A stretch of 64,000 nt of DNA, taken from an uncultured Candidatus Saccharibacteria bacterium (lineage in GTDB: Bacteria > Patescibacteriota > Minisyncoccia > Phycocordibacterales > UBA12088). The stretch covers positions 129,072 through 193,071 of the forward strand of contig CAZLUD010000001.1 in assembly GCA_964562615.1 (NCBI GenBank), read 5' to 3'. Positions 1 through 64,000 of the stretch are shown in pieces. How positions within the stretch are numbered: the first letter of the stretch is position 1; every line of letters starts with the position of its first letter. The notes below the pieces were generated by a model. The model was not told the origin of the DNA. It did not search any database and saw only the letters and a list, made by a program, of their open reading frames with translations. The translations under genes were made by a program, and so were the position numbers.

Positions 1-45
1 TAGTGTAAAATCTTCGCCAGTAAAGCAACGAGTGGAGAAAGTCAG

Positions 46-606
46 ATGTCTACCCACACCTGCAGTATCACGCAAAGAAGGATGGATGGATTCTGTGGTG
101 ATGATATCAAAACGTATGGAGAACTTGCTAGGTGCGCAATAGAAAGAATTGTCTTATATGACGTACGAGCAATGATAAGCGGCCCAATAACTACGGGCGG
201 AGTCGCATCTAGAGGGGTCACCGACCCCTCAGAAATAACAAGACAAAATCTCGAAATATTCAATTGCGCAATACGGTACGCACAAGCAGTAGCCGATTGT
301 AGTGGCGGACCAAACGTATGGGATCAAATGCCATACGAAAAAGTTATTACAAGATTGGTTGATGATGAGAAATCATCGCCGGATTATGGAGGGTACCCGA
401 TGCGTCTCCTTGAAGAATTTTATTTGCCGGTCTTTAGCGCTGCCAATTTTGCTATTGTCTACATGGTTCCCGGGTGGGAACACTCAACCGGGGCTACGTG
501 GGAGAAAGAAAGACTAGAAGCACTAGGTACCAGGGTAGAGTTTCTGCCCGATGATTTTCTATTACGAGCAGAAAGTTTTGGTATCTACCCAATCACTCTT
601 CGTTAA
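46..606 (+). CDS. DUF4406-like protein (nucleoside 2-deoxyribosyltransferase-like fold) with insertions
   Basis: Motifs ISGPITTGG ... MVPGWEHSTGATWEKERLEALG match my recollection of the DUF4406 pattern (GPMTG ... LPGWE.S.GA..E). 186 aa. Confidence 0.45.
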   Translation: MSTHTCSITQRRMDGFCGDDIKTYGELARCAIERIVLYDVRAMISGPITTGGVASRGVTDPSEITRQNLEIFNCAIRYAQAVADCSGGPNVWDQMPYEKVITRLVDDEKSSPDYGGYPMRLLEEFYLPVFSAANFAIVYMVPGWEHSTGATWEKERLEALGTRVEFLPDDFLLRAESFGIYPITLR

Positions 607-618
607 ACAAATGACGCG

Positions 619-1212
619 TTAGTTTAACGCGGTCATCGCCTTATCCTTGCCATCTCGGACAATTGTCTCGAGGGCAAGGATAATTTTTTTGTAGACTTCA
701 GGCAATACTTCTTTTTCTTTTTTTGAAAATTCACCCAAAATAAATTTTAGTACTGCTTCTTCCCCTTTTGGTTTTTTTATCTTTCCACTTGGTGTAGTGG
801 GTGCAACACCAACACGCACCCGAATAAACTCTTTTGTCTTTACCGCTTTTATAATTGATGCTAATCCATTGTGTCCACCTGCGCCCTTATTAAAGGCGAT
901 CGTGACTACACCAAATGGAATATCAAGATCATCGTACACCACAATAAGCGATTCGGCCTTTTTGGCACTCGTGATAAGTGGCTTTACAGAGCCACCAGAA
1001 TTATTCATAAACGTCTCAGGCAAAAGACAGTCAACCGTGGTGTTGCCTACGGACACGGTTGCGCGTAGTGCGCGTAATTTTTTATCAAGCTTCCACGACA
1101 CCGCTTCGTCACACGACTGCGCAAATGCCATCACGGCATTTCTTCCAGCGTTGTGTCGCGTCATCACATATTCTTCTGTTGGATTTCCTAGTCCTACAAC
1201 AAGCATGTTCAT
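619..1212 (-). CDS. pth: peptidyl-tRNA hydrolase
   Basis: MNMLVVGLGNPTEEYVMTRHNAGRNAV is the canonical Pth N-terminus. Start moved to the internal Met; the ORF-track Met lies further upstream. Confidence 0.9.
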   Translation of the reverse strand: MNMLVVGLGNPTEEYVMTRHNAGRNAVMAFAQSCDEAVSWKLDKKLRALRATVSVGNTTVDCLLPETFMNNSGGSVKPLITSAKKAESLIVVYDDLDIPFGVVTIAFNKGAGGHNGLASIIKAVKTKEFIRVRVGVAPTTPSGKIKKPKGEEAVLKFILGEFSKKEKEVLPEVYKKIILALETIVRDGKDKAMTALN

Positions 1213-1319
1213 ATATGTAGTGCCTTCAGTATACAGAATATGCACACACAGTGCTATGCGACACTTCACCTCCTTGTGTCAACAATTTTTATCACATACA
1301 ATACATCCAATAACATTGT

Positions 1320-2006
1320 ATGGAACCTACATCTCCTGTTACTCATACGTCATCATCTACTGGTACTGATACTGTTCGTGATGCATCGACACTTGTTGAT
1401 ACCCTCACTCCTCCTACTGACATCATCCCGCCAATGGGGCACGATGACTCATTTATAAAAGACGTCATCAAGTATGCGCTTATCGCGCTGGTGATTGTCA
1501 TTCCATTTAGAATGTACATTGCGCAGCCATTTTATGTCTCTGGTGCATCTATGTCTCCCACATTTGAAACCGGCCAATACCTCATCATTGATCAACTCCA
1601 CTACCAATTTAATGAACCGCAACGTGGCGATGTCATTGTATTTAAATACCCTCGTGATCCCTCAAAGTTTTTTATCAAGCGAGTCATAGGCTTACCTGGC
1701 GAGATTGTTGAAGTGCGCGGAAAAGAAATTGTCATAAAGGACAAAGAACATAACGAGCGGTTCTTGCTGCTTGAGCCGTACATAGCAGAAGAGAACTTTA
1801 GGCTTGATTACATCACCACCACCCTCGGAGAAGACGAGTACTTTGTCATGGGAGACAACAGAAAGGCAAGCAGCGACTCTCGTGTCTGGGGACCAGTTTC
1901 TCGTGACCTTATTTCAGGAAAAGCATTCTTGCGCCTTATGCCACTTACCAACATTGACGTATATCCCGGAAAAGAAGTCATCGCCACCTCGCCTATTAGT
2001 AACTAA
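1320..2006 (+). CDS. lepB: signal peptidase I (bacterial Ser/Lys type)
   Basis: GASMSPTF (catalytic Ser box), KRVIGLPGE (Lys box) and GDNRKASSDSRVWGPV boxes are present. N-terminal TM segment. Confidence 0.9.
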   Translation: MEPTSPVTHTSSSTGTDTVRDASTLVDTLTPPTDIIPPMGHDDSFIKDVIKYALIALVIVIPFRMYIAQPFYVSGASMSPTFETGQYLIIDQLHYQFNEPQRGDVIVFKYPRDPSKFFIKRVIGLPGEIVEVRGKEIVIKDKEHNERFLLLEPYIAEENFRLDYITTTLGEDEYFVMGDNRKASSDSRVWGPVSRDLISGKAFLRLMPLTNIDVYPGKEVIATSPISN

Positions 2007-2008
2007 TT

Positions 2009-3193
2009 GTGAATTGCGTTATGGGTACACAAAAGTCCTCACCTGCAGACTTTTTGGCTAAAGCATCAGCAACCGCTCGTCACTATGGATTTGATACGCT
2101 TTCTCGCACCATCGCATCCAATACAACCCTAGAAAAAAAGAGCAAATCATCAGTTGATAAGCTCAAGCAGACCGACAAAAACATAGACGCAATGAGAGGA
2201 GAGTTGGTATCAGGCCTTGAGGCGCTACTAACCAATCGAAGCAAGGTGGATGAGCCTATTTTGTTCTATACATCAAATGCAGACAGTACCAAGCAAAAAA
2301 AGCATTCAACCTTTGGTATCCATGTCGTAGGCGCAAAAGAAAGTTTTGCTGAAGCACTTCTCCTTCGTGTGGGACTATCCATCCTTGAAGATACCGGACA
2401 CAAAAACTACTCCGTACGTATTGGCAGTATTGGCAACAGAGATTCTTCTGCAAAGTACATTCGCGAGGCAGGAAATTTCTTTCGCAGAAACATGCACGCG
2501 CTTTCGCCGCAATTACAAACAATGTTGAAAGAGGATATTTTTCTTGCGGCAGAACACATCATGAGAAAGAAGCATCCACTTCACCTTGAAATGCCAAAGC
2601 CAGTAGAATACCTTTCAACACACAGCAGACGACACTTTCAAGAGGTACTTGAATATCTTGAAAAGGCAGATCTCCCCTACGAAATGAGTGATGCACTTCT
2701 TGGGCACCGCGATTGCTACAGCGAAACCATTTTTGATATACGCCCCACAGACGAACAGGTGCAAAGCCCGCTCATTGCGCGCGGTGGACGATACGATGAA
2801 TTCGCTCGTCGCTATCTAAAAAGCACCGTACCTGCGGTAGGACTCACCTTTATCATAGACGAACCGCTACAAGCACTCCCTGAGCAAAAAAATCATACAC
2901 AAAAAAGCCCCAAGGCATTCTTTATTCACCTTGGAACAGAAGCCCGTCTCAAAAGCATATCGGTAGTAGAGCGGCTACGCAAAGCGCGAGTTCCCTTTGT
3001 CCACTCACTCTCTGGTGGAAGCTTTTCAGACCAACTTGCACGTGCCGAGCGCGAATCTATCCCATTTGCCGTCATTATGGGGCAACGAGAGGCAATTAGC
3101 GATGCGGTGATTGTACGCAACATCATTAGCAGGGCGCAAGACACCATCCCCGTAGAGGCAATCCCCTACTATTTCAAGGAAAAACTAGCATAA
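2009..3193 (+). CDS. hisS: histidyl-tRNA synthetase-like protein (divergent class II aaRS core plus HGPT-type anticodon-binding domain)
   Basis: ARGGRYDEFARRY ... VPAVGLTFIID resembles HisRS motif 3. The C-terminal 100 aa resembles the HisRS anticodon-binding domain. N-terminal motifs 1 and 2 are poorly conserved, with no RPEGT or FRHE. Confidence 0.5.
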   Translation: MNCVMGTQKSSPADFLAKASATARHYGFDTLSRTIASNTTLEKKSKSSVDKLKQTDKNIDAMRGELVSGLEALLTNRSKVDEPILFYTSNADSTKQKKHSTFGIHVVGAKESFAEALLLRVGLSILEDTGHKNYSVRIGSIGNRDSSAKYIREAGNFFRRNMHALSPQLQTMLKEDIFLAAEHIMRKKHPLHLEMPKPVEYLSTHSRRHFQEVLEYLEKADLPYEMSDALLGHRDCYSETIFDIRPTDEQVQSPLIARGGRYDEFARRYLKSTVPAVGLTFIIDEPLQALPEQKNHTQKSPKAFFIHLGTEARLKSISVVERLRKARVPFVHSLSGGSFSDQLARAERESIPFAVIMGQREAISDAVIVRNIISRAQDTIPVEAIPYYFKEKLA

Positions 3194-3253
3194 CCAAATC
3201 CAGCAGGGTACCCATTGCATACATGGTACCTCTGTGATAACTTTGATAGCACT

Positions 3254-3499
3254 ATGGCAATAAACGTAGAAACCACAAAGACAGCAACCGAAAATACCAG
3301 CTCGCTCATGCGACGCTTCACTAAGCGTGTCCAAGGATCAGGTATCCTCCAAAGAGCACGATCACTACGTTTTTTTGAACGAAGTCATTCTACCTTTGTA
3401 AAGAAGCGAAGAGCTCTAAAGACTATTGAGCGCCGAACAGAATTCCAAAAAATGCTTAAAATGGGTCTCAGCAAAGAAGCAGCAAGTAAGCGTCAGTAA
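3254..3499 (+). CDS. rpsU: 30S ribosomal protein S21
   Basis: LMRRFTKRVQGSGILQRARSLRFFERSHSTFVKKRRA matches the S21 pattern (LRRFKR ... FYEKP ... RK). Start taken at the internal Met. Confidence 0.7.
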   Translation: MAINVETTKTATENTSSLMRRFTKRVQGSGILQRARSLRFFERSHSTFVKKRRALKTIERRTEFQKMLKMGLSKEAASKRQ

Positions 3500-3528
3500 T
3501 CCTCTCGAGCACCCTTCTCGCAATCTCA

Positions 3529-3909
3529 ATGGATGTCTCAATAAAAAACCTAACGAGATCTCCTCTTCCTCGTATCGCCTTTAATGAAATCAAGAAAGCC
3601 ATTCTAGGCTCGTCATACGAGCTTTCACTAGTATTTGTCGGTACAACCCGGTCACGTGCCCTTAACAAGCACTACAGAACCAAGGACAAGCCAACCAACG
3701 TACTTGCCTTCCCACTTGATGTTGCTATTGGGGAAGTATTTATTTGCCCCCATGTAGCAGACAAACAAGCACCAGATTTTTCATTGTCAAAAAAGGGCAT
3801 GGTCGCCTATCTCTTTATACACGCCTGCCTCCATCTAAAGGGCTTAGACCATGGTGCGCGCATGGAAGCACTTGAAGCGACCTACATGAAGAAGTTTTCA
3901 ATAACCTAA
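3529..3909 (+). CDS. ybeY: rRNA maturation endoribonuclease YbeY
   Basis: HACLHLKGLDHG is the YbeY HxxxHxxGxxH metal-binding motif. 126 aa. Confidence 0.85.
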   Translation: MDVSIKNLTRSPLPRIAFNEIKKAILGSSYELSLVFVGTTRSRALNKHYRTKDKPTNVLAFPLDVAIGEVFICPHVADKQAPDFSLSKKGMVAYLFIHACLHLKGLDHGARMEALEATYMKKFSIT

Positions 3910-4016
3910 CCAAAGTAGGTTATACACTTTTGCACAGGCACTGAGGACAACGCTATCCGAGTTATAGTGTAGAATACGTGTACCATGCGTCACCATGGGT
4001 TTATGTTGTACATGCA

Positions 4017-5201
4017 ATGGATATCGGTATAGGCAAAAAAATCGTCACTGGCATTGATATTGGCACCTCACACATAAAGGTGGTGATTGCTGAGTACTCA
4101 CAAAAAAACCCAAGTGCCATTCCACACATACTTGGTACCGGCGCCGCTCTCTCTAAAGGACTTCGTCACGGCTACATCATCAATAAAAGCGACACCGGAA
4201 GAAGTATACGCGCAGCGCTTCATCAAGCAGAAAAAGCAGCAGGCGTAAAAGTAAAAAAGGCATACCTTGCCGTAGGAGGCGTAGGGCTAGATGAGGTGCG
4301 ATCAAGCGGAGAAAGCATAACCTCACGAGCTGATCAAGAAGTCACCAGTCTTGATATCGCTCATGCGATTGAAGACGCAGAAGAACGAGTGGCGACAAAA
4401 ATCCAAAACAGAAAAATCCTTCACGTTATCCCGCTTCGATACAGACTTGATGGCGCGCCCGTGTTGGGTCGCCCACTTGGTATGAAGGGTAACAAGCTCG
4501 AAGCAGAAGTGCTCTTTATCACCAGCTTAGAGCAGCACCTTGAAGACCTCATCAGCACCATTGAAGACAGTGGTATTAGCGTCGTTGATGCAATGGCTAG
4601 TCCCCTTGCCGCAAGTTTTGTTACCCTTACCAAATCACAAAAGGTCGCGGGTGTTATGCTTGCAAATATAGGTGCTGAGACTGTATCAGTTGCGGTATTT
4701 GAAAATAATATTCCTATTTCATTAAAGGTATTCCCGATTGGCTCAACCGACATCACCAATGATATCGCCTTAGGGCTCAAAGTATCACTTGAAGAAGCCG
4801 AGCACCTAAAGCGTGGCACGCTTAGCAACTCAGAGCATCCACAAAAAAAGCTTGATCAAATAATCTCCGCTCGTCTTTCAGACATCTTTGACCTCATTGA
4901 TGCGCATCTTTCAAAAATTGGCAGAAACGGGCTTCTCCCTGCGGGCATTATCCTCACCGGCGGAGGCTCTGGTATCACCACTGTAGAAGATATGGCTCGC
5001 GCCACATTAAAGCTCCCGTCAAAGATTGGTCACATCATCGCGCAAAACGGCAATGGGGCTAAGTTTAAAGATTCATCATGGGCAGTATCATACGGACTCA
5101 CCATATGGGGCATGAGCGCTGACGAAGATTCGTTTGGCGTTGAGGTTGCAAAAAAAACCGGGAGCACGCTTATGTCATGGATAAAGCGCTTTTTGCCGTA
5201 G
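4017..5201 (+). CDS. ftsA: cell division protein FtsA
   Basis: GIDIGTSHIKVVIAE is the actin-like phosphate-1 motif. FtsA-like architecture, and it sits immediately upstream of ftsZ. Confidence 0.9.
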   Translation: MDIGIGKKIVTGIDIGTSHIKVVIAEYSQKNPSAIPHILGTGAALSKGLRHGYIINKSDTGRSIRAALHQAEKAAGVKVKKAYLAVGGVGLDEVRSSGESITSRADQEVTSLDIAHAIEDAEERVATKIQNRKILHVIPLRYRLDGAPVLGRPLGMKGNKLEAEVLFITSLEQHLEDLISTIEDSGISVVDAMASPLAASFVTLTKSQKVAGVMLANIGAETVSVAVFENNIPISLKVFPIGSTDITNDIALGLKVSLEEAEHLKRGTLSNSEHPQKKLDQIISARLSDIFDLIDAHLSKIGRNGLLPAGIILTGGGSGITTVEDMARATLKLPSKIGHIIAQNGNGAKFKDSSWAVSYGLTIWGMSADEDSFGVEVAKKTGSTLMSWIKRFLP

Positions 5202-5391
5202 TGGTCACGTGATAGAGCCATAGTATCAACTACATACTCCAACTGCTATACACAGACGCCGTACTGTGTCCTAATAATTTTTTATCTGTTTTGATTGAGT
5301 GACACTATAGAGTTGTGTCAAGTCTTTTCATCCCCACTCCATACTGGTACTATGTCGCTACGTTAATTTACGCCCGAATAGGCCCGAAACC

Positions 5392-6606
5392 ATGAAGCAA
5401 ATCCAACCAGAAGTAGAAGCATTCGCACGTATACGCGTTGTCGGCGTAGGCGGTTCAGGTAAAAACGCGACCAACCACATGATCGACTCCAAAGTTAAAG
5501 GAGTTGAATTTATTGCGGTTAATACAGACGCGCAAGACCTTCATCACTCTCTCGCTAAAAAGAAGATACACGTAGGAAAAAATCTTACCCGAGGACTAGG
5601 CGCAGGAGGTCATCCAGATATTGGCAGAAAAGCTGCTGAAGAAACCAAGGAAGAAATCCTCGATGCACTCAAAGGCTCTGACATGGTCTTTATTACCTGC
5701 GGTATGGGAGGCGGCACAGGCACGGGCGCAAGCGCGGTAGTCGCAAGCGCAGCAAAAGAAATTGGCGCCCTCACCGTGGGGGTGGTTACCAAACCATTTT
5801 CTTTTGAAGGCCAACAGCGCATGCGCATGGCAGAGCAAGGTATCGAAAACCTCAAGAAAGAAGTGGATGCGCTCATTGTGATTCCTAACGACCGACTCCT
5901 TGCCATTGTCGACAGAGACACCAGCGTCAAGAACGCGTTTGCCCTTTGTGACGACATCCTCCTACGAGCAGTTGAAGGTATCTCAGACCTTATTACCATG
6001 CCGGGTATCGTCAACGTAGACTTTGCCGACATTAAGTCAGTTATGGAAAACGCCGGAAGCGCACTCATGGGTGTGGGTATTGCCTCAGGAGAAAAGCGCG
6101 CAGAAGAAGCAGCACATCAAGCTATCAACTCTCCCCTTCTTGAAGTATCTATTTCTGGTGCTAAAGGAGTACTCTTTGCTATTGCAGGAGGTGATGACCT
6201 AGGTATGCTTGAAGTACAAGACGCGGCAAGAGTTATCACCGAATCTATCGACCCAAATGCTCGCGTTATCTTTGGTGCTATTAAAGACGAGAAGCTAAAG
6301 AAGAATGAAATAAAGGTAACCGTTATCGCCACCGGCTTCCCTGAGGGCATGCTCTCAAAGAGCTCTTCTCTCTTTGGTATTTCTGCACCACGCAGAGTAC
6401 AGCACGAGGAGGAGCGCGAAGAGAGAAGCGTTATACACAACTCTCTTGGTGATGTTGCCTCAATGGTAAAGCCTCGCATAGAAAACAAGGAGGAGATTAC
6501 AAATGTCATCCCAGAAGAAAAAAAGGAGAATACCAATTCCACTGATGATGACGATGATGATTGGGGTGCGGTTCCAGCATTTCTTCGAAGAAGCAAGATA
6601 AAGTAG
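5392..6606 (+). CDS. ftsZ: cell division GTPase FtsZ
   Basis: GVGGSGKNA and [10 protein letters not shown] tubulin signature motifs. Acidic/Asp-rich C-terminal tail. Confidence 0.95.
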
Positions 6607-6627
6607 TATCACGCACAACAAAGAACA

Positions 6628-6663
6628 ACACCAGCTACGTATGGTAGCTGGTGTTTTCTTTTT
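6628..6663 (+). terminator. rho-independent terminator after ftsZ
   Basis: Hairpin acaccagctac/gtagctggtgt followed by tttctttttt. Confidence 0.6.
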
Positions 6664-6665
6664 GC

Positions 6666-7157
6666 TCATAGGAGTTTAAATATAAGAACTATACCAGAAA
6701 GATACGCCAATATTATTTCTGGATGCGGCATACAATGACCCGCCTCCATTCGCATTGCCCGACCTCGGATATCTTGTTCGAGGACAGGTAGCTTTGCCTT
6801 ATTGCAAAGCCTAGCAAGTGAGAACAATGCCTCAGGTGTTATCGAAAGCGGGATAACCATTAACGACAATATATAAGGAACAAAACTAAGAGGTATTTCA
6901 ACAAATAAAAGAGCAGTACTAGCAGTCGCCACCGAAAAATAGCAATTACCAAAAAATGTTGCCGCCGCAAATTCTTTTGCTGTATACAAATACATGCAAA
7001 TGACAGCAGTTGTCAAAAAACTTATTTGTAAAATGAGCGAGGCAATTTCTAGCTCTTGTTTAGAAATTGAAATTGCAATACCACAAAGGAGTCCAATAAA
7101 AACCCTCAGGTAGTCCATTGTTACCCCCACCAGGTTAGACTCCGCGCAAAGTACCAC
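6666..7157 (-). CDS. hypothetical small membrane protein
   Basis: Multiple hydrophobic segments; no recognisable motif. Confidence 0.3.
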   Translation of the reverse strand: MVLCAESNLVGVTMDYLRVFIGLLCGIAISISKQELEIASLILQISFLTTAVICMYLYTAKEFAAATFFGNCYFSVATASTALLFVEIPLSFVPYILSLMVIPLSITPEALFSLARLCNKAKLPVLEQDIRGRAMRMEAGHCMPHPEIILAYLSGIVLIFKLL

Positions 7158-7223
7158 AAAATCTTAACCCACACAATAAGAAAAGGCGACCAGATACGGT
7201 CGCCTTTTCGCAAAAAACTACAT

Positions 7224-7574
7224 CTAGAAAAGAATGTAACAGAGAACTACGCCAATACCCACCACCCAAATCATTGTCTCCGATCTTGAGGAATCGTCTA
7301 AAAATACAATGGTCAGAAATACGACAATCGAAATAGTAGTAATTTTCACCATTACTATTGGGTAGTAAACGAATGCTGTTAGCACCGCTAACAGATACGA
7401 TAATCCTAGCAGCAACAACAATTTGTCTACTTTGAACATTTTTTCTGTAATACCAGCGCACGCTGGTATTACATCTCGTGCCTGCTCCATTTCTAACCCC
7501 TTTGGTTGAGGTTCCCCACTCAATAAACCACCACATGATATACTATGCAAGTACTTACCAATTTCAACCGACAC
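7224..7574 (-). CDS. hypothetical small membrane protein (start uncertain)
   Basis: Hydrophobic ORF. Possible internal starts at M29 or M46. Confidence 0.3.
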   Translation of the reverse strand: MSVEIGKYLHSISCGGLLSGEPQPKGLEMEQARDVIPACAGITEKMFKVDKLLLLLGLSYLLAVLTAFVYYPIVMVKITTISIVVFLTIVFLDDSSRSETMIWVVGIGVVLCYILF

Positions 7575-8498
7575 ATGAAAGATCTAGTAATCATAGGAGG
7601 CGGCCCGGCTGGCACCGCGGCAGGCGTATACGCAGCAAGAAAGAGACTAACCACCGTGCTCATCACTAAAGAGTTTGGGGGTCAAAGCGTAGTCTCAAGT
7701 GATATACAAAACTGGATTGGTACCCCCCATATTAGCGGCGATGCGCTAGCCACCTCATTTACCGCACACCTCAAAGAATACGCAGACACGGTACTTACCC
7801 TCACGACTGGTAAAGTAACCTCAATTACCCCCCTCTCTGGTGGATTTACGGTCACGCTAGATGATGCGAGCACCATAGAAACAAAAACTGTCCTTATCGC
7901 CGCAGGTGCAGATAGACGAAGACTTACTGTACCAGGAGCAGATACGTACGACCACAAAGGTGTTGTGTACTGTGCGTCATGCGATGGCCCTCTCTTTAGT
8001 GGTATGGATGTGGCGGTAATTGGCGGAGGTAATGCGGGATTTGAAACCGCAGCACAACTACTTGCGTATGCTACATCTGTTACCCTTCTTGAATACAACA
8101 CGTCATTCAAGGCGGACACTATTACTGTGGATGCAGTAACTAAACATCCTCAAATGAAGGCGCTCACAAGCGCGCGACTTGATGAAATTACCGGTGACAC
8201 CATGGTAACAGGCATACGCTACACCAACACGATCACAAATGACGTAGTTACCCTGCCTGTTAAGGGGGTATTTGTAGAGATAGGACTCATTCCTAACACG
8301 TCATTTTTGGACGGTGTCGTAGAGCTAGATCACATGAAGCGGGTAAAGATTGACCCACTCACCCAGCGCACCAATGTTGCGGGTATATGGGCAGCGGGTG
8401 ATTGTACCAATGTCCTCTATCACCAAAACAACATAGCGGCAGGCGACGCCATAAAAGCACTTGAGGATATATACCTCTATATCCAAAAAACTGCCTAA
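7575..8498 (+). CDS. trxB: thioredoxin-disulfide reductase
   Basis: MKDLVIIGGGPAGTAAG (FAD GxGxxG), CASCDG redox-active CxxC, and a second NAD(P) Rossmann motif GGGNAG. Confidence 0.9.
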   Translation: MKDLVIIGGGPAGTAAGVYAARKRLTTVLITKEFGGQSVVSSDIQNWIGTPHISGDALATSFTAHLKEYADTVLTLTTGKVTSITPLSGGFTVTLDDASTIETKTVLIAAGADRRRLTVPGADTYDHKGVVYCASCDGPLFSGMDVAVIGGGNAGFETAAQLLAYATSVTLLEYNTSFKADTITVDAVTKHPQMKALTSARLDEITGDTMVTGIRYTNTITNDVVTLPVKGVFVEIGLIPNTSFLDGVVELDHMKRVKIDPLTQRTNVAGIWAAGDCTNVLYHQNNIAAGDAIKALEDIYLYIQKTA

Positions 8499-8564
8499 TC
8501 ACAAATCGTTGACAAATCCTCTGTATCAGGTTTAATCCAAAAAGCCACCTACGGAGTACGTGAC

Positions 8565-8921
8565 GTGGAAATAATTCTCAATCCTTGGTACCCCACCTCC
8601 TCAGTCAGAGGGTTGACATTTGTCTGCGTATCGGCACGTGTACTTCAAGAGTGCCATGCGGTGATTCAAGATCTATATCCACACTTTCAGCCAACAAGAG
8701 GGAGAGAGAGAACGATAATTAAAATTGAATTTTCATTCAATGAAACTCTTACTTTCGACATTGTCGGTATCAATATTCGTTGTAGCATCACCTACCAAAC
8801 AACTGATGAGAAGGGGACAATTCATGCTGATGTAGCATGTTTCAATCAGGCTTTTCTACCGCACCAAGCTGAGGATATCCATCGTGGATTACTATTTCAA
8901 ATTAGACAAAAATTTGAATAG
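8565..8921 (+). CDS. hypothetical protein
   Basis: 118-aa ORF, no recognisable motif. Confidence 0.3.
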   Translation: MEIILNPWYPTSSVRGLTFVCVSARVLQECHAVIQDLYPHFQPTRGRERTIIKIEFSFNETLTFDIVGINIRCSITYQTTDEKGTIHADVACFNQAFLPHQAEDIHRGLLFQIRQKFE

Positions 8922-8935
8922 ACTCCAAAACCAGA

Positions 8936-8982
8936 ATCACCGTACCCCTCTTAAAAAGGTAGGGGTACGGTGATTTTCTTTT
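8936..8982. terminator. bidirectional intrinsic terminator between convergent genes
   Basis: Stem atcaccgtacccct / aggggtacggtgat with T-run ttttcttttc. Confidence 0.55.
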
Positions 8983-8999
8983 CTTTGCGCACTACCCAC

Positions 9000-9233
9000 C
9001 TACTCGCCTACATATTCAAACCGAGGTACTTCCACATCATTTACCACTACGATCTCTGTAAACATGGACAATGGACGTATCCAAAGTGTCCCCTCGGCGT
9101 ATGTTGCAGAGGCGTACTTTGCTGTATATACCACTAATGGCTCCATTGTCTCACTATGCCTCCCAACACCAATAACCTCATACAAATTCCCTTTATAGTG
9201 TCTATACGTCCCCTTCAATAGGTCAAACTCCAT
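9000..9233 (-). CDS. DUF1653 family protein
   Basis: YRHYKGNLYEVIGVGRHSETMEPLVVY ... WIRPLSMF matches the DUF1653 consensus. Confidence 0.6.
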   Translation of the reverse strand: MEFDLLKGTYRHYKGNLYEVIGVGRHSETMEPLVVYTAKYASATYAEGTLWIRPLSMFTEIVVVNDVEVPRFEYVGE

Positions 9234-9234
9234 A

Positions 9235-9657
9235 TTACTTGAATTCATAGTTAGTGGGATTAACATTTTCCTTTAGGAGATTCTGCAACGGAACAAAAAT
9301 ATTTTCTGGAAATTTATTCCACTCAAACCAGTCCCATCCCTCACACTTATGTGGTTCCATTATCTGAACCTCACCAGAATCATACATTGCTCTGACGTAG
9401 CACGTAATATAATGCTTGTTCTCTTCTGCGAAGATATCGTTTGTAAACGTAAACTTTTCAATTTGTTTTATAGTTATTCCAACCTCCTCCATCACTTCCC
9501 TTTTTGCACAATCTTCTATACTCTCACCAAACTCAAGATGACCCCCAGGGAATGCCCACGACCCCTCACCATGCGCGCCCTTTCTTTTACCAAGTAACAC
9601 CTTGCCATCCTTAATGACTATGACACCAACTCCTACTTTTGGTCGTTGCTCATTCAT
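9235..9657 (-). CDS. NUDIX hydrolase
   Basis: Nudix box GGHLEFGESIEDCAKREVMEEVGI (Gx5Ex7REUxEExGU). Confidence 0.85.
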   Translation of the reverse strand: MNEQRPKVGVGVIVIKDGKVLLGKRKGAHGEGSWAFPGGHLEFGESIEDCAKREVMEEVGITIKQIEKFTFTNDIFAEENKHYITCYVRAMYDSGEVQIMEPHKCEGWDWFEWNKFPENIFVPLQNLLKENVNPTNYEFK

Positions 9658-9772
9658 TGTTACGCTCTTTATTGTTGCAAGTAATTCCTACTAATTTTAT
9701 TTATATTATAAATCATATTTCCCTTTCATGAGTTTAATATCGTGAGTCTCGTGGTATACCTTTTACTTCTGC

Positions 9773-9859
9773 GGAGAGGGGGAGATTCGAACTCCCGATA
9801 CCGGTAAGGGTATGCCGGTTTTCGAAACCGGTGCACTAGACCAACTATGCGACCTCTCC
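9773..9859 (-). tRNA. tRNA-Ser (anticodon CGA)
   Basis: Folded manually. Acceptor ggagagg/cctctcc. Anticodon stem ccggt/accgg with loop ttcgaaa. Long variable arm. T-loop ttcgaat. 87 nt, CCA not encoded. Confidence 0.8.
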
Positions 9860-9990
9860 AGTGACTCCTTAAGAAAATAGCATGATATAGCCCAAGACAC
9901 ATCTCCCCTTACCTCTTCTTTTATTTTATGGTATATTTGCCGTGCCGCTTTGGCGGCATTTTATATAGCAATATTTTACAGAATACACTT

Positions 9991-10062
9991 GGCCCTATCG
10001 TCTAACGGTTAGGACAGCGCCCTTTCACGGCGTAAATCGGGGTTCGATTCCCCGTAGGGTCA
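9991..10062 (+). tRNA. tRNA-Glu (anticodon TTC)
   Basis: Acceptor ggcccta/tagggtc. D-arm tcgtctaacggttaggaca. Anticodon loop ctttcac. T-arm cgggg-ttcgatt-ccccg. Confidence 0.8.
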
Positions 10063-10113
10063 CAAATCGGCCGACCGAATACGCGTATGCGTTTCGGTCG
10101 TTGCCGTTTGTAG

Positions 10114-10133
10114 GCACTACGGGGAATCGAACG
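10114..10133. repeat. inverted partial copy of the tRNA-Glu 3' end (T-loop plus acceptor)
   Basis: gcactacggggaatcgaacg is the reverse complement of cgttcgattccccgtagtgc. Compare the tRNA 3' end ggttcgattccccgtagggtc. Confidence 0.7.
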
Positions 10134-10277
10134 ACGGAGGCGGTATACAAGAACCGAAGCGAAGCGTAGGTTGCTTGTCGCCGAGTCGCGACCTAATTTT
10201 TACGACCAAAGGGAGATAAAAATGGAAGTACTCTTTGTGGTGCGACCAGCGTGCTTAGCCATAATGGCTTAGCAAAA

Positions 10278-10302
10278 GCGGGTCGATTCCCCGTAGGGCA
10301 CA
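10278..10302. repeat. direct partial copy of the tRNA-Glu 3' end (att-like)
   Basis: gcgggtcgattccccgtagggcaca versus tRNA-Glu cggggttcgattccccgtagggtca. No complete cloverleaf can be folded upstream. Confidence 0.7.
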
Positions 10303-10321
10303 TAAAAGAACTTCCTAGGCA

Positions 10322-11074
10322 ATGAAAGTAGAATCACATGCAGTAATTGAAACTAGCAATCTATCACGGATAATATTTTCCGAGCCAATTTTGTATACAT
10401 CACCTTCAAAAGGTGAGGTAAAAATTATGAATCACGACAAAGACAGCAACATCCTTGTTGTGATTATGAATATGGACGTTCAGCACCGCGATGTAGCAAC
10501 ATTCGAATCTGAACGAGAGCTAGTACGAGTCGTTAGCCGTTTAAGCTGGGTACATAATCTTGCAATTGAAAAATATCGTATAACCGGCTATCAATATTCA
10601 GAAACAGCAAATCAAACAAATGCTGTTGTTCTTGCCACAACACTACATATCAATGCGTCAATTTCTGTAATAAAAACAGTTGGGAGGGACGGGGTGGAAA
10701 AACTTAGTACTACATTATCAAAAAACTATACTGAAGAACTAGATTCACTATTGTCTAAGTGGCGTGATGCTATTCGTCAAGAATCATCAATGATTCGGTT
10801 AGTACTTATGTATCAAATACTTGAGTCACTAGCTGGCAGAGTCCGAAGTAAGGTTGAAAAAATGATACGTGACAAAGACCCGCATATTGAATTGCGCAAT
10901 ACTGGCATAAAAAATGATCAGGTTGTAAGTGTATACACTTACCTACGCGACTGTATTCATTTAAAACCAGAAAATCCTCAGTTTCCTTTTCATGAGGTAG
11001 AAGCACATGTCATTCCCATGCAGGAACTTGTAAGAAAAGTACTTAAAGAAAAGTTTACAGACTTACCAGAGTGA
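10322..11074 (+). CDS. hypothetical protein
   Basis: 250-aa ORF immediately after the tRNA-fragment region; no recognisable domain. Confidence 0.4.
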   Translation: MKVESHAVIETSNLSRIIFSEPILYTSPSKGEVKIMNHDKDSNILVVIMNMDVQHRDVATFESERELVRVVSRLSWVHNLAIEKYRITGYQYSETANQTNAVVLATTLHINASISVIKTVGRDGVEKLSTTLSKNYTEELDSLLSKWRDAIRQESSMIRLVLMYQILESLAGRVRSKVEKMIRDKDPHIELRNTGIKNDQVVSVYTYLRDCIHLKPENPQFPFHEVEAHVIPMQELVRKVLKEKFTDLPE

Positions 11075-11091
11075 TACACAGTAACACACGT

Positions 11092-11553
11092 CTACAACGT
11101 AATCTCACAAAATGGGGAGGCATTGAGACTTACCGTATCATGACTAAGATCAAGCGCTCGCATCCATGTTGGTGTTATTTTGAACATGACATATTGCTCT
11201 GAAGCAATTTGTAGTAGCGGCGGCCAAAAATCTGGGTGGCTAGTTACCGCTTTTGCAAATTCATTTTGAAGCCACTCTCGCTCTTTGGCATCAGTTATAG
11301 GAAATGCTTCACCATCAAGTTGTACTAGCATTTTTTTATGCTCCCATACCGAACCGCTTATAGCTGGGTTAGCTGAGAGAAATTTTTCTTTATACGATCC
11401 TGCGTGCGTTACAAAGTAAAATGAGCAGGCATCATCTACCACGTATAGCACCACAGAAGAAGATGGCTTGTCGCCATTAACTGTCGCTATACTCATCACA
11501 AACTGGGTTTTTAAAAAGTCTATTACCGCTTGTTTTTTGTCTTCTTGTTCCAT
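11092..11553 (-). CDS. pyridoxamine 5'-phosphate oxidase-like FMN-binding split-barrel protein
   Basis: KKQAVIDFLKTQFVMSIATVNGDKPSSSVVLYV ... FYFVT pattern is typical of the PNPOx / general stress protein 26 family. Confidence 0.5.
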   Translation of the reverse strand: MEQEDKKQAVIDFLKTQFVMSIATVNGDKPSSSVVLYVVDDACSFYFVTHAGSYKEKFLSANPAISGSVWEHKKMLVQLDGEAFPITDAKEREWLQNEFAKAVTSHPDFWPPLLQIASEQYVMFKITPTWMRALDLSHDTVSLNASPFCEITL

Positions 11554-11592
11554 GAGATAATAGTACCTCAAAAAGGGCTTTAGTGTATAGAC

Positions 11593-12228
11593 TTAGACAT
11601 CACCACGTGCGATATCCACCTCCCTACCCAATATACGGCTTGCAATACGCTCAAGCGCATCAACGCTATATGCACCTGGTCGTATAAGGGTTATATGCTC
11701 GTTGTTGATTGAAATAACGGTTGAAGGCGCTCCTGCGCACACCCCACCATCTACCACATACCCAATATCTGGAAACTGCTCTTGTATATCAGCAGGTGTT
11801 GAAAGTGGTGTCTGACCTGAAAGATTAGCGCTTGTTGAAGTAATTGGTGTGTCGCAATACTTAAAAAACGCCTCCCTAAATGGATGATCAGGCATACGAA
11901 ATCCGATATACGGTGAGCGGGTAACCGTGCCCAGTAGCGCGCTATCTCCACATGGAATAAGTAGTGATAGTGCGCCTGGCCAACACTCAGAAAGTAACGC
12001 ACTGGCAAACGAAGAAAGGGTGACATAGCGTGAAAGCATAGCAACATCACGCACCATAACTAAAAAATTCTTTTCTGGCGGTGATTGTTTAAGGGAAAAT
12101 AATTGTGATACCGCGGTAGCATTTGTTGCATCCACCCCAAGCCCATATAGGGTGTCGGTAGGATAGGCTATAATCCCGCCTTGCTTTATTATTGCCGCTG
12201 CTTCCCTTGCTTGTGTCTCTATGTCCAT
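11593..12228 (-). CDS. tsaC: L-threonylcarbamoyladenylate synthase (YrdC/Sua5 family)
   Basis: GGIIAYPTDTLYGLGVDATNATAVSQLFSLKQSPPEKNFLVMV is the YrdC signature. Confidence 0.85.
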   Translation of the reverse strand: MDIETQAREAAAIIKQGGIIAYPTDTLYGLGVDATNATAVSQLFSLKQSPPEKNFLVMVRDVAMLSRYVTLSSFASALLSECWPGALSLLIPCGDSALLGTVTRSPYIGFRMPDHPFREAFFKYCDTPITSTSANLSGQTPLSTPADIQEQFPDIGYVVDGGVCAGAPSTVISINNEHITLIRPGAYSVDALERIASRILGREVDIARGDV

Positions 12229-12288
12229 ACGGTAGAGCGTAGCGCATCTGCTTCATTTTTGCTAGAATCGCATACAGTGTATTTATTT

Positions 12289-12364
12289 GCGCGGTTAGCT
12301 CAGTTGGTAGAGCATCCCCTTGACGTGGGGAGGGTCAGAGGTTCGAGTCCTCTATCGCGCACCA
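12289..12364 (+). tRNA. tRNA-Val (anticodon GAC)
   Basis: Acceptor gcgcggt/atcgcgc. Anticodon stem tcccc/gggga with loop ttgacgt. T-arm ggttcgagtcc. Encoded CCA. Confidence 0.85.
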
Positions 12365-12537
12365 CAGAGAGTACTTCAAGAAATATAGTCGCTTTGCTCC
12401 TTATTTCTTTGGTCGCACAAAAACAAAAGGAACATAAGTGAGTAGGTAAATTGTGCTACATATACGAAAAACATTGACTAATTAGTAGTAGGCTGTACTA
12501 TCCACCAGCACCCCAACCACGTGGGTGTAAGGAGGAA

Positions 12538-12849
12538 ATGATGAAGAATCTTCTGATCCTTTTGCTGGCGATGTTCATTGATTGTTCCTCAGCACCGGCT
12601 TATGCTGGTGCTGAGGAAGTCTCAACACTCCTATCCGACGAAGAGATGGATGCTGCTACCGCGGCGGGATATACATTCGCCATCACTGGGAGCGCAAAAA
12701 ACCTCGGTGTACCGAGGGATGTAAATCCAACAACAGCATGCGGAGGAGGAAAATGCGGCGCTGCTAGCCCCGCCACCGTCACCCTGCCGAAAGGGGTGCA
12801 AGGCTCAATATGGGTTAACGGCGGAAAAGCCTCCATCTTCAGAAAGTGA
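12538..12849 (+). CDS. small secreted Gly/Ala-rich protein (signal peptide)
   Basis: Strong RBS aaggagg. N-terminal MMKNLLILLLAMFIDCSSAPAYA signal-like segment. 103 aa. Locally GC-rich relative to the flanks. Confidence 0.5.
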   Translation: MMKNLLILLLAMFIDCSSAPAYAGAEEVSTLLSDEEMDAATAAGYTFAITGSAKNLGVPRDVNPTTACGGGKCGAASPATVTLPKGVQGSIWVNGGKASIFRK

Positions 12850-12860
12850 TCTCTTACTTC

Positions 12861-12882
12861 GCGGGGGCCAAAAGGCCCCCGC
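12861..12882 (+). terminator. GC-rich hairpin after the small secreted-protein gene (no U-tract)
   Basis: gcgggggcc-aaaa-ggcccccgc. Confidence 0.35.
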
Positions 12883-12972
12883 AGCCACCACGTCATGAGA
12901 CGTGGTTTTGTATTATCCTCATTACTCTTAGCTCGTGGCTTTTCTTCACTATTTCCTCTATACTCTCCGTAC

Positions 12973-14151
12973 ATGAAGATACTAGCCATAGAAACATCCT
13001 GTGACGAAACCGCAGTAGCAATACTAGACGCTACCGGAGAACGGGGAGCAACCACCTATCGTGTACTCGGGCACGCACTGTATTCGCAAGCCTCACTCCA
13101 TAGCGAGTTTGGAGGTGTGTTCCCTGCCCTAGCTAAGCGTGAGCATGGCAACAACATCACCCCTCTTCTACGTGCCTGCCTTGAAGAAGCATCCATGCTA
13201 CAAAGCAATGCTGAAGAAATAAGCGAAGAGAAAAAAAATACCGTACGTACCCTCCTCGAGCGAGAAGGGAGTGCCTCAGAGATGCTTGTAGAGTTTCTTG
13301 ATGAAATAGAGGTGCCTCCTATAGATGCAATTGCAGTAACGAAAGGTCCAGGGCTTGAGCCCGCCTTGTGGGTGGGTATCAATGTAGCAAAGGCACTTTC
13401 ACTTATCTGGAACATCCCGCTAATACCTGTAAATCACATGGAGGGGCACATCATATCTGCTCTCGCATCACCCACCACTACTGGTGACCTACAAGAAACA
13501 TTTGAAGTACATAATGTACCCTTTCCCCTTGTTACCTTACTTATTTCAGGCGGGCATACCGAGTTTGTTGCGCAAGACAATTGGAATACTAAGCAAATCA
13601 TAGGAGAAACTCGTGACGATGCCGTGGGAGAAAGTTTTGATAAGGTAGCGCGCATGCTCTCTCTTCCATATCCTGGTGGAAAAGAAATCTCTCGCCTTGC
13701 ACAAGTAGCACGTGACGAGGGATTGCCTGATATTGATCCGCTCCCTCGCCCCATGCTACAGAGTGATGATTGTGATGTATCTTTTTCTGGATTAAAGACC
13801 GCCGTCTTGTATCGCCTCAAGGAGGAAATACCAAGCGAAACCATCACCAAGCAATACGCGCGCGCATTTGAAGATGCGGTTACTGAGGTACTAGTAGCAA
13901 AGTCGCTCAAAGCAATAAAAAAGACAGGTGCAAAAGCATTTGCCGTTGGTGGCGGAGTTGCAGCAAATTATTATATTCAAAAAAATCTTACCGCTACCCT
14001 CCGCCAGCACTATAGCGATATATCGCTATATTTTCCTAAACCAGAGATAGCTACTGACAACGCAATAATGATTGCCATGGCCGCCTACTATACCGATGAA
14101 AGGGTCACAGATCCATCGCTCCTTAGTGCCGATGGAAGAATGGGGTATTAG
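12973..14151 (+). CDS. tsaD: tRNA N6-adenosine threonylcarbamoyltransferase TsaD/Kae1
   Basis: MKILAIETSCDETAVAILD N-terminus, HMEGHI metal-binding motif and GGVAAN. Longer than usual because of an internal insertion. Start moved to the MKILAIE Met. Confidence 0.9.
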   Translation: MKILAIETSCDETAVAILDATGERGATTYRVLGHALYSQASLHSEFGGVFPALAKREHGNNITPLLRACLEEASMLQSNAEEISEEKKNTVRTLLEREGSASEMLVEFLDEIEVPPIDAIAVTKGPGLEPALWVGINVAKALSLIWNIPLIPVNHMEGHIISALASPTTTGDLQETFEVHNVPFPLVTLLISGGHTEFVAQDNWNTKQIIGETRDDAVGESFDKVARMLSLPYPGGKEISRLAQVARDEGLPDIDPLPRPMLQSDDCDVSFSGLKTAVLYRLKEEIPSETITKQYARAFEDAVTEVLVAKSLKAIKKTGAKAFAVGGGVAANYYIQKNLTATLRQHYSDISLYFPKPEIATDNAIMIAMAAYYTDERVTDPSLLSADGRMGY

Positions 14152-14669
14152 TGAAAAGGAACTGTAGATGAGTTTTATATAAAGTTATACCCCGCCAGCA
14201 TGAGTGCTGGCGGGGCGTGCGATATCGCATCAAATCAATGTTTTCTCTTTTTCCTACTTACCTCCTTGCGGAGGATGGTAGGGTCTTTCTGCTTGCCGGA
14301 AACGGTCGTTGATATGCCGAGGCGGGTCGCCTCAGTATGGAGCTGCTCGAGCTCCATCTGTGCTTGGTGGATGGTACCACTACCTCTTAGGGTGGGCGTT
14401 ATCCTCATTTTTTCCTCCTTCTCAACTAGAAGATGTACAGTTGAACGCGTTACTACCTGAACGATTTGCAGCTGCATCGAAGGCCTCCAACTCTCACCGC
14501 ACTGTTGCGGTGAGCCTGTCCTGATTTTTCTCAGTGACAGGGAAATTGGGCAAATAATTAGTTATTTGTGCTTTGCCTTATTTCCCTGTCACCGGTACTA
14601 TCTGTGTATATAATACCACCAATACATCATTTTGTCAATACACTCGTTCCGTAACAAACTTTCACCATT

Positions 14670-16238
14670 TTACCCGTTATCCCTATGTGATGTAAAGAGG
14701 TGGGCAAGGCGTACAAAGAGTACGATAAGCACCAACACTAGTGGCCATATGTAGCACCACGCTTCAATAAGTACCCCAAGCAGAATTGCGCCAATAACCC
14801 CAGTAACAAAGACAACCAGTGTTCTAAAGAGTCTTGTATAAGGAAGAGTGCTATCTGCGGTAAAGAAATCAAGTAGCGCAGAGCCAGCCATTAAGAGTGC
14901 CATGACAAGGAGGGGGAACATCTCATATGGATCTTCGTCTATAAACCAAATAATCATGGCGCTTACTGCTCCAAGAAGCGCAAATATTGTCGTACGAGAA
15001 AATGTTCGCGCGATGGGTACCTTTGCATCAACCATATCTCTTCCCCACCATGTAGCAATAAGATAGGCAATGAGGGTAATGATAGTAACAATCCACGCGC
15101 TATCACACTCGCCAATAGCAAATAAATTATTCAAAAAGTCTGGTAGTCCAAATAGCGCTGCCGCGGCTTGGGAATTGTTTTGTGGTTGCTCCTCACCTTC
15201 TGGAGGTGTCGTAGTATCGTCCTGCGGTTCTGTTGTCGCATCACCTCCTGTTGTGCCGCCTACACCACCAGCGGTGCCTCCCGTGGTATTTCCACCACCA
15301 GTTGCGCCACCTTGTGGTTCGCCCTCAGGCTCTACCGAGAAAAACGTTGACGCAACAAGTGGTACGGTAAAAATAAATTCTGGACTTACCGTAAACACAT
15401 CCCCTGGATTTTGTCTTGATGCAACGCGATACACATATGTCTCTCCGGGTATAAGACCAGAAAGTGGCAATGAGTGATCAAGGGTAATGGTTGTCTCTTC
15501 AGCAGTAGTTGCTGGGTAGCCAAAATTAGGATCAAAAAGATTCAAACTGTATGGACCGCCAGATTGTAGTCCATATACTACCTTACTTGTTGCGGGCAAG
15601 TTGGTATCCCACACAATAGTTGCATCACCATCAAGGGTAATATTGAGGGCGTTCTCATTGAAAGTATCAAGATTGGTGAGTGTTACCGGCCCTCCTCCCC
15701 CGCCTCCGCCGCCACTAGGCGGTGTAGTGGGTACGGGGGTCTCTCCACCACCATCACCATCTGATACACAGCTATTGTCGCCACCACTAAATCCGACACA
15801 AAAATCAAAACCTGCACTACCAAGTTGAAATTCATTCCCAGCGGTACTAGGAAATGCTACCGAAAAGGTGTAGGTAGCTGACGCGCCATTTGCGAGGTTA
15901 CTGGTAAGCGCGCGAGGAGTTCCATCAATAAAACTACTTATCGGGAGATTGTTAATAAATGTTGTGCCACTTGTTACAGTAAGGTATAGCGTGCTTGCAA
16001 GATTTCCTGTCGAGAATCCATTGGTTGCCTTTACATACACATCTTGCGATTCGGTTGAGGTATTAGTTACCACTACCGTTCGAGATATAGTGTCGCCTGG
16101 TTTTATATCTCCCTCACTAAAGAGTGGTTCTTGTTCAAAGTCGACTGATATATTTGCCGCAAACACAGTCGTAGCAGATGAGCACAGCATCGCCCCAGCA
16201 AGTATAAAGATGGTAAGTAATCGGTTATAGTGCCTCAT
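14670..16238 (-). CDS. TasA/camelysin-like secreted protein with FN3-like middle domain and C-terminal multi-TM anchor
   Basis: N-terminal hydrophobic segment. DIKPGDTISRTVVVTNTSTESQDVYVKA resembles the TasA/camelysin core. Poly-Gly/Thr linker. VYGLQSGGPYSL ... GETYVYRV is FN3-like. About 5 C-terminal TM helices. 14-nt overlap with the upstream gene. Confidence 0.65.
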   Translation of the reverse strand: MRHYNRLLTIFILAGAMLCSSATTVFAANISVDFEQEPLFSEGDIKPGDTISRTVVVTNTSTESQDVYVKATNGFSTGNLASTLYLTVTSGTTFINNLPISSFIDGTPRALTSNLANGASATYTFSVAFPSTAGNEFQLGSAGFDFCVGFSGGDNSCVSDGDGGGETPVPTTPPSGGGGGGGGPVTLTNLDTFNENALNITLDGDATIVWDTNLPATSKVVYGLQSGGPYSLNLFDPNFGYPATTAEETTITLDHSLPLSGLIPGETYVYRVASRQNPGDVFTVSPEFIFTVPLVASTFFSVEPEGEPQGGATGGGNTTGGTAGGVGGTTGGDATTEPQDDTTTPPEGEEQPQNNSQAAAALFGLPDFLNNLFAIGECDSAWIVTIITLIAYLIATWWGRDMVDAKVPIARTFSRTTIFALLGAVSAMIIWFIDEDPYEMFPLLVMALLMAGSALLDFFTADSTLPYTRLFRTLVVFVTGVIGAILLGVLIEAWCYIWPLVLVLIVLFVRLAHLFTSHRDNG

Positions 16239-17751
16239 AGTCTTCTTTTATTGCCTCTACTTCTGTAACAGGTACCATAATAACCACCTCTTCGTGCGTC
16301 TCAGTATCACCACCTGAAGAAGAGGAGACAGTGACGCTCTCTACCACATCAGTGGTTGTCGCCTCGTTTGCCACCACTTCGTTTCCACGTGCGGGCATAA
16401 TATCCTCTTCTCTTGTTTCTGCAACTGCATCGGTCACTTCGTTATAGGTAGTGTGTGCAGTGTCATTGTCATCAAAAGGTGTCGGTTCAGGCAATAGTGG
16501 CAGTGGTGTTGTTTCCTCCACAGTCTCACTACCTGCTTCTTGTTCTATCAATAATTCGTGAGGGGCATCTACTACTCCACTATCGGTGTGCTCAACAGTG
16601 AGCGTATCTTCAGTTACCAACAATGCTTCGGTTGATACTTCCATTGTTTCAGGTGGAAGCTCTTCATCTCCAGGCACAATAATATTTGACTCACCCGGTG
16701 TTGGGATAGGATCAAACCATACCCCGATACCATTTGGTGATCGCGCCACGGTCTTTCCAACAGCAATTGATCCAAAACTTCTTTTATCTAGTAGTACATT
16801 GTTATTGTCATACAGCGTCACGGTGTCACCGGTATTATTTAGCTTGGTTGGATCAGCAAATAAAAGCACTGCATATCCATGTGCCGGAATAATAGTAGAA
16901 CCTGCAAGTGTTCCAATTTGATTTGAAGCGGGGCTACTTGCCACAATGGTATACAAATTCTCAGTTACTCCTCCAGATAATTCTGATACTACCCACCCTG
17001 CAATATCTACCGGTGTGTCGCCATTGTTATATAACTCTATCCACTCACTATTATTTGGATAGGTCGCAGAGCTACTTGGATTAGGTAGTATCTCATTAAG
17101 CACTACCATTTTTGCGGTAAGGTCAAAAGATACTCGCTCTGTATCACTAAAGCCGCTTTCAGTAGTTGTTGCTGCCGAGAGTAAAAAGGCATCAAACGCA
17201 ATATCAAAATTACACACATCCCCGTGTCCTACAGGTACTAATGGTGGTACATCAAACTCAAACTCCCAAGCACCAAAGTCTTGCGTAGGCAACAGCGCAA
17301 GTCCTTCAAGTGGACCTGCATACTGCACCAATCCGTTTCGGGTTGCTTCTATATCTATTGCTGCACAAAAATCTGCATCTCCAGCTATATTACTTGCGCG
17401 AGTAATGTATTTAGTTGGGACACTCAGTGGCGAAAGTGCCACCAGTGACGCATAGTCAACTTCTCCAAGTGCTTCAACGCCAATATGACTTGTGAGTGTA
17501 TCGTTAACGAGCGTAATATCAAGCTCTCCTGCAACAAAACTATTCTGCGTCGCCGCCTCGATGTCGGTAAAGTACGCAATGGTACTACCGACACCGAGGA
17601 GCCCCACCCAGTTAAGAGCAACTATGAGGAGGAGTGCAGTGACGCGTGCGCATGGCCCGGAAATAATCCGGAGAAAGCGCACCAATGATTGATGTGCTTG
17701 CTTCGAGCTATTTGCCGTAGTAACTATTTTATACATTGTTTTCTTCTTCAA
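16225..17751 (-). CDS. secreted protein with SipW-cognate signal and lamin-tail domain (LTD), acidic C-terminal tail
   Basis: GVGSTIAYFTDIEAATQNSFVAGELDITL matches the SipW-cognate signal class. LNEILPNPSSS ... SEWIELYNNGDTPVDIAGW matches the LTD pattern. Confidence 0.7.
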   Translation of the reverse strand: MKKKTMYKIVTTANSSKQAHQSLVRFLRIISGPCARVTALLLIVALNWVGLLGVGSTIAYFTDIEAATQNSFVAGELDITLVNDTLTSHIGVEALGEVDYASLVALSPLSVPTKYITRASNIAGDADFCAAIDIEATRNGLVQYAGPLEGLALLPTQDFGAWEFEFDVPPLVPVGHGDVCNFDIAFDAFLLSAATTTESGFSDTERVSFDLTAKMVVLNEILPNPSSSATYPNNSEWIELYNNGDTPVDIAGWVVSELSGGVTENLYTIVASSPASNQIGTLAGSTIIPAHGYAVLLFADPTKLNNTGDTVTLYDNNNVLLDKRSFGSIAVGKTVARSPNGIGVWFDPIPTPGESNIIVPGDEELPPETMEVSTEALLVTEDTLTVEHTDSGVVDAPHELLIEQEAGSETVEETTPLPLLPEPTPFDDNDTAHTTYNEVTDAVAETREEDIMPARGNEVVANEATTTDVVESVTVSSSSGGDTETHEEVVIMVPVTEVEAIKEDYEAL

Positions 17752-18265
17752 TTTTATTTCTTCGGCGTATATGTTTTGTCTCTTTTACAATAGTGGCTAT
17801 CTCGTCAATAACTACTATGCCTGCTGGTATTCCTATAAGAAAGATAAATCCCCATGGCTTTTTAGCAATATCTAGCAAGTAACCAATATACGGAATACTG
17901 AAGAGCACCTTCCCTATCACCTCGCTTACCGCTACAGACCCAGAATCCTTCTCTTCGTTTGCATCTCCCTTTGTTTCAAATCGTATTTGTCCTCCTGAAA
18001 TAATGTCCGCGACAATACGGTGTGTGGTGGGTATGCTTGTCTCTGATTCTTCACCAAAGGTAATCACATCACCTACCGCATACGTCTCTTTTGGCATGAT
18101 GACCACAATGGATCCTGTTTGTATCGCTGGCTCCATGGAGCCTGACTGCACAATCTTTACCGATATATTACCCGGGATAGGAATAAGTGTTGCCACAAGA
18201 AGCAACCCCAGTGCAGTAACAGCAGCAAGGAATGTGTAGTAGGCGATTGAAAAGAGCGTATTCAT
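17729..18265 (-). CDS. sipW: signal peptidase I, archaeal/ER-type (SipW-like, Ser-His-Asp)
   Basis: SGSMEP catalytic Ser box, THRIV His box and KGDAN. N- and C-terminal TM segments. 178 aa. Overlaps the downstream gene by 23 nt. Confidence 0.85.
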   Translation of the reverse strand: MNTLFSIAYYTFLAAVTALGLLLVATLIPIPGNISVKIVQSGSMEPAIQTGSIVVIMPKETYAVGDVITFGEESETSIPTTHRIVADIISGGQIRFETKGDANEEKDSGSVAVSEVIGKVLFSIPYIGYLLDIAKKPWGFIFLIGIPAGIVVIDEIATIVKETKHIRRRNKIEEENNV

Positions 18266-18341
18266 AGCGTTGTACTCACGACCTCATTGCTACGCCCGCA
18301 ATAACAGAGAGGCGTAGCATGAAGTCGTGAATAAGGTCTAC

Positions 18342-19637
18342 CTAGATTACATCTGGTGTATCCGAACCTCCGTCGGTGGTACAGTCAAAGTCTTCATTGT
18401 TTCGTGACTGTACGGCATATACGGTTAGCCCTGCTGAAATAGTATCTGTCTGTGCAAGGTTAGTAGATGAAAGCGCTGCCGGAGATGCTGCCGTGGTTCC
18501 ATCACACGTAAATGGTGCACCATCAACCACTCCTAATGTTCCTGCACACCACGCGACACTGACATATTCTGTAGTTCCGCCGACATGTACCCCATTAGCC
18601 ATATTTGCATCATGAATTGGCACCTCCATTGATCCAGCAAATGAGTCGTGGAGTAATTCTGTTTCGGACGTATCTTTTATGCCATCCATATCTGTATCAA
18701 GCCAAAAGTACATATCGATGAGTTCTCCCAACTCTCCATCGTTATCAAGAGAGCTGTCACCAACTTCAACCTCTGGATCAGTCAATCCATTTTCTTCATT
18801 TACTACATCGTTAACATAAAGACATGAGTATGCATCATTACTGTTTACGTGTAGCGATATAGTGTTTGTTCCGTAATCACCTGGCTTTACATCAGTGAAT
18901 GCAAAGAATTTGTGATCATCAAGATCAGTTGCAGTCCACAACTTGCAAGAGCCACCAACTGAGTAGGCAAATTCACTTGGATTGCATACTCCATCGATTA
19001 CCGCCTTAAACATTACCCCTGCTGGGTTAGTAGTTGGAGTACTCCCAGGCACGCCCAAGTTGTCCACCTCTACTTCAATCGTGTTGAGTCCAGGCACCAT
19101 TGCTGATGCGATGTTGTACACATCCTCAGTTCCAAGCTGGAAGTTGTTTTCATCTGTTGAAGCACCTACCAACACGCCATTTACCCTCGCGCGGTGTTGG
19201 TTATCTGATGCAACATACAATTGTGCTGATGCGACACTGCCACTCCACACAAAGGTTTTGGTAAAGGTGAATGTCTGAGTAACTGTAGGGTCGCTCACAG
19301 GATTACTAATCCATATCCAATCACCTGCCCCACCAGTACCATCAAGATCTGCTGTCCATGCAGGGTGGATAAAGGTAAGTACTTCAGCATTTGCATTAGA
19401 GTTTTCATCTACCGTTACTCCGATACTGCTTGGTACCTCGTTATCACATCCATAGACACACTCCTCACCAAGGTACGAGGCAAACGTATGATCAATGGTG
19501 AGATTTATATCACCAGCCGTAAAGACGTTACCCGTTGATGTCTCACTATCGTTGAAGAATGCCCCTGTACCCATAGCTACCACCGACCCGAGGCCGATGA
19601 TAACTATGAGAGAGCTAATAATTCTAGTGTATTTCAT
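18342..19637 (-). CDS. TasA/camelysin-like secreted protein (SipW-cognate signal)
   Basis: GTGAFFNDSETSTGNVFTAGDINLTID N-terminal motif. FTDVKPGDYGTNTISLHVNSND core. Shares a VQSRNNEDFDC motif with the 516-aa paralog. An SD-like gaaggt lies upstream. Confidence 0.7.
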   Translation of the reverse strand: MKYTRIISSLIVIIGLGSVVAMGTGAFFNDSETSTGNVFTAGDINLTIDHTFASYLGEECVYGCDNEVPSSIGVTVDENSNANAEVLTFIHPAWTADLDGTGGAGDWIWISNPVSDPTVTQTFTFTKTFVWSGSVASAQLYVASDNQHRARVNGVLVGASTDENNFQLGTEDVYNIASAMVPGLNTIEVEVDNLGVPGSTPTTNPAGVMFKAVIDGVCNPSEFAYSVGGSCKLWTATDLDDHKFFAFTDVKPGDYGTNTISLHVNSNDAYSCLYVNDVVNEENGLTDPEVEVGDSSLDNDGELGELIDMYFWLDTDMDGIKDTSETELLHDSFAGSMEVPIHDANMANGVHVGGTTEYVSVAWCAGTLGVVDGAPFTCDGTTAASPAALSSTNLAQTDTISAGLTVYAVQSRNNEDFDCTTDGGSDTPDVI

Positions 19638-19688
19638 TTAATTTACCTTCTCATGCTGATAAGTGAACAAACAATAGTGTTCAAGAAA

Positions 19689-21203
19689 CTAGTTCTCGAA
19701 GTCAAACTTCTTTGTAACGCCATTTACTGTCATTGAGAAACTATCAACATTTCCAGTAAATCCATCTGCATATGGCTCACCTACACGAATACCAAGCCAT
19801 GAGTCTGTTGATCGTGTCTCAGCGTTAGGCCATGTAGCAACAATATCGTTCCATGTTCTGTTTGCATTAGTGTTTCCATCTGGCCACATGTTGCCGTTAG
19901 CTGCAAATCCAGACCATGACCACATGCTTGTACCACCTGTATTCCATGTCTGCCATGTGTCAGGTACTACCGTGCCGTTAGCACTTGGTACAAACACTAG
20001 ACGCCTTTGCCATGTATCAGAATTGTTAAAGTCAACATTGAAGTGAAGGTACGGTGCTCGCTGTGTGCTTCCAGGGTTACCAACCGATTGCGAAAGGGTG
20101 GTAAAGCTCATTGCGTCGATATCAGCAAGCTTTATATCCTTAAACTGATAGGTAGCGATATTCTTTCTTTCTGTTCCTGATACTGTCATTTGTGCGCTTC
20201 CTGTACCAGTCATAGGAGTGGTAGGTCCTGCAACAAAGCTGCCAAGTCCGCTATTGATAGTGTCGTTCTCATCGTTATAGAAGAACCACTTTGTAGGGTC
20301 AGATGCTACATCTACAAAGCTTGATGCTAGGTTAGACGCACCAACATTTGTCTCGATAGCAATAGGTCCAGCTGCAGGTACTCCCTCGCATACGAAACTA
20401 CTATTATTTCGAGACTGTACTGCCATAAAGGCTACATCCAGTTTTGTGCTGTCTGTTTGTGCGGCATTGGTAGTACTTGCACCATCGCAGGTAAATCCAG
20501 TACTACCTCTAGCAAGTGGACCGCTAGTAGCAACTCCATCTTGAGAAACTGGTGCGCTTGTCATTGTTCCAAAGCACCATCCCTTACCAATATACCGCTC
20601 TGTGTTTCCCGCTACTGGTCCAGTGGTTGTCCAGATGTTTCGATTTGAGTCTGCAAGAGCAATGTTTATCGGGGTGTTAAGTGGTGCGTCACCTAATTTT
20701 CCTTGGGTGATTACTGTCTCGTCACTTTCAAGTACATTGTCTCCGTCATCAGCCCACCACATAAATGAAAGTGATTGTGCAAGGTCACCGTCAGTCATGT
20801 CTGTGTCTGGCTCTACACAGGTAGTATCAACACCAAGCTCTGAGTCATTGCAGGTTACGTCATCATTCTCTTTTACGGTAACTGCAGCACAAAGCCATGA
20901 GTCGTTTGATGACACCTTAAGTCCAATGGTGTCCTCACCGTGATCACCTGGCTTTACATCAGCAAAATTGAAAAAGAGCTTACCAGTAAGCTCGTTCCAC
21001 GCCCATGTAGTAGCCGTTGAAGCAACAAGAGTACCTGTCGCATCAGTGACATAACTTGTGTTAGATACCTTGAGGTCAATGTCTCCTGCAGCAAAGGTAT
21101 TTCCTGTCGAAGTCTCTGAATCAGAGAAAAACGCTCCAGTAGCTCCGATTGCCGCTACGCCTACAAAGGCGATCATTGCAAGCGATAATATGATTCTTTT
21201 CAT
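19689..21203 (-). CDS. TasA/camelysin-like secreted protein (SipW-cognate signal)
   Basis: GATGAFFSDSETSTGNTFAAGDIDLKV. FADVKPGDHGEDTIGLKVSSNDSW core. MAVQSRNNSSFVC paralog motif. Start set at MKRIILSL. Confidence 0.7.
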   Translation of the reverse strand: MKRIILSLAMIAFVGVAAIGATGAFFSDSETSTGNTFAAGDIDLKVSNTSYVTDATGTLVASTATTWAWNELTGKLFFNFADVKPGDHGEDTIGLKVSSNDSWLCAAVTVKENDDVTCNDSELGVDTTCVEPDTDMTDGDLAQSLSFMWWADDGDNVLESDETVITQGKLGDAPLNTPINIALADSNRNIWTTTGPVAGNTERYIGKGWCFGTMTSAPVSQDGVATSGPLARGSTGFTCDGASTTNAAQTDSTKLDVAFMAVQSRNNSSFVCEGVPAAGPIAIETNVGASNLASSFVDVASDPTKWFFYNDENDTINSGLGSFVAGPTTPMTGTGSAQMTVSGTERKNIATYQFKDIKLADIDAMSFTTLSQSVGNPGSTQRAPYLHFNVDFNNSDTWQRRLVFVPSANGTVVPDTWQTWNTGGTSMWSWSGFAANGNMWPDGNTNANRTWNDIVATWPNAETRSTDSWLGIRVGEPYADGFTGNVDSFSMTVNGVTKKFDFEN

Positions 21204-21593
21204 GTATACGTATCTACTAATAATAATCTGATAAATCATTCACTTACTATAACTGGCACTCTTAAAGAACAGATACGACAAACACCGCATTTCTGGTGCG
21301 GTTTCTCTCGTCTACGCGTTAGTAGTTATGCGCATGACTTCGACAGTATACGCCACAATATTCACACAATACAAAGGTGAAATGCGTGCTAACAACGATG
21401 AAAAATCACTGTCAAATAAAAGGACAATACGCATTTTTATATATCAATAACAAAGCCATATAATCGATGTCTTTTATAATTCAAACGAGGCATTTCCTCG
21501 TAAAAGACATAACTTTATAGGACACATTTAGTGACCTATATAACCCCGTCTTATGCACGTGGTACACGTGTTGCAGTGTGCTATAGTAGCCAT

Positions 21594-23807
21594 ATGAATG
21601 AGAAGGTAACAGACCCAATCTTTTTGAAGCCATACAACCCCTCTGAGGTAGAGGAATCTCTCTACAGAGAGTGGGAGACATCTAGCTTCTTTAACCCAGA
21701 CACCTGCAAAGAAAGAGGCGTCGCAGACCCTGAAGCACAGCCCTTTTCTATTGTGCTTCCACCGCCTAACGTAACCGGTACTCTCCACATGGGGCATGCC
21801 GCCATGCTGGCGACAGAGGATATTCTGGTCCGTCACGCGCGCATGACTGGCAAGCCAACACTTTGGCTACCTGGCACAGACTCAGCTGCCATCGCAACCC
21901 AAAGCAAGGTTGAAAAAGAGATACAAAAAAAGGAGGGTAAAAGCCGGTACGACCTAGGAAGAGATGAACTACTTAGACGCGTAGGAGAATTTGCTGAAGA
22001 AAGCAAGGCAACCATCATTGCTCAAACCAAAAAAATGGGAAGCAGTCTTGATTGGTCACGTTATGCCTATACCATGGACGAAACTCGCTACAAGGCAGTA
22101 ATGACGGCCTTTGTGCGCATGTATGAGGCAGGACTCATCTACCGTGGTCACCGTATCGTAAATTGGGACCCTAAGGGGCAAACCACCATCTCCGATGACG
22201 AAATCGTGTACGTAGAAGAGAAAACTACCTTTTACCATTTTCAATATGGTCCATTTGTCATAGGTACCGCTCGTCCAGAAACTAAATTTGGGGACAAATA
22301 TGTCGTGATGCATCCAGATGATGAACGCTACAAAGACTACTCACATGGTCAAACAATCGAGGTTGAGTGGATAAATGGAATTATTACTGCAACCATAATT
22401 AAAGATGCCTCAATTGATATGGCGTTTGGTACGGGAGTTATGACCATTACCCCGTGGCATAGTGTGGTTGATTTTGAAATCGCAGAACGTCACCACCTTG
22501 ATAAAGAGCAGATTATTGATGAACGAGGCAAGCTTCTCCCTATTGCTGGCGAGTGCGCTGGTATGAAAATTACCGAAGCAAGAGCACGTGTTGTTGAGCT
22601 CCTACGAGCAAAGGGGCTTATTGTAAAAGAAGAGGCATATACCCATAACATAGCCACCGCAGAGCGTACTGGTGCAACCATTGAACCTCAAATTAAGGAA
22701 CAATGGTTTATTGACGTTGATAAAGAATTTACTATCCCAAAGTCTTCTATTGTTGGTATACCAAGTGGTTCACAAACAACACTTAAAGCACTTATGAAGC
22801 AGTGTGTAGAGAGTAAAGAAATACACATACTTCCCGACCGATTTGAGAAGGTCTACTTTAACTGGATAGATAATTTGCGACCATGGTGTATATCTCGCCA
22901 AATATGGTTTGGGCACCGCATACCCGTATGGTACAAAGGTGAAGAAATGTTTGTAGGAGTTACCGCCCCTACCGGTGAAGGATGGGAGCAAGACCCGGAC
23001 ACGCTTGATACATGGTTTTCTTCTGGTTTATGGACATTTTCTACCTTGGGTTGGCCTGATAACACCCCCGACCTTACTACCTACCACCCAACTACCGTAC
23101 TCGAAACCGGTTATGACATACTCTTTTTCTGGGTAGCACGTATGGTACTTATGAGCACGTTCCATCTTGGAGAGGTGCCATTTAAAACGGTCTACCTTCA
23201 CGGTCTTGTGCGTGATGCCAAAGGACAAAAAATGAGCAAATCTCTCGGCAACATCATCGATCCAGTAGAGCTCATAGAAAAGTACGGCGCTGATGCAGTA
23301 CGCCTCTCTCTTATTATTGGCGCTGCAGCTGGTAATGACACCAAGCTATCTGAAGACAAGGTGCGTGGCTATAAATACTTTGCTAATAAGCTATGGAATG
23401 TAGCAAGATTTATTTTTGAAAATACACAAGACACGGATATCACGGATGGTGCAACACTTTCAACACAAGATGCGCAGTACCTACACACCTTTACTGAACT
23501 TAGCAAAGAAATTGACAGTGACATACAGAACTTCAGACTCTACTTAGCTGCAGAAAAGTTGTATCACTACGCATGGGACACGCTCGCCGCCCATATCCTT
23601 GAAGAAAGTAAGAAGCTATTTGCAGAAGGCAATGAGGCACTCATTACGTCTAGAAAACAACTACTACTTATCATCTTGCGTGACCTGTTAAAGCTACTCC
23701 ACCCTTTTGCGCCGTTTGTAACAGAAAAAATTTGGCAACACTCGCCATTTAGACAACAGTCTCGTCCATTTATCATGATAGAGACGTGGCCTGTTCACAA
23801 CAAATAA
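21594..23807 (+). CDS. valS: valyl-tRNA synthetase (short form, no C-terminal coiled-coil)
   Basis: PPPNVTGTLHMGHA (HIGH), WCISRQIWFGHRIPVWY and KMSKSLGN. 737 aa from the MNEKV start. Confidence 0.9.
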   Translation: MNEKVTDPIFLKPYNPSEVEESLYREWETSSFFNPDTCKERGVADPEAQPFSIVLPPPNVTGTLHMGHAAMLATEDILVRHARMTGKPTLWLPGTDSAAIATQSKVEKEIQKKEGKSRYDLGRDELLRRVGEFAEESKATIIAQTKKMGSSLDWSRYAYTMDETRYKAVMTAFVRMYEAGLIYRGHRIVNWDPKGQTTISDDEIVYVEEKTTFYHFQYGPFVIGTARPETKFGDKYVVMHPDDERYKDYSHGQTIEVEWINGIITATIIKDASIDMAFGTGVMTITPWHSVVDFEIAERHHLDKEQIIDERGKLLPIAGECAGMKITEARARVVELLRAKGLIVKEEAYTHNIATAERTGATIEPQIKEQWFIDVDKEFTIPKSSIVGIPSGSQTTLKALMKQCVESKEIHILPDRFEKVYFNWIDNLRPWCISRQIWFGHRIPVWYKGEEMFVGVTAPTGEGWEQDPDTLDTWFSSGLWTFSTLGWPDNTPDLTTYHPTTVLETGYDILFFWVARMVLMSTFHLGEVPFKTVYLHGLVRDAKGQKMSKSLGNIIDPVELIEKYGADAVRLSLIIGAAAGNDTKLSEDKVRGYKYFANKLWNVARFIFENTQDTDITDGATLSTQDAQYLHTFTELSKEIDSDIQNFRLYLAAEKLYHYAWDTLAAHILEESKKLFAEGNEALITSRKQLLLIILRDLLKLLHPFAPFVTEKIWQHSPFRQQSRPFIMIETWPVHNK

Positions 23808-23831
23808 CGCTTTGTGCGTTATACTTTATGC

Positions 23832-24572
23832 ATGGAGCTAGCCGCTACGTGGCTTTCTATTATTGGCGCGTCACCCGCTGGGGCTTATGCCTATGCGTTT
23901 ATAGGAGGTATCGTACCTGCGCTAGTATGGCTTGTGTTCTTTTTGCGTGAAGACAGACTTCACCCCGAGCCACGAAAGCTACTTATCTTTACCTTCATCG
24001 CCGGTATGTCCTGCGTTATCTTTGTACTTCCTGTACAACGATTTGCATATGGATTTTTAACCGGTGGATCGCTATTACTCGCATGGGCATTTATTGAGGA
24101 GTTATTTAAATACTGGGCAGCGTATCTTGTGGTGTTGTGGCAATCGGCGGTGGATGAGCCAATGGATCCAGTCATTTATATGATTACCGCCGCGCTTGGA
24201 TTTGCCGCACTCGAAAATGCACTTTTTATGTCAGGCCCTCTATTAAGCGGTAATCCTACAGAAGCGCTCATAACGGGTAATCTTCGTTTTATTGGTGCTG
24301 CCCTTCTTCATGTGGTTGCTTCTGCATCAATCGGTATCGCACTTGCTCTTTCGTTTTATCGAAAGAGCAAATATAAACGATTGTATTTTTTAACCGGATT
24401 TATCCTTTCAGTCTTATTGCATACTATATTTAACTTTTTTATAATGGAGAGTAACGGAGGAGAGGTACTTATTGTCTTTTCTTTTGTCTGGATTGGTGTC
24501 ATTCTATTACTACTCCTCTTCGAGAGAATAAAGCTTATCAAAAAACCATTACCCGCAAACATCTTTAAATAA
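23832..24572 (+). CDS. prsW: PrsW-family intramembrane protease
   Basis: Polytopic. FIEELFKYWAA (EExxK) and FAALENALF motifs typical of PrsW (DUF2324). Confidence 0.65.
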   Translation: MELAATWLSIIGASPAGAYAYAFIGGIVPALVWLVFFLREDRLHPEPRKLLIFTFIAGMSCVIFVLPVQRFAYGFLTGGSLLLAWAFIEELFKYWAAYLVVLWQSAVDEPMDPVIYMITAALGFAALENALFMSGPLLSGNPTEALITGNLRFIGAALLHVVASASIGIALALSFYRKSKYKRLYFLTGFILSVLLHTIFNFFIMESNGGEVLIVFSFVWIGVILLLLLFERIKLIKKPLPANIFK

Positions 24573-24576
24573 CATT

Positions 24577-25080
24577 ATGGCAAGAGATAAACGATCATTT
24601 TTTGAACGACTAACTGGCACAGTAAGCACTGACGAGTACGAAGAATTTGAAGATGAATTTGTTCCACCAACCGCCACTCCTCAAGCAGCAAAGAAGGCAC
24701 GAGTGATGCCAGTAGCTGAACAACCAGTATATGAGGAACCAGAACCGGAAGAAGAAGGTCAGCTCTCAGTAGATGTGTACCAAACACCAACGGATATTGT
24801 CATAAAAGCAGTTGTTGCTGGTGTAAAGCCAGATGAGTTAGATGTAGCAATAACGAGAGACATGGTCACCATACGAGGAGAACGCCAAGAAGTAAAAGAA
24901 GCAGCAGACGAGAATTATTTCCATCAAGAGTTGTACTGGGGTAGATTCTCACGAACTATTCTTCTCCCTGCTGAAATCGAGGTAGAAGGTGCAGAAGCAC
25001 AAGAAAAGCACGGCGTCCTCGTCATTCGTCTTCCTAAAATAGATAAAGACCGACAAACTAAGCTCAAGGTAAAGAGTTAA
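24577..25080 (+). CDS. Hsp20/alpha-crystallin small heat-shock protein
   Basis: Alpha-crystallin domain: DVYQTPTDIVIKAVVAGVKPDELDV ... GVLVIRLPK. Confidence 0.85.
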   Translation: MARDKRSFFERLTGTVSTDEYEEFEDEFVPPTATPQAAKKARVMPVAEQPVYEEPEPEEEGQLSVDVYQTPTDIVIKAVVAGVKPDELDVAITRDMVTIRGERQEVKEAADENYFHQELYWGRFSRTILLPAEIEVEGAEAQEKHGVLVIRLPKIDKDRQTKLKVKS

Positions 25081-25191
25081 AGCTGTTTGCAGCAAAATTA
25101 CTTGACTTGGTCATACAAATACTGTATATTTTAAGTATAAATGGCCTTCGGGCTCGGTTCCCAAAAGGAACCAGAATAGACAAAAAGGCGA

Positions 25192-25587
25192 TCAGATCAT
25201 CGATCTTATCGCTTTTTTGATTTCCTTGTATGAGGCATCATCTGCAACACCTAATTTATCTATAAACCTTTTTGTATCAATAGGACGAGTTTGAGAAATT
25301 ATTGCCATGCGCTCAGTTGCGTCCCCAACTATCGAGCATGGAAGATAATATTTGTTACTTTTTATACGCGTTGTTAAAGGCACTGCAAGAACCAAGTACT
25401 TATTAAACTTTTTTACTATTAGTACAGGTCTTCTAAACTCGGGTCCCTTTCCATCTTGCTCGAATCCAATATTCAAACCAAGTGCAATCCACCAAACTTC
25501 TTTCTCTCTAAAAAAGATATTGCCAATATCCTCACGTTCATTTAAAAATTCCTTCTTTCCATGCCATGTTTCAAAATCCTTTTTCAT
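25192..25587 (-). CDS. MazF/PemK-family endoribonuclease toxin-like protein (solo; no adjacent antitoxin ORF)
   Basis: EVWWIALGLNIGFEQDGKGPEFRRPVLIV ... LVLAVPLTTRIK ... IISQTRPIDTKRFIDKLG aligns with the PemK consensus (GD.V.V.F..G.EQ.G.RP.VV.S ... V.PLTS ... Q.R.ID..R). Confidence 0.6.
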   Translation of the reverse strand: MKKDFETWHGKKEFLNEREDIGNIFFREKEVWWIALGLNIGFEQDGKGPEFRRPVLIVKKFNKYLVLAVPLTTRIKSNKYYLPCSIVGDATERMAIISQTRPIDTKRFIDKLGVADDASYKEIKKAIRSMI

Positions 25588-25702
25588 AAAAAAATTGTAG
25601 CATAATTTGCTCAGGCCTCACGAAGGGAGAAGTGAAAAGCAAACAATAATGTTCGTTGCACGTAAAAGGCCGAGGACAAATGTCCTCGGCCTTTTACTCA
25701 TG

Positions 25703-25775
25703 TGCTTGGGGCCGGGTTCGAACCGGCGACCCTTCGCTCTTCAGGCGAATGCTCTACCAACTGAGCTACCCAAGC
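25703..25775 (-). tRNA. tRNA-Phe (anticodon GAA)
   Basis: gcttggg-ta-gctcagttggtagagc-a-ttcgc-ctgaaga-gcgaa-gggtc-gccgg-ttcgaac-ccggc-cccaagc-a. A bidirectional hairpin (25665-25696) lies downstream. Confidence 0.85.
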
Positions 25776-25780
25776 ATGTA

Positions 25781-26110
25781 CTACTCTTTTGGGGTAGAGG
25801 TAGCTTGCTCTCCTCCCAAATAGTTAAGCAACTTCTGTATTCCTTCAGGTAATATAGATTCGGCATTTTTTATACCATCTACTTGTTGCTTTATTTGTGA
25901 ATACGATGATGATATCTCATTCATATACGGTTGTACGTATGAATAGTAGATATACAGCGGCACCCCGATAAGCAACCCCCAATACACAATGGTAATGACG
26001 GTAGTAATTATCCCAGAACGCCGAATTTTCTTCAGCATTCTGTTGTTCTCCTTTTCAAGCTCCAAGGTCTCCCTTAAAAGCCTTAGTGATTCATCGTCCT
26101 TTTGATCCAC
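25781..26110 (-). CDS. hypothetical small membrane protein
   Basis: One TM segment; no motif. Confidence 0.3.
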   Translation of the reverse strand: MDQKDDESLRLLRETLELEKENNRMLKKIRRSGIITTVITIVYWGLLIGVPLYIYYSYVQPYMNEISSSYSQIKQQVDGIKNAESILPEGIQKLLNYLGGEQATSTPKE

Positions 26111-26175
26111 CGCATGATTCTACCAGAAATACTCCCCAAAATAAAGCGCTTAATGTTGACCATCTCCAACGTCGT

Positions 26176-26484
26176 CCAAGGTTCGATTCCTGTTCGGGTG
26201 TGGTGATTGTTTCTGTGCCCTTGGCAGGATATCTCACTCCTCGGAAACCTCACGGTTTTCCGAATCCTTCCTCCACGGGGAAACGGTTGTTTCCCCGACC
26301 CCCTTCCAAGGTTCGATTCCTGTTCGGGTGCATCGACCACTACTGTGCCCTTGGCAGGAATCTTTCCTTACAGGAACAGTAGACCTTTTCTGTTTTTCTT
26401 CGAAAAACTATCAAAGGTTTTCGATTCCTGACAAAACAGTCCCCCAGACTGTTTTTCCAGGGCACAAATTTGTAACCAAATTTG
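26176..26484. repeat. three tandem ~130-bp units of tRNA-derived fragments downstream of tRNA-Arg
   Basis: A-fragments ccaaggttcgattcctgttcgggtg at 26176 and 26306, with a degenerate copy at 26412. B-fragments tgtgcccttggcagga at 26214, 26344 and 26484. B is the tRNA-Arg 3' end. Confidence 0.75.
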
Positions 26485-26556
26485 TGCCCTTGGCAGGAAT
26501 CGAACCTACATCTCTCCCTTAGGACGGGATTGCTCTATCCATTGAGCTACAAGGGC
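26485..26556 (-). tRNA. tRNA-Arg (anticodon CCT)
   Basis: Acceptor gcccttg/caagggc. D-arm tagctcaatggatagagc. Anticodon loop gtcctaa. T-arm gtagg-ttcgatt-cctgc. Confidence 0.8.
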
Positions 26557-26622
26557 AATTATTTGATACCGGCACTATAGCACAAAACCCCGCATTGTTT
26601 ATGCGGGGTTTTGTGTGTGCGC

Positions 26623-26871
26623 TTATATATTAAGCAATGTTGATAGTTGCTTTTCTTCAAAACCTATCATCATTTCTTCCTTATCACCCTCCTTTACGAC
26701 AATCACTGGCACTCCCATTTGCCCGCTCTTGTCTACCATTTCTTTTCTTTTCTCAAGGTCATCTGCAACGTTGTACTCAGTATACATGAGTCCCTTTTCA
26801 GTCAAAAAATCCTTAGTTAATTTGCAAAAATGACAGGTAGGGGTGCTATAGATGGTGATTTGTTTTTCCAT
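26623..26871 (-). CDS. glutaredoxin-like (NrdH/YruB-type) redox protein
   Basis: ITIYSTPTCHFCK CxxC motif. 82 aa thioredoxin fold. GVPVIVV. Confidence 0.8.
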   Translation of the reverse strand: MEKQITIYSTPTCHFCKLTKDFLTEKGLMYTEYNVADDLEKRKEMVDKSGQMGVPVIVVKEGDKEEMMIGFEEKQLSTLLNI

Positions 26872-26989
26872 AAATACTAATTATCTTACAAGCTAGGGCA
26901 GTATAGCATAATTTACCTATTGCAAAATACACCGTTACTGTGTCTTATGCTTACACCACTATCGCGATATATCGCGATAGTGGTGGCAC

Positions 26990-27397
26990 CTAGAACCAAT
27001 CGAGCATTCTTTCAAAGAAGCTTTTTTCTGTGTCTCTGTTTGCATCTAGTGGCACATTGGCTTCCTTTTCTACTACCACAATTGCATACTCACCTTCTTT
27101 GCCTACATCAAATTGTTTTCTGAGTTCCTCTTCCTTACCCTTATCGGTCTCCAGATACGCAATCCTCTCACGAAGCATTGCCTCACGTGCTTGAAGTACT
27201 CCAAGCTCAGCTGCAACCTCCATCCGTTTATTTTTTGCGATAGATGCTTTGTCCCATGCATTATACGCAGCGTTACCTAAAAATACCGCGATAAGAAGTA
27301 GCACCACTACCGCCGGCTTAGAGTACAATACCCTACGGAGCTTTCTTCTTTCATAAAAGGTAAACATACCCCAAGTATACCAAAACTTGCGATACAT
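26990..27397 (-). CDS. FtsB/DivIC-like septum-formation initiator (TM plus coiled coil)
   Basis: N-terminal TM segment VVVLLLIAVFLG, then LQAREAMLRERIAYLETDKGKEEELRKQF coiled coil. Confidence 0.5.
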   Translation of the reverse strand: MYRKFWYTWGMFTFYERRKLRRVLYSKPAVVVLLLIAVFLGNAAYNAWDKASIAKNKRMEVAAELGVLQAREAMLRERIAYLETDKGKEEELRKQFDVGKEGEYAIVVVEKEANVPLDANRDTEKSFFERMLDWF

Positions 27398-27610
27398 CGA
27401 TAAATTGAGTACCCTTATATAACTATGCTATTTCATAAAAAGACAAAAAAGGCCATTAAATGGATTTGGGCGGGATTGGTAGTACTTATCATTTTCTCAA
27501 TGGTGATTCTTTATATTCCACTTGGGTAAAACTGGTTGCTATAGACTACCAGCTTCTTTTGTTGTATAAATTTATTAGTACGGGACAACGGTAGCCAAGG
27601 GAGTGTTAAC

Positions 27611-28075
27611 GTGGTCAAGCTACGGCAGCTGACAGGTTATAATCTAGGGATAATTTCAAAAATTGTTGGTGGCGATTATAATCGCCACGGCGTTTCAAAT
27701 ATTGGCGCCACTCTTGGCAAGCTATTGCAAGGAGAATCAGTACCAAAGGGAGTAGAATTTTTTGCTATATACCATGGTAATGATTTTGTAGGGGTAAGAT
27801 ATATCAGACCTCAGGAAGAAGGAGTTGAAACGGGAGTATGGATACTCCCCCACCAGAGGAAACGTGGATATGCCACAGATTCACTGAAAGCTCTTATTGA
27901 AATAATGCAAGCTGAGTATGCATGTGTTGGGTATAAGAAAATTTTTATCTATGTAGATAAGGCTAAAAATCCACACGCATGCATTCCCGCAATAAGGTGT
28001 GGGTTTACCGAAAAAGGAATTGCTGAAAATGATAATGGATCACAATTTGCAATATTCGTCCTCCAATTATATTGA
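27611..28075 (+). CDS. GNAT-family acetyltransferase-like protein (GTG start)
   Basis: HQRKRGYATDSLKALIEI resembles GNAT motif A (Q/RxxGxG/A). 154 aa. Confidence 0.5.
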   Translation: MVKLRQLTGYNLGIISKIVGGDYNRHGVSNIGATLGKLLQGESVPKGVEFFAIYHGNDFVGVRYIRPQEEGVETGVWILPHQRKRGYATDSLKALIEIMQAEYACVGYKKIFIYVDKAKNPHACIPAIRCGFTEKGIAENDNGSQFAIFVLQLY

Positions 28076-28090
28076 CGCCCTCTAATTCAG

Positions 28091-28124
28091 AAAGGCGGTC
28101 GCAAGACCGCCTTTCTCTTTTTTA
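28091..28124. terminator. bidirectional intrinsic terminator (GNAT / lepA convergent)
   Basis: gaaaggcggtc-gcaa-gaccgcctttc followed by tcttttttaa. Confidence 0.7.
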
Positions 28125-29906
28125 ATCCCCTTTCATTATTTTCATAAATACATCTTGAGAGAGGTGCACCTTGCCACGCTCAAGCATTTTCTTCTTTCCA
28201 CGCTTTTGTTTTTCACGAAGCTTCATCTTTCTGGTAATGTCACCGCCATACAGGTGTCCCGTCACGTCCTTTTTCATTGCGGCTATACGCTCTGCGGCAA
28301 TGATGCGCCCAAATGCTTTAGCTTGTATTTTAGTCACAAACATTTGCTTTGGAAGTGAGTCTCGTAGTCTCTCTACTATTTTAGTCGCCTCCTCCTCAAC
28401 CCTTCTGAGGGATACCACTCGAGAAAACGCAGGCACAAGCTCCTCAGCGATAAGCACATCAAGGCGGGTTACCTCTGCCTTTCGTGATCCACCAAATTCA
28501 TACGATACTGATGCATACCCAGAGCTGATGCTTTTTAATTTATCAAAAAAGTTTCTCATCATCTCACGAAGCGGCATAGTTACTGCCATGATAGTTCTTC
28601 CATCTGAAAATGCTTCCGAGTTACTAAGCTCGGCTTCATGGTCATACAGCATCTGCATGACTGGTCCTACATACTCTGGTGGGGTAATTATTTTTACATC
28701 TACCCACGGCTCCATAACTGCCTTATACATGCCATGATCAGGAAATTTTGAGGGATTATAAATGGTTTCTATTTTTCCATTTGATAACTCTACTTCGTAG
28801 ACGATACTTGGGAGAGTAACAATAAGTTCAAGAGAAAATTCTCTTCGAAGACGTTCGGTAATTATCTCAAGGTGGAGCATGCCCAAAAATCCGCATCTAA
28901 ACCCACGCCCCAATACCCCCGAGGTTTCTTCTTCGTAGGTGAGTGATGAGTCTGAAAGACGCAATCTATCTAGCGCTTGTTTAAGCTGAGAAAAATCATC
29001 TTGACTCTCTGGGTACACGCTCGCCCACACTACTGGCCGTGGTGTTTTGTACCCCGCAAGTGCTGTTACTGGCTGTTTAGAAAGTGCGATAGTGTCTCCC
29101 ACTGTTGCTACTCCAGGTTGTTTTATACCAGTTACCACATACCCAATCTCTCCAGCACTGATACTACCCACAGGTTTTTCTTCCGGAACAAACACCCCTA
29201 CTTCAATCGCAATAAACGATTCATTGGCGTTCATAAAGGTGAGGTAGTCACCCTTTTTTATCGTGCCATCAAAAAGGCGCATATATACAATCACCCCTCT
29301 ATGGTTTGAATACTGAAAATCAAACACTAGCGCGCTTGTGGTGGTTGCACCTGTTTCCTTTGGTGGTGGCACTCGTTCAATAATTGCATCAAGGAGGGTT
29401 GCCACTCCCTCCCCTGTCTTACCTGAGGTAAGGAGCACGTCCTCTATGTCAACATTAAACTTAAGTGCCATTTCTTCTCGCAGCTCTTTGGTACGCGCCG
29501 TTGGGGCATCTATCTTTGAAAGGACAGGAATAACCACCAACCCCTGCTCTTCTGCCATACCAAGCGTGGTAAGGGTCTGTGCTTGAATACCTTGTGTTGC
29601 GTCTACAAGAAGAATCACCCCCTCTACCGCTTTCAGCGCGCGAGACACCTCATATGAGAAGTCTATATGCCCAGGGGTATCAATGAGATTTACAATATAC
29701 TCAACACCATCTTTCTTCCACTGCATCCGTGCTGGCTGCATCTTTATGGTGATACCACGCTCACGCTCAAGCTCCATAGAGTCAAGTACCTGTTCCTTCA
29801 TTTTTCGCTTCTCTATGGTACCCGTCACCTCGAGGAGTCTGTCCGCAAGAGTAGACTTGCCGTGGTCGATGTGGGCAATAATGCTAAAGTTGCGAATATG
29901 CTTCAT
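28122..29906 (-). CDS. lepA: translation elongation factor 4 (LepA)
   Basis: MKHIRNFSIIAHIDHGKSTLADRLL G1 motif, DTPGHIDF, and LepA-specific C-terminal domain. Confidence 0.95.
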   Translation of the reverse strand: MKHIRNFSIIAHIDHGKSTLADRLLEVTGTIEKRKMKEQVLDSMELERERGITIKMQPARMQWKKDGVEYIVNLIDTPGHIDFSYEVSRALKAVEGVILLVDATQGIQAQTLTTLGMAEEQGLVVIPVLSKIDAPTARTKELREEMALKFNVDIEDVLLTSGKTGEGVATLLDAIIERVPPPKETGATTTSALVFDFQYSNHRGVIVYMRLFDGTIKKGDYLTFMNANESFIAIEVGVFVPEEKPVGSISAGEIGYVVTGIKQPGVATVGDTIALSKQPVTALAGYKTPRPVVWASVYPESQDDFSQLKQALDRLRLSDSSLTYEEETSGVLGRGFRCGFLGMLHLEIITERLRREFSLELIVTLPSIVYEVELSNGKIETIYNPSKFPDHGMYKAVMEPWVDVKIITPPEYVGPVMQMLYDHEAELSNSEAFSDGRTIMAVTMPLREMMRNFFDKLKSISSGYASVSYEFGGSRKAEVTRLDVLIAEELVPAFSRVVSLRRVEEEATKIVERLRDSLPKQMFVTKIQAKAFGRIIAAERIAAMKKDVTGHLYGGDITRKMKLREKQKRGKKKMLERGKVHLSQDVFMKIMKGD

Positions 29907-30217
29907 GTAGCGCAATTATGCCCTATTTTGTGCATTTATCAAGGTATGTATTGACAAATAAATTGTATATGACAAACTTTATTTGAAGTGGAGGAGACGG
30001 CACTCCTACCTGTTTGGGGACCTCGCATGTTTGCGAACGCCCCCGTCTAGCACATGATTGCTGGATAGTGAGCCCTGCCAGGCCACAAAGACAGTTGTGT
30101 CTAAATACCCAAATAAACAGTACCGGAGTCAACATCTTGATCCCGGGGGACACCCACTTCAGCATCACCCGCAGCACGACTGCGGGTTTTTGATTTTTAT
30201 ATCAACACACCAATTTA

Positions 30218-31891
30218 TTATTCCATCTGCTCGTCAGGGAGCTGGGTGGGTTTTGCAGATAGCTTATGATGAAAGGCACCTATCACTTCCCTTACCTCGG
30301 TATTTTTTAATGCATACAAGACAGCTACATACGCAACAAGCCCAAGCACCCCCGCAACCGCTCCTTGTAGTGCAATACCAACAAATGTATTGATATCAAC
30401 TACGTCATCCATAAGGTTGAGGCCGGTATAGGCAACTATTCCTGCGCACAAGGACGCAAAGCCTGAGTGAAGCACCACACGTGCAAGCACTCCAGAAAGT
30501 GGAGAAAAATCCTGACCAAAAAACACCAGCAAAAACATCGCATTAAATAACATGCCGATGGTATATCCTAATGGCAGCATGAGCACTTCAGTTCCGGGTA
30601 ATCCTTCTACACGAAGTAGCGCTTCCATAAATAATTGAAATGGTTCATGGAGAGAAAAAACAGAAAGGAGTAGTGTCGCACTTGAAAGACCAGCAATAGA
30701 AGAAACGGCATTTATAAGAAAGGGTTTAAGAGTATTACCCGCCGCATAGTATGCCCGTACAATAACCAACATCACACTGTGGGCAAACAGTGATAGCGCA
30801 AAAAGAGCAAGCCCTGCAGCAACAAGCCGAGTATCTGCCCAATCAAACTCCCCAGTACCAAGCACACTACGCACTACCTGCGCGCGGAGTACAATAAGCA
30901 GTACTGTTGCAGGAAACGCCCAAAACACAATATGCCTAAGTGCTGTACCAATATGATGCACAAATGATTGCGTATCACCCATGGTGATAAATCGAGACAG
31001 TATAGGAAATGCCGCAACAGAGTAGCTCACCCCAATAATCGCCAGTGGTACTGATTGAAGATTAAATGCAAAAGAAAACACCGCAATAGATCCAACCGCC
31101 ATATAAGAAGCTATTGATATAAATACAAACGAGAGTATCTGCCCCACAGAGAGGGTAAGGGTGCGTGGTACTGACATTGAAAGCACCTTGCGTATCACTA
31201 CCCATTCGATAGCAACGGTAAATGACGGAAAAAGTTTATGACTAATCATAAACGGCAACTGGATCCCCAAGTGGAGCATGGCACCAAGAGCAACACCTAC
31301 TGCTAGTCCCGCGATACCAAATAGTGGGTAAAAAAAGAGCACCCCACATATAATGCCTATGTTATACAAAATTGGTGATATCCCGTAGAGAAGGAACTTT
31401 TGATACACCTGCGTCACCGACGCGCAAAGATTAGACACACCCAAAATAATTGGTTGCAAGAGGAGTATTCTCACCAAAAGCGTCAAATCTCCATGAAGCG
31501 ATGCCTCAAATCCAGGAAACAGTAACGGTACTAGTGTGGGCGCAAGAAAAAATATCACTACACTCACCCCAACAATAAGCATCAGAAAAAAGCTGTATAA
31601 ACTCGAGAGCAATTCTCGCACCTTTTCTGTAGAAATCAGTAATCGCTCAGAAAGAAACGGAATAAGCACATACACCGATACCAATGATCCTATAAGGACA
31701 TAGAGTAAGTCAGGTATACGAAATGCTGCGTAATAAAGGTCTAGCGTTACTCCCGCACCAAACTCATGCGCGAGTATTCTGTCTCGAAAGAGGGCAAGTA
31801 CTTGTGAGGTGAGGGTAAATATACCCAAAAGGTACGCAGCCTCGTGGAGACCGCGTACCTCTCGGTATAAAAATCCAAACACCTTAGACAT
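30218..31891 (-). CDS. murJ: lipid II flippase MurJ/MviN
   Basis: MurJ N-terminus LALFRDRILAHEFGAGVTLDLYYAAFRIPDLLY. 14 predicted TM segments. Confidence 0.9.
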   Translation of the reverse strand: MSKVFGFLYREVRGLHEAAYLLGIFTLTSQVLALFRDRILAHEFGAGVTLDLYYAAFRIPDLLYVLIGSLVSVYVLIPFLSERLLISTEKVRELLSSLYSFFLMLIVGVSVVIFFLAPTLVPLLFPGFEASLHGDLTLLVRILLLQPIILGVSNLCASVTQVYQKFLLYGISPILYNIGIICGVLFFYPLFGIAGLAVGVALGAMLHLGIQLPFMISHKLFPSFTVAIEWVVIRKVLSMSVPRTLTLSVGQILSFVFISIASYMAVGSIAVFSFAFNLQSVPLAIIGVSYSVAAFPILSRFITMGDTQSFVHHIGTALRHIVFWAFPATVLLIVLRAQVVRSVLGTGEFDWADTRLVAAGLALFALSLFAHSVMLVIVRAYYAAGNTLKPFLINAVSSIAGLSSATLLLSVFSLHEPFQLFMEALLRVEGLPGTEVLMLPLGYTIGMLFNAMFLLVFFGQDFSPLSGVLARVVLHSGFASLCAGIVAYTGLNLMDDVVDINTFVGIALQGAVAGVLGLVAYVAVLYALKNTEVREVIGAFHHKLSAKPTQLPDEQME

Positions 31892-31906
31892 GCCTACAGT
31901 ATACTC

Positions 31907-34324
31907 CTATTCAAGTACTTCTGTAGTAGCTGCTGGCTCCTCACTTACCGGAAGCGAATCAAGCGATTCAACTGATGATGAGGTGTCTTTAGAAATTGGA
32001 GGGAGTCCGTTTTCAAGATTCTCAAGGATGTCGTTAATTTCTGCTGTGTCAGGATTCAGTGCTTGTACTTTCTTAAACTGCTCTATCGCACTATCAACAT
32101 CGCCTCGCTCATACTCAGATAGACCAAGGAAGTAGAGTGCGTTTGAGTAGTTTGGATTTAGCGCTATTGCTCTTGCGAGAGCAGATGACGCACCTTCGTA
32201 CTGCTCATCAGAGTACTTGAGCAATCCAAGCTGGAAGAAGTTTACCGGATTAGTTGGCTCAATAACCGTAGTTGCTTCAACGCTCTTTATTGCTTCTTCT
32301 GTTTCTCCCTCGTTTATCTGTATCTGCGCCAAGAGGAAGATTGCCTCGGTGTAATTGTTTTTCTTTTCTAGTGCAAGTTGAATCTTTTCTTTTGCCGTCT
32401 CATTGTTGCCATTTGCGCTCTCTAGCTGCGCAAGACCCAAGAAGATTGCTGGTGATTGTGGATTAAACTCTAACGCACGTGCATACGCTTGTGTTGCGCC
32501 GTCATAGGCACCCTCAACCTTTAGTGGTACCACCGTCTGATATACTTGTGCCAAGTTTATCCAGTTGAGGTAATTTGTTGGGTCAAGTGCTGTTGCTCGT
32601 TGTGCGTTTTGAATTGCTGCCGCAAGCACTGCTTGAAATTGTGTTCGCGCCTCTTCCTCAGAAAGTGTTTCTGATTGAGCTACTTCGCTAAGCCTAATGA
32701 GGTTAAGGTTTGTTCCAAATCGATAATAGGCATCAACTTCGTTTAGTGTTACCGCTTGTGATACGAGTGCCTCAGATGCATCAATATCACCATCCACATT
32801 GAGTGCGACTACTCCCTTTTGGAAGTACATAGCACTTGCGTATCGCTCACCAATAGCAAATATTGAGGCGATGCTTCCAAGAAATAGCAACGTGAGGAAG
32901 AGTACCGAGATAAAACCAAGCCGTGGATTCTCTACAAAAGAAATTTCTTTCTCAGAAAATCCTCCTGGTTGTCGTCTTATTGATGCGATAAATACACCCG
33001 TGAGCAAAAAGGCAAAGAAGAGAATGCTGTGACTTGGTGTATAGATAACCGCAAAGATCCACAAGAAGAGTGCGCCAAGATATGACGATAATGATAGATA
33101 CGAAGAGAGTGGATCAGCATTTACTCGCATGACAAGCGCTCTAAAGCCCGCATAGAGGAACAAGCCGATAAAGAGTATCCATGCAAGTGCGCCAACCGCA
33201 CCAGTAGTTGCAAAGGATGTAGGAATGTACCCAATACCACTAGCAAAATCAGCAGACCAGAAAAGTGTTTGATTGATTTCTACTGGTTTGTTGAGTAGCC
33301 ACTCTCGTGAGAATGAACCAGGACCAGAACCAAATATTGCATGCTTTGCATACGTGCTTTGGATCACGTCTGCAGTACTTTGCCAGGATGGACGTACTTC
33401 TAGTTGCGAGACATTAAAGAATGTCGATACGCTGTTGCCAATAAAATTACCTCCCACAAGAAACACGAGACATAGTGAGAGTACCAAGAGTGATGCAAAT
33501 GATGTTTGCCCTTCTCCGACAAGCTCGCGCATTTGTGATTCGCTCTCAAGCGAATCTGTCGTTGCTCGTTCACGAGAGTATCGTCCAGTCGTAAGGTTGT
33601 AGACAAAGGTACCAAGTGCAAATGCGCCGATTACCCACCACACCACGCTGAAGTTAATAACAATTAGCATCGCGATAGACACCGCGAGCGCACCTGCGAC
33701 TATAAGTTTTATTTTTCCGTGAAGTGTTAACCCTACAAGAGTCACAAGTGAAAGTACTGTCACTAATCCAAAGAATATCGCAAGGTCATTCCATGAACCG
33801 AGCACGTTTGCGGTAGTGCTAGTGAAAATACCGAAAGAAAGAAAATTGGGACCAAAGAATAATCGTGCGATTTGAAATAGCGCAACAATACCAACCGACA
33901 CCATAAAGGCGCCGTATAGTTTTAGAAGACTTTCTCGCTTTCTAAGTCCAATAGCAACAAGAGTTGCAAGAAGGGTAAGTACACCAACAAATGCAAACGA
34001 GTCGGTGCTAAATCCTTGCCCAAGAAGTGATTGCTCTATGTTGCCAGAAAACAGTGACGAAAGAAGGTATGCAACAGGAATCATCCACATTGCTCCCATA
34101 AGCGGACTCATCGGTATGAGTATCCTGCGCTCTTTCATCCTTGCCACAATATAGAACGCAACACCAAGTAGTGCTGCTATTGCGATAAAGAACGCCTTCG
34201 TAAATTGAAACGGCGCAAACAGGAGAGGAATAAAGGCGATAGGTACAAGAGCGGTAGTCCCTATGAGGAGCCACTCTAGCAACCCATCAAATCCTGCGCG
34301 CGACTTTTGCGGAAGATATGCCAT
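31907..34324 (-). CDS. polytopic membrane protein with C-terminal TPR repeats (O-antigen-ligase/Wzy-like family plausible)
   Basis: About 12 TM helices in the N-terminal 470 aa. The C-terminal about 300 aa has TPR-like AxxYxxLGxxYxxxG repeats. Confidence 0.5.
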   Translation of the reverse strand: MAYLPQKSRAGFDGLLEWLLIGTTALVPIAFIPLLFAPFQFTKAFFIAIAALLGVAFYIVARMKERRILIPMSPLMGAMWMIPVAYLLSSLFSGNIEQSLLGQGFSTDSFAFVGVLTLLATLVAIGLRKRESLLKLYGAFMVSVGIVALFQIARLFFGPNFLSFGIFTSTTANVLGSWNDLAIFFGLVTVLSLVTLVGLTLHGKIKLIVAGALAVSIAMLIVINFSVVWWVIGAFALGTFVYNLTTGRYSRERATTDSLESESQMRELVGEGQTSFASLLVLSLCLVFLVGGNFIGNSVSTFFNVSQLEVRPSWQSTADVIQSTYAKHAIFGSGPGSFSREWLLNKPVEINQTLFWSADFASGIGYIPTSFATTGAVGALAWILFIGLFLYAGFRALVMRVNADPLSSYLSLSSYLGALFLWIFAVIYTPSHSILFFAFLLTGVFIASIRRQPGGFSEKEISFVENPRLGFISVLFLTLLFLGSIASIFAIGERYASAMYFQKGVVALNVDGDIDASEALVSQAVTLNEVDAYYRFGTNLNLIRLSEVAQSETLSEEEARTQFQAVLAAAIQNAQRATALDPTNYLNWINLAQVYQTVVPLKVEGAYDGATQAYARALEFNPQSPAIFLGLAQLESANGNNETAKEKIQLALEKKNNYTEAIFLLAQIQINEGETEEAIKSVEATTVIEPTNPVNFFQLGLLKYSDEQYEGASSALARAIALNPNYSNALYFLGLSEYERGDVDSAIEQFKKVQALNPDTAEINDILENLENGLPPISKDTSSSVESLDSLPVSEEPAATTEVLE

Positions 34325-34503
34325 GGTGTGCTTGTTATATATTAATACGGATCATTGTGTTTACACTCACATGCTCATAGAGGTGTCAGATCAACACAAC
34401 AAGCCAAAACCCTACTCACGTAGTATACGACCAAATGTACTCCTTGCACATATATATCTGTGGAATAACAAATGAACACACCCGCGTTGAGGCGGGTGTG
34501 TTC

Positions 34504-34543
34504 ATATCTCTATGTCTGTGCCTATAAGCCGAATTCTGTCTAT
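34504..34543. repeat. 40-bp direct repeat (left copy) identical to the rnpB 3' end
   Basis: atatctctatgtctgtgcctataagccgaattctgtctat, identical to 35993-36032. Preceded by hairpin gaacacacccgcgttgaggcgggtgtgttc. Confidence 0.9.
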
Positions 34544-34571
34544 TAATCTTTACAAGCTCAGAAATACTCAC

Positions 34572-35309
34572 TCAACGATACCGCACCTCCCAGTTACCGT
34601 GGAAAACAAATCCTGTTTCTTGTGAGAGATAATCAATAATTTTCTTGGCTGCTATAGTAACATTATCTACTTTGAGTAATTCTACATAAAGTGCGTGGAA
34701 CTCCCCTCGATCATTTGTTCCGCGTTTTTTTATGAGCTCATTTTTGTGTATACAGTAAAATTGCATTGAGGCTGAGATAATCTCAGCCATTGCTAGGTTT
34801 ACCTCTACTTGGTCATTGCTCCAAATAAGATCATCATAGGCATCCGTAATCTTGTACCAAAGCTGAGGCAACAATGTATCTTTATTCATATACCCAGGAA
34901 ATACCTCAAGATATTGTTTGCAGGTGGCAACAATCTCTACAAGATGTTCCTCCCCAAAAAGTACTTTACCTTCTCCAAAAACATAAAATGGAAGAGTTTC
35001 CGTAGATCCTATACATTCATCAAGATGTTTTTTAATCATCGATAAGGAACCTGAAAAGTAATCAATTCGCTTGGTTTCTGAATAATAATGATTTCCCCGA
35101 AAAACACTATTTTCATTTAATACTAAGAAAATATCTATATCGTTAATTTCTTTTTCTGTCTTATACAAGGCTGAACCAAAAAGAATAGCCGCGATCACAG
35201 TAACATTGTGTTTACTTGAAAAGTCTTCTATAAAACTCATCACGTTTGATTCAACCATACTTATATATTTATGTTTGATATTAAAAATAGGAGAAGCGTG
35301 TGTTTCCAC
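34572..35309 (-). CDS. nucleotidyltransferase (Pol-beta superfamily, KNTase/ANT(4')-like architecture)
   Basis: AAILFGSALYKTEKEINDIDIFLV is the GS...D.D NTase motif. About 245 aa with a helical C-terminal domain. Confidence 0.55.
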   Translation of the reverse strand: METHASPIFNIKHKYISMVESNVMSFIEDFSSKHNVTVIAAILFGSALYKTEKEINDIDIFLVLNENSVFRGNHYYSETKRIDYFSGSLSMIKKHLDECIGSTETLPFYVFGEGKVLFGEEHLVEIVATCKQYLEVFPGYMNKDTLLPQLWYKITDAYDDLIWSNDQVEVNLAMAEIISASMQFYCIHKNELIKKRGTNDRGEFHALYVELLKVDNVTIAAKKIIDYLSQETGFVFHGNWEVRYR

Positions 35310-35333
35310 ATACTTCTCCCACGAACAAGGTGG

Positions 35334-35843
35334 TCAGTCGATTGGGGTAAGAAGTGGCCGCTCTGACGAACGGATCTTGCTGTTGTCCTCAAGTAAAGTT
35401 CCACCACACCACTGACCTGTACAGGTCAGTGGAACCACCTGATGCGGAATCATACCATCTCGAAACTCGCCAAACCTACTGATAACTAAGCGCAAAGTGC
35501 GTCTCGCCGAGTCAATGAGGTTCTTTCGGTCTGCATCGCCCCTCATTCCATAGTACGGAAAGTGGTGCAGAAATCGACCAAAGAGGTCGTTACAATCCTG
35601 CTGGTACTTTTCAGTGTCCAAAATGTGGGCGTGCCATACATCATCGACACCTCCCCAAGGAACAACAGGTTCGTTATCCTGTTGTAATAGCGCTTCTCCG
35701 ACAAGGACTAGAAATTTTCGGTACTCACCGACGGTGGCTTCAGCCCTTTCACGGCTCCAGCCTTTGCCATCCTCTGAATCCACCAACTTTACGATGATAG
35801 GTTCAAGATTCAAGTCTTGGACCTTTTGGTAGATGCTAGACAC
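35334..35843 (-). CDS. DUF1399 (GRDP-like) domain protein
   Basis: VDDVWHAHILDTEKYQQDC ... HHFPYYG matches the DUF1399 D.xWHxHxLxPxxYxxDC motif. Confidence 0.45.
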   Translation of the reverse strand: MSSIYQKVQDLNLEPIIVKLVDSEDGKGWSRERAEATVGEYRKFLVLVGEALLQQDNEPVVPWGGVDDVWHAHILDTEKYQQDCNDLFGRFLHHFPYYGMRGDADRKNLIDSARRTLRLVISRFGEFRDGMIPHQVVPLTCTGQWCGGTLLEDNSKIRSSERPLLTPID

Positions 35844-35992
35844 TGAGACTCTCCTTAGTTAGGTGACCTCTGCAATCAGAATTGCATCATTGCAAATGCT
35901 AACATAAATAAATACTAGAACAAACATTTATTTAATATTGCTTAAACCCGCTATGTATTTTATATAAATACGCCCACAAGATGGGCGTATTT

Positions 35993-36032
35993 ATATCTCT
36001 ATGTCTGTGCCTATAAGCCGAATTCTGTCTAT
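35993..36032. repeat. 40-bp direct repeat (right copy), the genuine rnpB 3' end
   Basis: The reverse complement reads ATAGACAGAATTCGGCTTATAGGCACAGAC, matching the RNase P P4 3'-strand consensus ACAGAAnnCGGCUUA. Confidence 0.9.
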
Positions 36033-36400
36033 CCCTATAGGTGAGTAACTATAGAGGAGATAGGTATGTATCTAGGAGTGTTGTTACCAACACCCTCAAG
36101 CGGCTCTCCCCGCCTATCGTAGGCTTCTATTATATATAAAATACTACGATAGGCGGGGCACGGCCTTGCACGCAGGTAGGAATTTTGCCGTTTCAGTCTT
36201 GCCTCACAACAAGATTTTCTCCATATCGCATTGCGCTATGGAGACCGCATTTCTCTCGAAATAACGCGTCTCTGTTCGCATCCCGTGGATTACTCCAGGT
36301 GGGCGTTACCCACTACCATGCTCCAGCTTGCGCTGGGCGTGTTCGGACTTTCCTCTCCCATTACACTTTCGCACAACAAGAGCAACTATCCAGCACAGGC
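36000..36400 (-). ncRNA. rnpB: RNase P RNA (bacterial type A-like, compact)
   Basis: Minus strand contains GGGAGAGGAAAGTCCGAAC (P4 5' strand), GGGTAACGCCCACCTGG and ACAGAATTCGGCTTATAGG (P4 3' strand). P1 is formed by CTGTG/CACAG. A sigma70-like promoter lies upstream and a hairpin downstream. Confidence 0.75.
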
Positions 36401-36406
36401 GATAAA

Positions 36407-36435
36407 TATTATACAACACTTTTTCTTATATAGCA
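36407..36435 (-). promoter_or_regulatory. sigma70-like promoter for rnpB
   Basis: In minus sense: ttgcta, 17 nt, tataat. TSS about 7 nt downstream. Confidence 0.5.
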
Positions 36436-36436
36436 A

Positions 36437-36456
36437 AACCTCTTCGAGGAAGAGGT
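36437..36456 (-). terminator. intrinsic terminator after the DUF192 gene
   Basis: In minus sense: cccccccaacctcttcctcgaagaggtttt. Confidence 0.5.
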
Positions 36457-36574
36457 TGGGGGGGCGTGGAGCTGATCACGAATGACTAGCTCCACGCGAG
36501 CGAGCGAGGATGGGGCGTGGTGGGAGGAACACGCTGACCTCATACACAATACCAGGATGGTAGTTTTATGCAAA

Positions 36575-37072
36575 TTATTCATTCTCTGCAACAAACTCCA
36601 TATAGCGAAGTGTATCCCCCACCTTCATACCAAGCGCACTTACCACACCACGATTAACTTCAAGTACATAGGTGGCTTTTGTTGGTGGCTCAAATATTGT
36701 AGGGTAACTCTCTGGTGTTACATTCTCTTCTATGTGTACCACTGCAAATGTGCTATCAACCCATACAATATCGATAGGAAACTTCATATCCTTCATCCAT
36801 ATACCATGCGTATCTGGAGTATCAAATACAAACCATAGACCTGTATCTTGTGGCAACTCCTCACGATGAGAAAGTCCCTTCCTTCTTTCATAGGGAGTGC
36901 GCGCAATCTCAATCTTTAGAGGGGTAGTATTCACAAGCAGCAGTGCAAGTGGTGACTCCTGTGGTGCTACACCAGATGAGAAATATCCTTCTTCTATAGA
37001 ATACACAAGTCCCGTTGCGATAAACATGATGAGCCCAAAAATCGCAACGTACATACTATTGCCACAATACAA
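36575..37072 (-). CDS. DUF192 (COG1430) family protein
   Basis: IEIARTPYERRKGLSHREELPQDTGLWFVF ... GIWMKDMKFPIDIVWVD ... YVLEVNRG matches the DUF192 pattern. Confidence 0.7.
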   Translation of the reverse strand: MYCGNSMYVAIFGLIMFIATGLVYSIEEGYFSSGVAPQESPLALLLVNTTPLKIEIARTPYERRKGLSHREELPQDTGLWFVFDTPDTHGIWMKDMKFPIDIVWVDSTFAVVHIEENVTPESYPTIFEPPTKATYVLEVNRGVVSALGMKVGDTLRYMEFVAENE

Positions 37073-37466
37073 GAATGCTTGCTACCGCAACCATACGAAC
37101 TGCTTCATAGCCAACATAGATAAGAAACAGAGAAAATGGCTTCTTTTCCCAGATTACTCCCCCGAGGTAATTGGTAACAATAAAGCCGACCCAGATAATT
37201 GTCCCGATGACAACGCCATCATATACGCTTGTTGCATTAGCAATTCTTAGCATGATTGCGAGCACGGTAGAAAAGGTTATCGCAGTCAAAAATCCAGCGC
37301 TTATTACCTTTAGCATTTCTGCACCTTGAGGCTTTGATTGCGAGACACCAGTAAGTCTCATCCATGATCTTCCTATTGCGGTCATTGGTGAGTACCAAAA
37401 TGTTCCTATCACCATACTAACAATCGCTGAAACAACAATTGCCCACGTATTTAAATCTTCAAACAT
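37056..37466 (-). CDS. DUF1761 family membrane protein
   Basis: FWYSPMTAIGRSW motif and 4 TM segments. Confidence 0.5.
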   Translation of the reverse strand: MFEDLNTWAIVVSAIVSMVIGTFWYSPMTAIGRSWMRLTGVSQSKPQGAEMLKVISAGFLTAITFSTVLAIMLRIANATSVYDGVVIGTIIWVGFIVTNYLGGVIWEKKPFSLFLIYVGYEAVRMVAVASILVLWQ

Positions 37467-37866
37467 AATAAAAATTAGAGATATTTATAACAGCACATAT
37501 ATTGTCTATGTAGTAATGAAAAAAGTAAAGGCAGTAATGGACACTCGTCCATTACTGCCTCCCTCGACTTGAGGCGTATGCCTCATTTTTTCTTTTTCTT
37601 TTCTGGTGCCTTCATCTCTGGCCACCTTAAAGTATAATCCACTCTTTCTTCACATTGATCAGCAAGAAATTGCCTAGCCCTTGCCATTCTTGCAAGGTCA
37701 ATTGATATATCAAGCTTTGCTCTAGCTTTATCAAAATCCGCCGGCAACGCCGGTGCATCATCGAGCACATCGCGCAAAGTCATAACACCCCCCAAGGTTG
37801 TTACCGCATTATGTGTACCACACTACGCTCCGTTTTAGCAATACTTTATGGTATAACAGCGTGACT

Positions 37867-37952
37867 GGAGGGTTCGCATAGTGGTCGAGTGCGCCGCCTT
37901 GGAAAGGCGGTATTGGGGAAACCCAATCGAGGGTTCGAATCCCTCACCCTCC
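37867..37952 (+). tRNA. tRNA-Ser (anticodon GGA)
   Basis: Acceptor ggagggt/accctcc. Anticodon stem ccgcc/ggcgg with loop ttggaaa. Long variable arm attggggaaacccaatc. T-arm gaggg-ttcgaat-ccctc. Confidence 0.8.
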
Positions 37953-38000
37953 GCAAAACAAGGAGAACGATGCGAAGCATTGGGTGACTATGTTTTGGGT

Positions 38001-38025
38001 GATAAGTGAGGGATTCGAACGCCGG
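38001..38025. repeat. inverted partial copy of the tRNA-Ser(GGA) 3' end
   Basis: gtgagggattcgaacgcc is the reverse complement of ggcgttcgaatccctcac. It shares 15 nt with the tRNA T-arm and acceptor 3' strand. No complete tRNA folds on the minus strand. Confidence 0.6.
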
Positions 38026-38191
38026 AGTATATTACGTAAGCAATATGAGGCACCATCCTAGGAATGCGAGGATTTTTGTGAGCCTCTTGAGGCGGTACAA
38101 AAACCCGCAATTCAGGGGACCATCCTTAACTTTCCACCAAGTATAGAAAATAATTTTAGCAGTTACCCTACTTCTCCATTACAATGAAATC

Positions 38192-38755
38192 ATGCCGCAG
38201 AACAAAATTTTCATTGTCCGACATGGTGAGTCTGAGAATAATCTTCAAGGGATTGATTGCTCCAAATTGGAGCATAAAGACAAATTTGGTTTAACTGAAG
38301 CTGGACAAAGACAAACCGAATCTGAAGCAAAGAATTTTGATGATTTTGACCTCATCATCACTTCACCACATAGACGGGCAGTAGAAACTGCAAACATTTT
38401 TGCACGTTATTCGGATTGTAAAGTTATTGAAAATGAATTCATTAGCGAAGTGAATTATGGCGATTTTGATCTTTATCCCTATGAGATATCCGATGCTTGG
38501 TTCAAAAATAAGGGCAGCGACGAATCACATCCTTTTCCTAATGGAGAGAGCTTATTTGATGCAAAAGAGCGCACAGCTAAATTTCTACAACGGATAAAGC
38601 AAACTTACTCTAACAAGAAAATCCTGATTGTTACCCACGGACACATCGTCCTGCTTTTACAAGAATTGCTCGATGAAAATTTTGAGCGACAAAAGGCAAT
38701 TGATGCTTACGACGATGATAAATCGAGAAAGGTGATAGAAGCCTACAGCCTCTAA
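38192..38755 (+). CDS. histidine phosphatase family protein (phosphoglycerate-mutase-like)
   Basis: IFIVRHGESENN (RHG catalytic motif) and HGHIV. Confidence 0.8.
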   Translation: MPQNKIFIVRHGESENNLQGIDCSKLEHKDKFGLTEAGQRQTESEAKNFDDFDLIITSPHRRAVETANIFARYSDCKVIENEFISEVNYGDFDLYPYEISDAWFKNKGSDESHPFPNGESLFDAKERTAKFLQRIKQTYSNKKILIVTHGHIVLLLQELLDENFERQKAIDAYDDDKSRKVIEAYSL

Positions 38756-38905
38756 AAATTACTTCCTATAACATTGCGCATGCAGTTCCTTGGCGGAGCT
38801 CATTTTAATGCATATGGATGCTTCCACATTTCATCAGTACGAGTGAATCTCTGATAAATTTTTTTAGTTCCATGTTTTTTATAAAAAAGAGGAAGACTTA
38901 GATTG

Positions 38906-39829
38906 CTACCTCTTATTCAAGAGCGCATCAATTCTATCTTCAACTGGTGGGTGTGTCATAAAGAGTGAGGCAAACCAGCTTCGCTTCGGTTCACCTTCTT
39001 CACGCTCTCCTTCTGTATCACCAAATGGATTTGCAATAAAAAGGTGCGCGGTGGCGTGACTTGCGCGCGCCATGTGATGCCCTCTGCCATAGGCGTGTAT
39101 TTTTTTGAGTGCTGAAGCTAATCCCTCCGGATAGCGAGTAAGAAGTGCGCCCGATGCATCAGCCAAAAACTCTCGCTTTCGAGAAATCGCAAGTTGTAGT
39201 AACTGGGCAGCAAGTGGTGCAAGTATTGCCCCAACAATACCAAGCACAAGAATGATAAGTCCCGCCTTTCCATCTCGCTCTCTCTCACCACCAAACATAC
39301 TCATACGCATAAACATGTCAGAGAGTATCGCGACAAACCCAACCAACACCACCGCCACGGTAGATATGAGCATGTCACGATTACCAATATGCGACAGCTC
39401 ATGTGCGGCCACCCCCTCAAGCTCTGCTCTATCAAGTATGGCAAGGAGTCCAGTAGTAAAAGCAACAAGTGAATGTTCAGGACTTCTCCCTGTAGCAAAG
39501 GCATTAGGCACTGGATCATCCACTATGTACACCTTAGGCTTGGGAAGCCCCGCTGTGATAGCGAGATTTTCAACAATGTTATGTAAGTCGGCATAGGTAT
39601 GCTCATCAGCAGGGTGTGCGCCTGTCATTGATACCACTAGCGAATCAGAAAACCAGTAACTCCCCACATTCATAATGATGGCAATTGCTACCGAGACGTA
39701 CAATATAATTTGATTGTCAAAGTAGAAACTAAATCCCCACCCAAGCGTAATTACCGCAATAAAGAATCCGATAAGGAGATACCAGGTCTTGCGAATATTT
39801 GCATCCTTGTGTGTGTAGAGTGTTGCCAT
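38906..39829 (-). CDS. htpX: HtpX-like M48 zinc metalloprotease
   Basis: HELSHIGNRD HExxH motif, N-terminal TM helices, M48 architecture. Confidence 0.85.
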   Translation of the reverse strand: MATLYTHKDANIRKTWYLLIGFFIAVITLGWGFSFYFDNQIILYVSVAIAIIMNVGSYWFSDSLVVSMTGAHPADEHTYADLHNIVENLAITAGLPKPKVYIVDDPVPNAFATGRSPEHSLVAFTTGLLAILDRAELEGVAAHELSHIGNRDMLISTVAVVLVGFVAILSDMFMRMSMFGGERERDGKAGLIILVLGIVGAILAPLAAQLLQLAISRKREFLADASGALLTRYPEGLASALKKIHAYGRGHHMARASHATAHLFIANPFGDTEGEREEGEPKRSWFASLFMTHPPVEDRIDALLNKR

Positions 39830-39896
39830 ATAGCACGTATAGAAAATTAGCCTTTCGCGATAAAAGACGTATACACTGCGCGTTGCTTACTATCGC

Positions 39897-40460
39897 TTAA
39901 AACTTTACTTCGACTGGTTTTCGAGCTGCTTCCTCCCCTGCTTCAAGTTCAAAAAACTCTCGTTCAGAAAACTTGAACATGTTTGCAATGATGTTATTAG
40001 GAAATACCTGTACTGAGGTATTAAGGTCTCGCACATTGCCGTTATAAAATCGTCGTGCTGCCTGAATTTTGTTTTCAGTATCAGATAGCTCTCGTTGTAG
40101 TTCAAGGAAGTTAGTATTTGCCTTTAGATCAGGATAGCTCTCTGCCACCGCAAAAAGTGATTTAAGCGTTTCTGAAAGCATGTTTTCTGCCTTTCCCTTT
40201 GCTTCAATACCTTCTGCTTTCATTGCAGATGCACGCATTTCAGTCACCTTCTCTAGAGTAGCCTTTTCGTGTGATGCATAGCCCTGCACGGTACTTACCA
40301 AATTTGGGATAAGGTCATAACGGCGTTTTAGCTGCACATCTATGTCTGCCCATGCCTCATTTGTCCTATTGATAAGACGAATAAAGCCATTGTATGCACC
40401 CGCAATCCATAGCCCAAGCACCACCAGCACCCCTATAAGAATATAAAAAATGATGTCCAT
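39897..40460 (-). CDS. lemA: LemA family protein
   Basis: N-terminal TM, then GAYNGFIRLINRTNEAWADIDVQLKRRYDLIPNLV, the LemA signature. Confidence 0.85.
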   Translation of the reverse strand: MDIIFYILIGVLVVLGLWIAGAYNGFIRLINRTNEAWADIDVQLKRRYDLIPNLVSTVQGYASHEKATLEKVTEMRASAMKAEGIEAKGKAENMLSETLKSLFAVAESYPDLKANTNFLELQRELSDTENKIQAARRFYNGNVRDLNTSVQVFPNNIIANMFKFSEREFFELEAGEEAARKPVEVKF

Positions 40461-40658
40461 ATGTATTGCAATTAGTAGTTACCAAAGTATACCAGAAATG
40501 TGGGATGCAAGTAAGGGAGTATCGCTCGTATAGGTGAGGTATTGACAAAATATAATTTTCGTGTAAATTGCCCCGTGGGTCAACATCTTATCGGTCCAAT
40601 AACGGGAGGCCGTCTCAACTCGGAAACACCACGCAATCCTGCGTGATGAATCTGGGAT

Positions 40659-41588
40659 ATGAGAATGCCTACTTTTACTGGGACCGCTGGTAACAACTCC
40701 TCGACGCAGACTGGGCTTATCCCGTGGGATAAGTTCTATATGCTCGAGGGGAAAGACTTGCTCGACCTTACCGGAGCAACGGGGAATCTCCCGTTCTACG
40801 TCTACGGTGGAGCAGGTGACGACACCTTGAGGGGTTCTTCCCGCACTGCCACCATCATGGATGGCGGTACGGGGAACGACTCCTTTGTGGTGAACAACAA
40901 GGGCAACGTCGTGGTGGAAGCGGCGAATCAGGGATACGACACCCTGTACATCGCCACTCCCTACGTCGATGCTGGGGGTTCGCGGTCGATCGTAATGGCC
41001 GGAAGCGGCGTCAGTGGTGGGTACACCGTTGACGTCGATGTCGAGGCCGTTCGGGCCAATGTATTTAGTGGAAGTATCGGACCCAAGAGCGTTGGGTTCA
41101 CCTTCCACGGAAACAGTGGTGCGAACACCTTCGGCGGCTCCGAGGGTGGCGATACTATGCGTGGCAACGCTGGTAACGACACTCTCGAAGGCAAAGGCGG
41201 TAACGATCGCCTCCAGGGCGGAGTCGGACTCGACATCCTCGTTGGGGATGGCGGGAATGACGTCCTCTTTGGGGACAAGTCCGACGGTGACAAGATCACC
41301 GGCGGCGCTGGTGCAGATCTCTTCGTCTTCGGCGGTAGGGGTGGAACGCAAATCACCCTTACCGATATCGTGATGGACTACGACCGAGTTCTGGACGATA
41401 TTGTCCTCCAGGGCATCGGTGGTATCAAGAGCGTATCAGGAGTCACAGCGGGTGGAACCACCCAAGTGACGGTGGTTGGCACCACTGATACCGCCATTTT
41501 CTCTATGGCGGGGTCATACTCGACCTCGGTGCTCAACAGCATGTTGGGTGCGAACGACATCCGCGTCGACAACAATTTGTTCGTCTGA
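40659..41588 (+). CDS. RTX-type calcium-binding repeat protein (GGxGxD nonapeptide repeats), GC-rich foreign gene
   Basis: YGGAGDDTLRGS, GGTGNDSFVV and GNAGNDTLEGKGGNDRLQGGVGLDILVGDGGNDVLFGD. No N-terminal signal peptide. GC visibly much higher than the flanks. Confidence 0.7.
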   Translation: MRMPTFTGTAGNNSSTQTGLIPWDKFYMLEGKDLLDLTGATGNLPFYVYGGAGDDTLRGSSRTATIMDGGTGNDSFVVNNKGNVVVEAANQGYDTLYIATPYVDAGGSRSIVMAGSGVSGGYTVDVDVEAVRANVFSGSIGPKSVGFTFHGNSGANTFGGSEGGDTMRGNAGNDTLEGKGGNDRLQGGVGLDILVGDGGNDVLFGDKSDGDKITGGAGADLFVFGGRGGTQITLTDIVMDYDRVLDDIVLQGIGGIKSVSGVTAGGTTQVTVVGTTDTAIFSMAGSYSTSVLNSMLGANDIRVDNNLFV

Positions 41589-41670
41589 TAAGGAGGGTAA
41601 ACCTCCAATCTATACGCCTCAAGTTTTGACCTGATCGCAGATACATAACTATAAGTGATCAGGTGCAATT

Positions 41671-41704
41671 GGGGGGTGGTCTATGACCACCCCCTTTTTT
41701 TTAT
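41671..41704 (+). terminator. rho-independent terminator after the RTX gene
   Basis: ggggggtggtc-tat-gaccaccccc followed by tttttttt. Confidence 0.75.
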
Positions 41705-42044
41705 TTTATATTGACATTTTTTTAAAAAAGTATTTTCTGGTATAAGCAACAATTGGAGTATGGAGGTAATTAGATGCAAACCTTTTTTCTTGTATTCTTG
41801 GCGTGCCTTTCAATAGCACCAGAGGCGCGCTGTCAAAAGGTAGAAATCGCCTGGGAAGGCAGTTTGCAACAATGCATGCTGTTCGGTCAGCAGAAAATTG
41901 CCGCATGGTCGGGGGAGCATCCTGGCTATCTTCCCATGCGTGGGTACAAATGTCTTTGGGGCAAAGCTGTATAAGGCTTTGCCCCAAAGAAAAGGCGCTT
42001 CCGAATATCGGAAGCGCCTTTTCTGTTACCGAATGACTTTTGTT

Positions 42045-43688
42045 TTAGTACATATCATCCTGCCCCTTCATCTCCTTTTTTGGTTCAGGAATATCAGCAA
42101 TAGCTACCTCGGTAGTAAGAAGGATAGCAGCAGCAGATGCCGCGTGACGTACCCCAGAGCGAGTCACTTTTACTGGATCAAGTATTCCTCGTTCAATCAT
42201 GTTTACTCGCTCACCAGTTTTTGCATCAAATCCTTCTTCAAGTTTTGCGTTTGCAACCCACTCTACGATTACCGCACTATCATCCTCATGCCCCGCATTA
42301 TAGGCAATACGATTAAGTGGCGCTCTCAGCGCAGAGAGCATAATGTCATACCCTGTTTCAAACTCAACTTCATGTCGCTTTGCACTCTTTGCATTCCCCT
42401 CTCTTTTTTTGCGAAGTATGGTTGATACCTTAGCAAGTGCAGACCCGCCTCCCGGCACTACCCCCTCTTCTATTGCCGCCTTGGTTGCATTAACTGCATC
42501 TTCTATCTTTAGCTTAAGATATTTCATCTCTGTCTCAGTTGCTGCCCCTACGCGGATAACCGCTACTCCACCAGAGAGCTTGCCAATGCGCTCCTGCAAT
42601 TTTTCTTTGTCGTACTTTGAGTCAGCATTCTTAAGCTGCGCTCGTAGTTGCGCTACGCGCTTATCAATATCTGTCTTTTTGCCCTTTCCTCCTACAAGGA
42701 CGGTTTTGTCTTTGGTGGCAACTACCCTGCTTGCTTTTCCAAGCACCTCTACTCCTACTGCATCAAATTTCATTCCCACCTCATCCGACACCACGGTAGC
42801 TCCAATTGTTACCGCAATATCAGCAAGCATGTCTTTTTTCTTGTCGCCGTACCCTGGCGCTTTTACACCAAGCACATTAAACGTACCGCGTAGTTTATTG
42901 AGCACAAATGTAGTGAGTGCCTCACCATCTATATCATCAGCGATAATCACCAAATCCTTTTTCCCGGTTTGTGCCAACTTTTCAAGCAGAGGTAACACCT
43001 CTTGAATTGAAGAAATCTTTTTGTCGGTTACCAAAATAGGCACTTCTTTATACTCCGCCTCCATGCGTTCAGCATTAGTTATCATGTAGGGCGAAATATA
43101 TCCCTTATCAAATTCAAGTCCTTCAACCACCTCGGTTTCTATACCAAATGATTGCGACTCTTCTACCGTCACCACCCCGTCCTTTCCTACTGTTTGTATT
43201 GTTTCAGCAATCTTTTCTCCCAAGACTTCGCTCTCTGCAGAAATAGTAGCTACATGCTGTATTTCTTCCTTACTCTTTACTGGGCGAGCCATCTTCTTTA
43301 GCTCTTCAAGGATATCTTCTGTTGCTTGCTCAATACCACCCCGCACCATCATGGCATTAGCGCCAAGTGCGGTTCTCCTAAATCCCTCTGAGATTATTGC
43401 CTGCGTAAGTACTACGGCAGTAGTAGTACCGTCACCCGCTGCTTCATTAGTCTTGGTGGCAACTTCTTTTACGATTTCCGCACCCATGTTTTCAAACCTA
43501 TCCGTGAGGGTAATTTCTTTCGCAATAGATACGCCATCATTAATAACCGATGGACCACCGTATGACTTTTCAATCGCTACATTTCTACCTCGAGGGCCAA
43601 TGGTAACACGTACCGCATTAGCAACCTTGTCCACTCCCTCTTTTATTTTTCGTCGTACTTCCTCATCAAAAATAATTTGTTTTGCCAT
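42045..43688 (-). CDS. groL: chaperonin GroEL
   Basis: MAKQIIFDEEVRRKI ... AVRVTIGPRGRNVAIEKSYGGPSVINDGVSIAKEI. 547 aa. Confidence 0.97.
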   Translation of the reverse strand: MAKQIIFDEEVRRKIKEGVDKVANAVRVTIGPRGRNVAIEKSYGGPSVINDGVSIAKEITLTDRFENMGAEIVKEVATKTNEAAGDGTTTAVVLTQAIISEGFRRTALGANAMMVRGGIEQATEDILEELKKMARPVKSKEEIQHVATISAESEVLGEKIAETIQTVGKDGVVTVEESQSFGIETEVVEGLEFDKGYISPYMITNAERMEAEYKEVPILVTDKKISSIQEVLPLLEKLAQTGKKDLVIIADDIDGEALTTFVLNKLRGTFNVLGVKAPGYGDKKKDMLADIAVTIGATVVSDEVGMKFDAVGVEVLGKASRVVATKDKTVLVGGKGKKTDIDKRVAQLRAQLKNADSKYDKEKLQERIGKLSGGVAVIRVGAATETEMKYLKLKIEDAVNATKAAIEEGVVPGGGSALAKVSTILRKKREGNAKSAKRHEVEFETGYDIMLSALRAPLNRIAYNAGHEDDSAVIVEWVANAKLEEGFDAKTGERVNMIERGILDPVKVTRSGVRHAASAAAILLTTEVAIADIPEPKKEMKGQDDMY

Positions 43689-43745
43689 AGTATATATAGA
43701 GTATTACCACCTATGGATAATCACGTAATCACCACTAACCTCTAA

Positions 43746-44033
43746 TTAAGACTCGAGTACTGCAAGTATATTGTCCTCTCTTACAAGGTAGTATTCTTTT
43801 CCACCAACCTCAACCTTTTCACCCCATTGAAATAGAATTTTGTCTCCCTCCTTTACATCAAGCGGGACGCGTTCTCCCTTTTCATTGCGCTTACCCGCGC
43901 CAACAGAAATAATTACCCCTCTATCAGATTTTTCTTCTTTAGACCCAGTGGGGATGATGATGCCCGAAGGTGAGCGAGTACCCATTTCTTCTGGAGTAAA
44001 CTCTCGTACCAGCACCCTGTCTCCAAGTGGCAT
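43746..44033 (-). CDS. groS: co-chaperonin GroES (a longer 132-aa form with Lys-rich N-extension is possible from the upstream ATG at 44144)
   Basis: MPLGDRVLVREF ... GIIIPTGSKEEKSDRGVIISVG ... GDKILF matches GroES. Confidence 0.8.
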   Translation of the reverse strand: MPLGDRVLVREFTPEEMGTRSPSGIIIPTGSKEEKSDRGVIISVGAGKRNEKGERVPLDVKEGDKILFQWGEKVEVGGKEYYLVREDNILAVLES

Positions 44034-44316
44034 AATCGGCACCGACGACACCCTTACTTTTTGCGGTGCGGTTTTGACAGATGGTGATGCTTGCTTCGAG
44101 TTTTTTGAAGCGGGACGCGTTGCTTTCTTTGCTTTCTTTGCCATATAAAGAAACTATTATCTGATAATACTTCTAATCGGAACATAGTATACAAGACTCT
44201 CTAAACTTGTATAGTTGCTACCCCTTCATACCGCTACCACGCTAGCTATATAGATGCCTGGTATGTGGTGCTGTGCTTGCTTGCCTCATGTGGGCGCCTA
44301 TGGTAGCATGTGGCAA

Positions 44317-44547
44317 ATGGAAGTTATCAAGGGCATTATGCCTTACCTACAAATAGCGATCTCCATTCTCCTCATTCTGGCTATTCTCCTACAACAACGG
44401 GGATCAAGCCTGGGTGGAGCATTCGGGGGAGATAATTTTTCAGCGACATTCCATACAAGGCGTGGCGCGGAAAAGGTATTGTTTCAGGCTTCAATCGTCC
44501 TTGCCTTTCTCTTTGCGCTATCTGCATTTGCTGTATTCCTCTTCTAG
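44317..44547 (+). CDS. secG: preprotein translocase subunit SecG
   Basis: ISILLILAILLQQRGSSLGGAFGG matches the SecG LLQxGKGxGLGxAFGG motif. Two TM segments. Confidence 0.7.
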   Translation: MEVIKGIMPYLQIAISILLILAILLQQRGSSLGGAFGGDNFSATFHTRRGAEKVLFQASIVLAFLFALSAFAVFLF

Positions 44548-44608
44548 GGTTCTTCCATCGCGTTACTAATTACCACTCCGATACTTTTTAGTTTCTATTA
44601 TATATTTC

Positions 44609-46339
44609 ATGACTGACGAGCACCCTACGTCTCTTGGTTCATTTCGTTTTTCAGTAGAACGAAAACTTGCTGAGACGCTTTCACAATTCTCCCCGTTCGA
44701 GCGAATACTATTTGGTCTTCTCTCGCTTATTCTTGTTATTTCAAGTTTTTTAATACTTGAAAAAGTGAGTGCTGCATTTAGTGAAGTAGTCCCTGCAACC
44801 GGCGGTTCATACGCTGAGGGCATCATAGGCTCTCCACGATTCATTAACCCACTTCTTGCTATTTCAGACGCAGATAGAGATATTGGGGCACTCATCTATA
44901 GCGGACTCATGCGCCCCGGAGAAAAGGAGGGATTAGTTACTGATCTAGCTGAGTCTTACACCATATCTGAAGACGGAAAGACATACTCGTTTATATTACG
45001 AAGTGATGCGGTATTTCATGATGGAAAACCGGTAACAGTAGAAGACGTCATCTATACCGTCGAGCGAGCACAAGACCCAGGACTTAAAAGCCCAATGCGA
45101 GCATCATGGGAGGGTATCGCGGTTGAGCGTGGAGAACAGCAACGTGAAGTTATCTTTACCCTCACACAACCATTTGCCCCTTTTCTTGAAAATCTCACTA
45201 TAGGAATTCTTCCAAAACATATTTGGAAAAGCTCAGATAATGAAGAGTTCCCGTTCAGTAAATTTAATACCGAACCAATTGGATCTGGCCCGTATGAAGT
45301 GTCATCAATACAACGAGATGAAACTGGTGTCCCTACCTCATATACCCTTACCTCGGTAAATGATCATTACCTAAAACCAAATATTAGAACCATCACGCTC
45401 AAGTTTTATTCAGGCGAGGACGCCCTCATTACCGCACTTAACAGAGGAGAGATTGATGCGGTAAGTGGCATACGTCCGACTTCACTATTTTCAATCACTC
45501 GCAAAGACCTTTCGATCATTACCACCCCGCTGCCAAGAGTGTTTGGTCTATTCTTTAATCAAAACAAAAACAGCGTCTTTGCTGATAAGGCACTACGAGA
45601 AGCGCTTGAGGTTGCTGTAGACAAAGAACGTCTCATCACGGATGCACTACTTGGGTACGGCACTATTATAGATTCACCATTTCCACCTACGGTAGTTGCC
45701 TCAACCTATAACCGCAGCGAGAGCGCGACAGATGATGCACTTGCATTACTCGCGTCACGTGGATGGACAAAAAATCCTGACACTGGCGTACTTGAAAAAG
45801 GTACAAAAGAAAAAGCACCCCTCAGTATCAGTATCGCAACCGCCAATGTACCCGAGTTAAAAACCGCTGCAGAATCTGTAGCTGAAGATTGGCGCGCGCT
45901 TGGTATCGATGTACAAATTAAAATATTTGAACCTAGTGATTTGACCCTTAATGTCATTAGACCTCGAGACTATGAGGTACTCTTGTTTGGTGAGGTAGTA
46001 GGACGCGGGCTTGATCTCTTTGCCTTTTGGCATTCATCACAAAGAAATGATCCGGGTCTTAATATTGCAGGATATGCAAGCATCACCGCAGACGCACTGC
46101 TTGAAAAGGCACGAAAGACCAGTGATGTACGTGAACGCAATGAACTCTTTACCTCATTTAGAGAAGAAGTAGCGAAAGAAAAGCCTGCAATATTCCTTTA
46201 CTCTCCCAATTTTTTGTATGTACTCAAAGACGATATTTCAGGTATCACCATTTCAAACATCGAAACGGGCTCTGACCGATTTGATTTTGCGCATGAGTGG
46301 TTTATAGAAACAGAGCGAGTATGGAGTTTCCTCCTATAA
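44609..46339 (+). CDS. ABC transporter substrate-binding protein, family 5 (peptide/nickel)
   Basis: N-terminal TM/signal. GGSYAEGIIGSPRFINPL ... SBP_bac_5-like architecture. About 576 aa. Confidence 0.75.
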   Translation: MTDEHPTSLGSFRFSVERKLAETLSQFSPFERILFGLLSLILVISSFLILEKVSAAFSEVVPATGGSYAEGIIGSPRFINPLLAISDADRDIGALIYSGLMRPGEKEGLVTDLAESYTISEDGKTYSFILRSDAVFHDGKPVTVEDVIYTVERAQDPGLKSPMRASWEGIAVERGEQQREVIFTLTQPFAPFLENLTIGILPKHIWKSSDNEEFPFSKFNTEPIGSGPYEVSSIQRDETGVPTSYTLTSVNDHYLKPNIRTITLKFYSGEDALITALNRGEIDAVSGIRPTSLFSITRKDLSIITTPLPRVFGLFFNQNKNSVFADKALREALEVAVDKERLITDALLGYGTIIDSPFPPTVVASTYNRSESATDDALALLASRGWTKNPDTGVLEKGTKEKAPLSISIATANVPELKTAAESVAEDWRALGIDVQIKIFEPSDLTLNVIRPRDYEVLLFGEVVGRGLDLFAFWHSSQRNDPGLNIAGYASITADALLEKARKTSDVRERNELFTSFREEVAKEKPAIFLYSPNFLYVLKDDISGITISNIETGSDRFDFAHEWFIETERVWSFLL

Positions 46340-46378
46340 ATAACAATTATTATTTGAAGCACTGACGCACTACATTAT

Positions 46379-48484
46379 ATGAACGAACAATTTCCACGAA
46401 GCAACAGACAAAGTCCTCGCGACAAAAGAAGCAGGCCTCGCCAAAGTATACGCACCATGCATACGGGTGAGAGTGCACCTACCCCTCTACCACCAACAGA
46501 GGGCACTGTACCAGCGCCACGGGTAGCATCGACACCTACAGCGCGACCTCGATATGAATATCGAGGGCAAAGTATTCATCCAGGACGACGAAGCACTGCA
46601 CCACGCAGGACTACCTATCAGGGAGGTACTGGCTACCCTCGACGAACATCATCAGCTCCGTCTACCCATCGAAGCGACAGCGCACATAAAGAAGAGCGAG
46701 TAAGTGCTTCAACGAGAAGTGCTCGAAAATCTTTGCGTGAGAGACGACCACGTACCTCTGCTCCAAAGGCAGAAGTCACGCCACTACTCCCTATTCCTAA
46801 AATTGCTCCTGGGGTAATTCGCATCATCCCACTTGGTGGCGTAGAAGAAATTGGCCGCAACATGACCGCAGTTGAGATTGGTGACGATATTTTTGTTATT
46901 GACTGCGGATTTCAATTCAAAGAAGAAGAAACTCCGGGTATCGATTACATTCTTCCAAATACAAAATACCTTGAAGACAATAAAGAGAGAGTTCGTGCGA
47001 TGTTGGTAACGCACGGTCACCTCGATCACATCGGCGGTATTCCATATATTCTCGACAGAATCGGCAATCCCCCACTCTATACCCGAAACCTCACCGCAAT
47101 AATGATCAAAAAGCGACAGGCAGAATTTCCCCATCTTCCACAAATCGACATGCGAGTTGTAGAGAAGAATGAAAGTATCCGCATTGCAAATGCATCATTT
47201 AGATTTTTTGGCGTCACCCACACCATACCAGATTCAATGGGAATCATTATAGACACTCCCTATGGCCCAATAGTCGCTCCTGGTGACTACAAACTACAAC
47301 ATGTTGCGGGAGTACCATCGCTTGAAGAAGAGCAGGAATACAAATTTTTCGACAATGAAAAATCGCTCTTTCTCATGCTCGACTCAACTAACGTTGATCA
47401 ACCTGGATGGTCTACCCCAGAGCACCTGGTACACGAGGGGTTGGAACACATCATCCAAGAATCAAGTGGACGACTTATCATTGGCACCTTCTCGTCACAG
47501 ATAACTCGTATCATAAAAACCATTCAGATTGCTGAAAAGTACAAGAAAAAAATTGTAGTAGAAGGCAGAAGCATGAAGACAAACATCGAGATTGCGCAAC
47601 TAGCAAAAATGTTTGAGCCACAAAAGGGCACATTCATCACGGCGCAAGAAATGGATAGATATCCAAAAAATAAAATTATTATCCTCTCAACTGGTGCTCA
47701 AGGCGAAGAATTTGCTGCACTTATGCGCATGGCTAATAAGAGCCACAAGTCTGCTCGCATTGAGCCAGGTGATACTGTGGTACTCTCTGCATCAATCATC
47801 CCCGGTAACGAAAAGGCAGTCGAAAAGCTGAAAGATAATCTTGCAAAAGCAGGCGCACGTATTGTCAGTTATCGAACAAGCGAACAATACATTCACTCAA
47901 CTGGTCACGGTAACCGCGAAGAGCTCGCATGGCTACACAGAAAAGTAAAGCCTCGGTTCTTCATGCCACTTCATGGCAACTACTACCGCCTCAAAATTCA
48001 TGCTGAGCTTGCAGAAGAAAACGGCATCGCAAAAGAAAACATCATCATTCCTGAAAACGGGTCCATCCTTGAAATACGTGACGAGGGCACAAAGATGGTA
48101 AAGCTAAAAGAAAAAGCACCATCAAATATCCGCATGGTAGACGGCTTTGCCGTAGGTGATATGCAAGAAGTGGTTATCCGTGATAGACAAATGCTTTCAG
48201 AAGACGGTATGTTTGTGGTCATTGCTATGGTCAATCTAAAAACCGGCAAGTTACGAAAGTCCCCTGACATTATTTCTCGAGGATTTATTTATCTACGTGA
48301 ATCACAAGACCTCCTTGGACAGACAAGACTTATTGCTAAAAAGGCGGTTGAGGATACCACCGCGACAATGAATCCTATAAACTTTGACTACGCAAGAAAA
48401 AATCTTACCGATGCTGTAGAACTGTTTCTTTTCCAAAAGACAGCAAAACGTCCTATTGTGATACCCGTCATCCTTGGCGTGTAA
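46379..48484 (+). CDS. rnj: ribonuclease J (metallo-beta-lactamase/beta-CASP) with a ~140-aa basic low-complexity N-terminal extension
   Basis: IRIIPLGGVEEIGRNMTAVE and LVTHGHLDHIGGIPYI (HxHxDH) with beta-CASP motifs. The N-terminus is Arg/Ser/Pro/Thr-rich. Confidence 0.9.
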   Translation: MNEQFPRSNRQSPRDKRSRPRQSIRTMHTGESAPTPLPPTEGTVPAPRVASTPTARPRYEYRGQSIHPGRRSTAPRRTTYQGGTGYPRRTSSAPSTHRSDSAHKEERVSASTRSARKSLRERRPRTSAPKAEVTPLLPIPKIAPGVIRIIPLGGVEEIGRNMTAVEIGDDIFVIDCGFQFKEEETPGIDYILPNTKYLEDNKERVRAMLVTHGHLDHIGGIPYILDRIGNPPLYTRNLTAIMIKKRQAEFPHLPQIDMRVVEKNESIRIANASFRFFGVTHTIPDSMGIIIDTPYGPIVAPGDYKLQHVAGVPSLEEEQEYKFFDNEKSLFLMLDSTNVDQPGWSTPEHLVHEGLEHIIQESSGRLIIGTFSSQITRIIKTIQIAEKYKKKIVVEGRSMKTNIEIAQLAKMFEPQKGTFITAQEMDRYPKNKIIILSTGAQGEEFAALMRMANKSHKSARIEPGDTVVLSASIIPGNEKAVEKLKDNLAKAGARIVSYRTSEQYIHSTGHGNREELAWLHRKVKPRFFMPLHGNYYRLKIHAELAEENGIAKENIIIPENGSILEIRDEGTKMVKLKEKAPSNIRMVDGFAVGDMQEVVIRDRQMLSEDGMFVVIAMVNLKTGKLRKSPDIISRGFIYLRESQDLLGQTRLIAKKAVEDTTATMNPINFDYARKNLTDAVELFLFQKTAKRPIVIPVILGV

Positions 48485-48512
48485 GCGGCACCCTGCGCTA
48501 TACTAGTAGTAC

Positions 48513-49673
48513 ATGCAATCGCAACGCTCATTTGTGCGAAATATATACGCGCTTGATTTTTTGCTATTCTTCCATTTATTTCTTGTCTTGTACGTTAATT
48601 CAAGCATTCTCTCAAATCACTTTGGCGCACAAGCAGTAAGTGCCATCTTTTTTGTTGGATCGTTTTTTGCATTTCTTGCAATTACGTATTTACCTAGGTT
48701 ACTTAAAGAGCATGGGCTTATTAAAGTCATGCTGACATTATCAGTTATCGAAACCGCCCTCTTTGTCGGACTTGGAACCATTTCCTACGGAGTCGTTATT
48801 GTACTCTTTTTTATTGCCACGCAGATGACCTACATCACCCTTACGTATGGTCTCGATATACTCCTTGAAAAGGCAATAAGTAAGGAAGGTTCCACTGGAC
48901 ACGTAAGGGGTATATTTCTCACCATTGTAAACACCGCGCTTATACTCTGCCCATTACTCGTAGGATACTTGGTAGAAACACACGACTACTCATTTGTGTA
49001 CATACTCTCAAGTCTCATCATGATACCTATCGCGCTTATCATCGGATTAGGATTTAAAGGATTTAGTGATCCTAAGTATCACTCATTCTCAATCATAGAT
49101 ACCTACAAAAAAATTTTTCATGTTGATGCGCTGAGGACAGTATACCTAGCACAATTTGTACTTCGTATATTTTATGGGTTTATGGTTATTTACTCACCTC
49201 TATTTCTTCGCTTTGAACTTGGTTTTTCGTGGAGCGAAATTGGTATACTGCTTAGTCTTGCCATACTACCGTTTGTACTATTTGAATATTCGATAGGAAA
49301 AATCGCCGACTCCTATCTTGGAGAAAAAGAAATGATGGTACTTGGTTATGTCATCATGATACTTGCGGTAAGTGTATTCTTCTTTGCAACAAGTACTAGT
49401 CTTATATTTTGGGGTATCCTTTTCTTTATCTCACGCACTGGAGCAAGTTTGGTAGAAGTTACTACCGAAAGCTATTTCTTTAAACATGTTGATGCCTATG
49501 ACGCATCACTCATCAGTGTATTTAGAGCGCTCCACCCTCTCTCAGGTATGGTAGCGCCTCTTATTGCGGGCATGGTACTACTTGTTGCAGGACTTCAATA
49601 CGTCTTTCTTGCGCTTGTCGTTATACTATTGTTTGGACTTGCACTATCACTCAGACTCACTGACACACGCTAA
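48513..49673 (+). CDS. MFS transporter
   Basis: 12 predicted TM helices and MFS-like loop motifs. Confidence 0.7.
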   Translation: MQSQRSFVRNIYALDFLLFFHLFLVLYVNSSILSNHFGAQAVSAIFFVGSFFAFLAITYLPRLLKEHGLIKVMLTLSVIETALFVGLGTISYGVVIVLFFIATQMTYITLTYGLDILLEKAISKEGSTGHVRGIFLTIVNTALILCPLLVGYLVETHDYSFVYILSSLIMIPIALIIGLGFKGFSDPKYHSFSIIDTYKKIFHVDALRTVYLAQFVLRIFYGFMVIYSPLFLRFELGFSWSEIGILLSLAILPFVLFEYSIGKIADSYLGEKEMMVLGYVIMILAVSVFFFATSTSLIFWGILFFISRTGASLVEVTTESYFFKHVDAYDASLISVFRALHPLSGMVAPLIAGMVLLVAGLQYVFLALVVILLFGLALSLRLTDTR

Positions 49674-50561
49674 CTACGATGTTGCTACTAGGTAGCGAGC
49701 ACCTTTTTTGGTTACCAATCCATCACGCACGAGAGAGTGTAACGCTTTTTCAACACTGCTCTTTTCTTTTTTTATTTTATTTGAAAGCGTCGATAGTGTG
49801 TGAGTTGATGTTGTGAGCTCTTTTATTATTGCTCCCCTCGTTTGTCTGGTTGATCCCTTAAATACTGACTGAGCTTTATAGTGATGACTACGCGCCACGT
49901 GGTTACTGCCACTTTTCTTAAGATATGCTCCGTAATCCATAAGTGCGTATCCCCATTCTCTTGCATCCATTCCAATACCTTCAGCAACCTTCCATAATGC
50001 GTGAGCAGTTGCTAGTAATTCTTTTTCTGACACCTTCTCTACCCCCTCATAAAAAAAGTGAATAAGGACTGTACGAATATTTGTTTCCAACAATACACTA
50101 GGTTGATTATAGGCAAACGAAAGTACTGCGCCTGCAGTATAGGTACCGATACCAGGAAGTGCCGTGAGCGCCTCTATGGTAGTTGGCACCTTTCCACGAT
50201 GGCGTGACATAATCAACCTTGCACTTTCGAGTAGATATTTTGCCCTGCGGTTATACCCAAGTCCTTGCCACAAAAGAAGCACCTCACTAAGGGTTGCCTG
50301 TGATAATGCTGCTACCGTAGGAAACCGTTTACACCACGCATGATAATACGGAATAACTCGATCTACCTGTGTCTGTTGCAGCATCAATTCTGATACCAAA
50401 ATTGCGTACGGGCTTACTTTTTTATGGCGAACGCCACCCGCCCTCCACGGAAACTCACGCCGATTGGTGGCGTAATAGTTGTTGATAACTTTTACAACCC
50501 GCTTATAATCACTCGTGATGCTTCTCCTCATGCAAAATAACAGTGTGATGCTCTCCTTCAA
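49674..50561 (-). CDS. HhH-GPD DNA glycosylase (MutY/Nth-like, no Fe-S Cys cluster) with C-terminal winged-helix-like tail
   Basis: LWQGLGYNRRAKYLL and LPGIGTYTAGAVLSFAYN (HhH-GPD). No CX6CX2CX5C. Confidence 0.7.
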   Translation of the reverse strand: MKESITLLFCMRRSITSDYKRVVKVINNYYATNRREFPWRAGGVRHKKVSPYAILVSELMLQQTQVDRVIPYYHAWCKRFPTVAALSQATLSEVLLLWQGLGYNRRAKYLLESARLIMSRHRGKVPTTIEALTALPGIGTYTAGAVLSFAYNQPSVLLETNIRTVLIHFFYEGVEKVSEKELLATAHALWKVAEGIGMDAREWGYALMDYGAYLKKSGSNHVARSHHYKAQSVFKGSTRQTRGAIIKELTTSTHTLSTLSNKIKKEKSSVEKALHSLVRDGLVTKKGARYLVATS

Positions 50562-50781
50562 GCGGTATCACAAACATGGCAATAATATAGGCAAGTACAC
50601 AAGGCACGATAGCTGTCGCGATAAGCAAAATGATGAATACGATTCTAAGGAGGACTGGGTCAATAGAAAAATACTCCCCCGCGCCACCAAAAACCCCCGC
50701 TATCACACGATTGTTTCTACTTCTATAGAGCTGTTTGTATGGTGCATGCATATACGTGATGATTGTAGCATAAAACAACAA
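50509..50781 (-). CDS. PspC-domain membrane protein
   Basis: YRSRNNRVIAGVFGGAGEYFSIDPVLLRIVFIIL is the PspC domain consensus. Confidence 0.6.
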   Translation of the reverse strand: MLFYATIITYMHAPYKQLYRSRNNRVIAGVFGGAGEYFSIDPVLLRIVFIILLIATAIVPCVLAYIIAMFVIPLEGEHHTVILHEEKHHE

Positions 50782-50967
50782 AAGCGCTTCTGGTGAACCT
50801 GAGCGCTTTTGTCGGTAGACAAAAGCAAAAAAACGGCAACGCCGAATTGTTTTTTATCTACACCATATGTAATCCCTCTCCACAAGGGATGTAGCTCTCG
50901 CTACCTAAAAAAGATCATACCCTTACCTAGTATATCAATCCGTTAAAAAAATAACAGTGGATAAATA

Positions 50968-51654
50968 CTACAAATGATAAATAACATCCTTTCTTTCAAC
51001 AACTACCTTCCAGCTATTTCTACGCGCGTGGCGATATAGCTCTTTATTAGGATTAAAGCATATTGGCGTCTCCACCAACTCAAGAAATGATATGTCGGAC
51101 TCGGTGTCTCCTATCCCATAGGATCCTTCAAGGGTAAGATTATCTTTTTCTATTGCGCGCTTCACTATATTGGCTTTATTAGCAATCAGGTGTAAGTCCT
51201 GCACTTCACCAGTAAAGCGATTTTCAGGACCAATCGGATACATGCGTCCGTACACCTTATCAAAGCCTAGATTTTTGCAAAAACCTTCCAAAATTGTTTT
51301 TGGTGATTGTGATACGGCAAGTAAAAAATATCTCTGCGCTTTAAGTGATTGCAATAAGTCCCGTGTATATTTGTATACGCGGTTATGATGGTACGCCACC
51401 ACCTCTTCTGCCACTGATGCAAAATCAGCATAATGCACCCCTTTAAGGTGGGTCATAAATGACGCCACGATAGTATTGAGGTATGCATCATATTCACCAG
51501 TTCGCTCTAACCACGCGGTTTTCTCGTGTTCGTAATCTCTCACCATCTCCGCAGGAAAAATCCCCTCTCTAATGAGAGCATCGACAAGCTCAGTAAACAG
51601 AGATGATCTAAATACCGTTCCGTCAATATCAAATATAGCCACCGATCGCTTCAT
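50968..51654 (-). CDS. HAD-superfamily hydrolase (subfamily IB-like)
   Basis: AIFDIDGTV (DxDGT motif I) and a later GDTESD motif. Confidence 0.75.
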   Translation of the reverse strand: MKRSVAIFDIDGTVFRSSLFTELVDALIREGIFPAEMVRDYEHEKTAWLERTGEYDAYLNTIVASFMTHLKGVHYADFASVAEEVVAYHHNRVYKYTRDLLQSLKAQRYFLLAVSQSPKTILEGFCKNLGFDKVYGRMYPIGPENRFTGEVQDLHLIANKANIVKRAIEKDNLTLEGSYGIGDTESDISFLELVETPICFNPNKELYRHARRNSWKVVVERKDVIYHL

Positions 51655-51686
51655 TAAGTGAAGTATACACCAAATATGCACATATA

Positions 51687-52385
51687 TCAGCGTACCGTAC
51701 GAGTAGGCTTCGTGAGGCAATCCTTAAGCCTAAAACGATTGCCAGCGTCGGGATATATCAAAACAAGTGGGTCTTTTGACACATCGTACACCCTCGCAGG
51801 TGCTATCTCTCTTCCATACCTAATAACAAGGTAGGTAAATGTAAACCACTCTTTTTTAGGAAGAAGCTTCATGAGATCACTCTCTATGCGCACTGGATCA
51901 TGGGGGTAATCAGTAAGATCAAACCGTGCCGCAAAACGTTGTACATGGGTATCAACCGCAATGCCACCACTCTCTCCATGAAGATTACTCAATACCACAT
52001 TGGCTGTTTTTCTTCCTACCCCAGGAATGGTAAGCATGTCAGATATAGTCGTAGGGAGAACGCCATTAAACGCAGTGAGTATGGTATGTGCAGCACCTCG
52101 TATGTGCTTTGTTTTGTTTTTATAGAATCCTGTTTGAAATATATCTCGCTCAAACTCTGAAGGTACCGCCTTCGCATACGAGGCAATGGTGGGGTACTTT
52201 ATAAATAACCGTTCTGTTACCTCATTAACCTTTTTATCAGTGCATTGTGCTGAAAGAATAACAGCAACTAAGAGCTCCCACTCGGTCGTATACCTAAGCA
52301 TCGTACCTTTTGGTTCAGGAAATATTTTTTTTAGCGCAGCAAGAAGCTGTAGTGCGCGCGTGCCTCTTGCTGTGTTTTTTGGCAT
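51687..52385 (-). CDS. nth: endonuclease III-like HhH-GPD glycosylase (no Fe-S cluster)
   Basis: LPGVGRKTANVVLSNLHG ... GIAVDTHVQRFAARF matches the Nth HhH-GPD core; catalytic Lys position present. Confidence 0.75.
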   Translation of the reverse strand: MPKNTARGTRALQLLAALKKIFPEPKGTMLRYTTEWELLVAVILSAQCTDKKVNEVTERLFIKYPTIASYAKAVPSEFERDIFQTGFYKNKTKHIRGAAHTILTAFNGVLPTTISDMLTIPGVGRKTANVVLSNLHGESGGIAVDTHVQRFAARFDLTDYPHDPVRIESDLMKLLPKKEWFTFTYLVIRYGREIAPARVYDVSKDPLVLIYPDAGNRFRLKDCLTKPTRTVR

Positions 52386-52386
52386 G

Positions 52387-53523
52387 CTACCTATTTACCC
52401 ACAGATGTCGGTATGCCATTTGCGCAAGCACGCCAACTGCTGCCATAAAGAAGACAGTACCGATTATCCACCCTACAATTGGTATGATACTTGCCACAGA
52501 GAGGGTGAGTACACCAATAAACACCCACGAGAGATTAGTTTGTTGCCTTTTTGTAAATGCTTTTGCGAGCATTGCACCACAAAGAATACCTGAGTACACC
52601 ATACCAAGAAGAATAAGAATGCCGTAAAGCGCAAGCATGATACAAGCAATAATCCATCCAAAAAACGTAACGAAAGTGAAGAGAATTGCTAGTGGAGTAA
52701 GCAATACTGCCGCCGATCCAATGAGGGCACTTTTAAAGAATGAGTGAACAGCTGCATCTGCTACATCCTTGCTAAAGTCCTTAAACAAGTACACCGCAAG
52801 TAACGCCGTGACAAGCATGGCAAGCACCTTTGATACCACAAACAATCCCGCAAGGGCGAGCATACCCTTTGCAACACCCATGCGCACCTCATCTCGAGCT
52901 GATTGTGTCTTTATTACCTCACCTACCACGACTGATCCCTCTTTGATGGTTATCTGCGCATGATATGGGTACGAAAGTGAACCCTGTATAACGGCTCCTT
53001 CTTCAATAACAATGTAATCAGCAGATATTTTTACATCACCGTTTGCAGTACCGCTAAACACCACTCGCTCACCACTTAGTCGAAGGGTCTTTTCTGCTGT
53101 ACCCGCAAATGATACTTCACCTCCTGCAAGAATGGTGTCTCCTTTAGTAACTGCATCAGAGAGAACACGCACAGAACCCCCAACTGCGAGCAGGTCACCG
53201 CCTATGTCAGTATTTACTGTTATCTCACCACCAGTGATACGCGCATCCTCCATTACTGACCCAAGAACATCAACTGATCCACCAGCAATAGACGCGTCAT
53301 TTGAGACCATACCCGAGAGAAGCACGCGGCCACCCATAGCATAAACGTCTCCAAGCACATCACCAGAGAGCACGGCATCCCCTGCCGCTACGTAAAGATT
53401 TTCAGGAGTAACTGAATCCTTTGGGAGAGAATATTGTTCTCCCGCTTTAAACAAGGCAGCATGCGCGACACCCGTAGAAACCAGCATCGCGAGTAAACAA
53501 AAAGAAAAAATGTGCTTGTGCAT
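52387..53523 (-). CDS. membrane protein with extracytoplasmic beta-helix-like repeat domain (DUF4097/bactofilin-like) and C-terminal TM bundle
   Basis: Signal peptide. Repeated G.V.V.GDV..GG.V.V.G pattern. 4 C-terminal TM helices. Confidence 0.45.
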   Translation of the reverse strand: MHKHIFSFCLLAMLVSTGVAHAALFKAGEQYSLPKDSVTPENLYVAAGDAVLSGDVLGDVYAMGGRVLLSGMVSNDASIAGGSVDVLGSVMEDARITGGEITVNTDIGGDLLAVGGSVRVLSDAVTKGDTILAGGEVSFAGTAEKTLRLSGERVVFSGTANGDVKISADYIVIEEGAVIQGSLSYPYHAQITIKEGSVVVGEVIKTQSARDEVRMGVAKGMLALAGLFVVSKVLAMLVTALLAVYLFKDFSKDVADAAVHSFFKSALIGSAAVLLTPLAILFTFVTFFGWIIACIMLALYGILILLGMVYSGILCGAMLAKAFTKRQQTNLSWVFIGVLTLSVASIIPIVGWIIGTVFFMAAVGVLAQMAYRHLWVNR

Positions 53524-53603
53524 ATAATGTATAAATAGTAATACCTACGTGTAGCTATAGTGTGCCAAATATACACCCAAAGAGCAATCAAGATGTGTAC
53601 CTA

Positions 53604-54242
53604 TTATGGAGTAACTTCAAACCACCCAAACGGCATCTTGCATGGCGAGGTAAATGTTCGCCATTCACCGGTAACTGATTGTTCACCAACCATCTCTCGT
53701 GGTGTGCACAGAGAGACAATCTTACCCTCAACCTCTTTAGCAATAAGATACAATGCGCCTTCCTCAAGCACATAATAATCAGTGGCAACTTGCCTACCCT
53801 GAAGTCGTGTTAGCGAGTAATCATTTGTTGGATTAACGATCAGCAAATTACTATCTTTTGCGTAGGCAACACCTTCTTCAGAAAGCAGGTTGTACACTAC
53901 AATCGCCCCATCTGTAGCATCAACAATGGCTAGACCTTCACAACTTGTACCGCATCCCCACGAGGCAAGCACGTAGTGACCAGCAAAATTGACCCCCTTT
54001 TCCATAGCACTAGTAATAGCAGTACGAAAGGTTGCTGCGTCTTTATTTGATTCAAAGTTAACTGGAGCTACCACGCCACCATAGACAGAATCGGTCGGAT
54101 ACTGTGAAAAAGAAAGTTCATGTGATGATAACGTGATGAGATTTTCACCGTCATTATGCTGATATATATAGGTAAGCAGTGTAAGTATGCCTGCAAGTAC
54201 CACACATATAGTCACATTTCTCAGTGTGAAAAATGTCCTCAT
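53604..54242 (-). CDS. hypothetical secreted/membrane-anchored protein
   Basis: N-terminal TM/signal; no motif. Confidence 0.35.
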   Translation of the reverse strand: MRTFFTLRNVTICVVLAGILTLLTYIYQHNDGENLITLSSHELSFSQYPTDSVYGGVVAPVNFESNKDAATFRTAITSAMEKGVNFAGHYVLASWGCGTSCEGLAIVDATDGAIVVYNLLSEEGVAYAKDSNLLIVNPTNDYSLTRLQGRQVATDYYVLEEGALYLIAKEVEGKIVSLCTPREMVGEQSVTGEWRTFTSPCKMPFGWFEVTP

Positions 54243-54243
54243 A

Positions 54244-55248
54244 TTACTTTTCTAGTGAGGCGGTGTATTGCCCATCTCGTGCAAGTATATTCATACGCAA
54301 TCGATGAATAAATTTTCTTTGGGCATCCTCTCTATGTGCCTCATCACCTTTCCATGCATCTAGTGCAACATCTTGGAGTGCGCGCGAATATGAAAACGTC
54401 ATTGGCCACGGATGCGGACCGATGAGCGCCATTTCATTAAGATGCTCTGTCGCCATGAGTGCTGATTGCCCTCCTGAAAGAAAAACTACCCCACCTACGC
54501 CATGAGGGACACAATCCTTAAGTACAGCAACGGTTCGTGCTGCAACCTCTTTATAACTGACTGATGCGCCACTATCCTTCCCTGGTAGGACCATGCTGGT
54601 TTTAAGAATGGTAGCCCCAAGGTCCACCTCCGCAACAACAAGCTCTTTATAGAGCGCAGTAAGCACTCTGCGCATTGCTGCCTCACATTCATCTATATGA
54701 TGAGCTCCTTCATAAAGAACCTCAGGTTCAAGGATGGGGACAATGCCCGCCTCTATACAATTGATAGCATATACAGATAATGCCTTTGTATCTATGGTTA
54801 TATCAGCATCCGTAGGAAGACCGTTCCCTACAGAAAAAACTGCTCGCCACTTTGCAAATGATGCACCATATTTTTTATACTCCAAAAGCCGTTGATCAAG
54901 ACCACTTAATCCGTCAGTGTATTGCTCTCCTGGTGTCTCAGGATTATCAAGTAACCCTTGATCAACCTTTATGCCAACATGTATTCCTTTGTGCTTAAGA
55001 TGCTGCGGAAAGGTATCACCGGCAAGGGTGGATTGGCGCAGTGTTTCTTCATACAAAATCACCCCGCTTATGTAGTGCTCGATATGTGGCGTGGTCAATA
55101 GGAGGTCTCGATAAGCCCGGCGCATCTCACTACTTTCAGTAATACCTCGCGCGTGTAAGCGCGCATTCATTGATTTATTACTTTCATCTGCCGCAAGGAT
55201 ACCTTTGCCTTCTTGCATAAGAAAAGAGACGGTCTCGTGTATATTCAT
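54244..55248 (-). CDS. fba: fructose-bisphosphate aldolase class I
   Basis: GKGILAADESNKSMNARL ... class I FBA N-terminus with Schiff-base Lys region. Confidence 0.85.
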   Translation of the reverse strand: MNIHETVSFLMQEGKGILAADESNKSMNARLHARGITESSEMRRAYRDLLLTTPHIEHYISGVILYEETLRQSTLAGDTFPQHLKHKGIHVGIKVDQGLLDNPETPGEQYTDGLSGLDQRLLEYKKYGASFAKWRAVFSVGNGLPTDADITIDTKALSVYAINCIEAGIVPILEPEVLYEGAHHIDECEAAMRRVLTALYKELVVAEVDLGATILKTSMVLPGKDSGASVSYKEVAARTVAVLKDCVPHGVGGVVFLSGGQSALMATEHLNEMALIGPHPWPMTFSYSRALQDVALDAWKGDEAHREDAQRKFIHRLRMNILARDGQYTASLEK

Positions 55249-55262
55249 ACCTGTATTGTATA

Positions 55263-57806
55263 TTACTTTGTATCTTGATGCGTCATATAAATCGATCGGT
55301 ACGGATTAGTTTCTACTGCCGTTGCATGAAGTAGCTCAATCTGCGATCTGATCGTAGCCATTATTTCATCATCAGTCTCAGTAGTAAACCTAAGTGGGGC
55401 GCCAATAACTACCGACACTACCCCTTGGCGTGGGATGATTTCATTCTTTTTTAATATGTACGAAAGCCCATAATGAGCAATCGGAACGACTGGCACCTTC
55501 AGTGCGCGAATAAGATGCGCGGTTCCTCGCATAAACGGAAGCATAGCAGCATCATCACCTCGTCTACCCTCAGGAAACATAAGTAGTGATTCTCCACCAT
55601 CTACCACACGACCAGCGTATTGCAGCGATTTTGAAAACCCATCTTGTTGACGCAACAGAAACGCCCCTGCTCCAAATCGCACAAGCAAAAGAATACCTCG
55701 ATACCACATACGCATATACACTGACGCCTGCGGTCGGTGGTAATAGGTATCTGCAGTAGGAGTCGCAAGAAGATATCGATATCTATATGGTAGCGCTCGT
55801 ATGATAACCGAATGATCAGCACTGCTTACATGATTGGTAACAATCATGATAGGTTCCCTTGTAGTAGGAATATGCGCTCTCCCTACAACCTTTAGTGTTA
55901 TAAAGCACGCACTTATCGCGCTTTCAAGTAATGATAAAAGCACGCGAAGCGCTCTACCCATTGGAGTATGGATACCACGAAACCCTACCGCTCTGTGTGT
56001 AGTCTTTTTTCTTTCTTGTATATACCTCTCTATATCAGCAACAGTGGTATGTGAGGTTATCATTTCTTCTGCTAACTCGTAGTTATATTCACGAGCAATT
56101 GCTGCAAGAAGTTCTACCCTTCCTAATGAATCAAGTCCCACCTCACTTATGAGTGTTTGCTGAGGGGCAATAGTAGAGGCGTCCTTACCAGTAACTGATG
56201 CGAGTAAATCGTACAATCTAGACTGTCGTGACGAGCTAGACGAGCCACCTGGGGTAGTGCTAGTAACAAACTTTTTTACCAATGTTCGTTTAGTTTTGAG
56301 AGTGGTCGTTTTAGGAAATTCACGCTCATGCCAAAGACTATATCCTTGTATACGCATCGCGCTTGACAGTACATCATTTGCTCGCTCAACCACATCCTTT
56401 GCATCAGTAGTACCGTCCGCAAGTATCACTACCGCATGTATTGCTTCACCATGTTCGCGCGGCACACCAACCACGCACGCCTCCTTTACTCGTGAATCTT
56501 CCAAGAGCACACGCTCTATATCATCAGGAAATATATTGATGCCTGATGAGGAAAGGATCATTTCTTTTACTCTGCCGCTTACAACAAGATTGCCGTCATC
56601 GTCCATATAGCCGATGTCGCCTGTTTTAAACCACCCATCGCTCGTAAAGGCATCACGGGTAGCCTGTTCATGGTGATAGTACCCGGCAAAGACATTAGGA
56701 CCTTGTACCTCTATTTCTCCTTCTTTTGAAAACCGAACCGACACGTGTGGAAATTCTTTACCAACCGTACCCCACGCTTTATTGGTCGGAGAGGTAGCCG
56801 CAATCACGGGAGATGTTTCAGTGAGTCCATATCCCTCGTATATGGATATACCAACATTTCTCCAGAATGTAGCAATAGAAGGTGACAGTGGCGCACCACC
56901 AGATACCATGTACTCAAAATGAGATCCAAATGCCTTATGGATTTTTCTAAACAACATCTTTTTAACAAATAACGGTGACGTACTCGCTCGCTCGCTAAGG
57001 CGCATAAGCGTGTCGTATGTACCCGCCTCTTTTGCTCTTGCTAGCACTCCTGCATACATCGCCTCGATAAGGCGTGGTACCACCAGCATGTGTGTTATCT
57101 TTTCTTTTTTAAGAAGCACAAACAATGCTGACGCAATAATTGCGCTTGGATATACAATTGTACCCCCCAGCAAAAGCGGCACCCACAACCCCCCTACCTG
57201 CTCAAACATATGTGACAGTGGAAGCGTAGAGAGAACACGAACCCTCTTTCCAAATGAAAAATGAGTTGCCGCACCGCAAACATTTGCAGTTACATTTTTG
57301 TGGGTAAGCATAACCCCTTTTGGGTCACCAGTGGTGCCAGAAGTGTACACAATGTACGCAAGATCACTTTCCTTACATACCGAAGCAGGAATACCGATAC
57401 ATGACTCGATACAATATAAAAAATCTTCGAGCACATAGGTGGGTACCCCTATGTTCAGTAATCGATACTTACTTTTAAGCACCAATCGCGCGTGCGCCCT
57501 GGTGACAATAACCTCTGCAGAAGTACTGGTTGCTTGTACATCTATAGGGACAACTACCGCACCGATCGATAGAGCACCAAGACTTGCAACTACCCACTCG
57601 ATACCATTTAATCCCCACACCACAATCGTGTCTCCTTTATGTACACCTTGCGCGACATACCATGCGCTCGCTTTTTGTATCAGCGTATGCAATGTGGCAT
57701 ACGTATATCGAAAGGTTCGATACCCGTTATGCACCACAATCGCTTCATCCATACGCGATGCGTGTAGCGAAAGTATGTCTACAAGCGTCTTTGGATTTTG
57801 ATACAT
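55263..57806 (-). CDS. tri-domain fusion: acyl-CoA/acyl-ACP synthetase (AMP-binding) - acyl carrier protein - 1-acylglycerol-3-phosphate acyltransferase (PlsC)
   Basis: YTSGTTGDPKGV (AMP-binding). GLDSLGRVELLAAIARE (ACP Ser-attachment DSL). NHVSSAD (HX4D acyltransferase) and FPEGRRG. Confidence 0.8.
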   Translation of the reverse strand: MYQNPKTLVDILSLHASRMDEAIVVHNGYRTFRYTYATLHTLIQKASAWYVAQGVHKGDTIVVWGLNGIEWVVASLGALSIGAVVVPIDVQATSTSAEVIVTRAHARLVLKSKYRLLNIGVPTYVLEDFLYCIESCIGIPASVCKESDLAYIVYTSGTTGDPKGVMLTHKNVTANVCGAATHFSFGKRVRVLSTLPLSHMFEQVGGLWVPLLLGGTIVYPSAIIASALFVLLKKEKITHMLVVPRLIEAMYAGVLARAKEAGTYDTLMRLSERASTSPLFVKKMLFRKIHKAFGSHFEYMVSGGAPLSPSIATFWRNVGISIYEGYGLTETSPVIAATSPTNKAWGTVGKEFPHVSVRFSKEGEIEVQGPNVFAGYYHHEQATRDAFTSDGWFKTGDIGYMDDDGNLVVSGRVKEMILSSSGINIFPDDIERVLLEDSRVKEACVVGVPREHGEAIHAVVILADGTTDAKDVVERANDVLSSAMRIQGYSLWHEREFPKTTTLKTKRTLVKKFVTSTTPGGSSSSSRQSRLYDLLASVTGKDASTIAPQQTLISEVGLDSLGRVELLAAIAREYNYELAEEMITSHTTVADIERYIQERKKTTHRAVGFRGIHTPMGRALRVLLSLLESAISACFITLKVVGRAHIPTTREPIMIVTNHVSSADHSVIIRALPYRYRYLLATPTADTYYHRPQASVYMRMWYRGILLLVRFGAGAFLLRQQDGFSKSLQYAGRVVDGGESLLMFPEGRRGDDAAMLPFMRGTAHLIRALKVPVVPIAHYGLSYILKKNEIIPRQGVVSVVIGAPLRFTTETDDEIMATIRSQIELLHATAVETNPYRSIYMTHQDTK

Positions 57807-57820
57807 ATACGAGTAGTGTG

Positions 57821-58132
57821 TTAAGTAAGTAATACTACCGCTGTGGCATATTCACCATCATGACTTATTGATACACTCGTAATCGTATCATCGCCCACTC
57901 GCAAAAAGGGCGCACCACTTTCTTCGTGGCAAACCTCAAGCAGTAACCAGTCAATCTTCTTACCTATCGCCTTACAATACGCCTCCTTAACGGCAAGGTA
58001 TCCACCGGCGCGCTTTGTATCATTATGTAATGACCGCATTTCAGCATCAGTAAATAGACGCGCGCACTCTTCAGTGCTTGAAAGTAAGCGTTCTACCCGA
58101 CGTATGCTGACTAAATCTATTCCTACCCGCAT
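57821..58132 (-). CDS. acpS: holo-ACP synthase (4'-phosphopantetheinyl transferase)
   Basis: MRVGIDLVSIRRVERL and AVKEAYCKAIG ... W.DIE pattern; 103 aa; immediately upstream of the ACP-containing fusion. Confidence 0.7.
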   Translation of the reverse strand: MRVGIDLVSIRRVERLLSSTEECARLFTDAEMRSLHNDTKRAGGYLAVKEAYCKAIGKKIDWLLLEVCHEESGAPFLRVGDDTITSVSISHDGEYATAVVLLT

Positions 58133-58173
58133 TGGTAGTAGTATACCAGAGCTGTGCTATGCTTTTTGACATG

Positions 58174-58620
58174 GCGATTATTCATAACAAAAAGGCATCA
58201 TTTAACTTCGAACTCTTGGAGAGATTCGAGGCTGGTATAGAGCTTTTTGGCCACGAAGTAAAGGCAATAAAAGCCGGAAAAGCACATCTTGAGGGCGCGC
58301 GGGTACTAGTACGAGGGGGTGAAGTATATCTTGTTGGCGCTACTATATTTGCCTACCAAGAAAGCAATAGCCCTAAAACGTATAATCCCATGCGCAACAG
58401 AAGACTGCTTCTCCATAAAAAAGAAATGCTCCAGATAGCAAGTGCGGAGGCCACCAAAGGGTTGACAATAGTGCCAATTTCGATGTATAATAAAGGTAGA
58501 AAATTGAAGCTTGAGATTGCTATTGCTCGCGGAAAAAAGTTGACAGATAAGCGAGAGACAATAAAGAAACGCGATACCAATAGAGATGTTGAACGCGAGA
58601 CTAAGTTCAAACTTAAATAG
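58174..58620 (+). CDS. smpB: SsrA-binding protein SmpB
   Basis: NKKASFNFELLERFEAGIELFGHEVKAIKAGKAHLEGARVLVRGGEVYLVGA aligns with the SmpB core. Basic C-terminal tail. Confidence 0.9.
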   Translation, partial: AIIHNKKASFNFELLERFEAGIELFGHEVKAIKAGKAHLEGARVLVRGGEVYLVGATIFAYQESNSPKTYNPMRNRRLLLHKKEMLQIASAEATKGLTIVPISMYNKGRKLKLEIAIARGKKLTDKRETIKKRDTNRDVERETKFKLK

Positions 58621-58710
58621 CATCATCTGTTTTTTGAAAACATAATACACACCACACCTACCACAAAAGGTGTCCTTCCCCGCCTTCACTTATATCAATG
58701 AGGTAAGACG

Positions 58711-59091
58711 GGGGATGATTGGCCTCGACAGTGAGTATGTGTTGCATAGTGTGCGAGTTCGTGTGAGGTGACACGGTAAAAACATCTCAACCAATACGTG
58801 CTACAAAACTTCGCACGGCAATTCTTTCACCTTTCCAGATGAAGGATTTTGCACTCGCTGTAGCCTAAGGCTCGCGACATCCTACAGAGTATTGTCTGAT
58901 AGCTTTGTAACGGTGTAATACCATCAGAACCGCAGAAAGGGTGCATCGCCTTATCTGTTAAATAATGATGCTATATGGTATCGGCTTTTGACGAATTTTC
59001 TATCGACACCACGAACCAACAAATTCGCCAAGACTTCGTAGACTCACTATGCACTCCTCTCTGGATGCGGGTTCGATTCCCGCCATCTCCA
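58711..59091 (+). ncRNA. ssrA: tmRNA (SsrA), standard one-piece
   Basis: 5' GGGGATGATTGGCCTCGACAG (tRNA-like half). Candidate tag ORF GCA-ATT ... GCACTCGCTGTAGCCTAA encodes AILSPFQMKDFALAVA-stop. 3' GGATGCGGGTTCGATTCCCGCCATCTCCA, whose acceptor pairs with the 5' GGGGATG. Confidence 0.8.
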
Positions 59092-59093
59092 CA

Positions 59094-59493
59094 AAACATA
59101 CATCAAGCGCCTTCGGGCGCTTTTTGTTTTGTGGAGATCGAGCGAGCAAACTGCTTTGCTCGCGTCGGGAATCGAAAGACGCAGGCATATCGCGAAGCGA
59201 TGCCGAGTCGTGGTCAAGAGTGCTTAGTATTTTTAGAGCAACGCGAATAAAAATAGTTAGCAACTCGTGACCGATCCGCCATCTCCACAGATTAAAACAA
59301 TACCGCCGCTTAGGCGGTTTTTGTTTTGACTGTGGAATGGAAGACGATGCCTTCGCATCGTCTGTCGGGAATCGAACGGCGGAGCGTTATACGCACGACA
59401 GAAAGGAGTACGTATCGCGAGCCGCGTCCAACAACACTTAACGAATGCAATGAGTTTAGTGATTGTGGGACGATTCCCGCCATCTCCACAAAT
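59094..59493. repeat. two tandem ~200-bp units carrying direct partial copies of the tmRNA 3' end plus inverted T-loop fragments
   Basis: ccgatccgccatctccaca at 59271 and cgattcccgccatctccacaaa at 59471. Inverted gtcgggaatcgaa at 59165 and 59364. Each unit begins with a hairpin plus T-run (59105-59125, 59304-59323). Confidence 0.8.
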
Positions 59494-59573
59494 AAAATTA
59501 CTGCCTGCTTTGCTTGGGTTTTAATTTTGTTGTGTATTTTATATTTGGAATCTAGATTTGCTATACTCCACTC

Positions 59574-60101
59574 ATGAAATCACCGACCATCGAATCTGGT
59601 TCCTATGTTATAAGACCGTTTAAGACGAGTGATGCCGAATTGTGGCAAACGTGGGATATTGATCATGAAGTGCAAGCATTTATGCCGGAGCCGTTTAATG
59701 AACCACAAGAAATTAAGGAGCAGTACGCATACATAAAAGCATGTGATGCTGATGAAGAAGGATACTACTGGTCAATTGAAACGAAGGACGGAGTCACAAT
59801 TGGTACCATCGCACTCACAGAATACAATGACTACCATGGCGTTGCTAATCTCGGTATTGTTATCGGAGATAAAAACTATTGGGGCAAAGGGGTTGCAACG
59901 GAGACCATCACTACTCTTGTCGACTATGCATTTACGAATCTAAATCTTTTCTATATTAGCGCTGAAGTTGAGGAAGGAAATATTCCGATGATGAATGTCC
60001 TAGAAAAAGTCGGGTTCAAACAAGATGGTTTATTTGAATCAGCTCGGGTAAAAAATGAAAAACGAATCAATGTTCACCATTTCAGTATTGTTAAGTGGTA
60101 A
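59574..60101 (+). CDS. GNAT acetyltransferase, RimL/RimJ-like
   Basis: SYVIRPFKTSD ... GVANLGIVIGDKNYWGKGVATE ... NIPMMNVLEKVGF matches the RimL-type GNAT. Confidence 0.8.
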   Translation: MKSPTIESGSYVIRPFKTSDAELWQTWDIDHEVQAFMPEPFNEPQEIKEQYAYIKACDADEEGYYWSIETKDGVTIGTIALTEYNDYHGVANLGIVIGDKNYWGKGVATETITTLVDYAFTNLNLFYISAEVEEGNIPMMNVLEKVGFKQDGLFESARVKNEKRINVHHFSIVKW

Positions 60102-60604
60102 TGAATATTTATATGAAAAGCATAAAAATAACCCCCATTAAACAACGAGACGCTAGTGCCTGCGGACCTACCAGTATTGAAATGACTCTGAAATACTTTG
60201 ACGTACCACATACAGTCGCGGATATTACTAGGATAACTAACTATAAAAAAGAAGGTGGCATATACAACAAACAACTGGTGGGCGTGCTACAACACTATGG
60301 CCTTAAGACAAAAGTTTTGAAGAATACCTCTTGGGAACAACTGATGGGACTAAATACCAAAGATTCTGTGATAATTCTTTCTTGGATGCTTGATGGCTAC
60401 ATTGGACACCTTAGTGTTTTGGATAATGTTGATAAAGACCATATCTATCTCGCAGAACCTACAACTGGAGAAATATTAAGGATAGGTAAGATAAAGTTTC
60501 TCAGACTCTGGTTAGACTACGAGGCTAAAGCTGAAGTACCGTTATTCCCCGAATCAAAGTCTGACATTCAACTGAGGTGGTTGTGTATTGCATCGAAACC
60601 ATAA
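60095..60604 (+). CDS. stand-alone peptidase C39-like cysteine protease
   Basis: IKQRDASACGPTSIEMTLKYFDV (Gln oxyanion plus Cys nucleophile as in C39), a later GHLSVL His and an Asp. 7-nt overlap with the GNAT gene. Confidence 0.6.
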   Translation: MVMNIYMKSIKITPIKQRDASACGPTSIEMTLKYFDVPHTVADITRITNYKKEGGIYNKQLVGVLQHYGLKTKVLKNTSWEQLMGLNTKDSVIILSWMLDGYIGHLSVLDNVDKDHIYLAEPTTGEILRIGKIKFLRLWLDYEAKAEVPLFPESKSDIQLRWLCIASKP

Positions 60605-60661
60605 GCAAAGAAAAAACCCAAAAGCCAATGAAGGCCTTGGGTTTTCAAGTTATGTCCTGAG

Positions 60662-61891
60662 TCACTTTTTCAGACTTACCCAATGCAGTACTTTCATGAG
60701 GATATGGAAGACCAGGCTGGTCGTCATATCATCACGATCGAGTGCTGGACTAAGTTCGACGACATCCATGCCAACAACCTGGTTGTGCTCAATAACCGCA
60801 CGTAACAACTTCAGCAGCGCCTGCGGGGTCATGCCGAGCGGTACAGGAGTACCAGTTCCAGGAGCGAAAGATGGGTCGAGTACATCAACGTCGAAACTGA
60901 TATAGCACTTCCTCCCTTTTGGCAGCCTAGTTGCAAGCACATTAGCCAGTCCTTCTTCGATGACGACCTGAGTTGTTGTCTGACACCTTTCTTCCCCAAG
61001 GGGAGCACCGGCAAAACCACGCACTCCAAACTGGAGCAAATGGGCAGTTGGGTTTTCATGCACAACCCGTCGCATGACGTTGCCATGATGATGCTCTGAA
61101 CCAACTTCCCACTCCCCCATGTCTGTGTGCGCATCCAGATGGATGATGACTATCTCTCCGTGGACTTCTGTACACGCACGAATGAGTGGCGCAGAGATTG
61201 AGTGGTCTCCCCCAATGAAGACAGGAAATGTACCACTCCGATGTGACAATAAAGCGCCCCGATAGCAACGCTCATAGACAGTCGCAAGAGATTCCCCCGT
61301 TCGATACGCAACATTGCCCAGATCTCCAAACGGAACTCCTTCAAGGATCACAGTCCCTAGGTCGGCGTTATACCAACCACGGTTTCTTCTGGTAAAGATA
61401 TCCCGCTCGTAAGCCAGAAACTTCGCCGAAACTTCACGGAGTCGATCCGGACCAAAGCGAGTACCGGGATTGCCGGTCGCCGCCTGGTCTAGACATACCC
61501 CCGCCACAACGATTGTTCCTTCTTCGAGACTACACACATCGACTGCAGGCGAGTACACGAACGGTGTTCGCGCACTAACAAATAAGGTTTCCCTATCGAC
61601 AACCAGCGGCTCTTCAGCTTTTCCGTCTACTACTTCAATTAGAAAGAAAGCTTCAGCAAACGCAGCAAGAATCAATAGAAATTCCTCGTACGGTTCACCC
61701 CCAGCCACTCCAAGCTCCATCGCTGCTTCATGCGTACTTTTAACTACACGGAAAGCTACGAGGATCTTCAAGGACTCCTCAGTCAGAGAAAGCCGATGAC
61801 CAGTCCGAGTGTTGTGTAGCACAACCCCATTCTCGCCATCTTCACTTTCAAGCATGAGGTGTCTTGATACAACATACGAATCAGTACTCAT
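60662..61891 (-). CDS. arginase/agmatinase-family (ureohydrolase) enzyme with N-terminal RRE/PqqD-like domain: candidate peptide arginase
   Basis: GGDHSIS, IIHLDAHTDM, SFDVDVLDPSFAPGTGTP and MDVVELSP ureohydrolase Mn-binding motifs. The N-terminal 90 aa, VVLHNTRTGHRLSLTEESLKILVAF, is PqqD-like. ATGA start/stop overlap with the upstream gene. Confidence 0.75.
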   Translation of the reverse strand: MSTDSYVVSRHLMLESEDGENGVVLHNTRTGHRLSLTEESLKILVAFRVVKSTHEAAMELGVAGGEPYEEFLLILAAFAEAFFLIEVVDGKAEEPLVVDRETLFVSARTPFVYSPAVDVCSLEEGTIVVAGVCLDQAATGNPGTRFGPDRLREVSAKFLAYERDIFTRRNRGWYNADLGTVILEGVPFGDLGNVAYRTGESLATVYERCYRGALLSHRSGTFPVFIGGDHSISAPLIRACTEVHGEIVIIHLDAHTDMGEWEVGSEHHHGNVMRRVVHENPTAHLLQFGVRGFAGAPLGEERCQTTTQVVIEEGLANVLATRLPKGRKCYISFDVDVLDPSFAPGTGTPVPLGMTPQALLKLLRAVIEHNQVVGMDVVELSPALDRDDMTTSLVFHILMKVLHWVSLKK

Positions 61892-62997
61892 GACTCTCCT
61901 CTCTTGTGCCCACAGTATGGGCACGTATGCCGTTTTCTGAATTTGCGGAAGTTGATGTCGTAGGTACGAAAATCCAACTCCGCAACCTTATTGGTCATCG
62001 TTGGTTTCGAGAAACCAGTAACGACCTTCACCGCATCCAATACATGATAGTTTGCGGTGATCGCGCAAATAGCAGCGATATTTCCACCCTTAATGTGCGT
62101 ATTAGTAACTGCCAATTGCTGATACTCAGCTCGATGAAGCTGTTTATTAAGCGCGTGCTCATAGCAGTACCAACACGCTGATTCTCCAGGAATGACCGTT
62201 GGTCCGATAAAGCTTAAGTGTCCATCATACCCACCGCAGAGAATATGAGGCACTTGTAGCTCAAAGCAAACTTCCGTGACAATCCGATTAACCACATCCG
62301 TACTCGGATCATCCGCACAGGAGATAATCAAACTGCTACCTCGCATCCCCACAAGGCAATCTTGTGGTGACACAACTTGCTGTGCAATACCCTGGACTGA
62401 GATTTCAGCATCAATGGAACAGAGTTTTCGTTCCGCCACTTGAACCTTTAGGGATCCGACGTCATCAACATTGAACAAACACTGTCTGTTCAAGTTTGAT
62501 ATTTCTACTACGTCTGGATCGATGAATGTAAAGTTACGGGCACCAGCCAGAGCAAGACCTTGGGCAACCCAAGTACCAATCCCTCCCAAACCGATTATCG
62601 CAACCCGCGCTCTATGTAAACGCTCTTGCATCACTTCGCGGGATTGGGTTCTTGTCTCAAACTCCGCAAAGAAATTACGCTGGGTTGCAAATTTATCTTG
62701 GTCAATAACGGCAGGATGCTTTTTGGTAGCCAGTACCCGACTCTTTTGGAGTACAGATACCAGTCGCCGCACCTCTATGATTGGGAGGCCTGCTTTCCTT
62801 GCTATCTCTTCGATTGAATGCAAACCATCAAAATATTGCAAGCAACCAAAAGCCTCTTTGTTAAGTTGAAACGGCAGGACAACACTACTTGCATTGAAGA
62901 GAAAGTTCACTTCATAGACATCTCGAACACCTCTGTACAAGACAGAGATACTGTCTTTGACCCGTGGAAACACTGCATGGACTCCTTCCGTAGACAT
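61888..62997 (-). CDS. ThiF/MoeB/MccB-like E1 adenylyltransferase with N-terminal RRE-like peptide-binding domain and C-terminal Cys4 zinc site
   Basis: ARVAIIGLGGIGTWVAQGLALAGARNFTFIDPDVVEISNLNRQ (E1 nucleotide-binding). CWYC ... CPYC. The N-terminal ~110 aa, FNASSVVLPFQLNKEAF ... SIEEIARKAGLPIIEVRRLV, is winged-helix/RRE-like. Confidence 0.8.
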   Translation of the reverse strand: MSTEGVHAVFPRVKDSISVLYRGVRDVYEVNFLFNASSVVLPFQLNKEAFGCLQYFDGLHSIEEIARKAGLPIIEVRRLVSVLQKSRVLATKKHPAVIDQDKFATQRNFFAEFETRTQSREVMQERLHRARVAIIGLGGIGTWVAQGLALAGARNFTFIDPDVVEISNLNRQCLFNVDDVGSLKVQVAERKLCSIDAEISVQGIAQQVVSPQDCLVGMRGSSLIISCADDPSTDVVNRIVTEVCFELQVPHILCGGYDGHLSFIGPTVIPGESACWYCYEHALNKQLHRAEYQQLAVTNTHIKGGNIAAICAITANYHVLDAVKVVTGFSKPTMTNKVAELDFRTYDINFRKFRKRHTCPYCGHKRGES

Positions 62998-63082
62998 CCC
63001 GAACCTTTCTGTACAAGACAGAATATGATTCTATGCGAAAAGTACTATACATTAGTGACATGTCAAGGCAAACATAAAAATA

Positions 63083-63111
63083 TTGACAAAGATAACAAGT
63101 GCAACTATTCT
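63083..63111 (+). promoter_or_regulatory. sigma70-like promoter for the small peptide gene
   Basis: TTGACA at 63083-63088, 17-nt spacer, TATTCT at 63106-63111. Confidence 0.4.
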
Positions 63112-63164
63112 TCAAATAAACAAGCAAGTGGGTTGCTTGTTTCAACCCTCATCAGGAGAATCCT

Positions 63165-63311
63165 GTGCAACAGAGTGTTCCATCGATAAAGACTGGACCA
63201 AAGAATAATTCGAAAGACATGGCAGTCGATCTCAAGAAAGTGGTAATCAAGCGACTGCAACGTCGACACAGTGATGTCTACATGCGTGGACTGCGTCGTC
63301 CCCGTGCGTAA
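63165..63311 (+). CDS. 48-aa Arg/Lys-rich small peptide, candidate RiPP precursor (GTG start)
   Basis: RBS aggaga 5 nt upstream of the GTG start. MQQSVPSIKTGPKNNSKDMAVDLKKVVIKRLQRRHSDVYMRGLRRPRA. Promoter upstream and a strong terminator 25 nt downstream. Divergent from the enzyme genes. Confidence 0.35.
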   Translation: MQQSVPSIKTGPKNNSKDMAVDLKKVVIKRLQRRHSDVYMRGLRRPRA

Positions 63312-63335
63312 TTGGCCAATAGTCTCTGGTCAAGG

Positions 63336-63366
63336 GCGGAAACCAGATGTGGTTTCCGCCTTTTTC
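63336..63366 (+). terminator. rho-independent terminator
   Basis: ggcggaaacc-agatgt-ggtttccgcc followed by tttttc. Confidence 0.8.
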
Positions 63367-63633
63367 ATTTGCTATATAAACGCAGAACAACTAATCATCT
63401 CGCTAATGTAGATCCATGGCGATTTTAAACGCGTTACCATGGACGACGTAAATGACGCGCTCAAATGGCTAAGACCTGATCGAAGATGGACACTCATAAC
63501 ACAGCCGTAGAGGCAACTCCCCACCTTACAGATTGGCAAACCAATCTGTAAGGTGTTTTTTTATGCCGATAATCATACTTTATCCAATGAAATATCCTCC
63601 ACAGATTGGTGTAATAAGAGTAGTATGCGGGGT

Positions 63634-64000
63634 ATGGAGTCCGAAAGCGATGAAATAGTAGCGGGCAAAGTGCAATCGGGCGATACCGACGCTTTTGGGG
63701 TATTGATGGATAGGTATGAGGCAAAAATAACCCGTTATGCGAGTAAGTTTTTGTACTCGTACGATGATAGACTCGATGCCGTACAAGAGGTATTTCTTCG
63801 GGCGTACACCCACATTCAAAGTTTCAAAACACACGAGAAATTCTCTCCATGGTTATATCGCATTGCGCATAATACATTTCTCAATATCATACGCACACAA
63901 GGAAGAGAAAAAATATCATTTGTTGATCTCGATATCCTCTTCCCTTCCGGTATCCCTGATGAGCAAGAAGAAAGAACCATGCTCTCTACTGAGTATCCGC
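63634..64000 (+). CDS. ECF-type RNA polymerase sigma factor (partial, runs off the window end)
   Basis: DAFGVLMDRYEAKITRYASKFL ... VQEVFLRAYTHIQSF ... FSPWLYRIAHNTFLNIIR matches sigma-70 region 2. Confidence 0.7.
   Translation, partial: MESESDEIVAGKVQSGDTDAFGVLMDRYEAKITRYASKFLYSYDDRLDAVQEVFLRAYTHIQSFKTHEKFSPWLYRIAHNTFLNIIRTQGREKISFVDLDILFPSGIPDEQEERTMLSTEYP

Follow-up and report, generated by a model that had tools for sequence, protein, structure and literature searches.

Tafi systems have been described in the archaea Haloarcula hispanica and Natrinema sp. J7-2, and tafi-like loci in Thermococcales and Archaeoglobales; donor-strand exchange without a chaperone or usher is a proposal for H. 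hispanica, and for Natrinema TafE cryo-EM has demonstrated it (PMC11821415, PMC12337348). In their anchor TafF, the N-terminal domain (about 140 aa) is pilin-like, the signal is of a type unlike that of the pilins, and there are C-terminal transmembrane (TM) helices, three in H. hispanica (PMC11821415, PMC12337348). The TasA fibre of Bacillus subtilis was compared on the basis of operon tapA-sipW-tasA and PDB 8AUR (PMC9674648). Residues 28-38 form the donor strand of TasA, F29 and F39 touch the next subunits, and fibres are abolished when residues 28-38 are missing (PMC9674648). LepB cleaves poorly when P2' is aromatic, and TasA, with Phe at P2', needs SipW (PMC10269814). Patescibacteria are among the phyla with PF12389 homologues, which were counted but not analysed (PMC9245690).

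Gene organization and signal peptidases

An ORF check of the window, that is, the whole 64-kb stretch of DNA analysed, recovered the five co-oriented genes reported in the initial annotation, all on the minus strand and spanning 14670-21239. From upstream to downstream, they encode proteins of 516 aa (19689-21239), 431 aa (18342-19637), 178 aa (the signal peptidase, 17729-18265), 508 aa (from a TTG, 16225-17751) and 522 aa (14670-16238). Met13 (21203) is the probable translation start in the 516-aa ORF, giving 504 aa, because its close relatives have 503 aa. Overlaps of 14 and 23 nt had been assigned to the peptidase gene and its two downstream neighbours; the sizes are correct, but it is the 508- and 522-aa genes that share the 14 nt, without involvement of the peptidase gene. 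The peptidase and 508-aa genes overlap by 23 nt with the TTG start, and public gene calls place the latter start at an ATG five codons downstream, at 17736, which gives a protein of 503 aa and an overlap of 8 nt, ATGTATAA.

Between the 431-aa pilin gene and the peptidase gene a strong RNA stem-loop is predicted (18266..18341, minus strand), ending 12 nt before the peptidase ATG. The 84-nt stretch 18262-18345 has a minimum free energy of -39.7 kcal/mol (z -6.9; 0 of 200 shuffles equally stable), and the hairpin ranks 8th of about 16000 stretches of 76 nt taken from both strands of the window. At the same position, 8 of 11 related loci have a stable hairpin of unrelated sequence and, besides these, L002 has a longer spacer with a local hairpin at the spacer 5' end. 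The element is a candidate attenuator or mRNA-stabilizing structure setting the ratio of pilin to accessory proteins; alternatively, it could act as a complete terminator, in which case the cluster would form two transcription units.

With 97.4 bits, the 178-aa protein exceeds the cut-off of 51.85 for TIGR02228 (sigpep_I_arch); against the Bacillus SipW equivalog model it reaches 115.7, under the cut-off of 190, in which it differs from the B. subtilis system. Its Ser (SGSMEP), His (THRI) and Asp (KGDAN) align with those of Bacillaceae SipW and archaeal enzymes, and it has one N-terminal and one C-terminal membrane segment. Judged by these matches it is an archaeal/ER-type (S26B, SipW-like) signal peptidase I, in agreement with the earlier reading of its Ser-His-Asp residues. 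The normal LepB also reported for this genome, a housekeeping bacterial-type signal peptidase I, is encoded outside the five-gene cluster at 1320..2006 on the plus strand (PF10502 Peptidase_S26, 159.4 bits; SMSPT and GDNR motifs).

Of 11 other Patescibacteria loci, 9 have the complete order pilin(s)-peptidase-lamin tail domain (LTD) protein-anchor (L001-L004, L006, L010, L047-L049); in L005 the contig ends before any anchor gene could be seen, and in L007 all parts are there but the peptidase is joined to the LTD protein in one fusion. Because the cluster is conserved across Patescibacteria, the proposal of a dedicated system gains support from synteny. The domains appended to family members vary and include LTD, beta-helix, SpaA_2 and CBM-like modules.

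Signals and domains of the four secreted proteins

The SipW-cognate signature described for the 516-, 431- and 508-aa proteins is recognized by TIGR04088 (cognate_SipW) in all three (23.2, 31.3 and 29.3 bits, respectively; cut-off 19). The 522-aa protein had been credited with a loose match, which was not borne out, as neither this protein nor any of its 70 relatives matches TIGR04088. The initial annotation had tied its reading to matching N-termini and to a peptidase that keeps its Ser and His, and both were found. The first three proteins have a SipW-type site A↓(F/Y)F-S/T-D (↓, cleavage), followed by a segment homologous to the TasA donor strand; past the cleavage site, FFSD.ETS.GN.F.AG.IDL is near-invariant in 70 sequences, and the Phe residues equivalent to the contact Phe of TasA are conserved in the three window proteins. 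The cleavage-site columns read T-G-A↓F-F-S-D in the 516-aa family, T-x-A↓Y/F-F/Y in the 508-aa family, and A/V-x-A followed by non-aromatic residues in the 522-aa family. The AF2 monomer of the 516-aa protein has a confident core and an unstructured donor region (pLDDT below 50). No RR (Tat) motif was found in the secreted proteins of the cluster, pointing to Sec export.

All features described below are encoded on the minus strand. In the 516-aa protein, a signal peptide (residues 1-36, 21132-21239, cleavage TGA↓FF) is followed by the donor-strand segment FFSDSETSTGNTFAAGDIDLKV (residues 37-58, 21066-21131), a TasA-like core with KPGD and VQSRNN motifs (residues 59-292, 20364-21065) and a C-terminal CBM/lectin-like jellyroll (residues 293-516, 19692-20363). 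The 431-aa protein has a signal (residues 1-26, cleavage TGA↓FF), a donor-strand segment (residues 27-48, 19494-19559), an inserted domain of about 170 aa (residues 52-225, 18963-19484) and a TasA-like core (residues 226-431, 18345-18962). The insertion is likely beta-rich, gave no significant family match, and is also present in the 431-aa ortholog of L002. BLASTP aligns the 431- and 516-aa proteins with 32% identity over 217 aa (E 2e-25), and their N-termini with 57% over 47 aa; by sequence, these two are true paralogs with a large core, each with one extra module. No paralogy is detectable by BLASTP between the other pairs of the four secreted proteins, for which profile or fold comparison is needed. 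The presence of KPGD in the 516-, 431- and 522-aa proteins and of VQSRNN..F.C in the 516- and 431-aa proteins was confirmed.

The paralog described as carrying a lamin-tail domain and an acidic tail is the 508-aa protein. It consists of a long signal region (cleavage TIA↓YF), a donor-strand segment (residues 60-82, 17506-17574), a compact TasA-like core (residues 83-212, 17116-17505), the LTD (residues 213-345, 16717-17115; PF00932, 57.4 bits) and an acidic low-complexity tail (residues 346-508, 16228-16716), an architecture conserved in its family alignment. Its variants in L007 and P0168 are fused to the peptidase or lack the core: the peptidase is joined to a TM segment, cleavage site, donor strand and LTD without a TasA-like core, and such a protein can therefore only donate a strand. 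The 508-aa protein is a candidate tip or nucleator; as it has a TasA-like core of its own, it could instead be an ordinary or adapter subunit.

The 522-aa protein begins with an ordinary signal peptide (residues 1-27, 16158-16238, AxA-type cleavage VFA↓AN), followed by a TasA-like domain without donor strand (residues 28-155, 15774-16157) and a Gly linker, an FN3-like domain (residues 187-296, 15351-15680), a disordered Gly/Thr/acidic linker (residues 297-365) and 4-5 TM helices (residues 366-522, 14673-15143), which constitute the C-terminal multi-TM anchor noted earlier on one paralog. C-terminal TM helices, one to six in number, occur in 70 of 70 relatives. In hhalign, the match to TasA begins at template residue 42, past the donor strand; the mature protein would start at about TasA residue 43 and therefore lacks this strand. 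Its signal features indicate that it is not a SipW-type substrate, and it is likely processed by LepB. We regard it as a candidate membrane anchor and terminal acceptor.

The TasA-like core profile matches bona fide PF12389 members with E 8e-17, and hhalign links the 508-aa core to the 522-aa N-domain (Prob 95.5, E 1.6e-8). These profile links support the TasA-like core in all four non-peptidase proteins, and by this comparison TasA-like beta-sandwich domains hold for each of them. The earlier description as four paralogs stands for these domains and not for equivalence, since there are two classes, one with a large core (516/431) and one with a compact core (508/522). Against PF12389 itself, all window proteins score under the Pfam gathering score of 22.5 (20.1, 19.4 and 16.4), and the matches cover just the N-terminal ~35 residues of the model. 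Profile searches against PDB sequences did not retrieve TasA, and the 516-aa core compared with the Bacillaceae TasA core alone gave a non-significant E of 0.023 (hhalign); homology is thus transitive, via smaller Dehalococcoidales/CPR TasA-like proteins. Fold matches are moderate, and the jellyroll/beta-sandwich is a common fold, which counts against the fibre reading.

Comparison with known fibre systems

The initial annotation drew a parallel with tapA-sipW-tasA; of the architectures described so far, the archaeal tafi locus comes closest instead, and the logic of the proposed fibre is nearer to tafi (TafC/TafE/TafA/TafF) than to tapA-sipW-tasA. As in tafi, a dedicated S26-type peptidase and two pilin-like beta-sandwich subunits are encoded in one cluster with a putative two-domain tip/nucleator giving the first donor strand and a putative anchor (TafF in tafi). 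Here, however, the organism is bacterial, and descriptions of tafi-like loci are to date limited to archaea; export is by Sec here and by Tat in tafi; the peptidase is a single-domain protein of 178 aa with two TM segments, whereas TafD is a two-domain, four-TM protein; and the pilins here have a TasA-type SipW-cognate signature (bacterial/archaeal) and extra CBM-like modules. A DUF5305/TafG partner was found neither in the five-gene cluster nor in the neighbours scanned. Direct queries revealed no homology of the 522-aa protein to TafF, and 1 of its 70 relatives gave a weak NF052523 match (E 0.0024).

With B. subtilis the cluster shares an archaeal-type peptidase gene adjoining its substrate genes, and substrates with a TIGR04088 signal, aromatic P1'/P2' residues, a donor-strand segment with conserved Phe and a jellyroll core; TapA, the proposed fibre nucleator, also has a donor-strand-like N-terminus. 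In contrast to B. subtilis, a TapA homolog is absent here, four TasA-like proteins take the place of a single one, and their cores are either much larger than that of TasA (about 235 aa, plus appended domains) or much more compact (about 130 aa); a TM-anchored member is devoid of the donor strand, and the genes are ordered differently. The sipW-tasA-capP(bc1280)-calY locus of B. cereus likewise encodes more than one TasA-family subunit, TasA and CalY forming a heteropolymer (PMC4292775; bioRxiv 10.1101/2024.02.27.582368), and assembly of this heteropilus is controlled by a SipW-processed, cell-wall-associated accessory protein; CapP, however, is described as a chaperone confined to the B. cereus group, not as a TasA-like TM anchor, and LTD and FN3 modules are absent there. 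AbpA/AbpB of Pyrobaculum calidifontis resemble the present system in having a TasA-superfamily jellyroll pilin, donor-strand complementation, and a multi-domain minor protein proposed as assembly initiator and adhesin (PMC9245690), but the ABP locus is without a dedicated signal peptidase and a TM-anchored acceptor is not described.

Sortase-anchored TasA-like proteins are encoded beside sipW in the Firmicutes loci L018, L019, L024, L029 and L038, an arrangement not found in the literature searched. Encoded next to a SipW-type peptidase and attached to the envelope, these proteins contain a TasA-like domain akin to the 522-aa N-domain, and the Saliterribacillus protein (229 aa) resembles the 522-aa protein in that its signal peptide is ordinary and a donor strand is lacking. 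Unlike in the 522-aa protein, attachment is to the cell wall via an LPxTATN or SPxTG sortase signal (NF058670, 39.9 bits vs 32), and the clostridial versions have two TasA-like domains, some of them retaining a SipW-type N-terminus.

Proposed fibre assembly and alternatives

We think it reasonably probable that the cluster, known here from its genes and predicted monomers, encodes a TasA/tafi-type donor-strand-exchange fibre anchored in the cytoplasmic membrane. Sec would export all cluster proteins, and the dedicated peptidase would cut the 516-, 431- and 508-aa precursors, whose aromatic P1'/P2' residues LepB handles poorly, releasing N-terminal strands at the membrane surface. The 508-aa LTD protein would donate the first strand and so be placed at the distal tip; the 516-aa subunit would polymerise head-to-tail, with its 431-aa paralog as co-subunit or adapter, the N-terminal strand of each subunit completing the sandwich of the next, and the appended modules (CBM/lectin-like in the 516-aa protein, the insertion in the 431-aa protein) would decorate the shaft. 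The 522-aa protein would accept a strand and be unable to donate one, thereby terminating the chain, which its FN3 spacer and flexible linker would tie to the membrane. The hairpin after the pilin genes would probably keep pilin mRNA above that of peptidase, tip and anchor. The same four-role logic has been proposed for Haloarcula tafi (PMC11821415, PMC12337348).

The 522-aa N-domain keeps a segment equivalent to the self-complementing strand of TasA (residues 48-61) and could therefore be a closed, non-accepting domain. This would suit a released matrix or biofilm scaffold of TasA-like proteins, with the 522-aa protein as an assembly platform, chaperone or regulator that binds subunits transiently and is not a fibre subunit, which we consider rather unlikely. 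Bacillus TasA fibres are indeed matrix components with nucleators or chaperones as accessory proteins (PMC9674648; bioRxiv 10.1101/2024.02.27.582368), transient subunit binding has been proposed for B. cereus CapP and B. subtilis TapA, and the tafi authors also envisaged 'non-finalized' released chains. However, members of the 522-aa family always have a TasA-like domain without donor strand joined to a spacer and a membrane anchor, as expected of a terminal acceptor, and the Bacillaceae counterpart beside sipW has a curated sortase sorting signal and no TM helices, so that envelope attachment of this domain recurs. An anchored adhesin would also be more economical for CPR episymbionts with small genomes.

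More doubtful still is that the proteins work independently as monomers without polymerising, secreted or on the surface (as lectins, adhesins or LTD proteins), and share just a SipW-type signal and a TasA-like scaffold, with the peptidase as a specialised processing enzyme. The confinement of Pfam matches to the signal/N-terminal region and the many different appended domains, typical of modular surface proteins, would fit, but the region after cleavage is conserved far past the needs of a signal peptidase, matches the donor strand of TasA including the contact Phe, and in the AF2 monomer lacks structure and is not packed. A gene order with four fixed roles and the existence of donate-only (L007, P0168) and accept-only (522-aa family) variants would be difficult to account for if no strand exchange took place. 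Secreted metalloproteases (MEROPS M73, camelysin-like) attacking host envelopes are very improbable, as the sole Pfam family match, although named Peptidase_M73, camelysin metallo-endopeptidase, spans the signal/donor-strand region alone, HEXXH occurs in none of the four proteins, and TasA is treated as a fibre subunit, its camelysin-protease link being perhaps an ancestral remnant (PMC9674648).

The role of the proposed membrane-anchored fibre is likely adhesion to a host cell or to surface glycans. If our reading is true, the cluster would give an ultra-small Patescibacteria/CPR bacterium its own equivalent of the archaeal tafi pilus and a candidate organelle for attachment to a host.

Gene cluster, intergenic hairpin and dedicated signal peptidase

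The DNA of the window is bacterial and encodes a class A RNase P, one tmRNA and six tRNAs; its G+C content of about 0.44-0.47 is even across the region. The five minus-strand open reading frames lie exactly where the initial annotation had placed them and encode, in the direction of transcription, proteins of 516 aa (19689-21239) and 431 aa (18342-19637), a 178-aa signal peptidase (17729-18265), and proteins of 508 aa (16225-17751) and 522 aa (14670-16238). The cluster is flanked downstream by the housekeeping genes for TsaC (11593-12228) and TsaD (12895-14151), and upstream by the divergently transcribed housekeeping gene for ValS (21531-23807). Directly after valS, on the plus strand and in the same divergent flank, lies a gene for a PrsW-family intramembrane protease (23814-24572), a pairing repeated in L044, one of the other loci compared; nothing found ties this nearby PrsW gene to the fibre genes.

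The last three genes of the cluster overlap one another. Of the two overlaps described earlier, that of 14 nt lies between the 508-aa and 522-aa genes, and that of 23 nt between the peptidase gene and the 508-aa gene is obtained only from a TTG start; because public gene calls start at an ATG giving a protein of 503 aa, an overlap of 8 nt (ATGTATAA) is more likely. The 516-aa frame probably starts at Met13, leaving the first 12 codons (21203-21239, minus strand) untranslated, because its closest relatives are 503 aa long and begin with MKRVILS (MKR.ILSLAMIAF). A 40-aa open reading frame (MRIVLLFDSDFSSLLARISPLYCVNIVAYTVEVMRITTNA; 21312-21434, minus strand) upstream of this first pilin gene shows no recognisable features; although three public contigs include it among their gene calls, it is probably spurious. 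Scanning 14100-21600 for consensus elements gave 17 promoters and 7 terminators, compared with 14.7 and 4.7 in shuffled controls, neither of them in excess.

The 431-aa gene and the peptidase gene are separated by 76 nt (18266-18341, minus strand), and this spacer is filled by a strong RNA hairpin (minimum free energy -39.7 kcal/mol, z -6.9, with none of 200 shuffled sequences equally stable), which ranks eighth among about 16000 windows of the 64-kb stretch. A hairpin of unrelated sequence is found at the same position in eight of 11 related loci, including L001, L003, L005, L006, L010, L047 and L049, and the longer spacer of another, L002, has a local hairpin at its start. No U-tract follows the hairpin, and it must be read through for the downstream genes, because the peptidase ATG is only 12 nt further on. 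It might serve as an attenuator or stabiliser favouring the pilin mRNA, and could in this way contribute to the control of subunit stoichiometry. Within the 508-aa gene, over the codons for the signal peptide and the putative donor strand, the segment 17541-17616 (minus strand) reaches -37.5 kcal/mol per 76 nt (rank 13 of about 16000). Other exceptionally stable 76-nt RNA windows (-39 to -54 kcal/mol) lie at 41953-42028, 10049-10124, 25657-25732, 12837-12912 and 37517-37592; some of them adjoin tRNA genes, and one lies at the 3' end of groEL (42045-43688). These structures may be the terminators of this organism, apparently without U-tracts.

The identification of the 178-aa protein as an ER/archaeal-type signal peptidase was borne out by TIGR02228 (97.4 bits against a cut-off of 51.85) and by alignment with Bacillaceae SipW and archaeal homologs, in which the catalytic Ser (SGSMEP) and His (THRI) are conserved, no catalytic Lys is present, and a conserved Asp is found in KGDAN. 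With the Bacillus SipW equivalog model NF046067 it scored 115.7 bits, under the cut-off of 190; judged by these comparisons, it shares its enzyme type with SipW and falls outside the curated SipW equivalogs. The normal LepB that had been recognised in the window is encoded at 1320-2006 (PF10502 at 159 bits).

The SipW-cognate signature TIGR04088 (cut-off 19) was recovered in the 516-aa, 431-aa and 508-aa proteins (23.2, 31.3 and 29.3 bits), whereas the loose match ascribed to the 522-aa protein was not: it is unmatched, as are all 70 of its relatives. In the family alignments, the cleavage columns read T-G-A followed by F-F-S-D for the 516-aa family, T-x-A followed by Y/F-F/Y-S/T-D for the 508-aa family, and (A/V)-x-A followed by small or polar residues and then L-x-V-x-F for the 522-aa family. 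An aromatic P2' residue is described as making a poor substrate for LepB-type enzymes, and this is the stated reason for the need of TasA for SipW (PMC10269814). Since LepB would be poor with such sites, the 516-aa, 431-aa and 508-aa proteins probably depend on the dedicated peptidase as its obligate clients; the 522-aa protein looks like an ordinary LepB client. That the adjacent peptidase cleaves the three is supported indirectly by the adjacency of the genes in related loci and by peptidase fusions in the related locus L007 and the homologous protein P0168.

TasA relationship and donor strands

The four large proteins had been described as paralogs. In BLASTP comparisons this holds for the 516-aa and 431-aa proteins (32% identical over 217 aa, E 2e-25, with a further match at the N-terminus) and fails for the other two: the 508-aa protein shares with this pair the N-terminal 48 residues only, and the 522-aa protein gave nothing significant against the other three. 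PF12389 (Peptidase_M73) matched three cluster proteins at 20.1, 19.4 and 16.4 bits, under the gathering score of 22.5 and covering their signal/N-terminal part only (profile positions about 12-51 of 196), and did not match the 522-aa protein. Among 70 relatives of the 516-aa protein, 58 matched PF12389 at E<=1e-3 (best 1.8e-8). Searches of PDB sequences with the four proteins and their family profiles returned neither TasA nor any other informative match; weak matches of the 522-aa profile to Piezo and the ryanodine receptor were rejected as low-complexity or transmembrane (TM) artefacts.

Profile-profile alignments and fold models reached further. The AF2 model of the 516-aa protein (pLDDT 85.7) contains a confident N-domain (residues 56-290) and C-domain (residues 293-516), and in hhalign its core matched small TasA-like proteins from Dehalococcoidales and from CPR (Prob 98.8, E 8e-17, 171 columns), one of them belonging to PF12389 with 49.6 bits. 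The model of the 522-aa protein consists of an N-domain (residues 30-150, pLDDT >90), an FN3 domain (residues 190-295), a disordered linker and five helices (residues 375-521). Its N-domain aligned with Bacillaceae TasA/camelysin proteins (Prob 92.6, E 4.4e-7, 116 columns), one of which matches PF12389 at 291 bits, and with the core of the 508-aa protein (residues 83-212; Prob 95.5, E 1.6e-8). Direct comparisons of the 516-aa core with the 508-aa core (E 0.34), the 522-aa N-domain (E 0.056) and the Bacillaceae TasA core (E 0.023) were not significant, and its tie to these three is made through the intermediates and the fold, which in the models is a TasA-like jellyroll. Because these profile-profile matches and fold models connect them, all four proteins are members of the TasA superfamily and fall into two classes: a large-core class formed by the 516-aa and 431-aa proteins, whose cores contain Cys and the motifs KPGD...EPE...VQSRNN, and a compact-core class formed by the 508-aa and 522-aa proteins.

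The motifs of the large-core class are held in common with large haloarchaeal TasA-like proteins, which suggests a cross-domain 'large TasA' subfamily. Large TasA-like proteins with Tat signals are encoded in two haloarchaeal loci, L017 (5074-6843 and 6920-8062) and L008 (1194-2285), and contain D.KPGD.G, NGQTEPE and a C-terminal EQ(C/R)RHND, as in the 516-aa and 431-aa proteins (VQSRNN). The best match of the insertion domain of the 431-aa protein, Bac_rhamnosid_N, was not significant (E 0.12); no family match was obtained for the TM domain of the 522-aa protein. The latter protein scored 20.6 bits with Pfam DUF7263, under the threshold of 27, and scanning six archaeal neighbours, among them four haloarchaeal and one from Methanoregula, gave no DUF7263 match.

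Each TasA subunit of a fibre inserts its residues 28-38 into the next one, with F29, I32 and F39 as contacts; deletion of 28-38 abolishes fibres, and TapA, which has a similar N-terminus, is the proposed donor of the first strand (PMC9674648). The mature N-termini of the 516-aa, 431-aa and 508-aa proteins (FFSDSETSTGNTFAAGDIDL, FFNDSETSTGNVFTAGDINL and YFTDIEAATQNSFVAGELDI) align with this donor segment and keep both Phe residues, and the segment is near-invariant among 70 relatives. In the monomer model of the 516-aa protein, the donor region (residues 32-49) is the sole long low-confidence stretch. With the segment and its Phe contacts conserved, and the segment unstructured in the monomer model, we propose that fibres may form by N-terminal donor-strand exchange.

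The alignment of the 522-aa protein with TasA begins only at template residue 42, and the protein has no donor strand, because its mature end (ANISVDF) corresponds to about T43 of TasA. All 70 of its relatives end in 1-6 hydrophobic helices. At the other end of the presumed chain, a variant of the lamin tail domain (LTD) protein is informative: in L007 (9938-11275) and P0168, the peptidase and the LTD protein form one fused gene, in which a second TM segment, a cleavage site, a donor strand and the LTD follow the peptidase in a single open reading frame, with SipW-type sites between A and YFND or A and YFSD and no TasA-like core. Either enzyme and substrate are fused here into an auto-processing protein, or a frameshift has occurred where the two genes overlap. 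As read from its domains, the variant would be able to donate a strand and not to accept one, while covalently joined to its presumed processing enzyme. One protein that offers only a strand, and another, embedded in the membrane, that offers only a groove, would fix both ends of a polar chain.

Related loci and comparison with known systems

Searches that started from the peptidase found seven loci of Patescibacteria, whose peptidases are 45-90% identical to it, and a more distant one, L010; homologs of the 508-aa and 522-aa proteins led to three more, L047 (Nomurabacteria), L048 and L049. The common order is one to three GTGAFFSD-type pilins, the peptidase, the LTD protein and the anchor; in L005 the contig boundary is reached before any anchor gene is visible, and in L049 the ValS and TsaD flanks are also preserved. 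The modules appended to the pilins differ among loci and relatives, being absent, CBM-like, beta-helix or SpaA-like. At least 1661 pilin homologs were present among the matches listed, and a query with the N-domain and FN3 domain of the anchor gave 2326 cluster representatives at E<=1e-3, 190 of them at E<=1e-30. Genes for secreted CAP-domain proteins (PF00188) adjoin the cassette in L047 (8638-9696) and L048 (498-1286 and 8724-9752); L048 also contains sortase and SpaA_2-like genes just upstream of the cassette and a second S24-like peptidase gene downstream.

By its gene content, the cluster has its closest described counterpart in the archaeal tafi locus. There, TafC acts as tip or nucleator, TafE as adapter, TafA as shaft, TafF as anchor and TafD as dedicated peptidase; TafF has a pilin-like N-domain, a Sec and not a Tat signal, and three C-terminal TM helices; and tafi-like loci have been reported from archaea only (PMC11821415, PMC12337348). 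The likeness lies in the clustering of putative tip, adapter and shaft proteins with a dedicated peptidase and a putative TM anchor, which is differently signalled and has a pilin-like N-domain. The differences are that the peptidase here has 178 aa and one catalytic domain, whereas TafD has two domains and four TM helices, and that the pilins here bear TasA-type signatures. Haloarchaeal tafi pilins are moreover Tat substrates, in contrast to Sec export here, with RR in the first 30 residues of none of the five proteins; the Sec-type tafi-like loci of Thermococcales offer a nearer comparison than haloarchaeal tafi proper. TafG (DUF5305) had no match in the five cluster proteins or in ten neighbours scanned. 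The TafF model NF052523 weakly matched one of 70 relatives of the 522-aa protein (E 0.0024), and direct queries with the 522-aa N-domain and a Methanoregulaceae counterpart gave no match.

The tapA-sipW-tasA operon of B. subtilis, with which the initial annotation had drawn a parallel, resembles the cluster in peptidase type, signal type and donor strand, and differs in having no anchored acceptor. No Pfam or NCBIfam TapA-family match was found in the five cluster proteins, and the 508-aa protein would be at most a functional analog of TapA.

With an HMM of the 522-aa N-domain, relatives anchored in the envelope were detected in other lineages too, again encoded next to SipW-type peptidases. 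In L018, from Saliterribacillus persicus, a 229-aa TasA-like protein (10149-10838; KPGD, GNEYQG) adjoining sipW (9402-10037) combines an ordinary signal peptide with a curated LPxTATN sortase signal and lacks a donor strand. In this Bacillaceae tasA locus it is the counterpart of the 522-aa protein, with anchoring in the cell wall; no description of it was found in the literature searched. In Clostridia (L019, L024, L029 and L038), the proteins beside SipW-type peptidases have two TasA-like domains and terminal SPxTG sortase signals, and in Methanoregulaceae (L013, 11765-12931; L015, 11844-12860) a signal, a TasA-like domain and 3-4 C-terminal TM helices. Because envelope-anchored relatives adjoin SipW-type peptidases in these lineages, the anchored-acceptor principle may be widespread.

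A proposed anchored fibre and its implications

Our analysis confirms the cluster as first observed, and supports and sharpens its interpretation as an extracellular filament system towards a fibre with its own anchor, a model we consider rather probable. Sec export and SipW-type cleavage would free the donor strands; the 508-aa LTD protein would act as nucleator and be distal in the finished fibre; the 516-aa and 431-aa subunits would polymerise into a lectin-decorated shaft, presumably with an adhesive role; and the 522-aa protein would take the last strand and anchor the fibre via its FN3 domain, linker and TM helices. A sortase-built pilus was rejected, as the four proteins have no C-terminal LPXTG (LP.[TSA]G occurs only inside the FN3 domain), and no sortase was found among the cluster genes and the neighbouring genes scanned. 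A metalloprotease function fails for want of an HEXXH motif, and the RiPP-precursor name given by JGI does not suit multi-domain proteins of 430-520 aa.

Wang et al. 2022 included Patescibacteria among the phyla with PF12389 homologs, without further analysis; some relatives already carry the NCBI label 'TasA family protein', and no description of such a system in CPR was found in the literature searched. The cassette is not categorically new, because every part is of a known kind and the tafi logic was published in 2025. As a bacterial, Sec/SipW-dependent, TM-anchored TasA-type pilus, the Patescibacteria cassette appears to be undescribed, and it is very widespread and directly testable. More tentatively, and with less confidence than in the fibre itself, we suggest that Patescibacteria, at least the Parcubacteria-type lineages, may possess a phylum-wide, undescribed surface pilus, a Sec-exported, SipW-processed, TasA-type donor-strand-exchange fibre of fixed polarity with an LTD tip, exchangeable lectin-like shaft modules and a TM terminal acceptor.

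A large share of bacterial diversity falls within CPR/Patescibacteria, which live mostly attached to other cells; to our knowledge, almost nothing but type IV pili has been described as their means of attachment. If the phylum-wide reading is true, they would have a second, simple adhesive organelle of five genes, without ATPase, usher or sortase, very common in Parcubacteria-type genomes, whose variable lectin-like modules could set host specificity; some thin appendages connecting CPR cells to their hosts could then be such fibres and not type IV pili. As a homolog or analog, the pilus would be the bacterial counterpart of archaeal tafi, and bacterial TasA biofilm fibres would be tied to tafi by a common plan: a tip, a shaft, a terminal acceptor with an anchor, and a dedicated S26B peptidase. 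An anchored acceptor next to SipW would reach Firmicutes and methanogens, with a sortase signal replacing the TM helices in some cases, and an ancient cross-domain logic of pilus assembly would be implied, with a signal peptidase as its sole need. In Bacillus TasA fibres, anchoring is attributed to TapA; the arrangement proposed here would supply a concrete, testable rule for the polarity and termination of TasA-type fibres.

Follow-up and report, generated by a model that had tools for sequence, protein, structure and literature searches.

A probably mobile, structured element without genes of its own behind tRNA and tmRNA genes of Patescibacteria

The repeats behind the tRNA-Arg(CCT) gene of the window (the whole 64,000-nucleotide stretch of DNA that was analysed) probably constitute a nest of non-autonomous, structured insertion elements specific for tRNA 3' ends, the array having arisen by repeated insertion and by recombination at the repeat. 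The element has a defined anatomy, is associated with tRNA genes, contains hairpins that covary and display a strand bias, occurs in modules that are polymorphic among strains, and has no linked protein gene. As far as can be told it is a widespread and undescribed occupant of tRNA flanks in Patescibacteria, and we found no description of this architecture in the searchable literature. The features of the array, listed from the tRNA outwards, are as follows.

26484 to 26556, minus strand: tRNA-Arg(CCT), the host gene of the array (ARAGORN; Rfam tRNA model, 62.5 bits).
26483 to 26498, minus strand: B3, the tRNA-Arg(CCT) gene's own 3' end and the master copy of the 16-nt direct repeat (exact match, repeat analysis).
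26360 to 26482, minus strand: module X, which ends at B2 (inverted-repeat analysis, terminator scan).
26344 to 26359, minus strand: B2, a direct copy of the tRNA-Arg 3' end (exact match, repeat analysis).
26230 to 26343, minus strand: module Y, comprising a 13-nt spacer, A and two hairpins (repeat analysis, model R1).
26331 to 26343, minus strand: the variable 13-nt spacer between B2 and the inverted copy (differs from the relatives L002, L004 and L013).
26306 to 26330, minus strand: A copy 2, consisting of an inverted T-arm copy, a foreign acceptor-like part and the first conserved core bases.
26231 to 26327, minus strand: the sole intact conserved core in the window (covariance model R1, 104.5 bits, E 1.2e-26; 43-copy alignment).
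26277 to 26296, minus strand: hairpin hp1, GGGGAAAC-AACC-GTTTCCCC, which covaries and varies in length among copies.
26242 to 26262, minus strand: hairpin hp2, CGGAAAACC-GTGA-GGTTTCCG, which covaries, its outer pair alternating between C-G and G-C among copies.
26214 to 26229, minus strand: B1, a direct copy of the tRNA-Arg 3' end that closes module Y (exact match).
26150 to 26213, minus strand: module Z, a truncated copy (A match; just 8.6 bits with R1).

The direct repeat B (TGTGCCCTTGGCAGGA on the plus strand) is present in three exact copies, at 26214, 26344 and 26483, with spacings of 130 and 139 nt. B3 comprises the 3' strand of the T-stem, the 3' strand of the acceptor, the discriminator and 2-3 trailer nucleotides, while in B2 the identity with tRNA-Arg extends to 19 nt once GAT is included. 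In shuffled sequences three matches with up to three mismatches arose in 2 of 100 trials; all three observed copies are exact. The second repeat, A (CCAAGGTTCGATTCCTGTTCGGGTG), is exact at 26176 and 26306, and two matches were reached in none of 100 shuffles. Within A lies a perfect 14-nt inverted copy of the tRNA-Arg T-arm, and the third A is a degenerate 11-nt T-loop/T-arm remnant only (TTCGATTCCTG, 26420-26430). A thus consists of an inverted tRNA copy and the initial bases of the core, B of a direct tRNA copy.

The first-pass annotation had recognized the tRNA-Arg(CCT) gene, which ARAGORN and Rfam both place at 26484-26556 on the minus strand, and had described B as an exact copy of its 3' end; both statements are borne out, the latter by the three exact occurrences. 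The three equivalent tandem units of ~130 bp that it also described could not be upheld, as modules X, Y and Z differ from one another and Tandem Repeats Finder reported no array at the tRNA-Arg repeats. An A fragment had been assigned to every unit, whereas two copies are exact, with their inverted T-arm copy, and the third is merely degenerate. The two conserved hairpins that had been placed in the spacers do exist (26242-26262 and 26277-26296), but once each and in the B1-B2 interval only. A proposed check for pseudo-tRNAs returned none on either strand of 26050-26650 with ARAGORN or Rfam, which detected the true tRNA-Arg alone, and a search of viral and GTDB genome collections for the exact A fragment yielded no match. 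The latter result reflects the fact that A is site-specific: as copies of the local upstream tRNA, A and B differ at every site.

The three B copies set apart three unlike modules, X (123 nt), Y (114 nt) and the truncated Z, and module X, in the B2-B3 interval, is unrelated in sequence to module Y, in the B1-B2 interval. Within module X a 14-nt palindrome arm (26459-26490) mirrors the tRNA 3' end, a terminator-like hairpin occupies 26427-26461 and a degenerate inverted T-arm copy 26416-26430; a further 55 nt are without homology to the core, and model R1 does not match the module. That X might be a diverged core was considered and is supported by neither model R1 nor blastn. Module Y alone carries hp1 and hp2, once each, within a core that on the minus strand reads GGAATCGAAC..GGAAGGGGGTC, hp1, GTGGAGGAAGGATT, hp2, AGGAGTGAGAT. 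The foreign acceptor-like part of its inverted copy, CACCCGAA on the tRNA-sense strand, mismatches tRNA-Arg, which suggests that Y arrived from a different tRNA site or has diverged. Module Z is coreless and consists of a 13-nt spacer (26201-26213), A copy 1 (26176-26200) and 26 nt of obscure origin. The 13 nt that separate A from B are wholly different in the two A-B pairs. The array is most readily understood as a series of insertions nested at a single tRNA: module X is old or belongs to another type, Y is intact and Z truncated, and the modules were then reshuffled by recombination or slippage between the 16-nt repeats.

Comparison with relatives bears on this history. Contigs of the same and sister strains were retrieved via the flanking glutaredoxin and 109-aa open reading frames (ORFs). 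The 109-aa ORF beside the array is an orphan whose homologues are limited to its own cluster; it was therefore unusable as a synteny anchor, and the glutaredoxin gene was used in its place. Two contigs (L001 and L005) are identical to the window, and L002 displays a variant B2 and a variant Y. In L014 and L015 the order is tRNA-B, X, B', Y', with a pilin-like and an HlyIII-like gene immediately after, while L013 equals L014 with the addition of one Y and one 16-nt B exactly at the tRNA end, 130 bp in total. Module X is identical across L013-L015. The order of modules is unlike between the window, L002, L013 and L014. In a further four contigs (L004 and L006-L008) the sequence differs down to 26150, and homology with the window restarts at 26149. 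Between strains, then, whole B-bounded modules have been gained, lost and reordered; the sister-genome comparison that the first-pass annotation had called for thus revealed that entire modules bounded by the 16-nt repeat differ among strains. Such polymorphism could be explained by unequal recombination between repeats, with no site-specific step. The tRNA-Phe gene (25702-25775) and the PemK/MazF-like ORF (25192-25587, E 1.6e-12), which had been drawn into the same hot spot, are indeed nearby, but are located on the conserved side of the 26149 breakpoint and outside the element.

Another relative, L010, whose glutaredoxin is 95% identical, contains a Y-like module behind the same tRNA. This module shares its linkers exactly with the window, while a hairpin loop and one stem pair are altered in a compensatory manner. 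A plus-strand tRNA-like gene, built from acceptor-like pairing of A with the upstream B, was also considered and rejected, the pairing not being kept in L010. Several contigs terminate inside the repeats, where the assemblies are broken. The repeats also produce strain-level variation beside surface-protein genes.

The core of module Y is not confined to this species. A search with the linker pattern GTGGAGGAAGGATT-N20-AGGAGTGAG identified 19 loci in ~16 GTDB Patescibacteria genomes (Yonathbacteria, Nomurabacteria, Paceibacterota, Minisyncoccia and others), and a looser pattern identified 41 metagenome loci, ~27 of them genuine. The core pattern gave zero matches in viral contigs, and blastn against phage and plasmid records returned nothing similar. 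Covariance model R1, trained on 20 copies and applied to the fetched loci, produced 48 matches in 41 loci, divergent subfamilies and copies with extra hairpins included, with a single intact match in the window; the final alignment of 43 copies comprises the window copy and 42 from other fetched Patescibacteria loci. In 37 of 37 non-redundant copies a tRNA or tmRNA gene is located on the same strand 3-184 nt upstream, and throughout these the orientation of the core is that of the tRNA. The partners belong to 20 species, Arg (CCT, TCT, GCG, CCG), His, Phe, Gln, Val, Thr, Lys, Cys, Trp, Glu, Gly (CCC, TCC), Leu (TAA, TAG), Ile (GAT, TAT) and tmRNA, a range that, like the copy numbers, is biased because the loci were sampled through the core pattern. 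Individual genomes hold multiple copies at different tRNAs, as in L064, with three in 11 kb, and JAUPUJ01, where nearly identical cores are found at His and Leu. Two subfamilies can be distinguished, each present at several tRNA species.

Proteins that might be linked to the element were sought at several levels. None of the 29 scanned ORFs of the window contains a recombinase, transposase, integrase or reverse-transcriptase domain, no neighbouring ORF is common to the 19 loci and no integrase is located near them, and the fetched loci include no ORF-bearing version of the element. Rfam 15, searched with the window copy, L023, L064 and the element behind tRNA-Glu described below, returned tRNAs and sub-threshold hairpin models only; a 15-bit match to the 'hairpin ribozyme' model (E=8) was discarded as noise. 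Two readings of the array had been offered at the outset, of which the tRNA-derived miniature element family is the closer: the family does extend to at least 20 tRNA/tmRNA species in many Patescibacteria, an outcome that the first-pass annotation had itself taken as the sign of a repeat family, except that the part which is conserved and marks the family is the hairpin core and not the A and B fragments. The alternative, a hot spot of repeated tRNA-targeted integration, holds in so far as strains differ by B-bounded modules, but fails to find a linked integrase or foreign cargo.

Each copy follows the same layout, in which the tRNA is succeeded by, often, a terminator-like hairpin, then by an inverted tRNA copy, the core and a direct tRNA copy, downstream of which are the apparent original trailer and terminator. 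The inverted copy extends from G53, in the T-loop GTTC, outward to position 65-76 and sometimes on into the trailer; in nearly all copies it ends at G53, exactly where the core starts. The direct copy extends from position ~61 (55-61) to the tRNA end and 0-12 trailer bases beyond. Exact matches span 4-24 nt in the inverted copy and up to 27 nt in the direct copy, intact direct copies measuring 14-27 nt, and the complete insert, at 110-190 nt, is without cargo or integrase. At some loci (L021, L023, L045 and L057) a single long palindrome spans the 3' half of the tRNA, the hairpin and the inverted copy. The inverted copy tracks the local T-loop variant (TTCGAAC at Phe, TTCGACC at Ile), and is thus copied from, or co-evolving with, the neighbouring tRNA. 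In islands that target tRNA genes, the identity blocks used by the integrase run from the T-loop/T-stem boundary past the tRNA end. The direct repeat described here has the position and extent of such an integrase-type identity block, which lends support to an insertion element.

The core itself is ~85-95 nt in length and comprises two or more covarying hairpins joined by near-invariant, purine-rich linkers (GGGGTC, GTGGAGGAAGGATT and AGGAGTGAGAT), the unpaired linkers being conserved at 90-98% across the 43 copies. Hairpin positions are paired in 96.9% of cases over 20 copies and 97.0% over 43, compared with 16-78% in slid controls. Double-sided changes number 22 in the 20 copies, against 7.7 in shuffled alignments, and 44 in the 43 copies, against 14.7, values reached in 0 of 500 shuffles. 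Length is variable in hp1, which tolerates large insertions (L018, L033 and L069), and extra hairpins are placed at fixed insertion points. The wobble pairs comprise 11 G.T cells on the tRNA-sense strand, distributed over at least 7 lineages, and 2 A.C cells that are alignment shifts. From the covariation together with the strand-specific wobble pairs we infer that the functional form is a folded single strand of tRNA-sense polarity, be it RNA or DNA.

In most copies a closing helix of 5-15 bp is predicted between the inverted and the direct copy (mean 8.7, compared with 6.6 in shuffles). It is often imperfect, with mismatches that are uncompensated (L021, L023 and L075), indicating that the helix is not kept up once insertion has taken place. 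Pairing of the inverted copy with the T-arm of the tRNA, as a conserved feature, received mixed support; L027 speaks for it and L032 favours the direct copy.

How might such an element move? Entry at the tRNA 3' end would occur by recombination inside a short identity block, with the direct repeat left behind. The element would act as a folded single strand of tRNA-sense polarity, in which the inverted and direct copies pair and recreate a duplex image of the target, and the mobilising enzyme would be encoded elsewhere and act in trans; the core may also be expressed as RNA. If a circle were formed, its junction would be expected to read GAGATA, the end of the core, followed by TCCTGCCAAGGGCACA and GAAACAATCACCA... 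Once several repeats were in place, recombination or slippage between them would add, remove and reorder modules, giving rise to the strain differences. Among the loci collected we found no excised form or mobilising enzyme, and no series of empty sites outside the window's own species.

A serious rival, which we consider unlikely and which would be compatible with a mobile origin, is that the core is a host non-coding RNA family resident in tRNA 3' flanks. In this view the closing helix would be a mimic of the acceptor/T-stem stack, the RNA would be set free by the enzymes of tRNA processing (RNase P, 3' trimming), and its copies would have spread by duplication of tRNA flanks. The strand-specific, tRNA-sense wobble pairs, the near-invariant single-stranded linkers, the extra hairpins at fixed points, the constant tRNA orientation and the closing helix predicted in most copies all speak for such an RNA. 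Furthermore, L025 (114.9 bits), L032 (109 bits) and L027 combine a decayed direct repeat with a core near consensus. This points to selection on the core in place, and suggests a fit with a host-used RNA at least as good as that with a purely selfish element. It should be emphasized, however, that in at least 10 loci strong intrinsic terminators separate the tRNA from the element, making co-transcription with the tRNA doubtful, and that the direct repeat, of up to 27 nt, includes trailer bases that are not part of the tRNA, as an insertion footprint would. Also at odds with a host RNA are the polymorphism of exactly one unit, present in L013 and absent from L014, the uncompensated mismatches of the closing helix, the fact that partner tRNAs vary by genome, and the lack of an Rfam family. 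The 3'ETS-leuZ of E. coli is a functional RNA in the trailer of a tRNA transcript, freed by tRNA processing, and an RNA of the present kind could likewise be encoded in a tRNA trailer and released by processing. Trailers of that type, however, are single and locus-specific, whereas the present module recurs behind many tRNAs with flanks derived from the target.

It is very unlikely that the element derives from a rolling-circle (IS91-like, HUH) transposon whose target is the T-loop GTTC and of which only the origin end is left. On the strand opposite the tRNA, the ~85-nt core, with its two subterminal palindromes, directly abuts GTTC (G53-C56) in nearly all copies, and the oriIS of the IS91 family likewise displays a pair of subterminal palindromes and depends on a flanking 5'-GTTC or 5'-CTTG, ~82 bp being enough for transposition (PMC13181058). 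Target duplication is, however, absent from IS91-family elements (PMC13181058), whereas the direct repeat here reaches 27 nt. Moreover, no HUH transposase was seen in the scanned ORFs of the window or at the 19 loci, no terIS is present, the wobble bias is on the other strand, and the plasmid and phage collections contain no similar sequence.

Less probable again, and largely refuted, is the possibility that the B copies are ordinary att scars, that is, the attL and attR remnants of successive integrase islands whose interiors have been deleted. The direct repeat, from the T-loop/T-stem boundary past the tRNA end, does resemble integrase identity blocks, and the strain-variable pilin-like and HlyIII-like genes adjoin the array in relatives. 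The interval between the repeats, however, is a conserved 95-nt structured core that is found at 20 other tRNA species, and not random island debris. In addition, neither the scanned window ORFs nor the surroundings of the 19 loci include an integrase, the far side of the pilin/HlyIII segment lacks a bounding B, and the inverted copies are left unexplained. Replication template switching, with fold-back at the tRNA terminator palindrome and return via the self-complementary T-arm to generate a direct-inverted-direct triplication without any mobile element, is the least probable of these explanations: although it would fit the long palindromes of tRNA 3' half, hairpin and inverted copy (L021, L023, L045 and L057), and an inverted copy of at least 10 nt of the 3' half is found downstream of 13 of 44 coreless tRNAs in the fetched loci, the same covarying core at 20 different tRNAs in many genomes is beyond its reach and the inverted copy always halts at G53, where the core begins, so that template switching is inadequate alone and could at most contribute to making the inverted copy. 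A CRISPR array, which the first-pass annotation had already rejected, is dismissed, since what recurs is the tRNA end and the intervals, of 114-123 nt, are long and not unique, one being a conserved element; no cas domains were seen in the scanned window ORFs.

The preferred reading, a structured insertion element specific for tRNA 3' ends, shares features with several known systems and departs from each. Tyrosine-integrase islands and prophages likewise occupy the 3' end of tRNA or tmRNA genes, keep the gene intact, leave a direct repeat that starts in or next to the T-loop, and build up in tandem. In contrast to these, the present element has no integrase or cargo, measures 110-190 nt, employs one core for at least 20 tRNA species, and possesses an extra inverted copy of the target together with interior hairpins that covary as a single-stranded structure would. 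MITEs and REP/BIME sequences are also short, non-coding, multi-copy and hairpin-forming, with no gene of their own; in the present case, however, the terminal inverted repeat is copied from the target and not specified by the element, the duplication, at 14-27 nt, is not of fixed length as it would be in a MITE, and the location is strictly behind tRNA/tmRNA genes in one orientation, which distinguishes it from both MITEs and REP/BIME sequences.

A different parallel is provided by CTXphi. In its integrated form one end carries a direct site, and the other an inverted site, a ~90-nt spacer and a direct site; the hairpin of attP(+) that is used by XerCD, like the attC site of integrons, functions only when one strand is folded. 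The arrow pattern of the present element (tRNA end ... inverted copy, core, direct copy) resembles that of CTXphi, and its strand-specific G.T pairs would fit a site of this kind. This likeness of pattern, together with the wobble pairs, would favour a folded single-strand intermediate. The systems differ in that a tRNA 3' end takes the place of dif or attI as the target, phage and cassette genes are absent, and the stem changes with each target; we regard the CTXphi parallel as a lead. Analogies with IS200/IS605, bridge RNAs and TnpB guides were considered and were not adopted.

The 3' ends of tRNA genes are classic landing pads of mobile DNA, and, to our knowledge, each well-studied case requires an integrase matched to one tRNA. 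Here a single scaffold without genes is found behind at least 20 tRNA/tmRNA species, flanked in each case by copies of that tRNA. It is conceivable, and we put this forward tentatively, that it represents a class of structured element, undescribed so far and without proteins, whose target is the 3' half of any tRNA/tmRNA gene. Inverted and direct images of the target, either brought along or generated upon insertion, would surround a conserved ~90-nt scaffold and make up a target-recognition module that matches itself. Such an element would perhaps work in the form of a folded single strand, or perhaps direct a recombinase encoded elsewhere in the manner of a guide RNA, and the host may have adopted it as a tRNA-linked RNA. 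If it is mobile, these genome-reduced and poorly understood Patescibacteria have a mode of target recognition or copying that lies outside the textbooks. If it serves the host as an RNA, tRNA genes are linked to an unannotated RNA that is both widespread and highly conserved.

The array behind tRNA-Arg(CCT) is not the only structure of this type in the window. A search for tRNA copies identified two further features.

10064 to 10302, plus strand: a second element, behind tRNA-Glu(TTC), with the same layout and a different interior (tRNA-copy search; fold).
38006 to 38020, plus strand: a 15-nt inverted copy of the tRNA-Ser(GGA) T-arm, 51 nt downstream of tRNA-Ser(GGA) (tRNA-copy search).

The element behind tRNA-Glu has no Rfam match. 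It is composed, in order, of a hairpin, an inverted copy of positions 53-68 (10117-10132), a structured interior of ~150 nt and a direct copy of positions 55-76 (10283-10302). Its predicted fold, at -79 kcal/mol (z -5.6), includes a 14-bp closing helix between the inverted and direct copies. The inverted copy behind tRNA-Ser(GGA) is possibly a third, decayed element, and more families of such tRNA-flank elements probably exist.

Behind two other tRNA genes of the window lie a further element and a possible remnant of one:

10064-10302, plus strand: element behind tRNA-Glu(TTC) that shares the layout of the tRNA-Arg element, comprising a hairpin, an inverted copy of tRNA-Glu positions 53-68 and a direct copy of positions 55-76
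38006-38020, plus strand: T-arm of tRNA-Ser(GGA) in inverted copy (15 nt), 51 nt 3' of that gene

The structured interior of the tRNA-Glu element (~150 nt) is unlike that of the tRNA-Arg element, and it returned no match in Rfam and no relative among the fetched loci. For the tRNA-Ser copy a direct repeat was not seen; GCCGGAG... follows it, similar to how the other cores begin. What are presumed to be native trailers of tRNA genes fold into hairpins that hold the acceptor 3' strand within the stem, as at 6040-6100 (minus strand) of L050, another Patescibacteria locus, and at 26459-26490 of the window, with CCGGCACAAAATAAAACCC-GTTA-GGGTTTTTATTTTGTGCCGG as an example. Terminators in these genomes may generally mirror the tRNA end. 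The tmRNA gene itself hosts the element in genomes other than this one (L030, L031 and L070), and in the window it occurs without one:

58711-59092, plus strand: tmRNA, with the unusual tag peptide ATKLRTAILSPFQMKDFALAVA

Module X, which lies next to tRNA-Arg(CCT) in the array, contains a possible promoter oriented into the intact element:

26407-26434, minus strand: sigma-70-like match TTGTCA-16-GATAGT, 9/12 to consensus

Judged by this consensus match only, the intact element could be transcribed from module X.

The array is adjoined by a strain-variable surface-protein cassette, a two-gene segment of 1.4 kb (pilin-like, N_methyl/T2SSG, and HlyIII-like) in sister strains:

L004:148-1531, L013:2430-3860 and L014:755-2180: pilin-like/HlyIII-like segment, replacing window 26150-26229 (B1, the direct copy closing module Y, and the truncated module Z)

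Strains also vary at a second spot, at a distance of 1 kb: around the GNAT acetyltransferase gene, window 27611-28075 differs from 153-677 of the same-species contig L003. Other neighbours of the array are:

25192-25587, minus strand: PemK/MazF-like toxin ORF
26960-26979: two tandem copies of the 10-bp palindrome TATCGCGATA

No antitoxin-sized ORF adjoins the toxin ORF, which is missing at the syntenic locus of the relative L010. Upstream of the glutaredoxin gene, the tandem palindromes are enclosed by an inverted repeat of greater length.

Follow-up and report, generated by a model that had tools for sequence, protein, structure and literature searches.

A two-gene insert behind the RNase P RNA gene of a Patescibacteria bacterium

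Features of the rnpB locus

The window, a 64-kb stretch of DNA from a tiny-genome bacterium of the Patescibacteria (CPR), carries the RNase P RNA gene, rnpB, with a 1.45-kb insert at its 3' end (Table 1). The RNA matched the Rfam model RF00010 with 128.1 bits, against a cut-off of 100, over model positions 1 to 367 and untruncated. A 40-bp direct repeat, reported in the earlier note, was found exactly where that note had placed it: ATATCTCTATGTCTGTGCCTATAAGCCGAATTCTGTCTAT occurs in two copies, one at each end of the insert, with 0 mismatches between them. No third copy was present on either strand of the 64-kb window when up to three mismatches were allowed, and the number of matches expected by chance was 0, none of 100 shuffles having given even one. 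Leftward, the repeat can be extended to 50 nt at 94% identity.

The right copy completes full-length rnpB, and alignment to RF00010 placed ACAGAAUUCGGCUUAUAGGCACAGAC, containing the 3' strands of P4 and P1, within it, in agreement with the earlier reading of this copy. Rightward of the left copy, the rnpB sequence does not run on. Each copy is followed, in the sense of rnpB, by a hairpin, as had also been claimed, and both hairpins differed clearly from shuffled sequence (z values in Table 1).

The insert contains two minus-strand open reading frames (ORFs), one for a nucleotidyltransferase (NTase) and one for a GRDP-like protein, and its non-coding stretches measure just 28 nt, 75 nt, and about 150 nt. 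It is laid out as a self-contained operon, with a promoter-like region, a leader palindrome, the GRDP-like gene, and then the NTase gene. The statement that this cargo comes without its own integrase was confirmed, and no integrase or member of another recombinase family was found among 28 ORFs of the 64-kb window. The hairpin between the two genes folded with a centroid energy of -21.7 kcal/mol (z of -4.5).

Table 1. Features at the rnpB locus, from left to right in the window, and the layout of the two junctions
Feature	Coordinates	Strand	Basis or remark
Left terminator hairpin, 14-bp stem, U-rich tail UUUGUUAUU	34472..34505	-	Terminator scan and fold, z -4.65
Left 40-bp repeat copy, displaced and non-functional: last ~35 nt of rnpB plus 5 nt	34504..34543	-	Exact match
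Insert, 1,449 bp, missing from the sister species	34544..35992	-	Collinear alignment and BLAST
Pol-beta-type nucleotidyltransferase (NTase), 228 aa from conserved ATG	34572..35258	-	Pfam and alignment
Intergenic hairpin followed by UAUUUUUAAU, terminator- or attenuator-like, between the cargo genes	35300..35330	-	Fold
GRDP-like/UCP032817-like protein, 169 aa, GTG start	35334..35843	-	PF27765 annotation; weak PF07173
Palindromic leader/operator motif ATGCAAT-N-ATTGCAG	35870..35888	-	Upstream of the GRDP-like gene
Right terminator hairpin, 16-bp stem, directly 3' of functional rnpB	35962..35996	-	Fold, z -4.38; inverted repeat
Right 40-bp repeat copy, functional rnpB 3' end	35993..36032	-	Exact match and RF00010 alignment
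rnpB, RNase P RNA class A, full length	35998..36401	-	RF00010 covariance match
Promoter-like TTGCTA-17-TATAAT of rnpB	36436..36408	-	Sequence scan
attL layout: left terminator, repeat, TAATCTTT (insert side)			
attR layout: insert end GGGCGTATTT, repeat, CCCTATAGG (rnpB side)			

The cargo genes and their other chromosomal contexts

The longest ORF of the NTase gene spans 245 aa from a GTG at 35309, and alignment with four homologues identified the conserved ATG as its residue M18. The protein matched the Pfam families PF18765 (E of 9e-7) and PF01909 (E of 3e-5) and shows a GS...DxD motif, with G45, S46, D57, and D59 invariant, followed by a C-terminal helical domain. Its AF2 model was of medium confidence (pLDDT of 74.6). 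The best Foldseek matches to this model in the PDB were ANT(4')/KNTase structures, with TM scores of 0.52 to 0.57 and probabilities of 0.99 to 1.0, so the description of the protein as KNTase-like is sound for the fold; the TM score to HalB of the Hailong system was 0.41 to 0.47. The modeled NTase appears to share with ANT(4') (PDB 1KNY and 6NMK) a full-length two-domain plan, an N-terminal Pol-beta NTase domain carrying the GS...DxD motif and a C-terminal helical bundle. However, the two are only 10 to 11% identical and a sequence search of the PDB gave no match at an E value of 1 or below, which sets the protein outside the KNTase/ANT(4') aminoglycoside nucleotidyltransferases at the sequence level. 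Unlike ANT(4'), moreover, it is always paired with the GRDP-like protein. None of the NCBIfam resistance models matched at the sequence level, and NCBIfam together with PADLOC returned only NTase-core matches below threshold, on which ground an assignment of the cargo to defense or toxin-antitoxin systems was rejected. An MNT-HEPN (type VII) toxin-antitoxin pair was likewise rejected, MntA scoring 21.8 bits against a cut-off of 60 and the partner protein having no HEPN match. When 1.84 billion representative proteins were searched (E < 1e-30), the NTase subfamily fell into one cluster at 50% identity.

The GRDP-like gene is preceded by a Shine-Dalgarno-like AAGGAGAG 6 nt before its GTG start. 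It had been called a DUF1399 gene, a name that holds in the approximate sense that the product is GRDP-like; the match to PF07173 (GRDP-like/DUF1399) reached only an E value of 0.066 and 14.3 bits, under the cut-off of 22.7, and the family given by precomputed annotation, for this protein and for 120 of 120 homologues among the matches listed, is PF27765 (UCP032817-like). The predicted fold is all-helical and confident, with no relative among solved structures. Invariant residues, a W-H-x-H-I-L-D-T motif together with HH, D, and C, suggest a metal site.

The same gene pair, with its leader motif, was found in at least three other chromosomal contexts of related bacteria (loci L015, L016/L021, and L017 to L020), never beside an integrase, phage, or plasmid gene. 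Neither cargo gene had relatives in phages, plasmids, or IMG/VR, and an origin of the cargo from a phage, plasmid, or virus was rejected for want of matches. The leader palindrome lies upstream of the pair in the window, L015, L016/L021, L017, and L020, with a -10-like box before it; its stem bases are invariant across these contexts, that is, conserved without covariation. A dip in GC content at 34600-35200 was considered as a sign of foreign origin and dismissed, because the GC contrast was identical in every context of the pair, the NTase gene being low (0.30 to 0.38) and the GRDP-like gene high (0.49 to 0.60). The contrast is thus intrinsic to the pair and uninformative on how recently it was gained. 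No repeats flanked the pair in the three other contexts, where the longest common string was 7 nt, at chance level, and there is thus no demonstrable mobility of the pair itself.

One of these contexts, L015, belongs to the same clade but to a member somewhat further removed, as judged from a fragment resembling the rnpB P12 hairpin (26/30 identical). Its cargo proteins are 74% and 82% identical in amino acid sequence to those of the window, its unique sequence is equally compact at 1,429 bp, and the intergenic hairpin is retained with the stem changed on both sides, by our reading of the alignment. Upstream of the pair stand a terminator and an apparent rnpB 3' tail, and downstream is a 30-nt stretch that matches the P12 hairpin of the clade's rnpB, an arrangement that suggests a second rnpB-linked copy of the pair. 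If real, the rnpB duplication in L015 would be longer (~290 nt), so that the junctions would differ between the two loci, which would be unexpected if one integrase with a fixed core had acted at both.

The empty site and the origin of the insert

If the 1.45-kb segment had been inserted, as the earlier note supposed, a related genome should have an empty site, and such a site was found, clean and collinear, in the sister species GCA_964409035.1 (L005/L022), whose flank is 82% identical to that of the window at the nucleotide level and whose neighboring protein is 94% identical at the amino acid level. The order there is DUF192, rnpB, terminator, and TPR gene, without the insert. The window with positions 34544-36032 removed was collinear with L022, and BLAST of the window against L005 was concordant; two Logan contigs of the sister species (L023 and L024) show the same order and the empty site. 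Farther relatives that share the MurJ/LepA synteny (L009 to L011) likewise have the terminator next to rnpB and no insert. The core 24-mer of the repeat was present once, and always within rnpB, in 11 of 11 other rnpB loci from genome and metagenome collections, and did not occur in IMG/VR; taken with the two copies in the window, the repeat is not a dispersed one. Neither these 11 loci nor IMG/VR yielded a cognate autonomous element or an integrase at the site.

The two copies in the window are identical at 40 of 40 positions, whereas the rnpB end of the sister species differs at 2 of 40 and the flanks differ by ~18%, from which it follows that the duplication is probably younger than the split of the two species. 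No closer relatives were available for dating, as the next flank-protein homologue beyond the cluster at 90% identity or more was only 50% identical; in two members of that cluster, both partial, the end of the gene that faces the site is missing. Gain is preferred to loss on grounds of parsimony and of the 40/40 identity, with one closely related genome compared. On these comparisons, the two-gene segment appears to be a real and fairly recent insertion.

The two hairpins have different affinities. The left one is collinear with the host flank, with which its homology is contiguous, and it has a homologue in the sister genome and in L010/L011, where rnpB has just one terminator. By this homology it is probably the ancestral rnpB terminator, which would now stand behind the 40-bp stub and end the NTase transcript. 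The right hairpin has no such contiguous host-flank homology, and its resemblance to the terminator of the sister species is confined to the hairpin (z of 5.8). A wider resemblance, in which the intergenic stretch at the insert's right end would be related to that of the host, was rejected, since the z score beyond the hairpin was a nonsignificant 0.7. The right hairpin presumably arrived with the insert. Past the 40 bp, the homology between the two ends extends into the terminator hairpin only and stops abruptly on the rnpB-internal side, as would be expected if the incoming DNA had held a terminator and an rnpB end alone.

We favor, with moderate confidence, a non-autonomous cassette that came to lie downstream of rnpB through one reciprocal crossover with circular DNA. 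The crossover would have fallen within the last 40 bp of rnpB and duplicated them, and the partner would have been a circle of ~1.49 kb bearing the cassette together with an rnpB 3' end and terminator of its own, both acquired earlier from a related bacterium. The rnpB gene would have stayed intact, served by the incoming terminator (35962-35996), while the displaced stub and ancestral terminator (34472-34543) would have become the new 3' end of the NTase transcript; recombination between the two 40-bp repeats could cleanly delete the cassette again. The cassette encodes no recombinase, and the crossover would thus have been catalyzed in trans, about equally probably by a site-specific integrase encoded elsewhere or by host RecA acting on DNA that had been taken up. 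The earlier note took the duplicated 3' end as the footprint of a tyrosine integrase. The duplication and the empty site agree with this, but no recombinase was found among 28 ORFs of the window, and a RecA-dependent single crossover (Campbell integration) of a circular fragment would fit the geometry just as well. Against the RecA route, 40 bp is close to the lower limit for a RecA-dependent crossover.

The same note also proposed a decayed or mobilizable mini-island. Decay is made less likely by the stable operon that the pair forms in three other contexts free of mobile-element genes. A larger integrase-bearing element at the rnpB 3' end, from which an internal deletion left two cargo genes between att repeats, would explain both the repeat geometry, which is that of integrase insertion into the 3' end of a structured RNA gene, and the empty site in relatives. 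We nevertheless regard it as distinctly unlikely: the two genes keep their promoter and leader motif in three other, purely chromosomal contexts, no remnant genes are left in the short non-coding parts, phage, plasmid, and IMG/VR relatives are absent, the L015 copy is just as compact, and repeats still identical at all 40 positions allow little time for complete decay. The opposite history, an ancestral cassette and duplication lost in the sister species, is rather unlikely. Recombination between the repeat copies would leave exactly the empty site observed, the more distant L015 seemingly also has the pair beside rnpB, and the GC contrast is silent on recency. Yet an unconstrained left copy would then have stayed perfect while the constrained rnpB end changed at two positions between species and the neutral flank by ~18%; the distant syntenic relatives L009 to L011 are empty as well, and the L015 cargo is far more diverged than host proteins are between sister species.

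An artefact of assembly, in which the assembler spliced into the chromosome a 1.49-kb circle that was really free, or DNA of another population, with 40 bp in common with rnpB, would be very improbable, even though in a k = 31 graph the segment is a loop on a 40-bp node, which looks the same whether the segment is integrated or free. Two Logan contigs (L001/L002) show this loop: they cover the same segment, end 30 nt inside each repeat copy, and measure 1,509 bp, or 1,449 + 2 x 30. We rejected them as proof of a free circle, since their length fits a k = 31 de Bruijn graph loop, which is compatible alike with a circle and an integrated copy. Against an artefact, the repeat is short enough to be bridged by reads and by k-mers of the assembly that exceed 40 nt, the window was assembled across both junctions, the loop was seen again in two or more independent samples that are 13 substitutions apart, and a replicon of 1.49 kb without a replication gene is implausible. 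To a chance or dispersed intergenic repeat unrelated to insertion we attach practically no weight, given the shuffles, the two copies in the window, and a 24-mer confined to rnpB.

Relation to known systems

Mobile elements and routes of gene gain are poorly known in the CPR/Patescibacteria. An operon without a recombinase, cleanly and recently gained behind an essential ribozyme gene, would offer a concrete and testable case for reduced genomes, in which the candidate routes are site-specific recombination by an enzyme in trans and capture through homology once DNA has been taken up. The cargo itself is an unstudied, strictly linked gene pair. On a broader reading, which we consider doubtful, Patescibacteria would harbor a miniature integrative cassette with no recombinase, of which the insert is one copy; it would take the 3' end of rnpB for its attachment site, pass from genome to genome in trans (through a recombinase encoded elsewhere or through natural transformation and single crossover), and supply rnpB with a new terminator at each insertion, L015 then being a second, independent rnpB-linked insertion. 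If this were so, rnpB would join the structured RNA genes that serve as landing sites, as a recurrent one, and the insert would be the smallest att-flanked element described for Patescibacteria; a one-off recombination accident would make it a well-documented but ordinary indel.

The closest architectural parallel is with the tyrosine-integrase islands and prophages at the 3' ends of tRNA and tmRNA genes, which share with the insert the 3'-end repeat, a gene kept whole by the incoming copy, a stub at the far end, and an empty site in relatives. Such islands carry the integrase gene inside the element, usually beside one att site. The insert, in contrast, measures 1.45 kb and has no integrase, excisionase, or other mobility gene, with no integrase within 64 kb, and its cargo is an operon that is chromosomal elsewhere. 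Its target also differs. The earlier note had called rnpB a known if rare attachment site, and our literature search lent this no support: no published case was found among the papers searched, and those with matching terms name rnpB only as an annotated gene.

CIMEs, the cis-mobilizable, att-flanked segments without recombination genes that lie next to streptococcal ICEs, resemble the insert in having att-like direct repeats at a conserved gene end and no recombinase of their own; like them, the insert would need a recombinase provided in trans. The host here is a CPR bacterium, however, and mobilization in trans is hypothetical; we know of no ICE or integrase that uses a site at the end of rnpB. 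The insert is not an IMEX, the XerCD-dependent type at dif, as its site is the rnpB 3' end. Campbell integration, as by suicide plasmids or by circularized fragments after natural transformation, has the same topology, in which the homologous segment is duplicated on both sides as hybrid copies, although to our knowledge there is no natural example at rnpB. Perfect homology at the insert covers no more than 40 bp, or about 75 bp if the diverged hairpin is counted, which is low for RecA, but in Campbell integration, as at the insert, homology fades with divergence, here at the terminators, and ends abruptly where the homology of the fragment ends.

The duplicated rnpB end and the empty site in relatives

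The 3' end of rnpB occurs twice in the window, as two exact copies of a 40-mer on either side of the insert, which agrees with the perfect direct repeat described in the earlier note. No third copy was found in the 64-kb window with up to 3 mismatches allowed, and 100 shuffles gave 0 copies. In a repeat search, the pair grew leftwards to 50 nt at 94% identity. The Rfam alignment placed the P4 and P1 3' strands (ACAGAAUUCGGCUUAUAGGCACAGAC) within the right copy, as had been proposed from the sequence, and the hairpins said to follow both copies in the rnpB sense were recovered as well.

Coordinates of features in the window
Feature	Position	Strand	Remarks
Left repeat copy, ATATCTCTATGTCTGTGCCTATAAGCCGAATTCTGTCTAT	34504-34543		0 mismatches to right copy
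Right repeat copy, same 40-mer	35993-36032		0 mismatches to left copy
Insert	34544-35992		1,449 bp
rnpB, bacterial class A RNase P RNA, full length	36401..35998	minus	Rfam 128.1 bits (cut-off 100 bits), model positions 1-367
Promoter-like TTGCTA-17-TATAAT	36436..36408		directly upstream of rnpB
Left hairpin	34505..34472		14-bp stem, U-rich tail, z -4.65
Right hairpin	35996..35962		16-bp stem, z -4.38
Hairpin, then UAUUUUUAAU (U tract)	35300-35330		between the cargo genes, centroid -21.7 kcal/mol
Palindrome ATGCAAT-N-ATTGCAG	35870-35888	minus	~35-45 nt before start codon, -10-like box ahead
tRNA-Ser(GGA)	37867-37954		
Perfect 15-nt inverted copy of tRNA-Ser T-arm	38006-38020		at boundary of second difference from sister
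Histidine-phosphatase gene	38192-38755		low GC
RTX calcium-binding-repeat protein gene	40659-41588		309 aa, GC 0.56-0.59 (genome 0.44)
tmRNA gene	58711-59094		84.5 bits

Scanning one genome per species with an rnpB-derived 24-mer yielded five loci, metagenomes yielded six, and IMG/VR yielded 0; the 24-mer was single-copy and inside an rnpB in 11/11 loci. A MAG labelled Candidatus Saccharibacteria, GCA_964409035.1 (the sister), matches 6.5 kb of the window's left flank at 82% identity, and there the flank leads through one terminator into rnpB, without the insert. The sister locus with 10-kb flanks (L022) and the window have the gene order DUF1761, DUF192, rnpB, TPR protein, MurJ, and LepA in common, with 768 bp between the DUF192 and TPR genes in L022 versus ~2,250 bp in the window. 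Once 34544-36032 was removed, the window aligned with L022 end to end. The sister's site is crossed by two Logan contigs, and the empty site suggested as a check was also found in relatives further removed that share the MurJ/LepA synteny. The insert is an insertion polymorphism. Because the sister site is empty and the 24-mer is single-copy within rnpB, the two findings that would have spoken against the earlier note, repeats shared without polymorphism and a dispersed repeat, were not what we observed.

The window and the sister also differ in gene content at a second place, 2 kb away from the insert at rnpB (window 38126-38909 versus L022 3687-7675). The histidine-phosphatase gene lies there, ~170 nt downstream of tRNA-Ser, and at its position the sister has a ~4-kb stretch holding seven genes (glyoxalases, DUF1801, MerR/TipAS, polyketide cyclase-like). 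The GC-rich RTX gene was considered as a recent acquisition and rejected, since it is kept in the sister at the same position (308 aa). The tmRNA gene is followed, at 59574-62997, by GNAT acetyltransferase, C39-like peptidase, arginase-family, and ThiF-family genes.

Age and mechanism of the insertion

The rnpB end differs between sister and window at 2/40 positions and the flanks differ by ~18%, and the two window copies are identical at 40/40 positions though the left copy is unconstrained. Because of this disparity in divergence, the duplication postdates the split of the two species, unless gene conversion kept the copies alike. Ancestral presence followed by loss is less likely than a gain, and assembly error is less likely, too. 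The insert was 99.1-100% identical in Logan contigs from several sequencing runs. The length of these contigs, 1,509 bp, was considered as evidence of a circle and discarded, as 1,509 is 1,449 + 2 x 30, a k = 31 graph break lying 30 nt into each repeat copy.

Beyond the 40 bp, the homology of the insert's two ends reaches the terminator hairpin only, and on the rnpB-internal side it breaks off abruptly where the 40-mer ends. As the left hairpin is contiguous with the host-flank homology, we read it as the ancestral terminator of rnpB, the right one presumably having come with the insert. The right hairpin is similar to the terminator of the sister (z 5.8); outside this hairpin, the intergenic stretch at the right-hand end of the insert was not significantly similar to the intergenic region of the host (z 0.7). 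The best-supported mechanism is a Campbell-type single crossover, a topology that we regard as reasonably probable. One reciprocal crossover would have joined the chromosome to a circular molecule carrying the terminator, the last 40 bp of rnpB, and the cassette, catalyzed either by an integrase acting in trans or, after DNA uptake, by RecA, two routes whose products are expected to be identical. The integrase-mediated insertion advanced in the earlier note fits the repeat topology and is possible, but Pfam scans found no integrase, resolvase, or transposase in 28 ORFs across the 64-kb window; the other long ORFs look, by eye, like housekeeping genes (FtsA, FtsZ, GroEL, LepA, and similar). The cargo was correctly said to lack an integrase, and a decayed island is less likely than the single crossover. 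The statement that rnpB is a known but rare attachment site found no support: full-text searches turned up no such description, and in the papers that contained the terms rnpB was named as an annotated gene or control only. We accept the event as genuine: this Patescibacteria genome has recently and cleanly gained a compact two-gene operon, devoid of a recombinase, at the rnpB 3' end, with a 40-bp duplication of the end of the ribozyme.

A further copy of the cargo pair, on a 1,489-bp Logan contig (L015), may also be linked to rnpB. Its end upstream of the pair has a terminator that matches the window's left hairpin at 25/27 positions, beside 11 nt resembling an rnpB tail. The NTase-distal 30 nt (1460-1489) match the P12 hairpin of rnpB (window 36243-36272; also in the sister's rnpB) at 26/30 positions, begin 32 nt past the stop codon of the NTase gene, and are oriented as expected for a displaced 3' fragment. 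By analogy with the 1,509-bp contig of the window's insert (L001), the genome behind this short contig could carry a ~290-nt rnpB duplication, which, if true, would favor homology-driven insertion with variable junctions.

The cargo pair here and in other contexts

Both cargo genes are on the minus strand, and at every other place found by tblastn they are adjacent and in the same order. Amino acid identities to the GRDP-like and NTase proteins are 74% and 82% in L015, where rnpB-like sequence lies at both ends; 69% and 53% in L016 and L021, after an unannotated 189-aa ORF; and, downstream of a class II aminoacyl-tRNA synthetase gene, 66% and 55% in L020 and 63% and 50% in L017-L019. Neither rnpB nor flanking repeats were found around the pair in L016-L021. 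In L017, a terminator downstream of the NTase (10700-10745, GGTACCCTAGGCAGACTTGCCTAGGGTACC) is homologous to that upstream of the pair in L020 (8625-8665, GGGTCACCCTAGGCAAATGCCTAGGGTGACCC); as at rnpB, the pair appears to separate the end of a gene from its ancestral terminator. No phage, plasmid, or IMG/VR relatives were found for either gene.

The palindrome upstream of the GRDP-like gene is present in all contexts (window, L015, L016, L017, L020, and L021); its stem is invariant and therefore gives no covariation, and its candidate roles are those of an operator or a leader hairpin. Since palindrome and -10-like box recur throughout, the conserved unit includes its own expression signals. 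The hairpin between the genes may act as an attenuator or terminator inside the operon; it is kept in L015, with the stem changed on both sides. GC content is 0.49-0.60 in the GRDP-like gene versus 0.30-0.38 in the NTase gene, a gap of 11-29 percentage points in every genome examined. This contrast inside one operon is conserved and unexplained. The window's GC dip was rejected as a sign of recent foreign origin because the contrast is the same everywhere.

The upstream gene encodes 169 aa from a GTG start after AAGGAGAG. Its earlier designation as DUF1399 stands only as a weak GRDP likeness (profile scan E 0.066); the protein and its 155 homologues, among the matches listed, are instead annotated PF27765 UCP032817-like. 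The residues W-H-x-H-I-L-D-T, HH, D, and C are invariant. Its model is confident (pLDDT 88.5) and found no relative among solved structures; the DUF1399 literature concerns plant GRDP proteins only.

The downstream gene encodes a Pol-beta-type nucleotidyltransferase (PF18765 E 9e-7; PF01909 E 3e-5). Alignment with four homologues set the real start at ATG 35258, for a protein of 228 aa, and showed G45-S46 and D57-x-D59 to be invariant. In a full HMMER search of 1.84 billion representatives, the matches at E<1e-30 all belonged to one 50%-identity cluster, and the match after these was at 2e-11. NCBIfam and PADLOC gave NTase-core matches, all below threshold, and the PDB gave no sequence-level match. 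The AlphaFold model (pLDDT 74.6) showed a weaker match to the Hailong defence NTase HalB (TM 0.41-0.47) than to kanamycin nucleotidyltransferase ANT(4'), to which the predicted fold matched from end to end (TM 0.52-0.57, probability ~1, 10-11% identity), in line with the KNTase-like nucleotidyltransferase of the earlier note.
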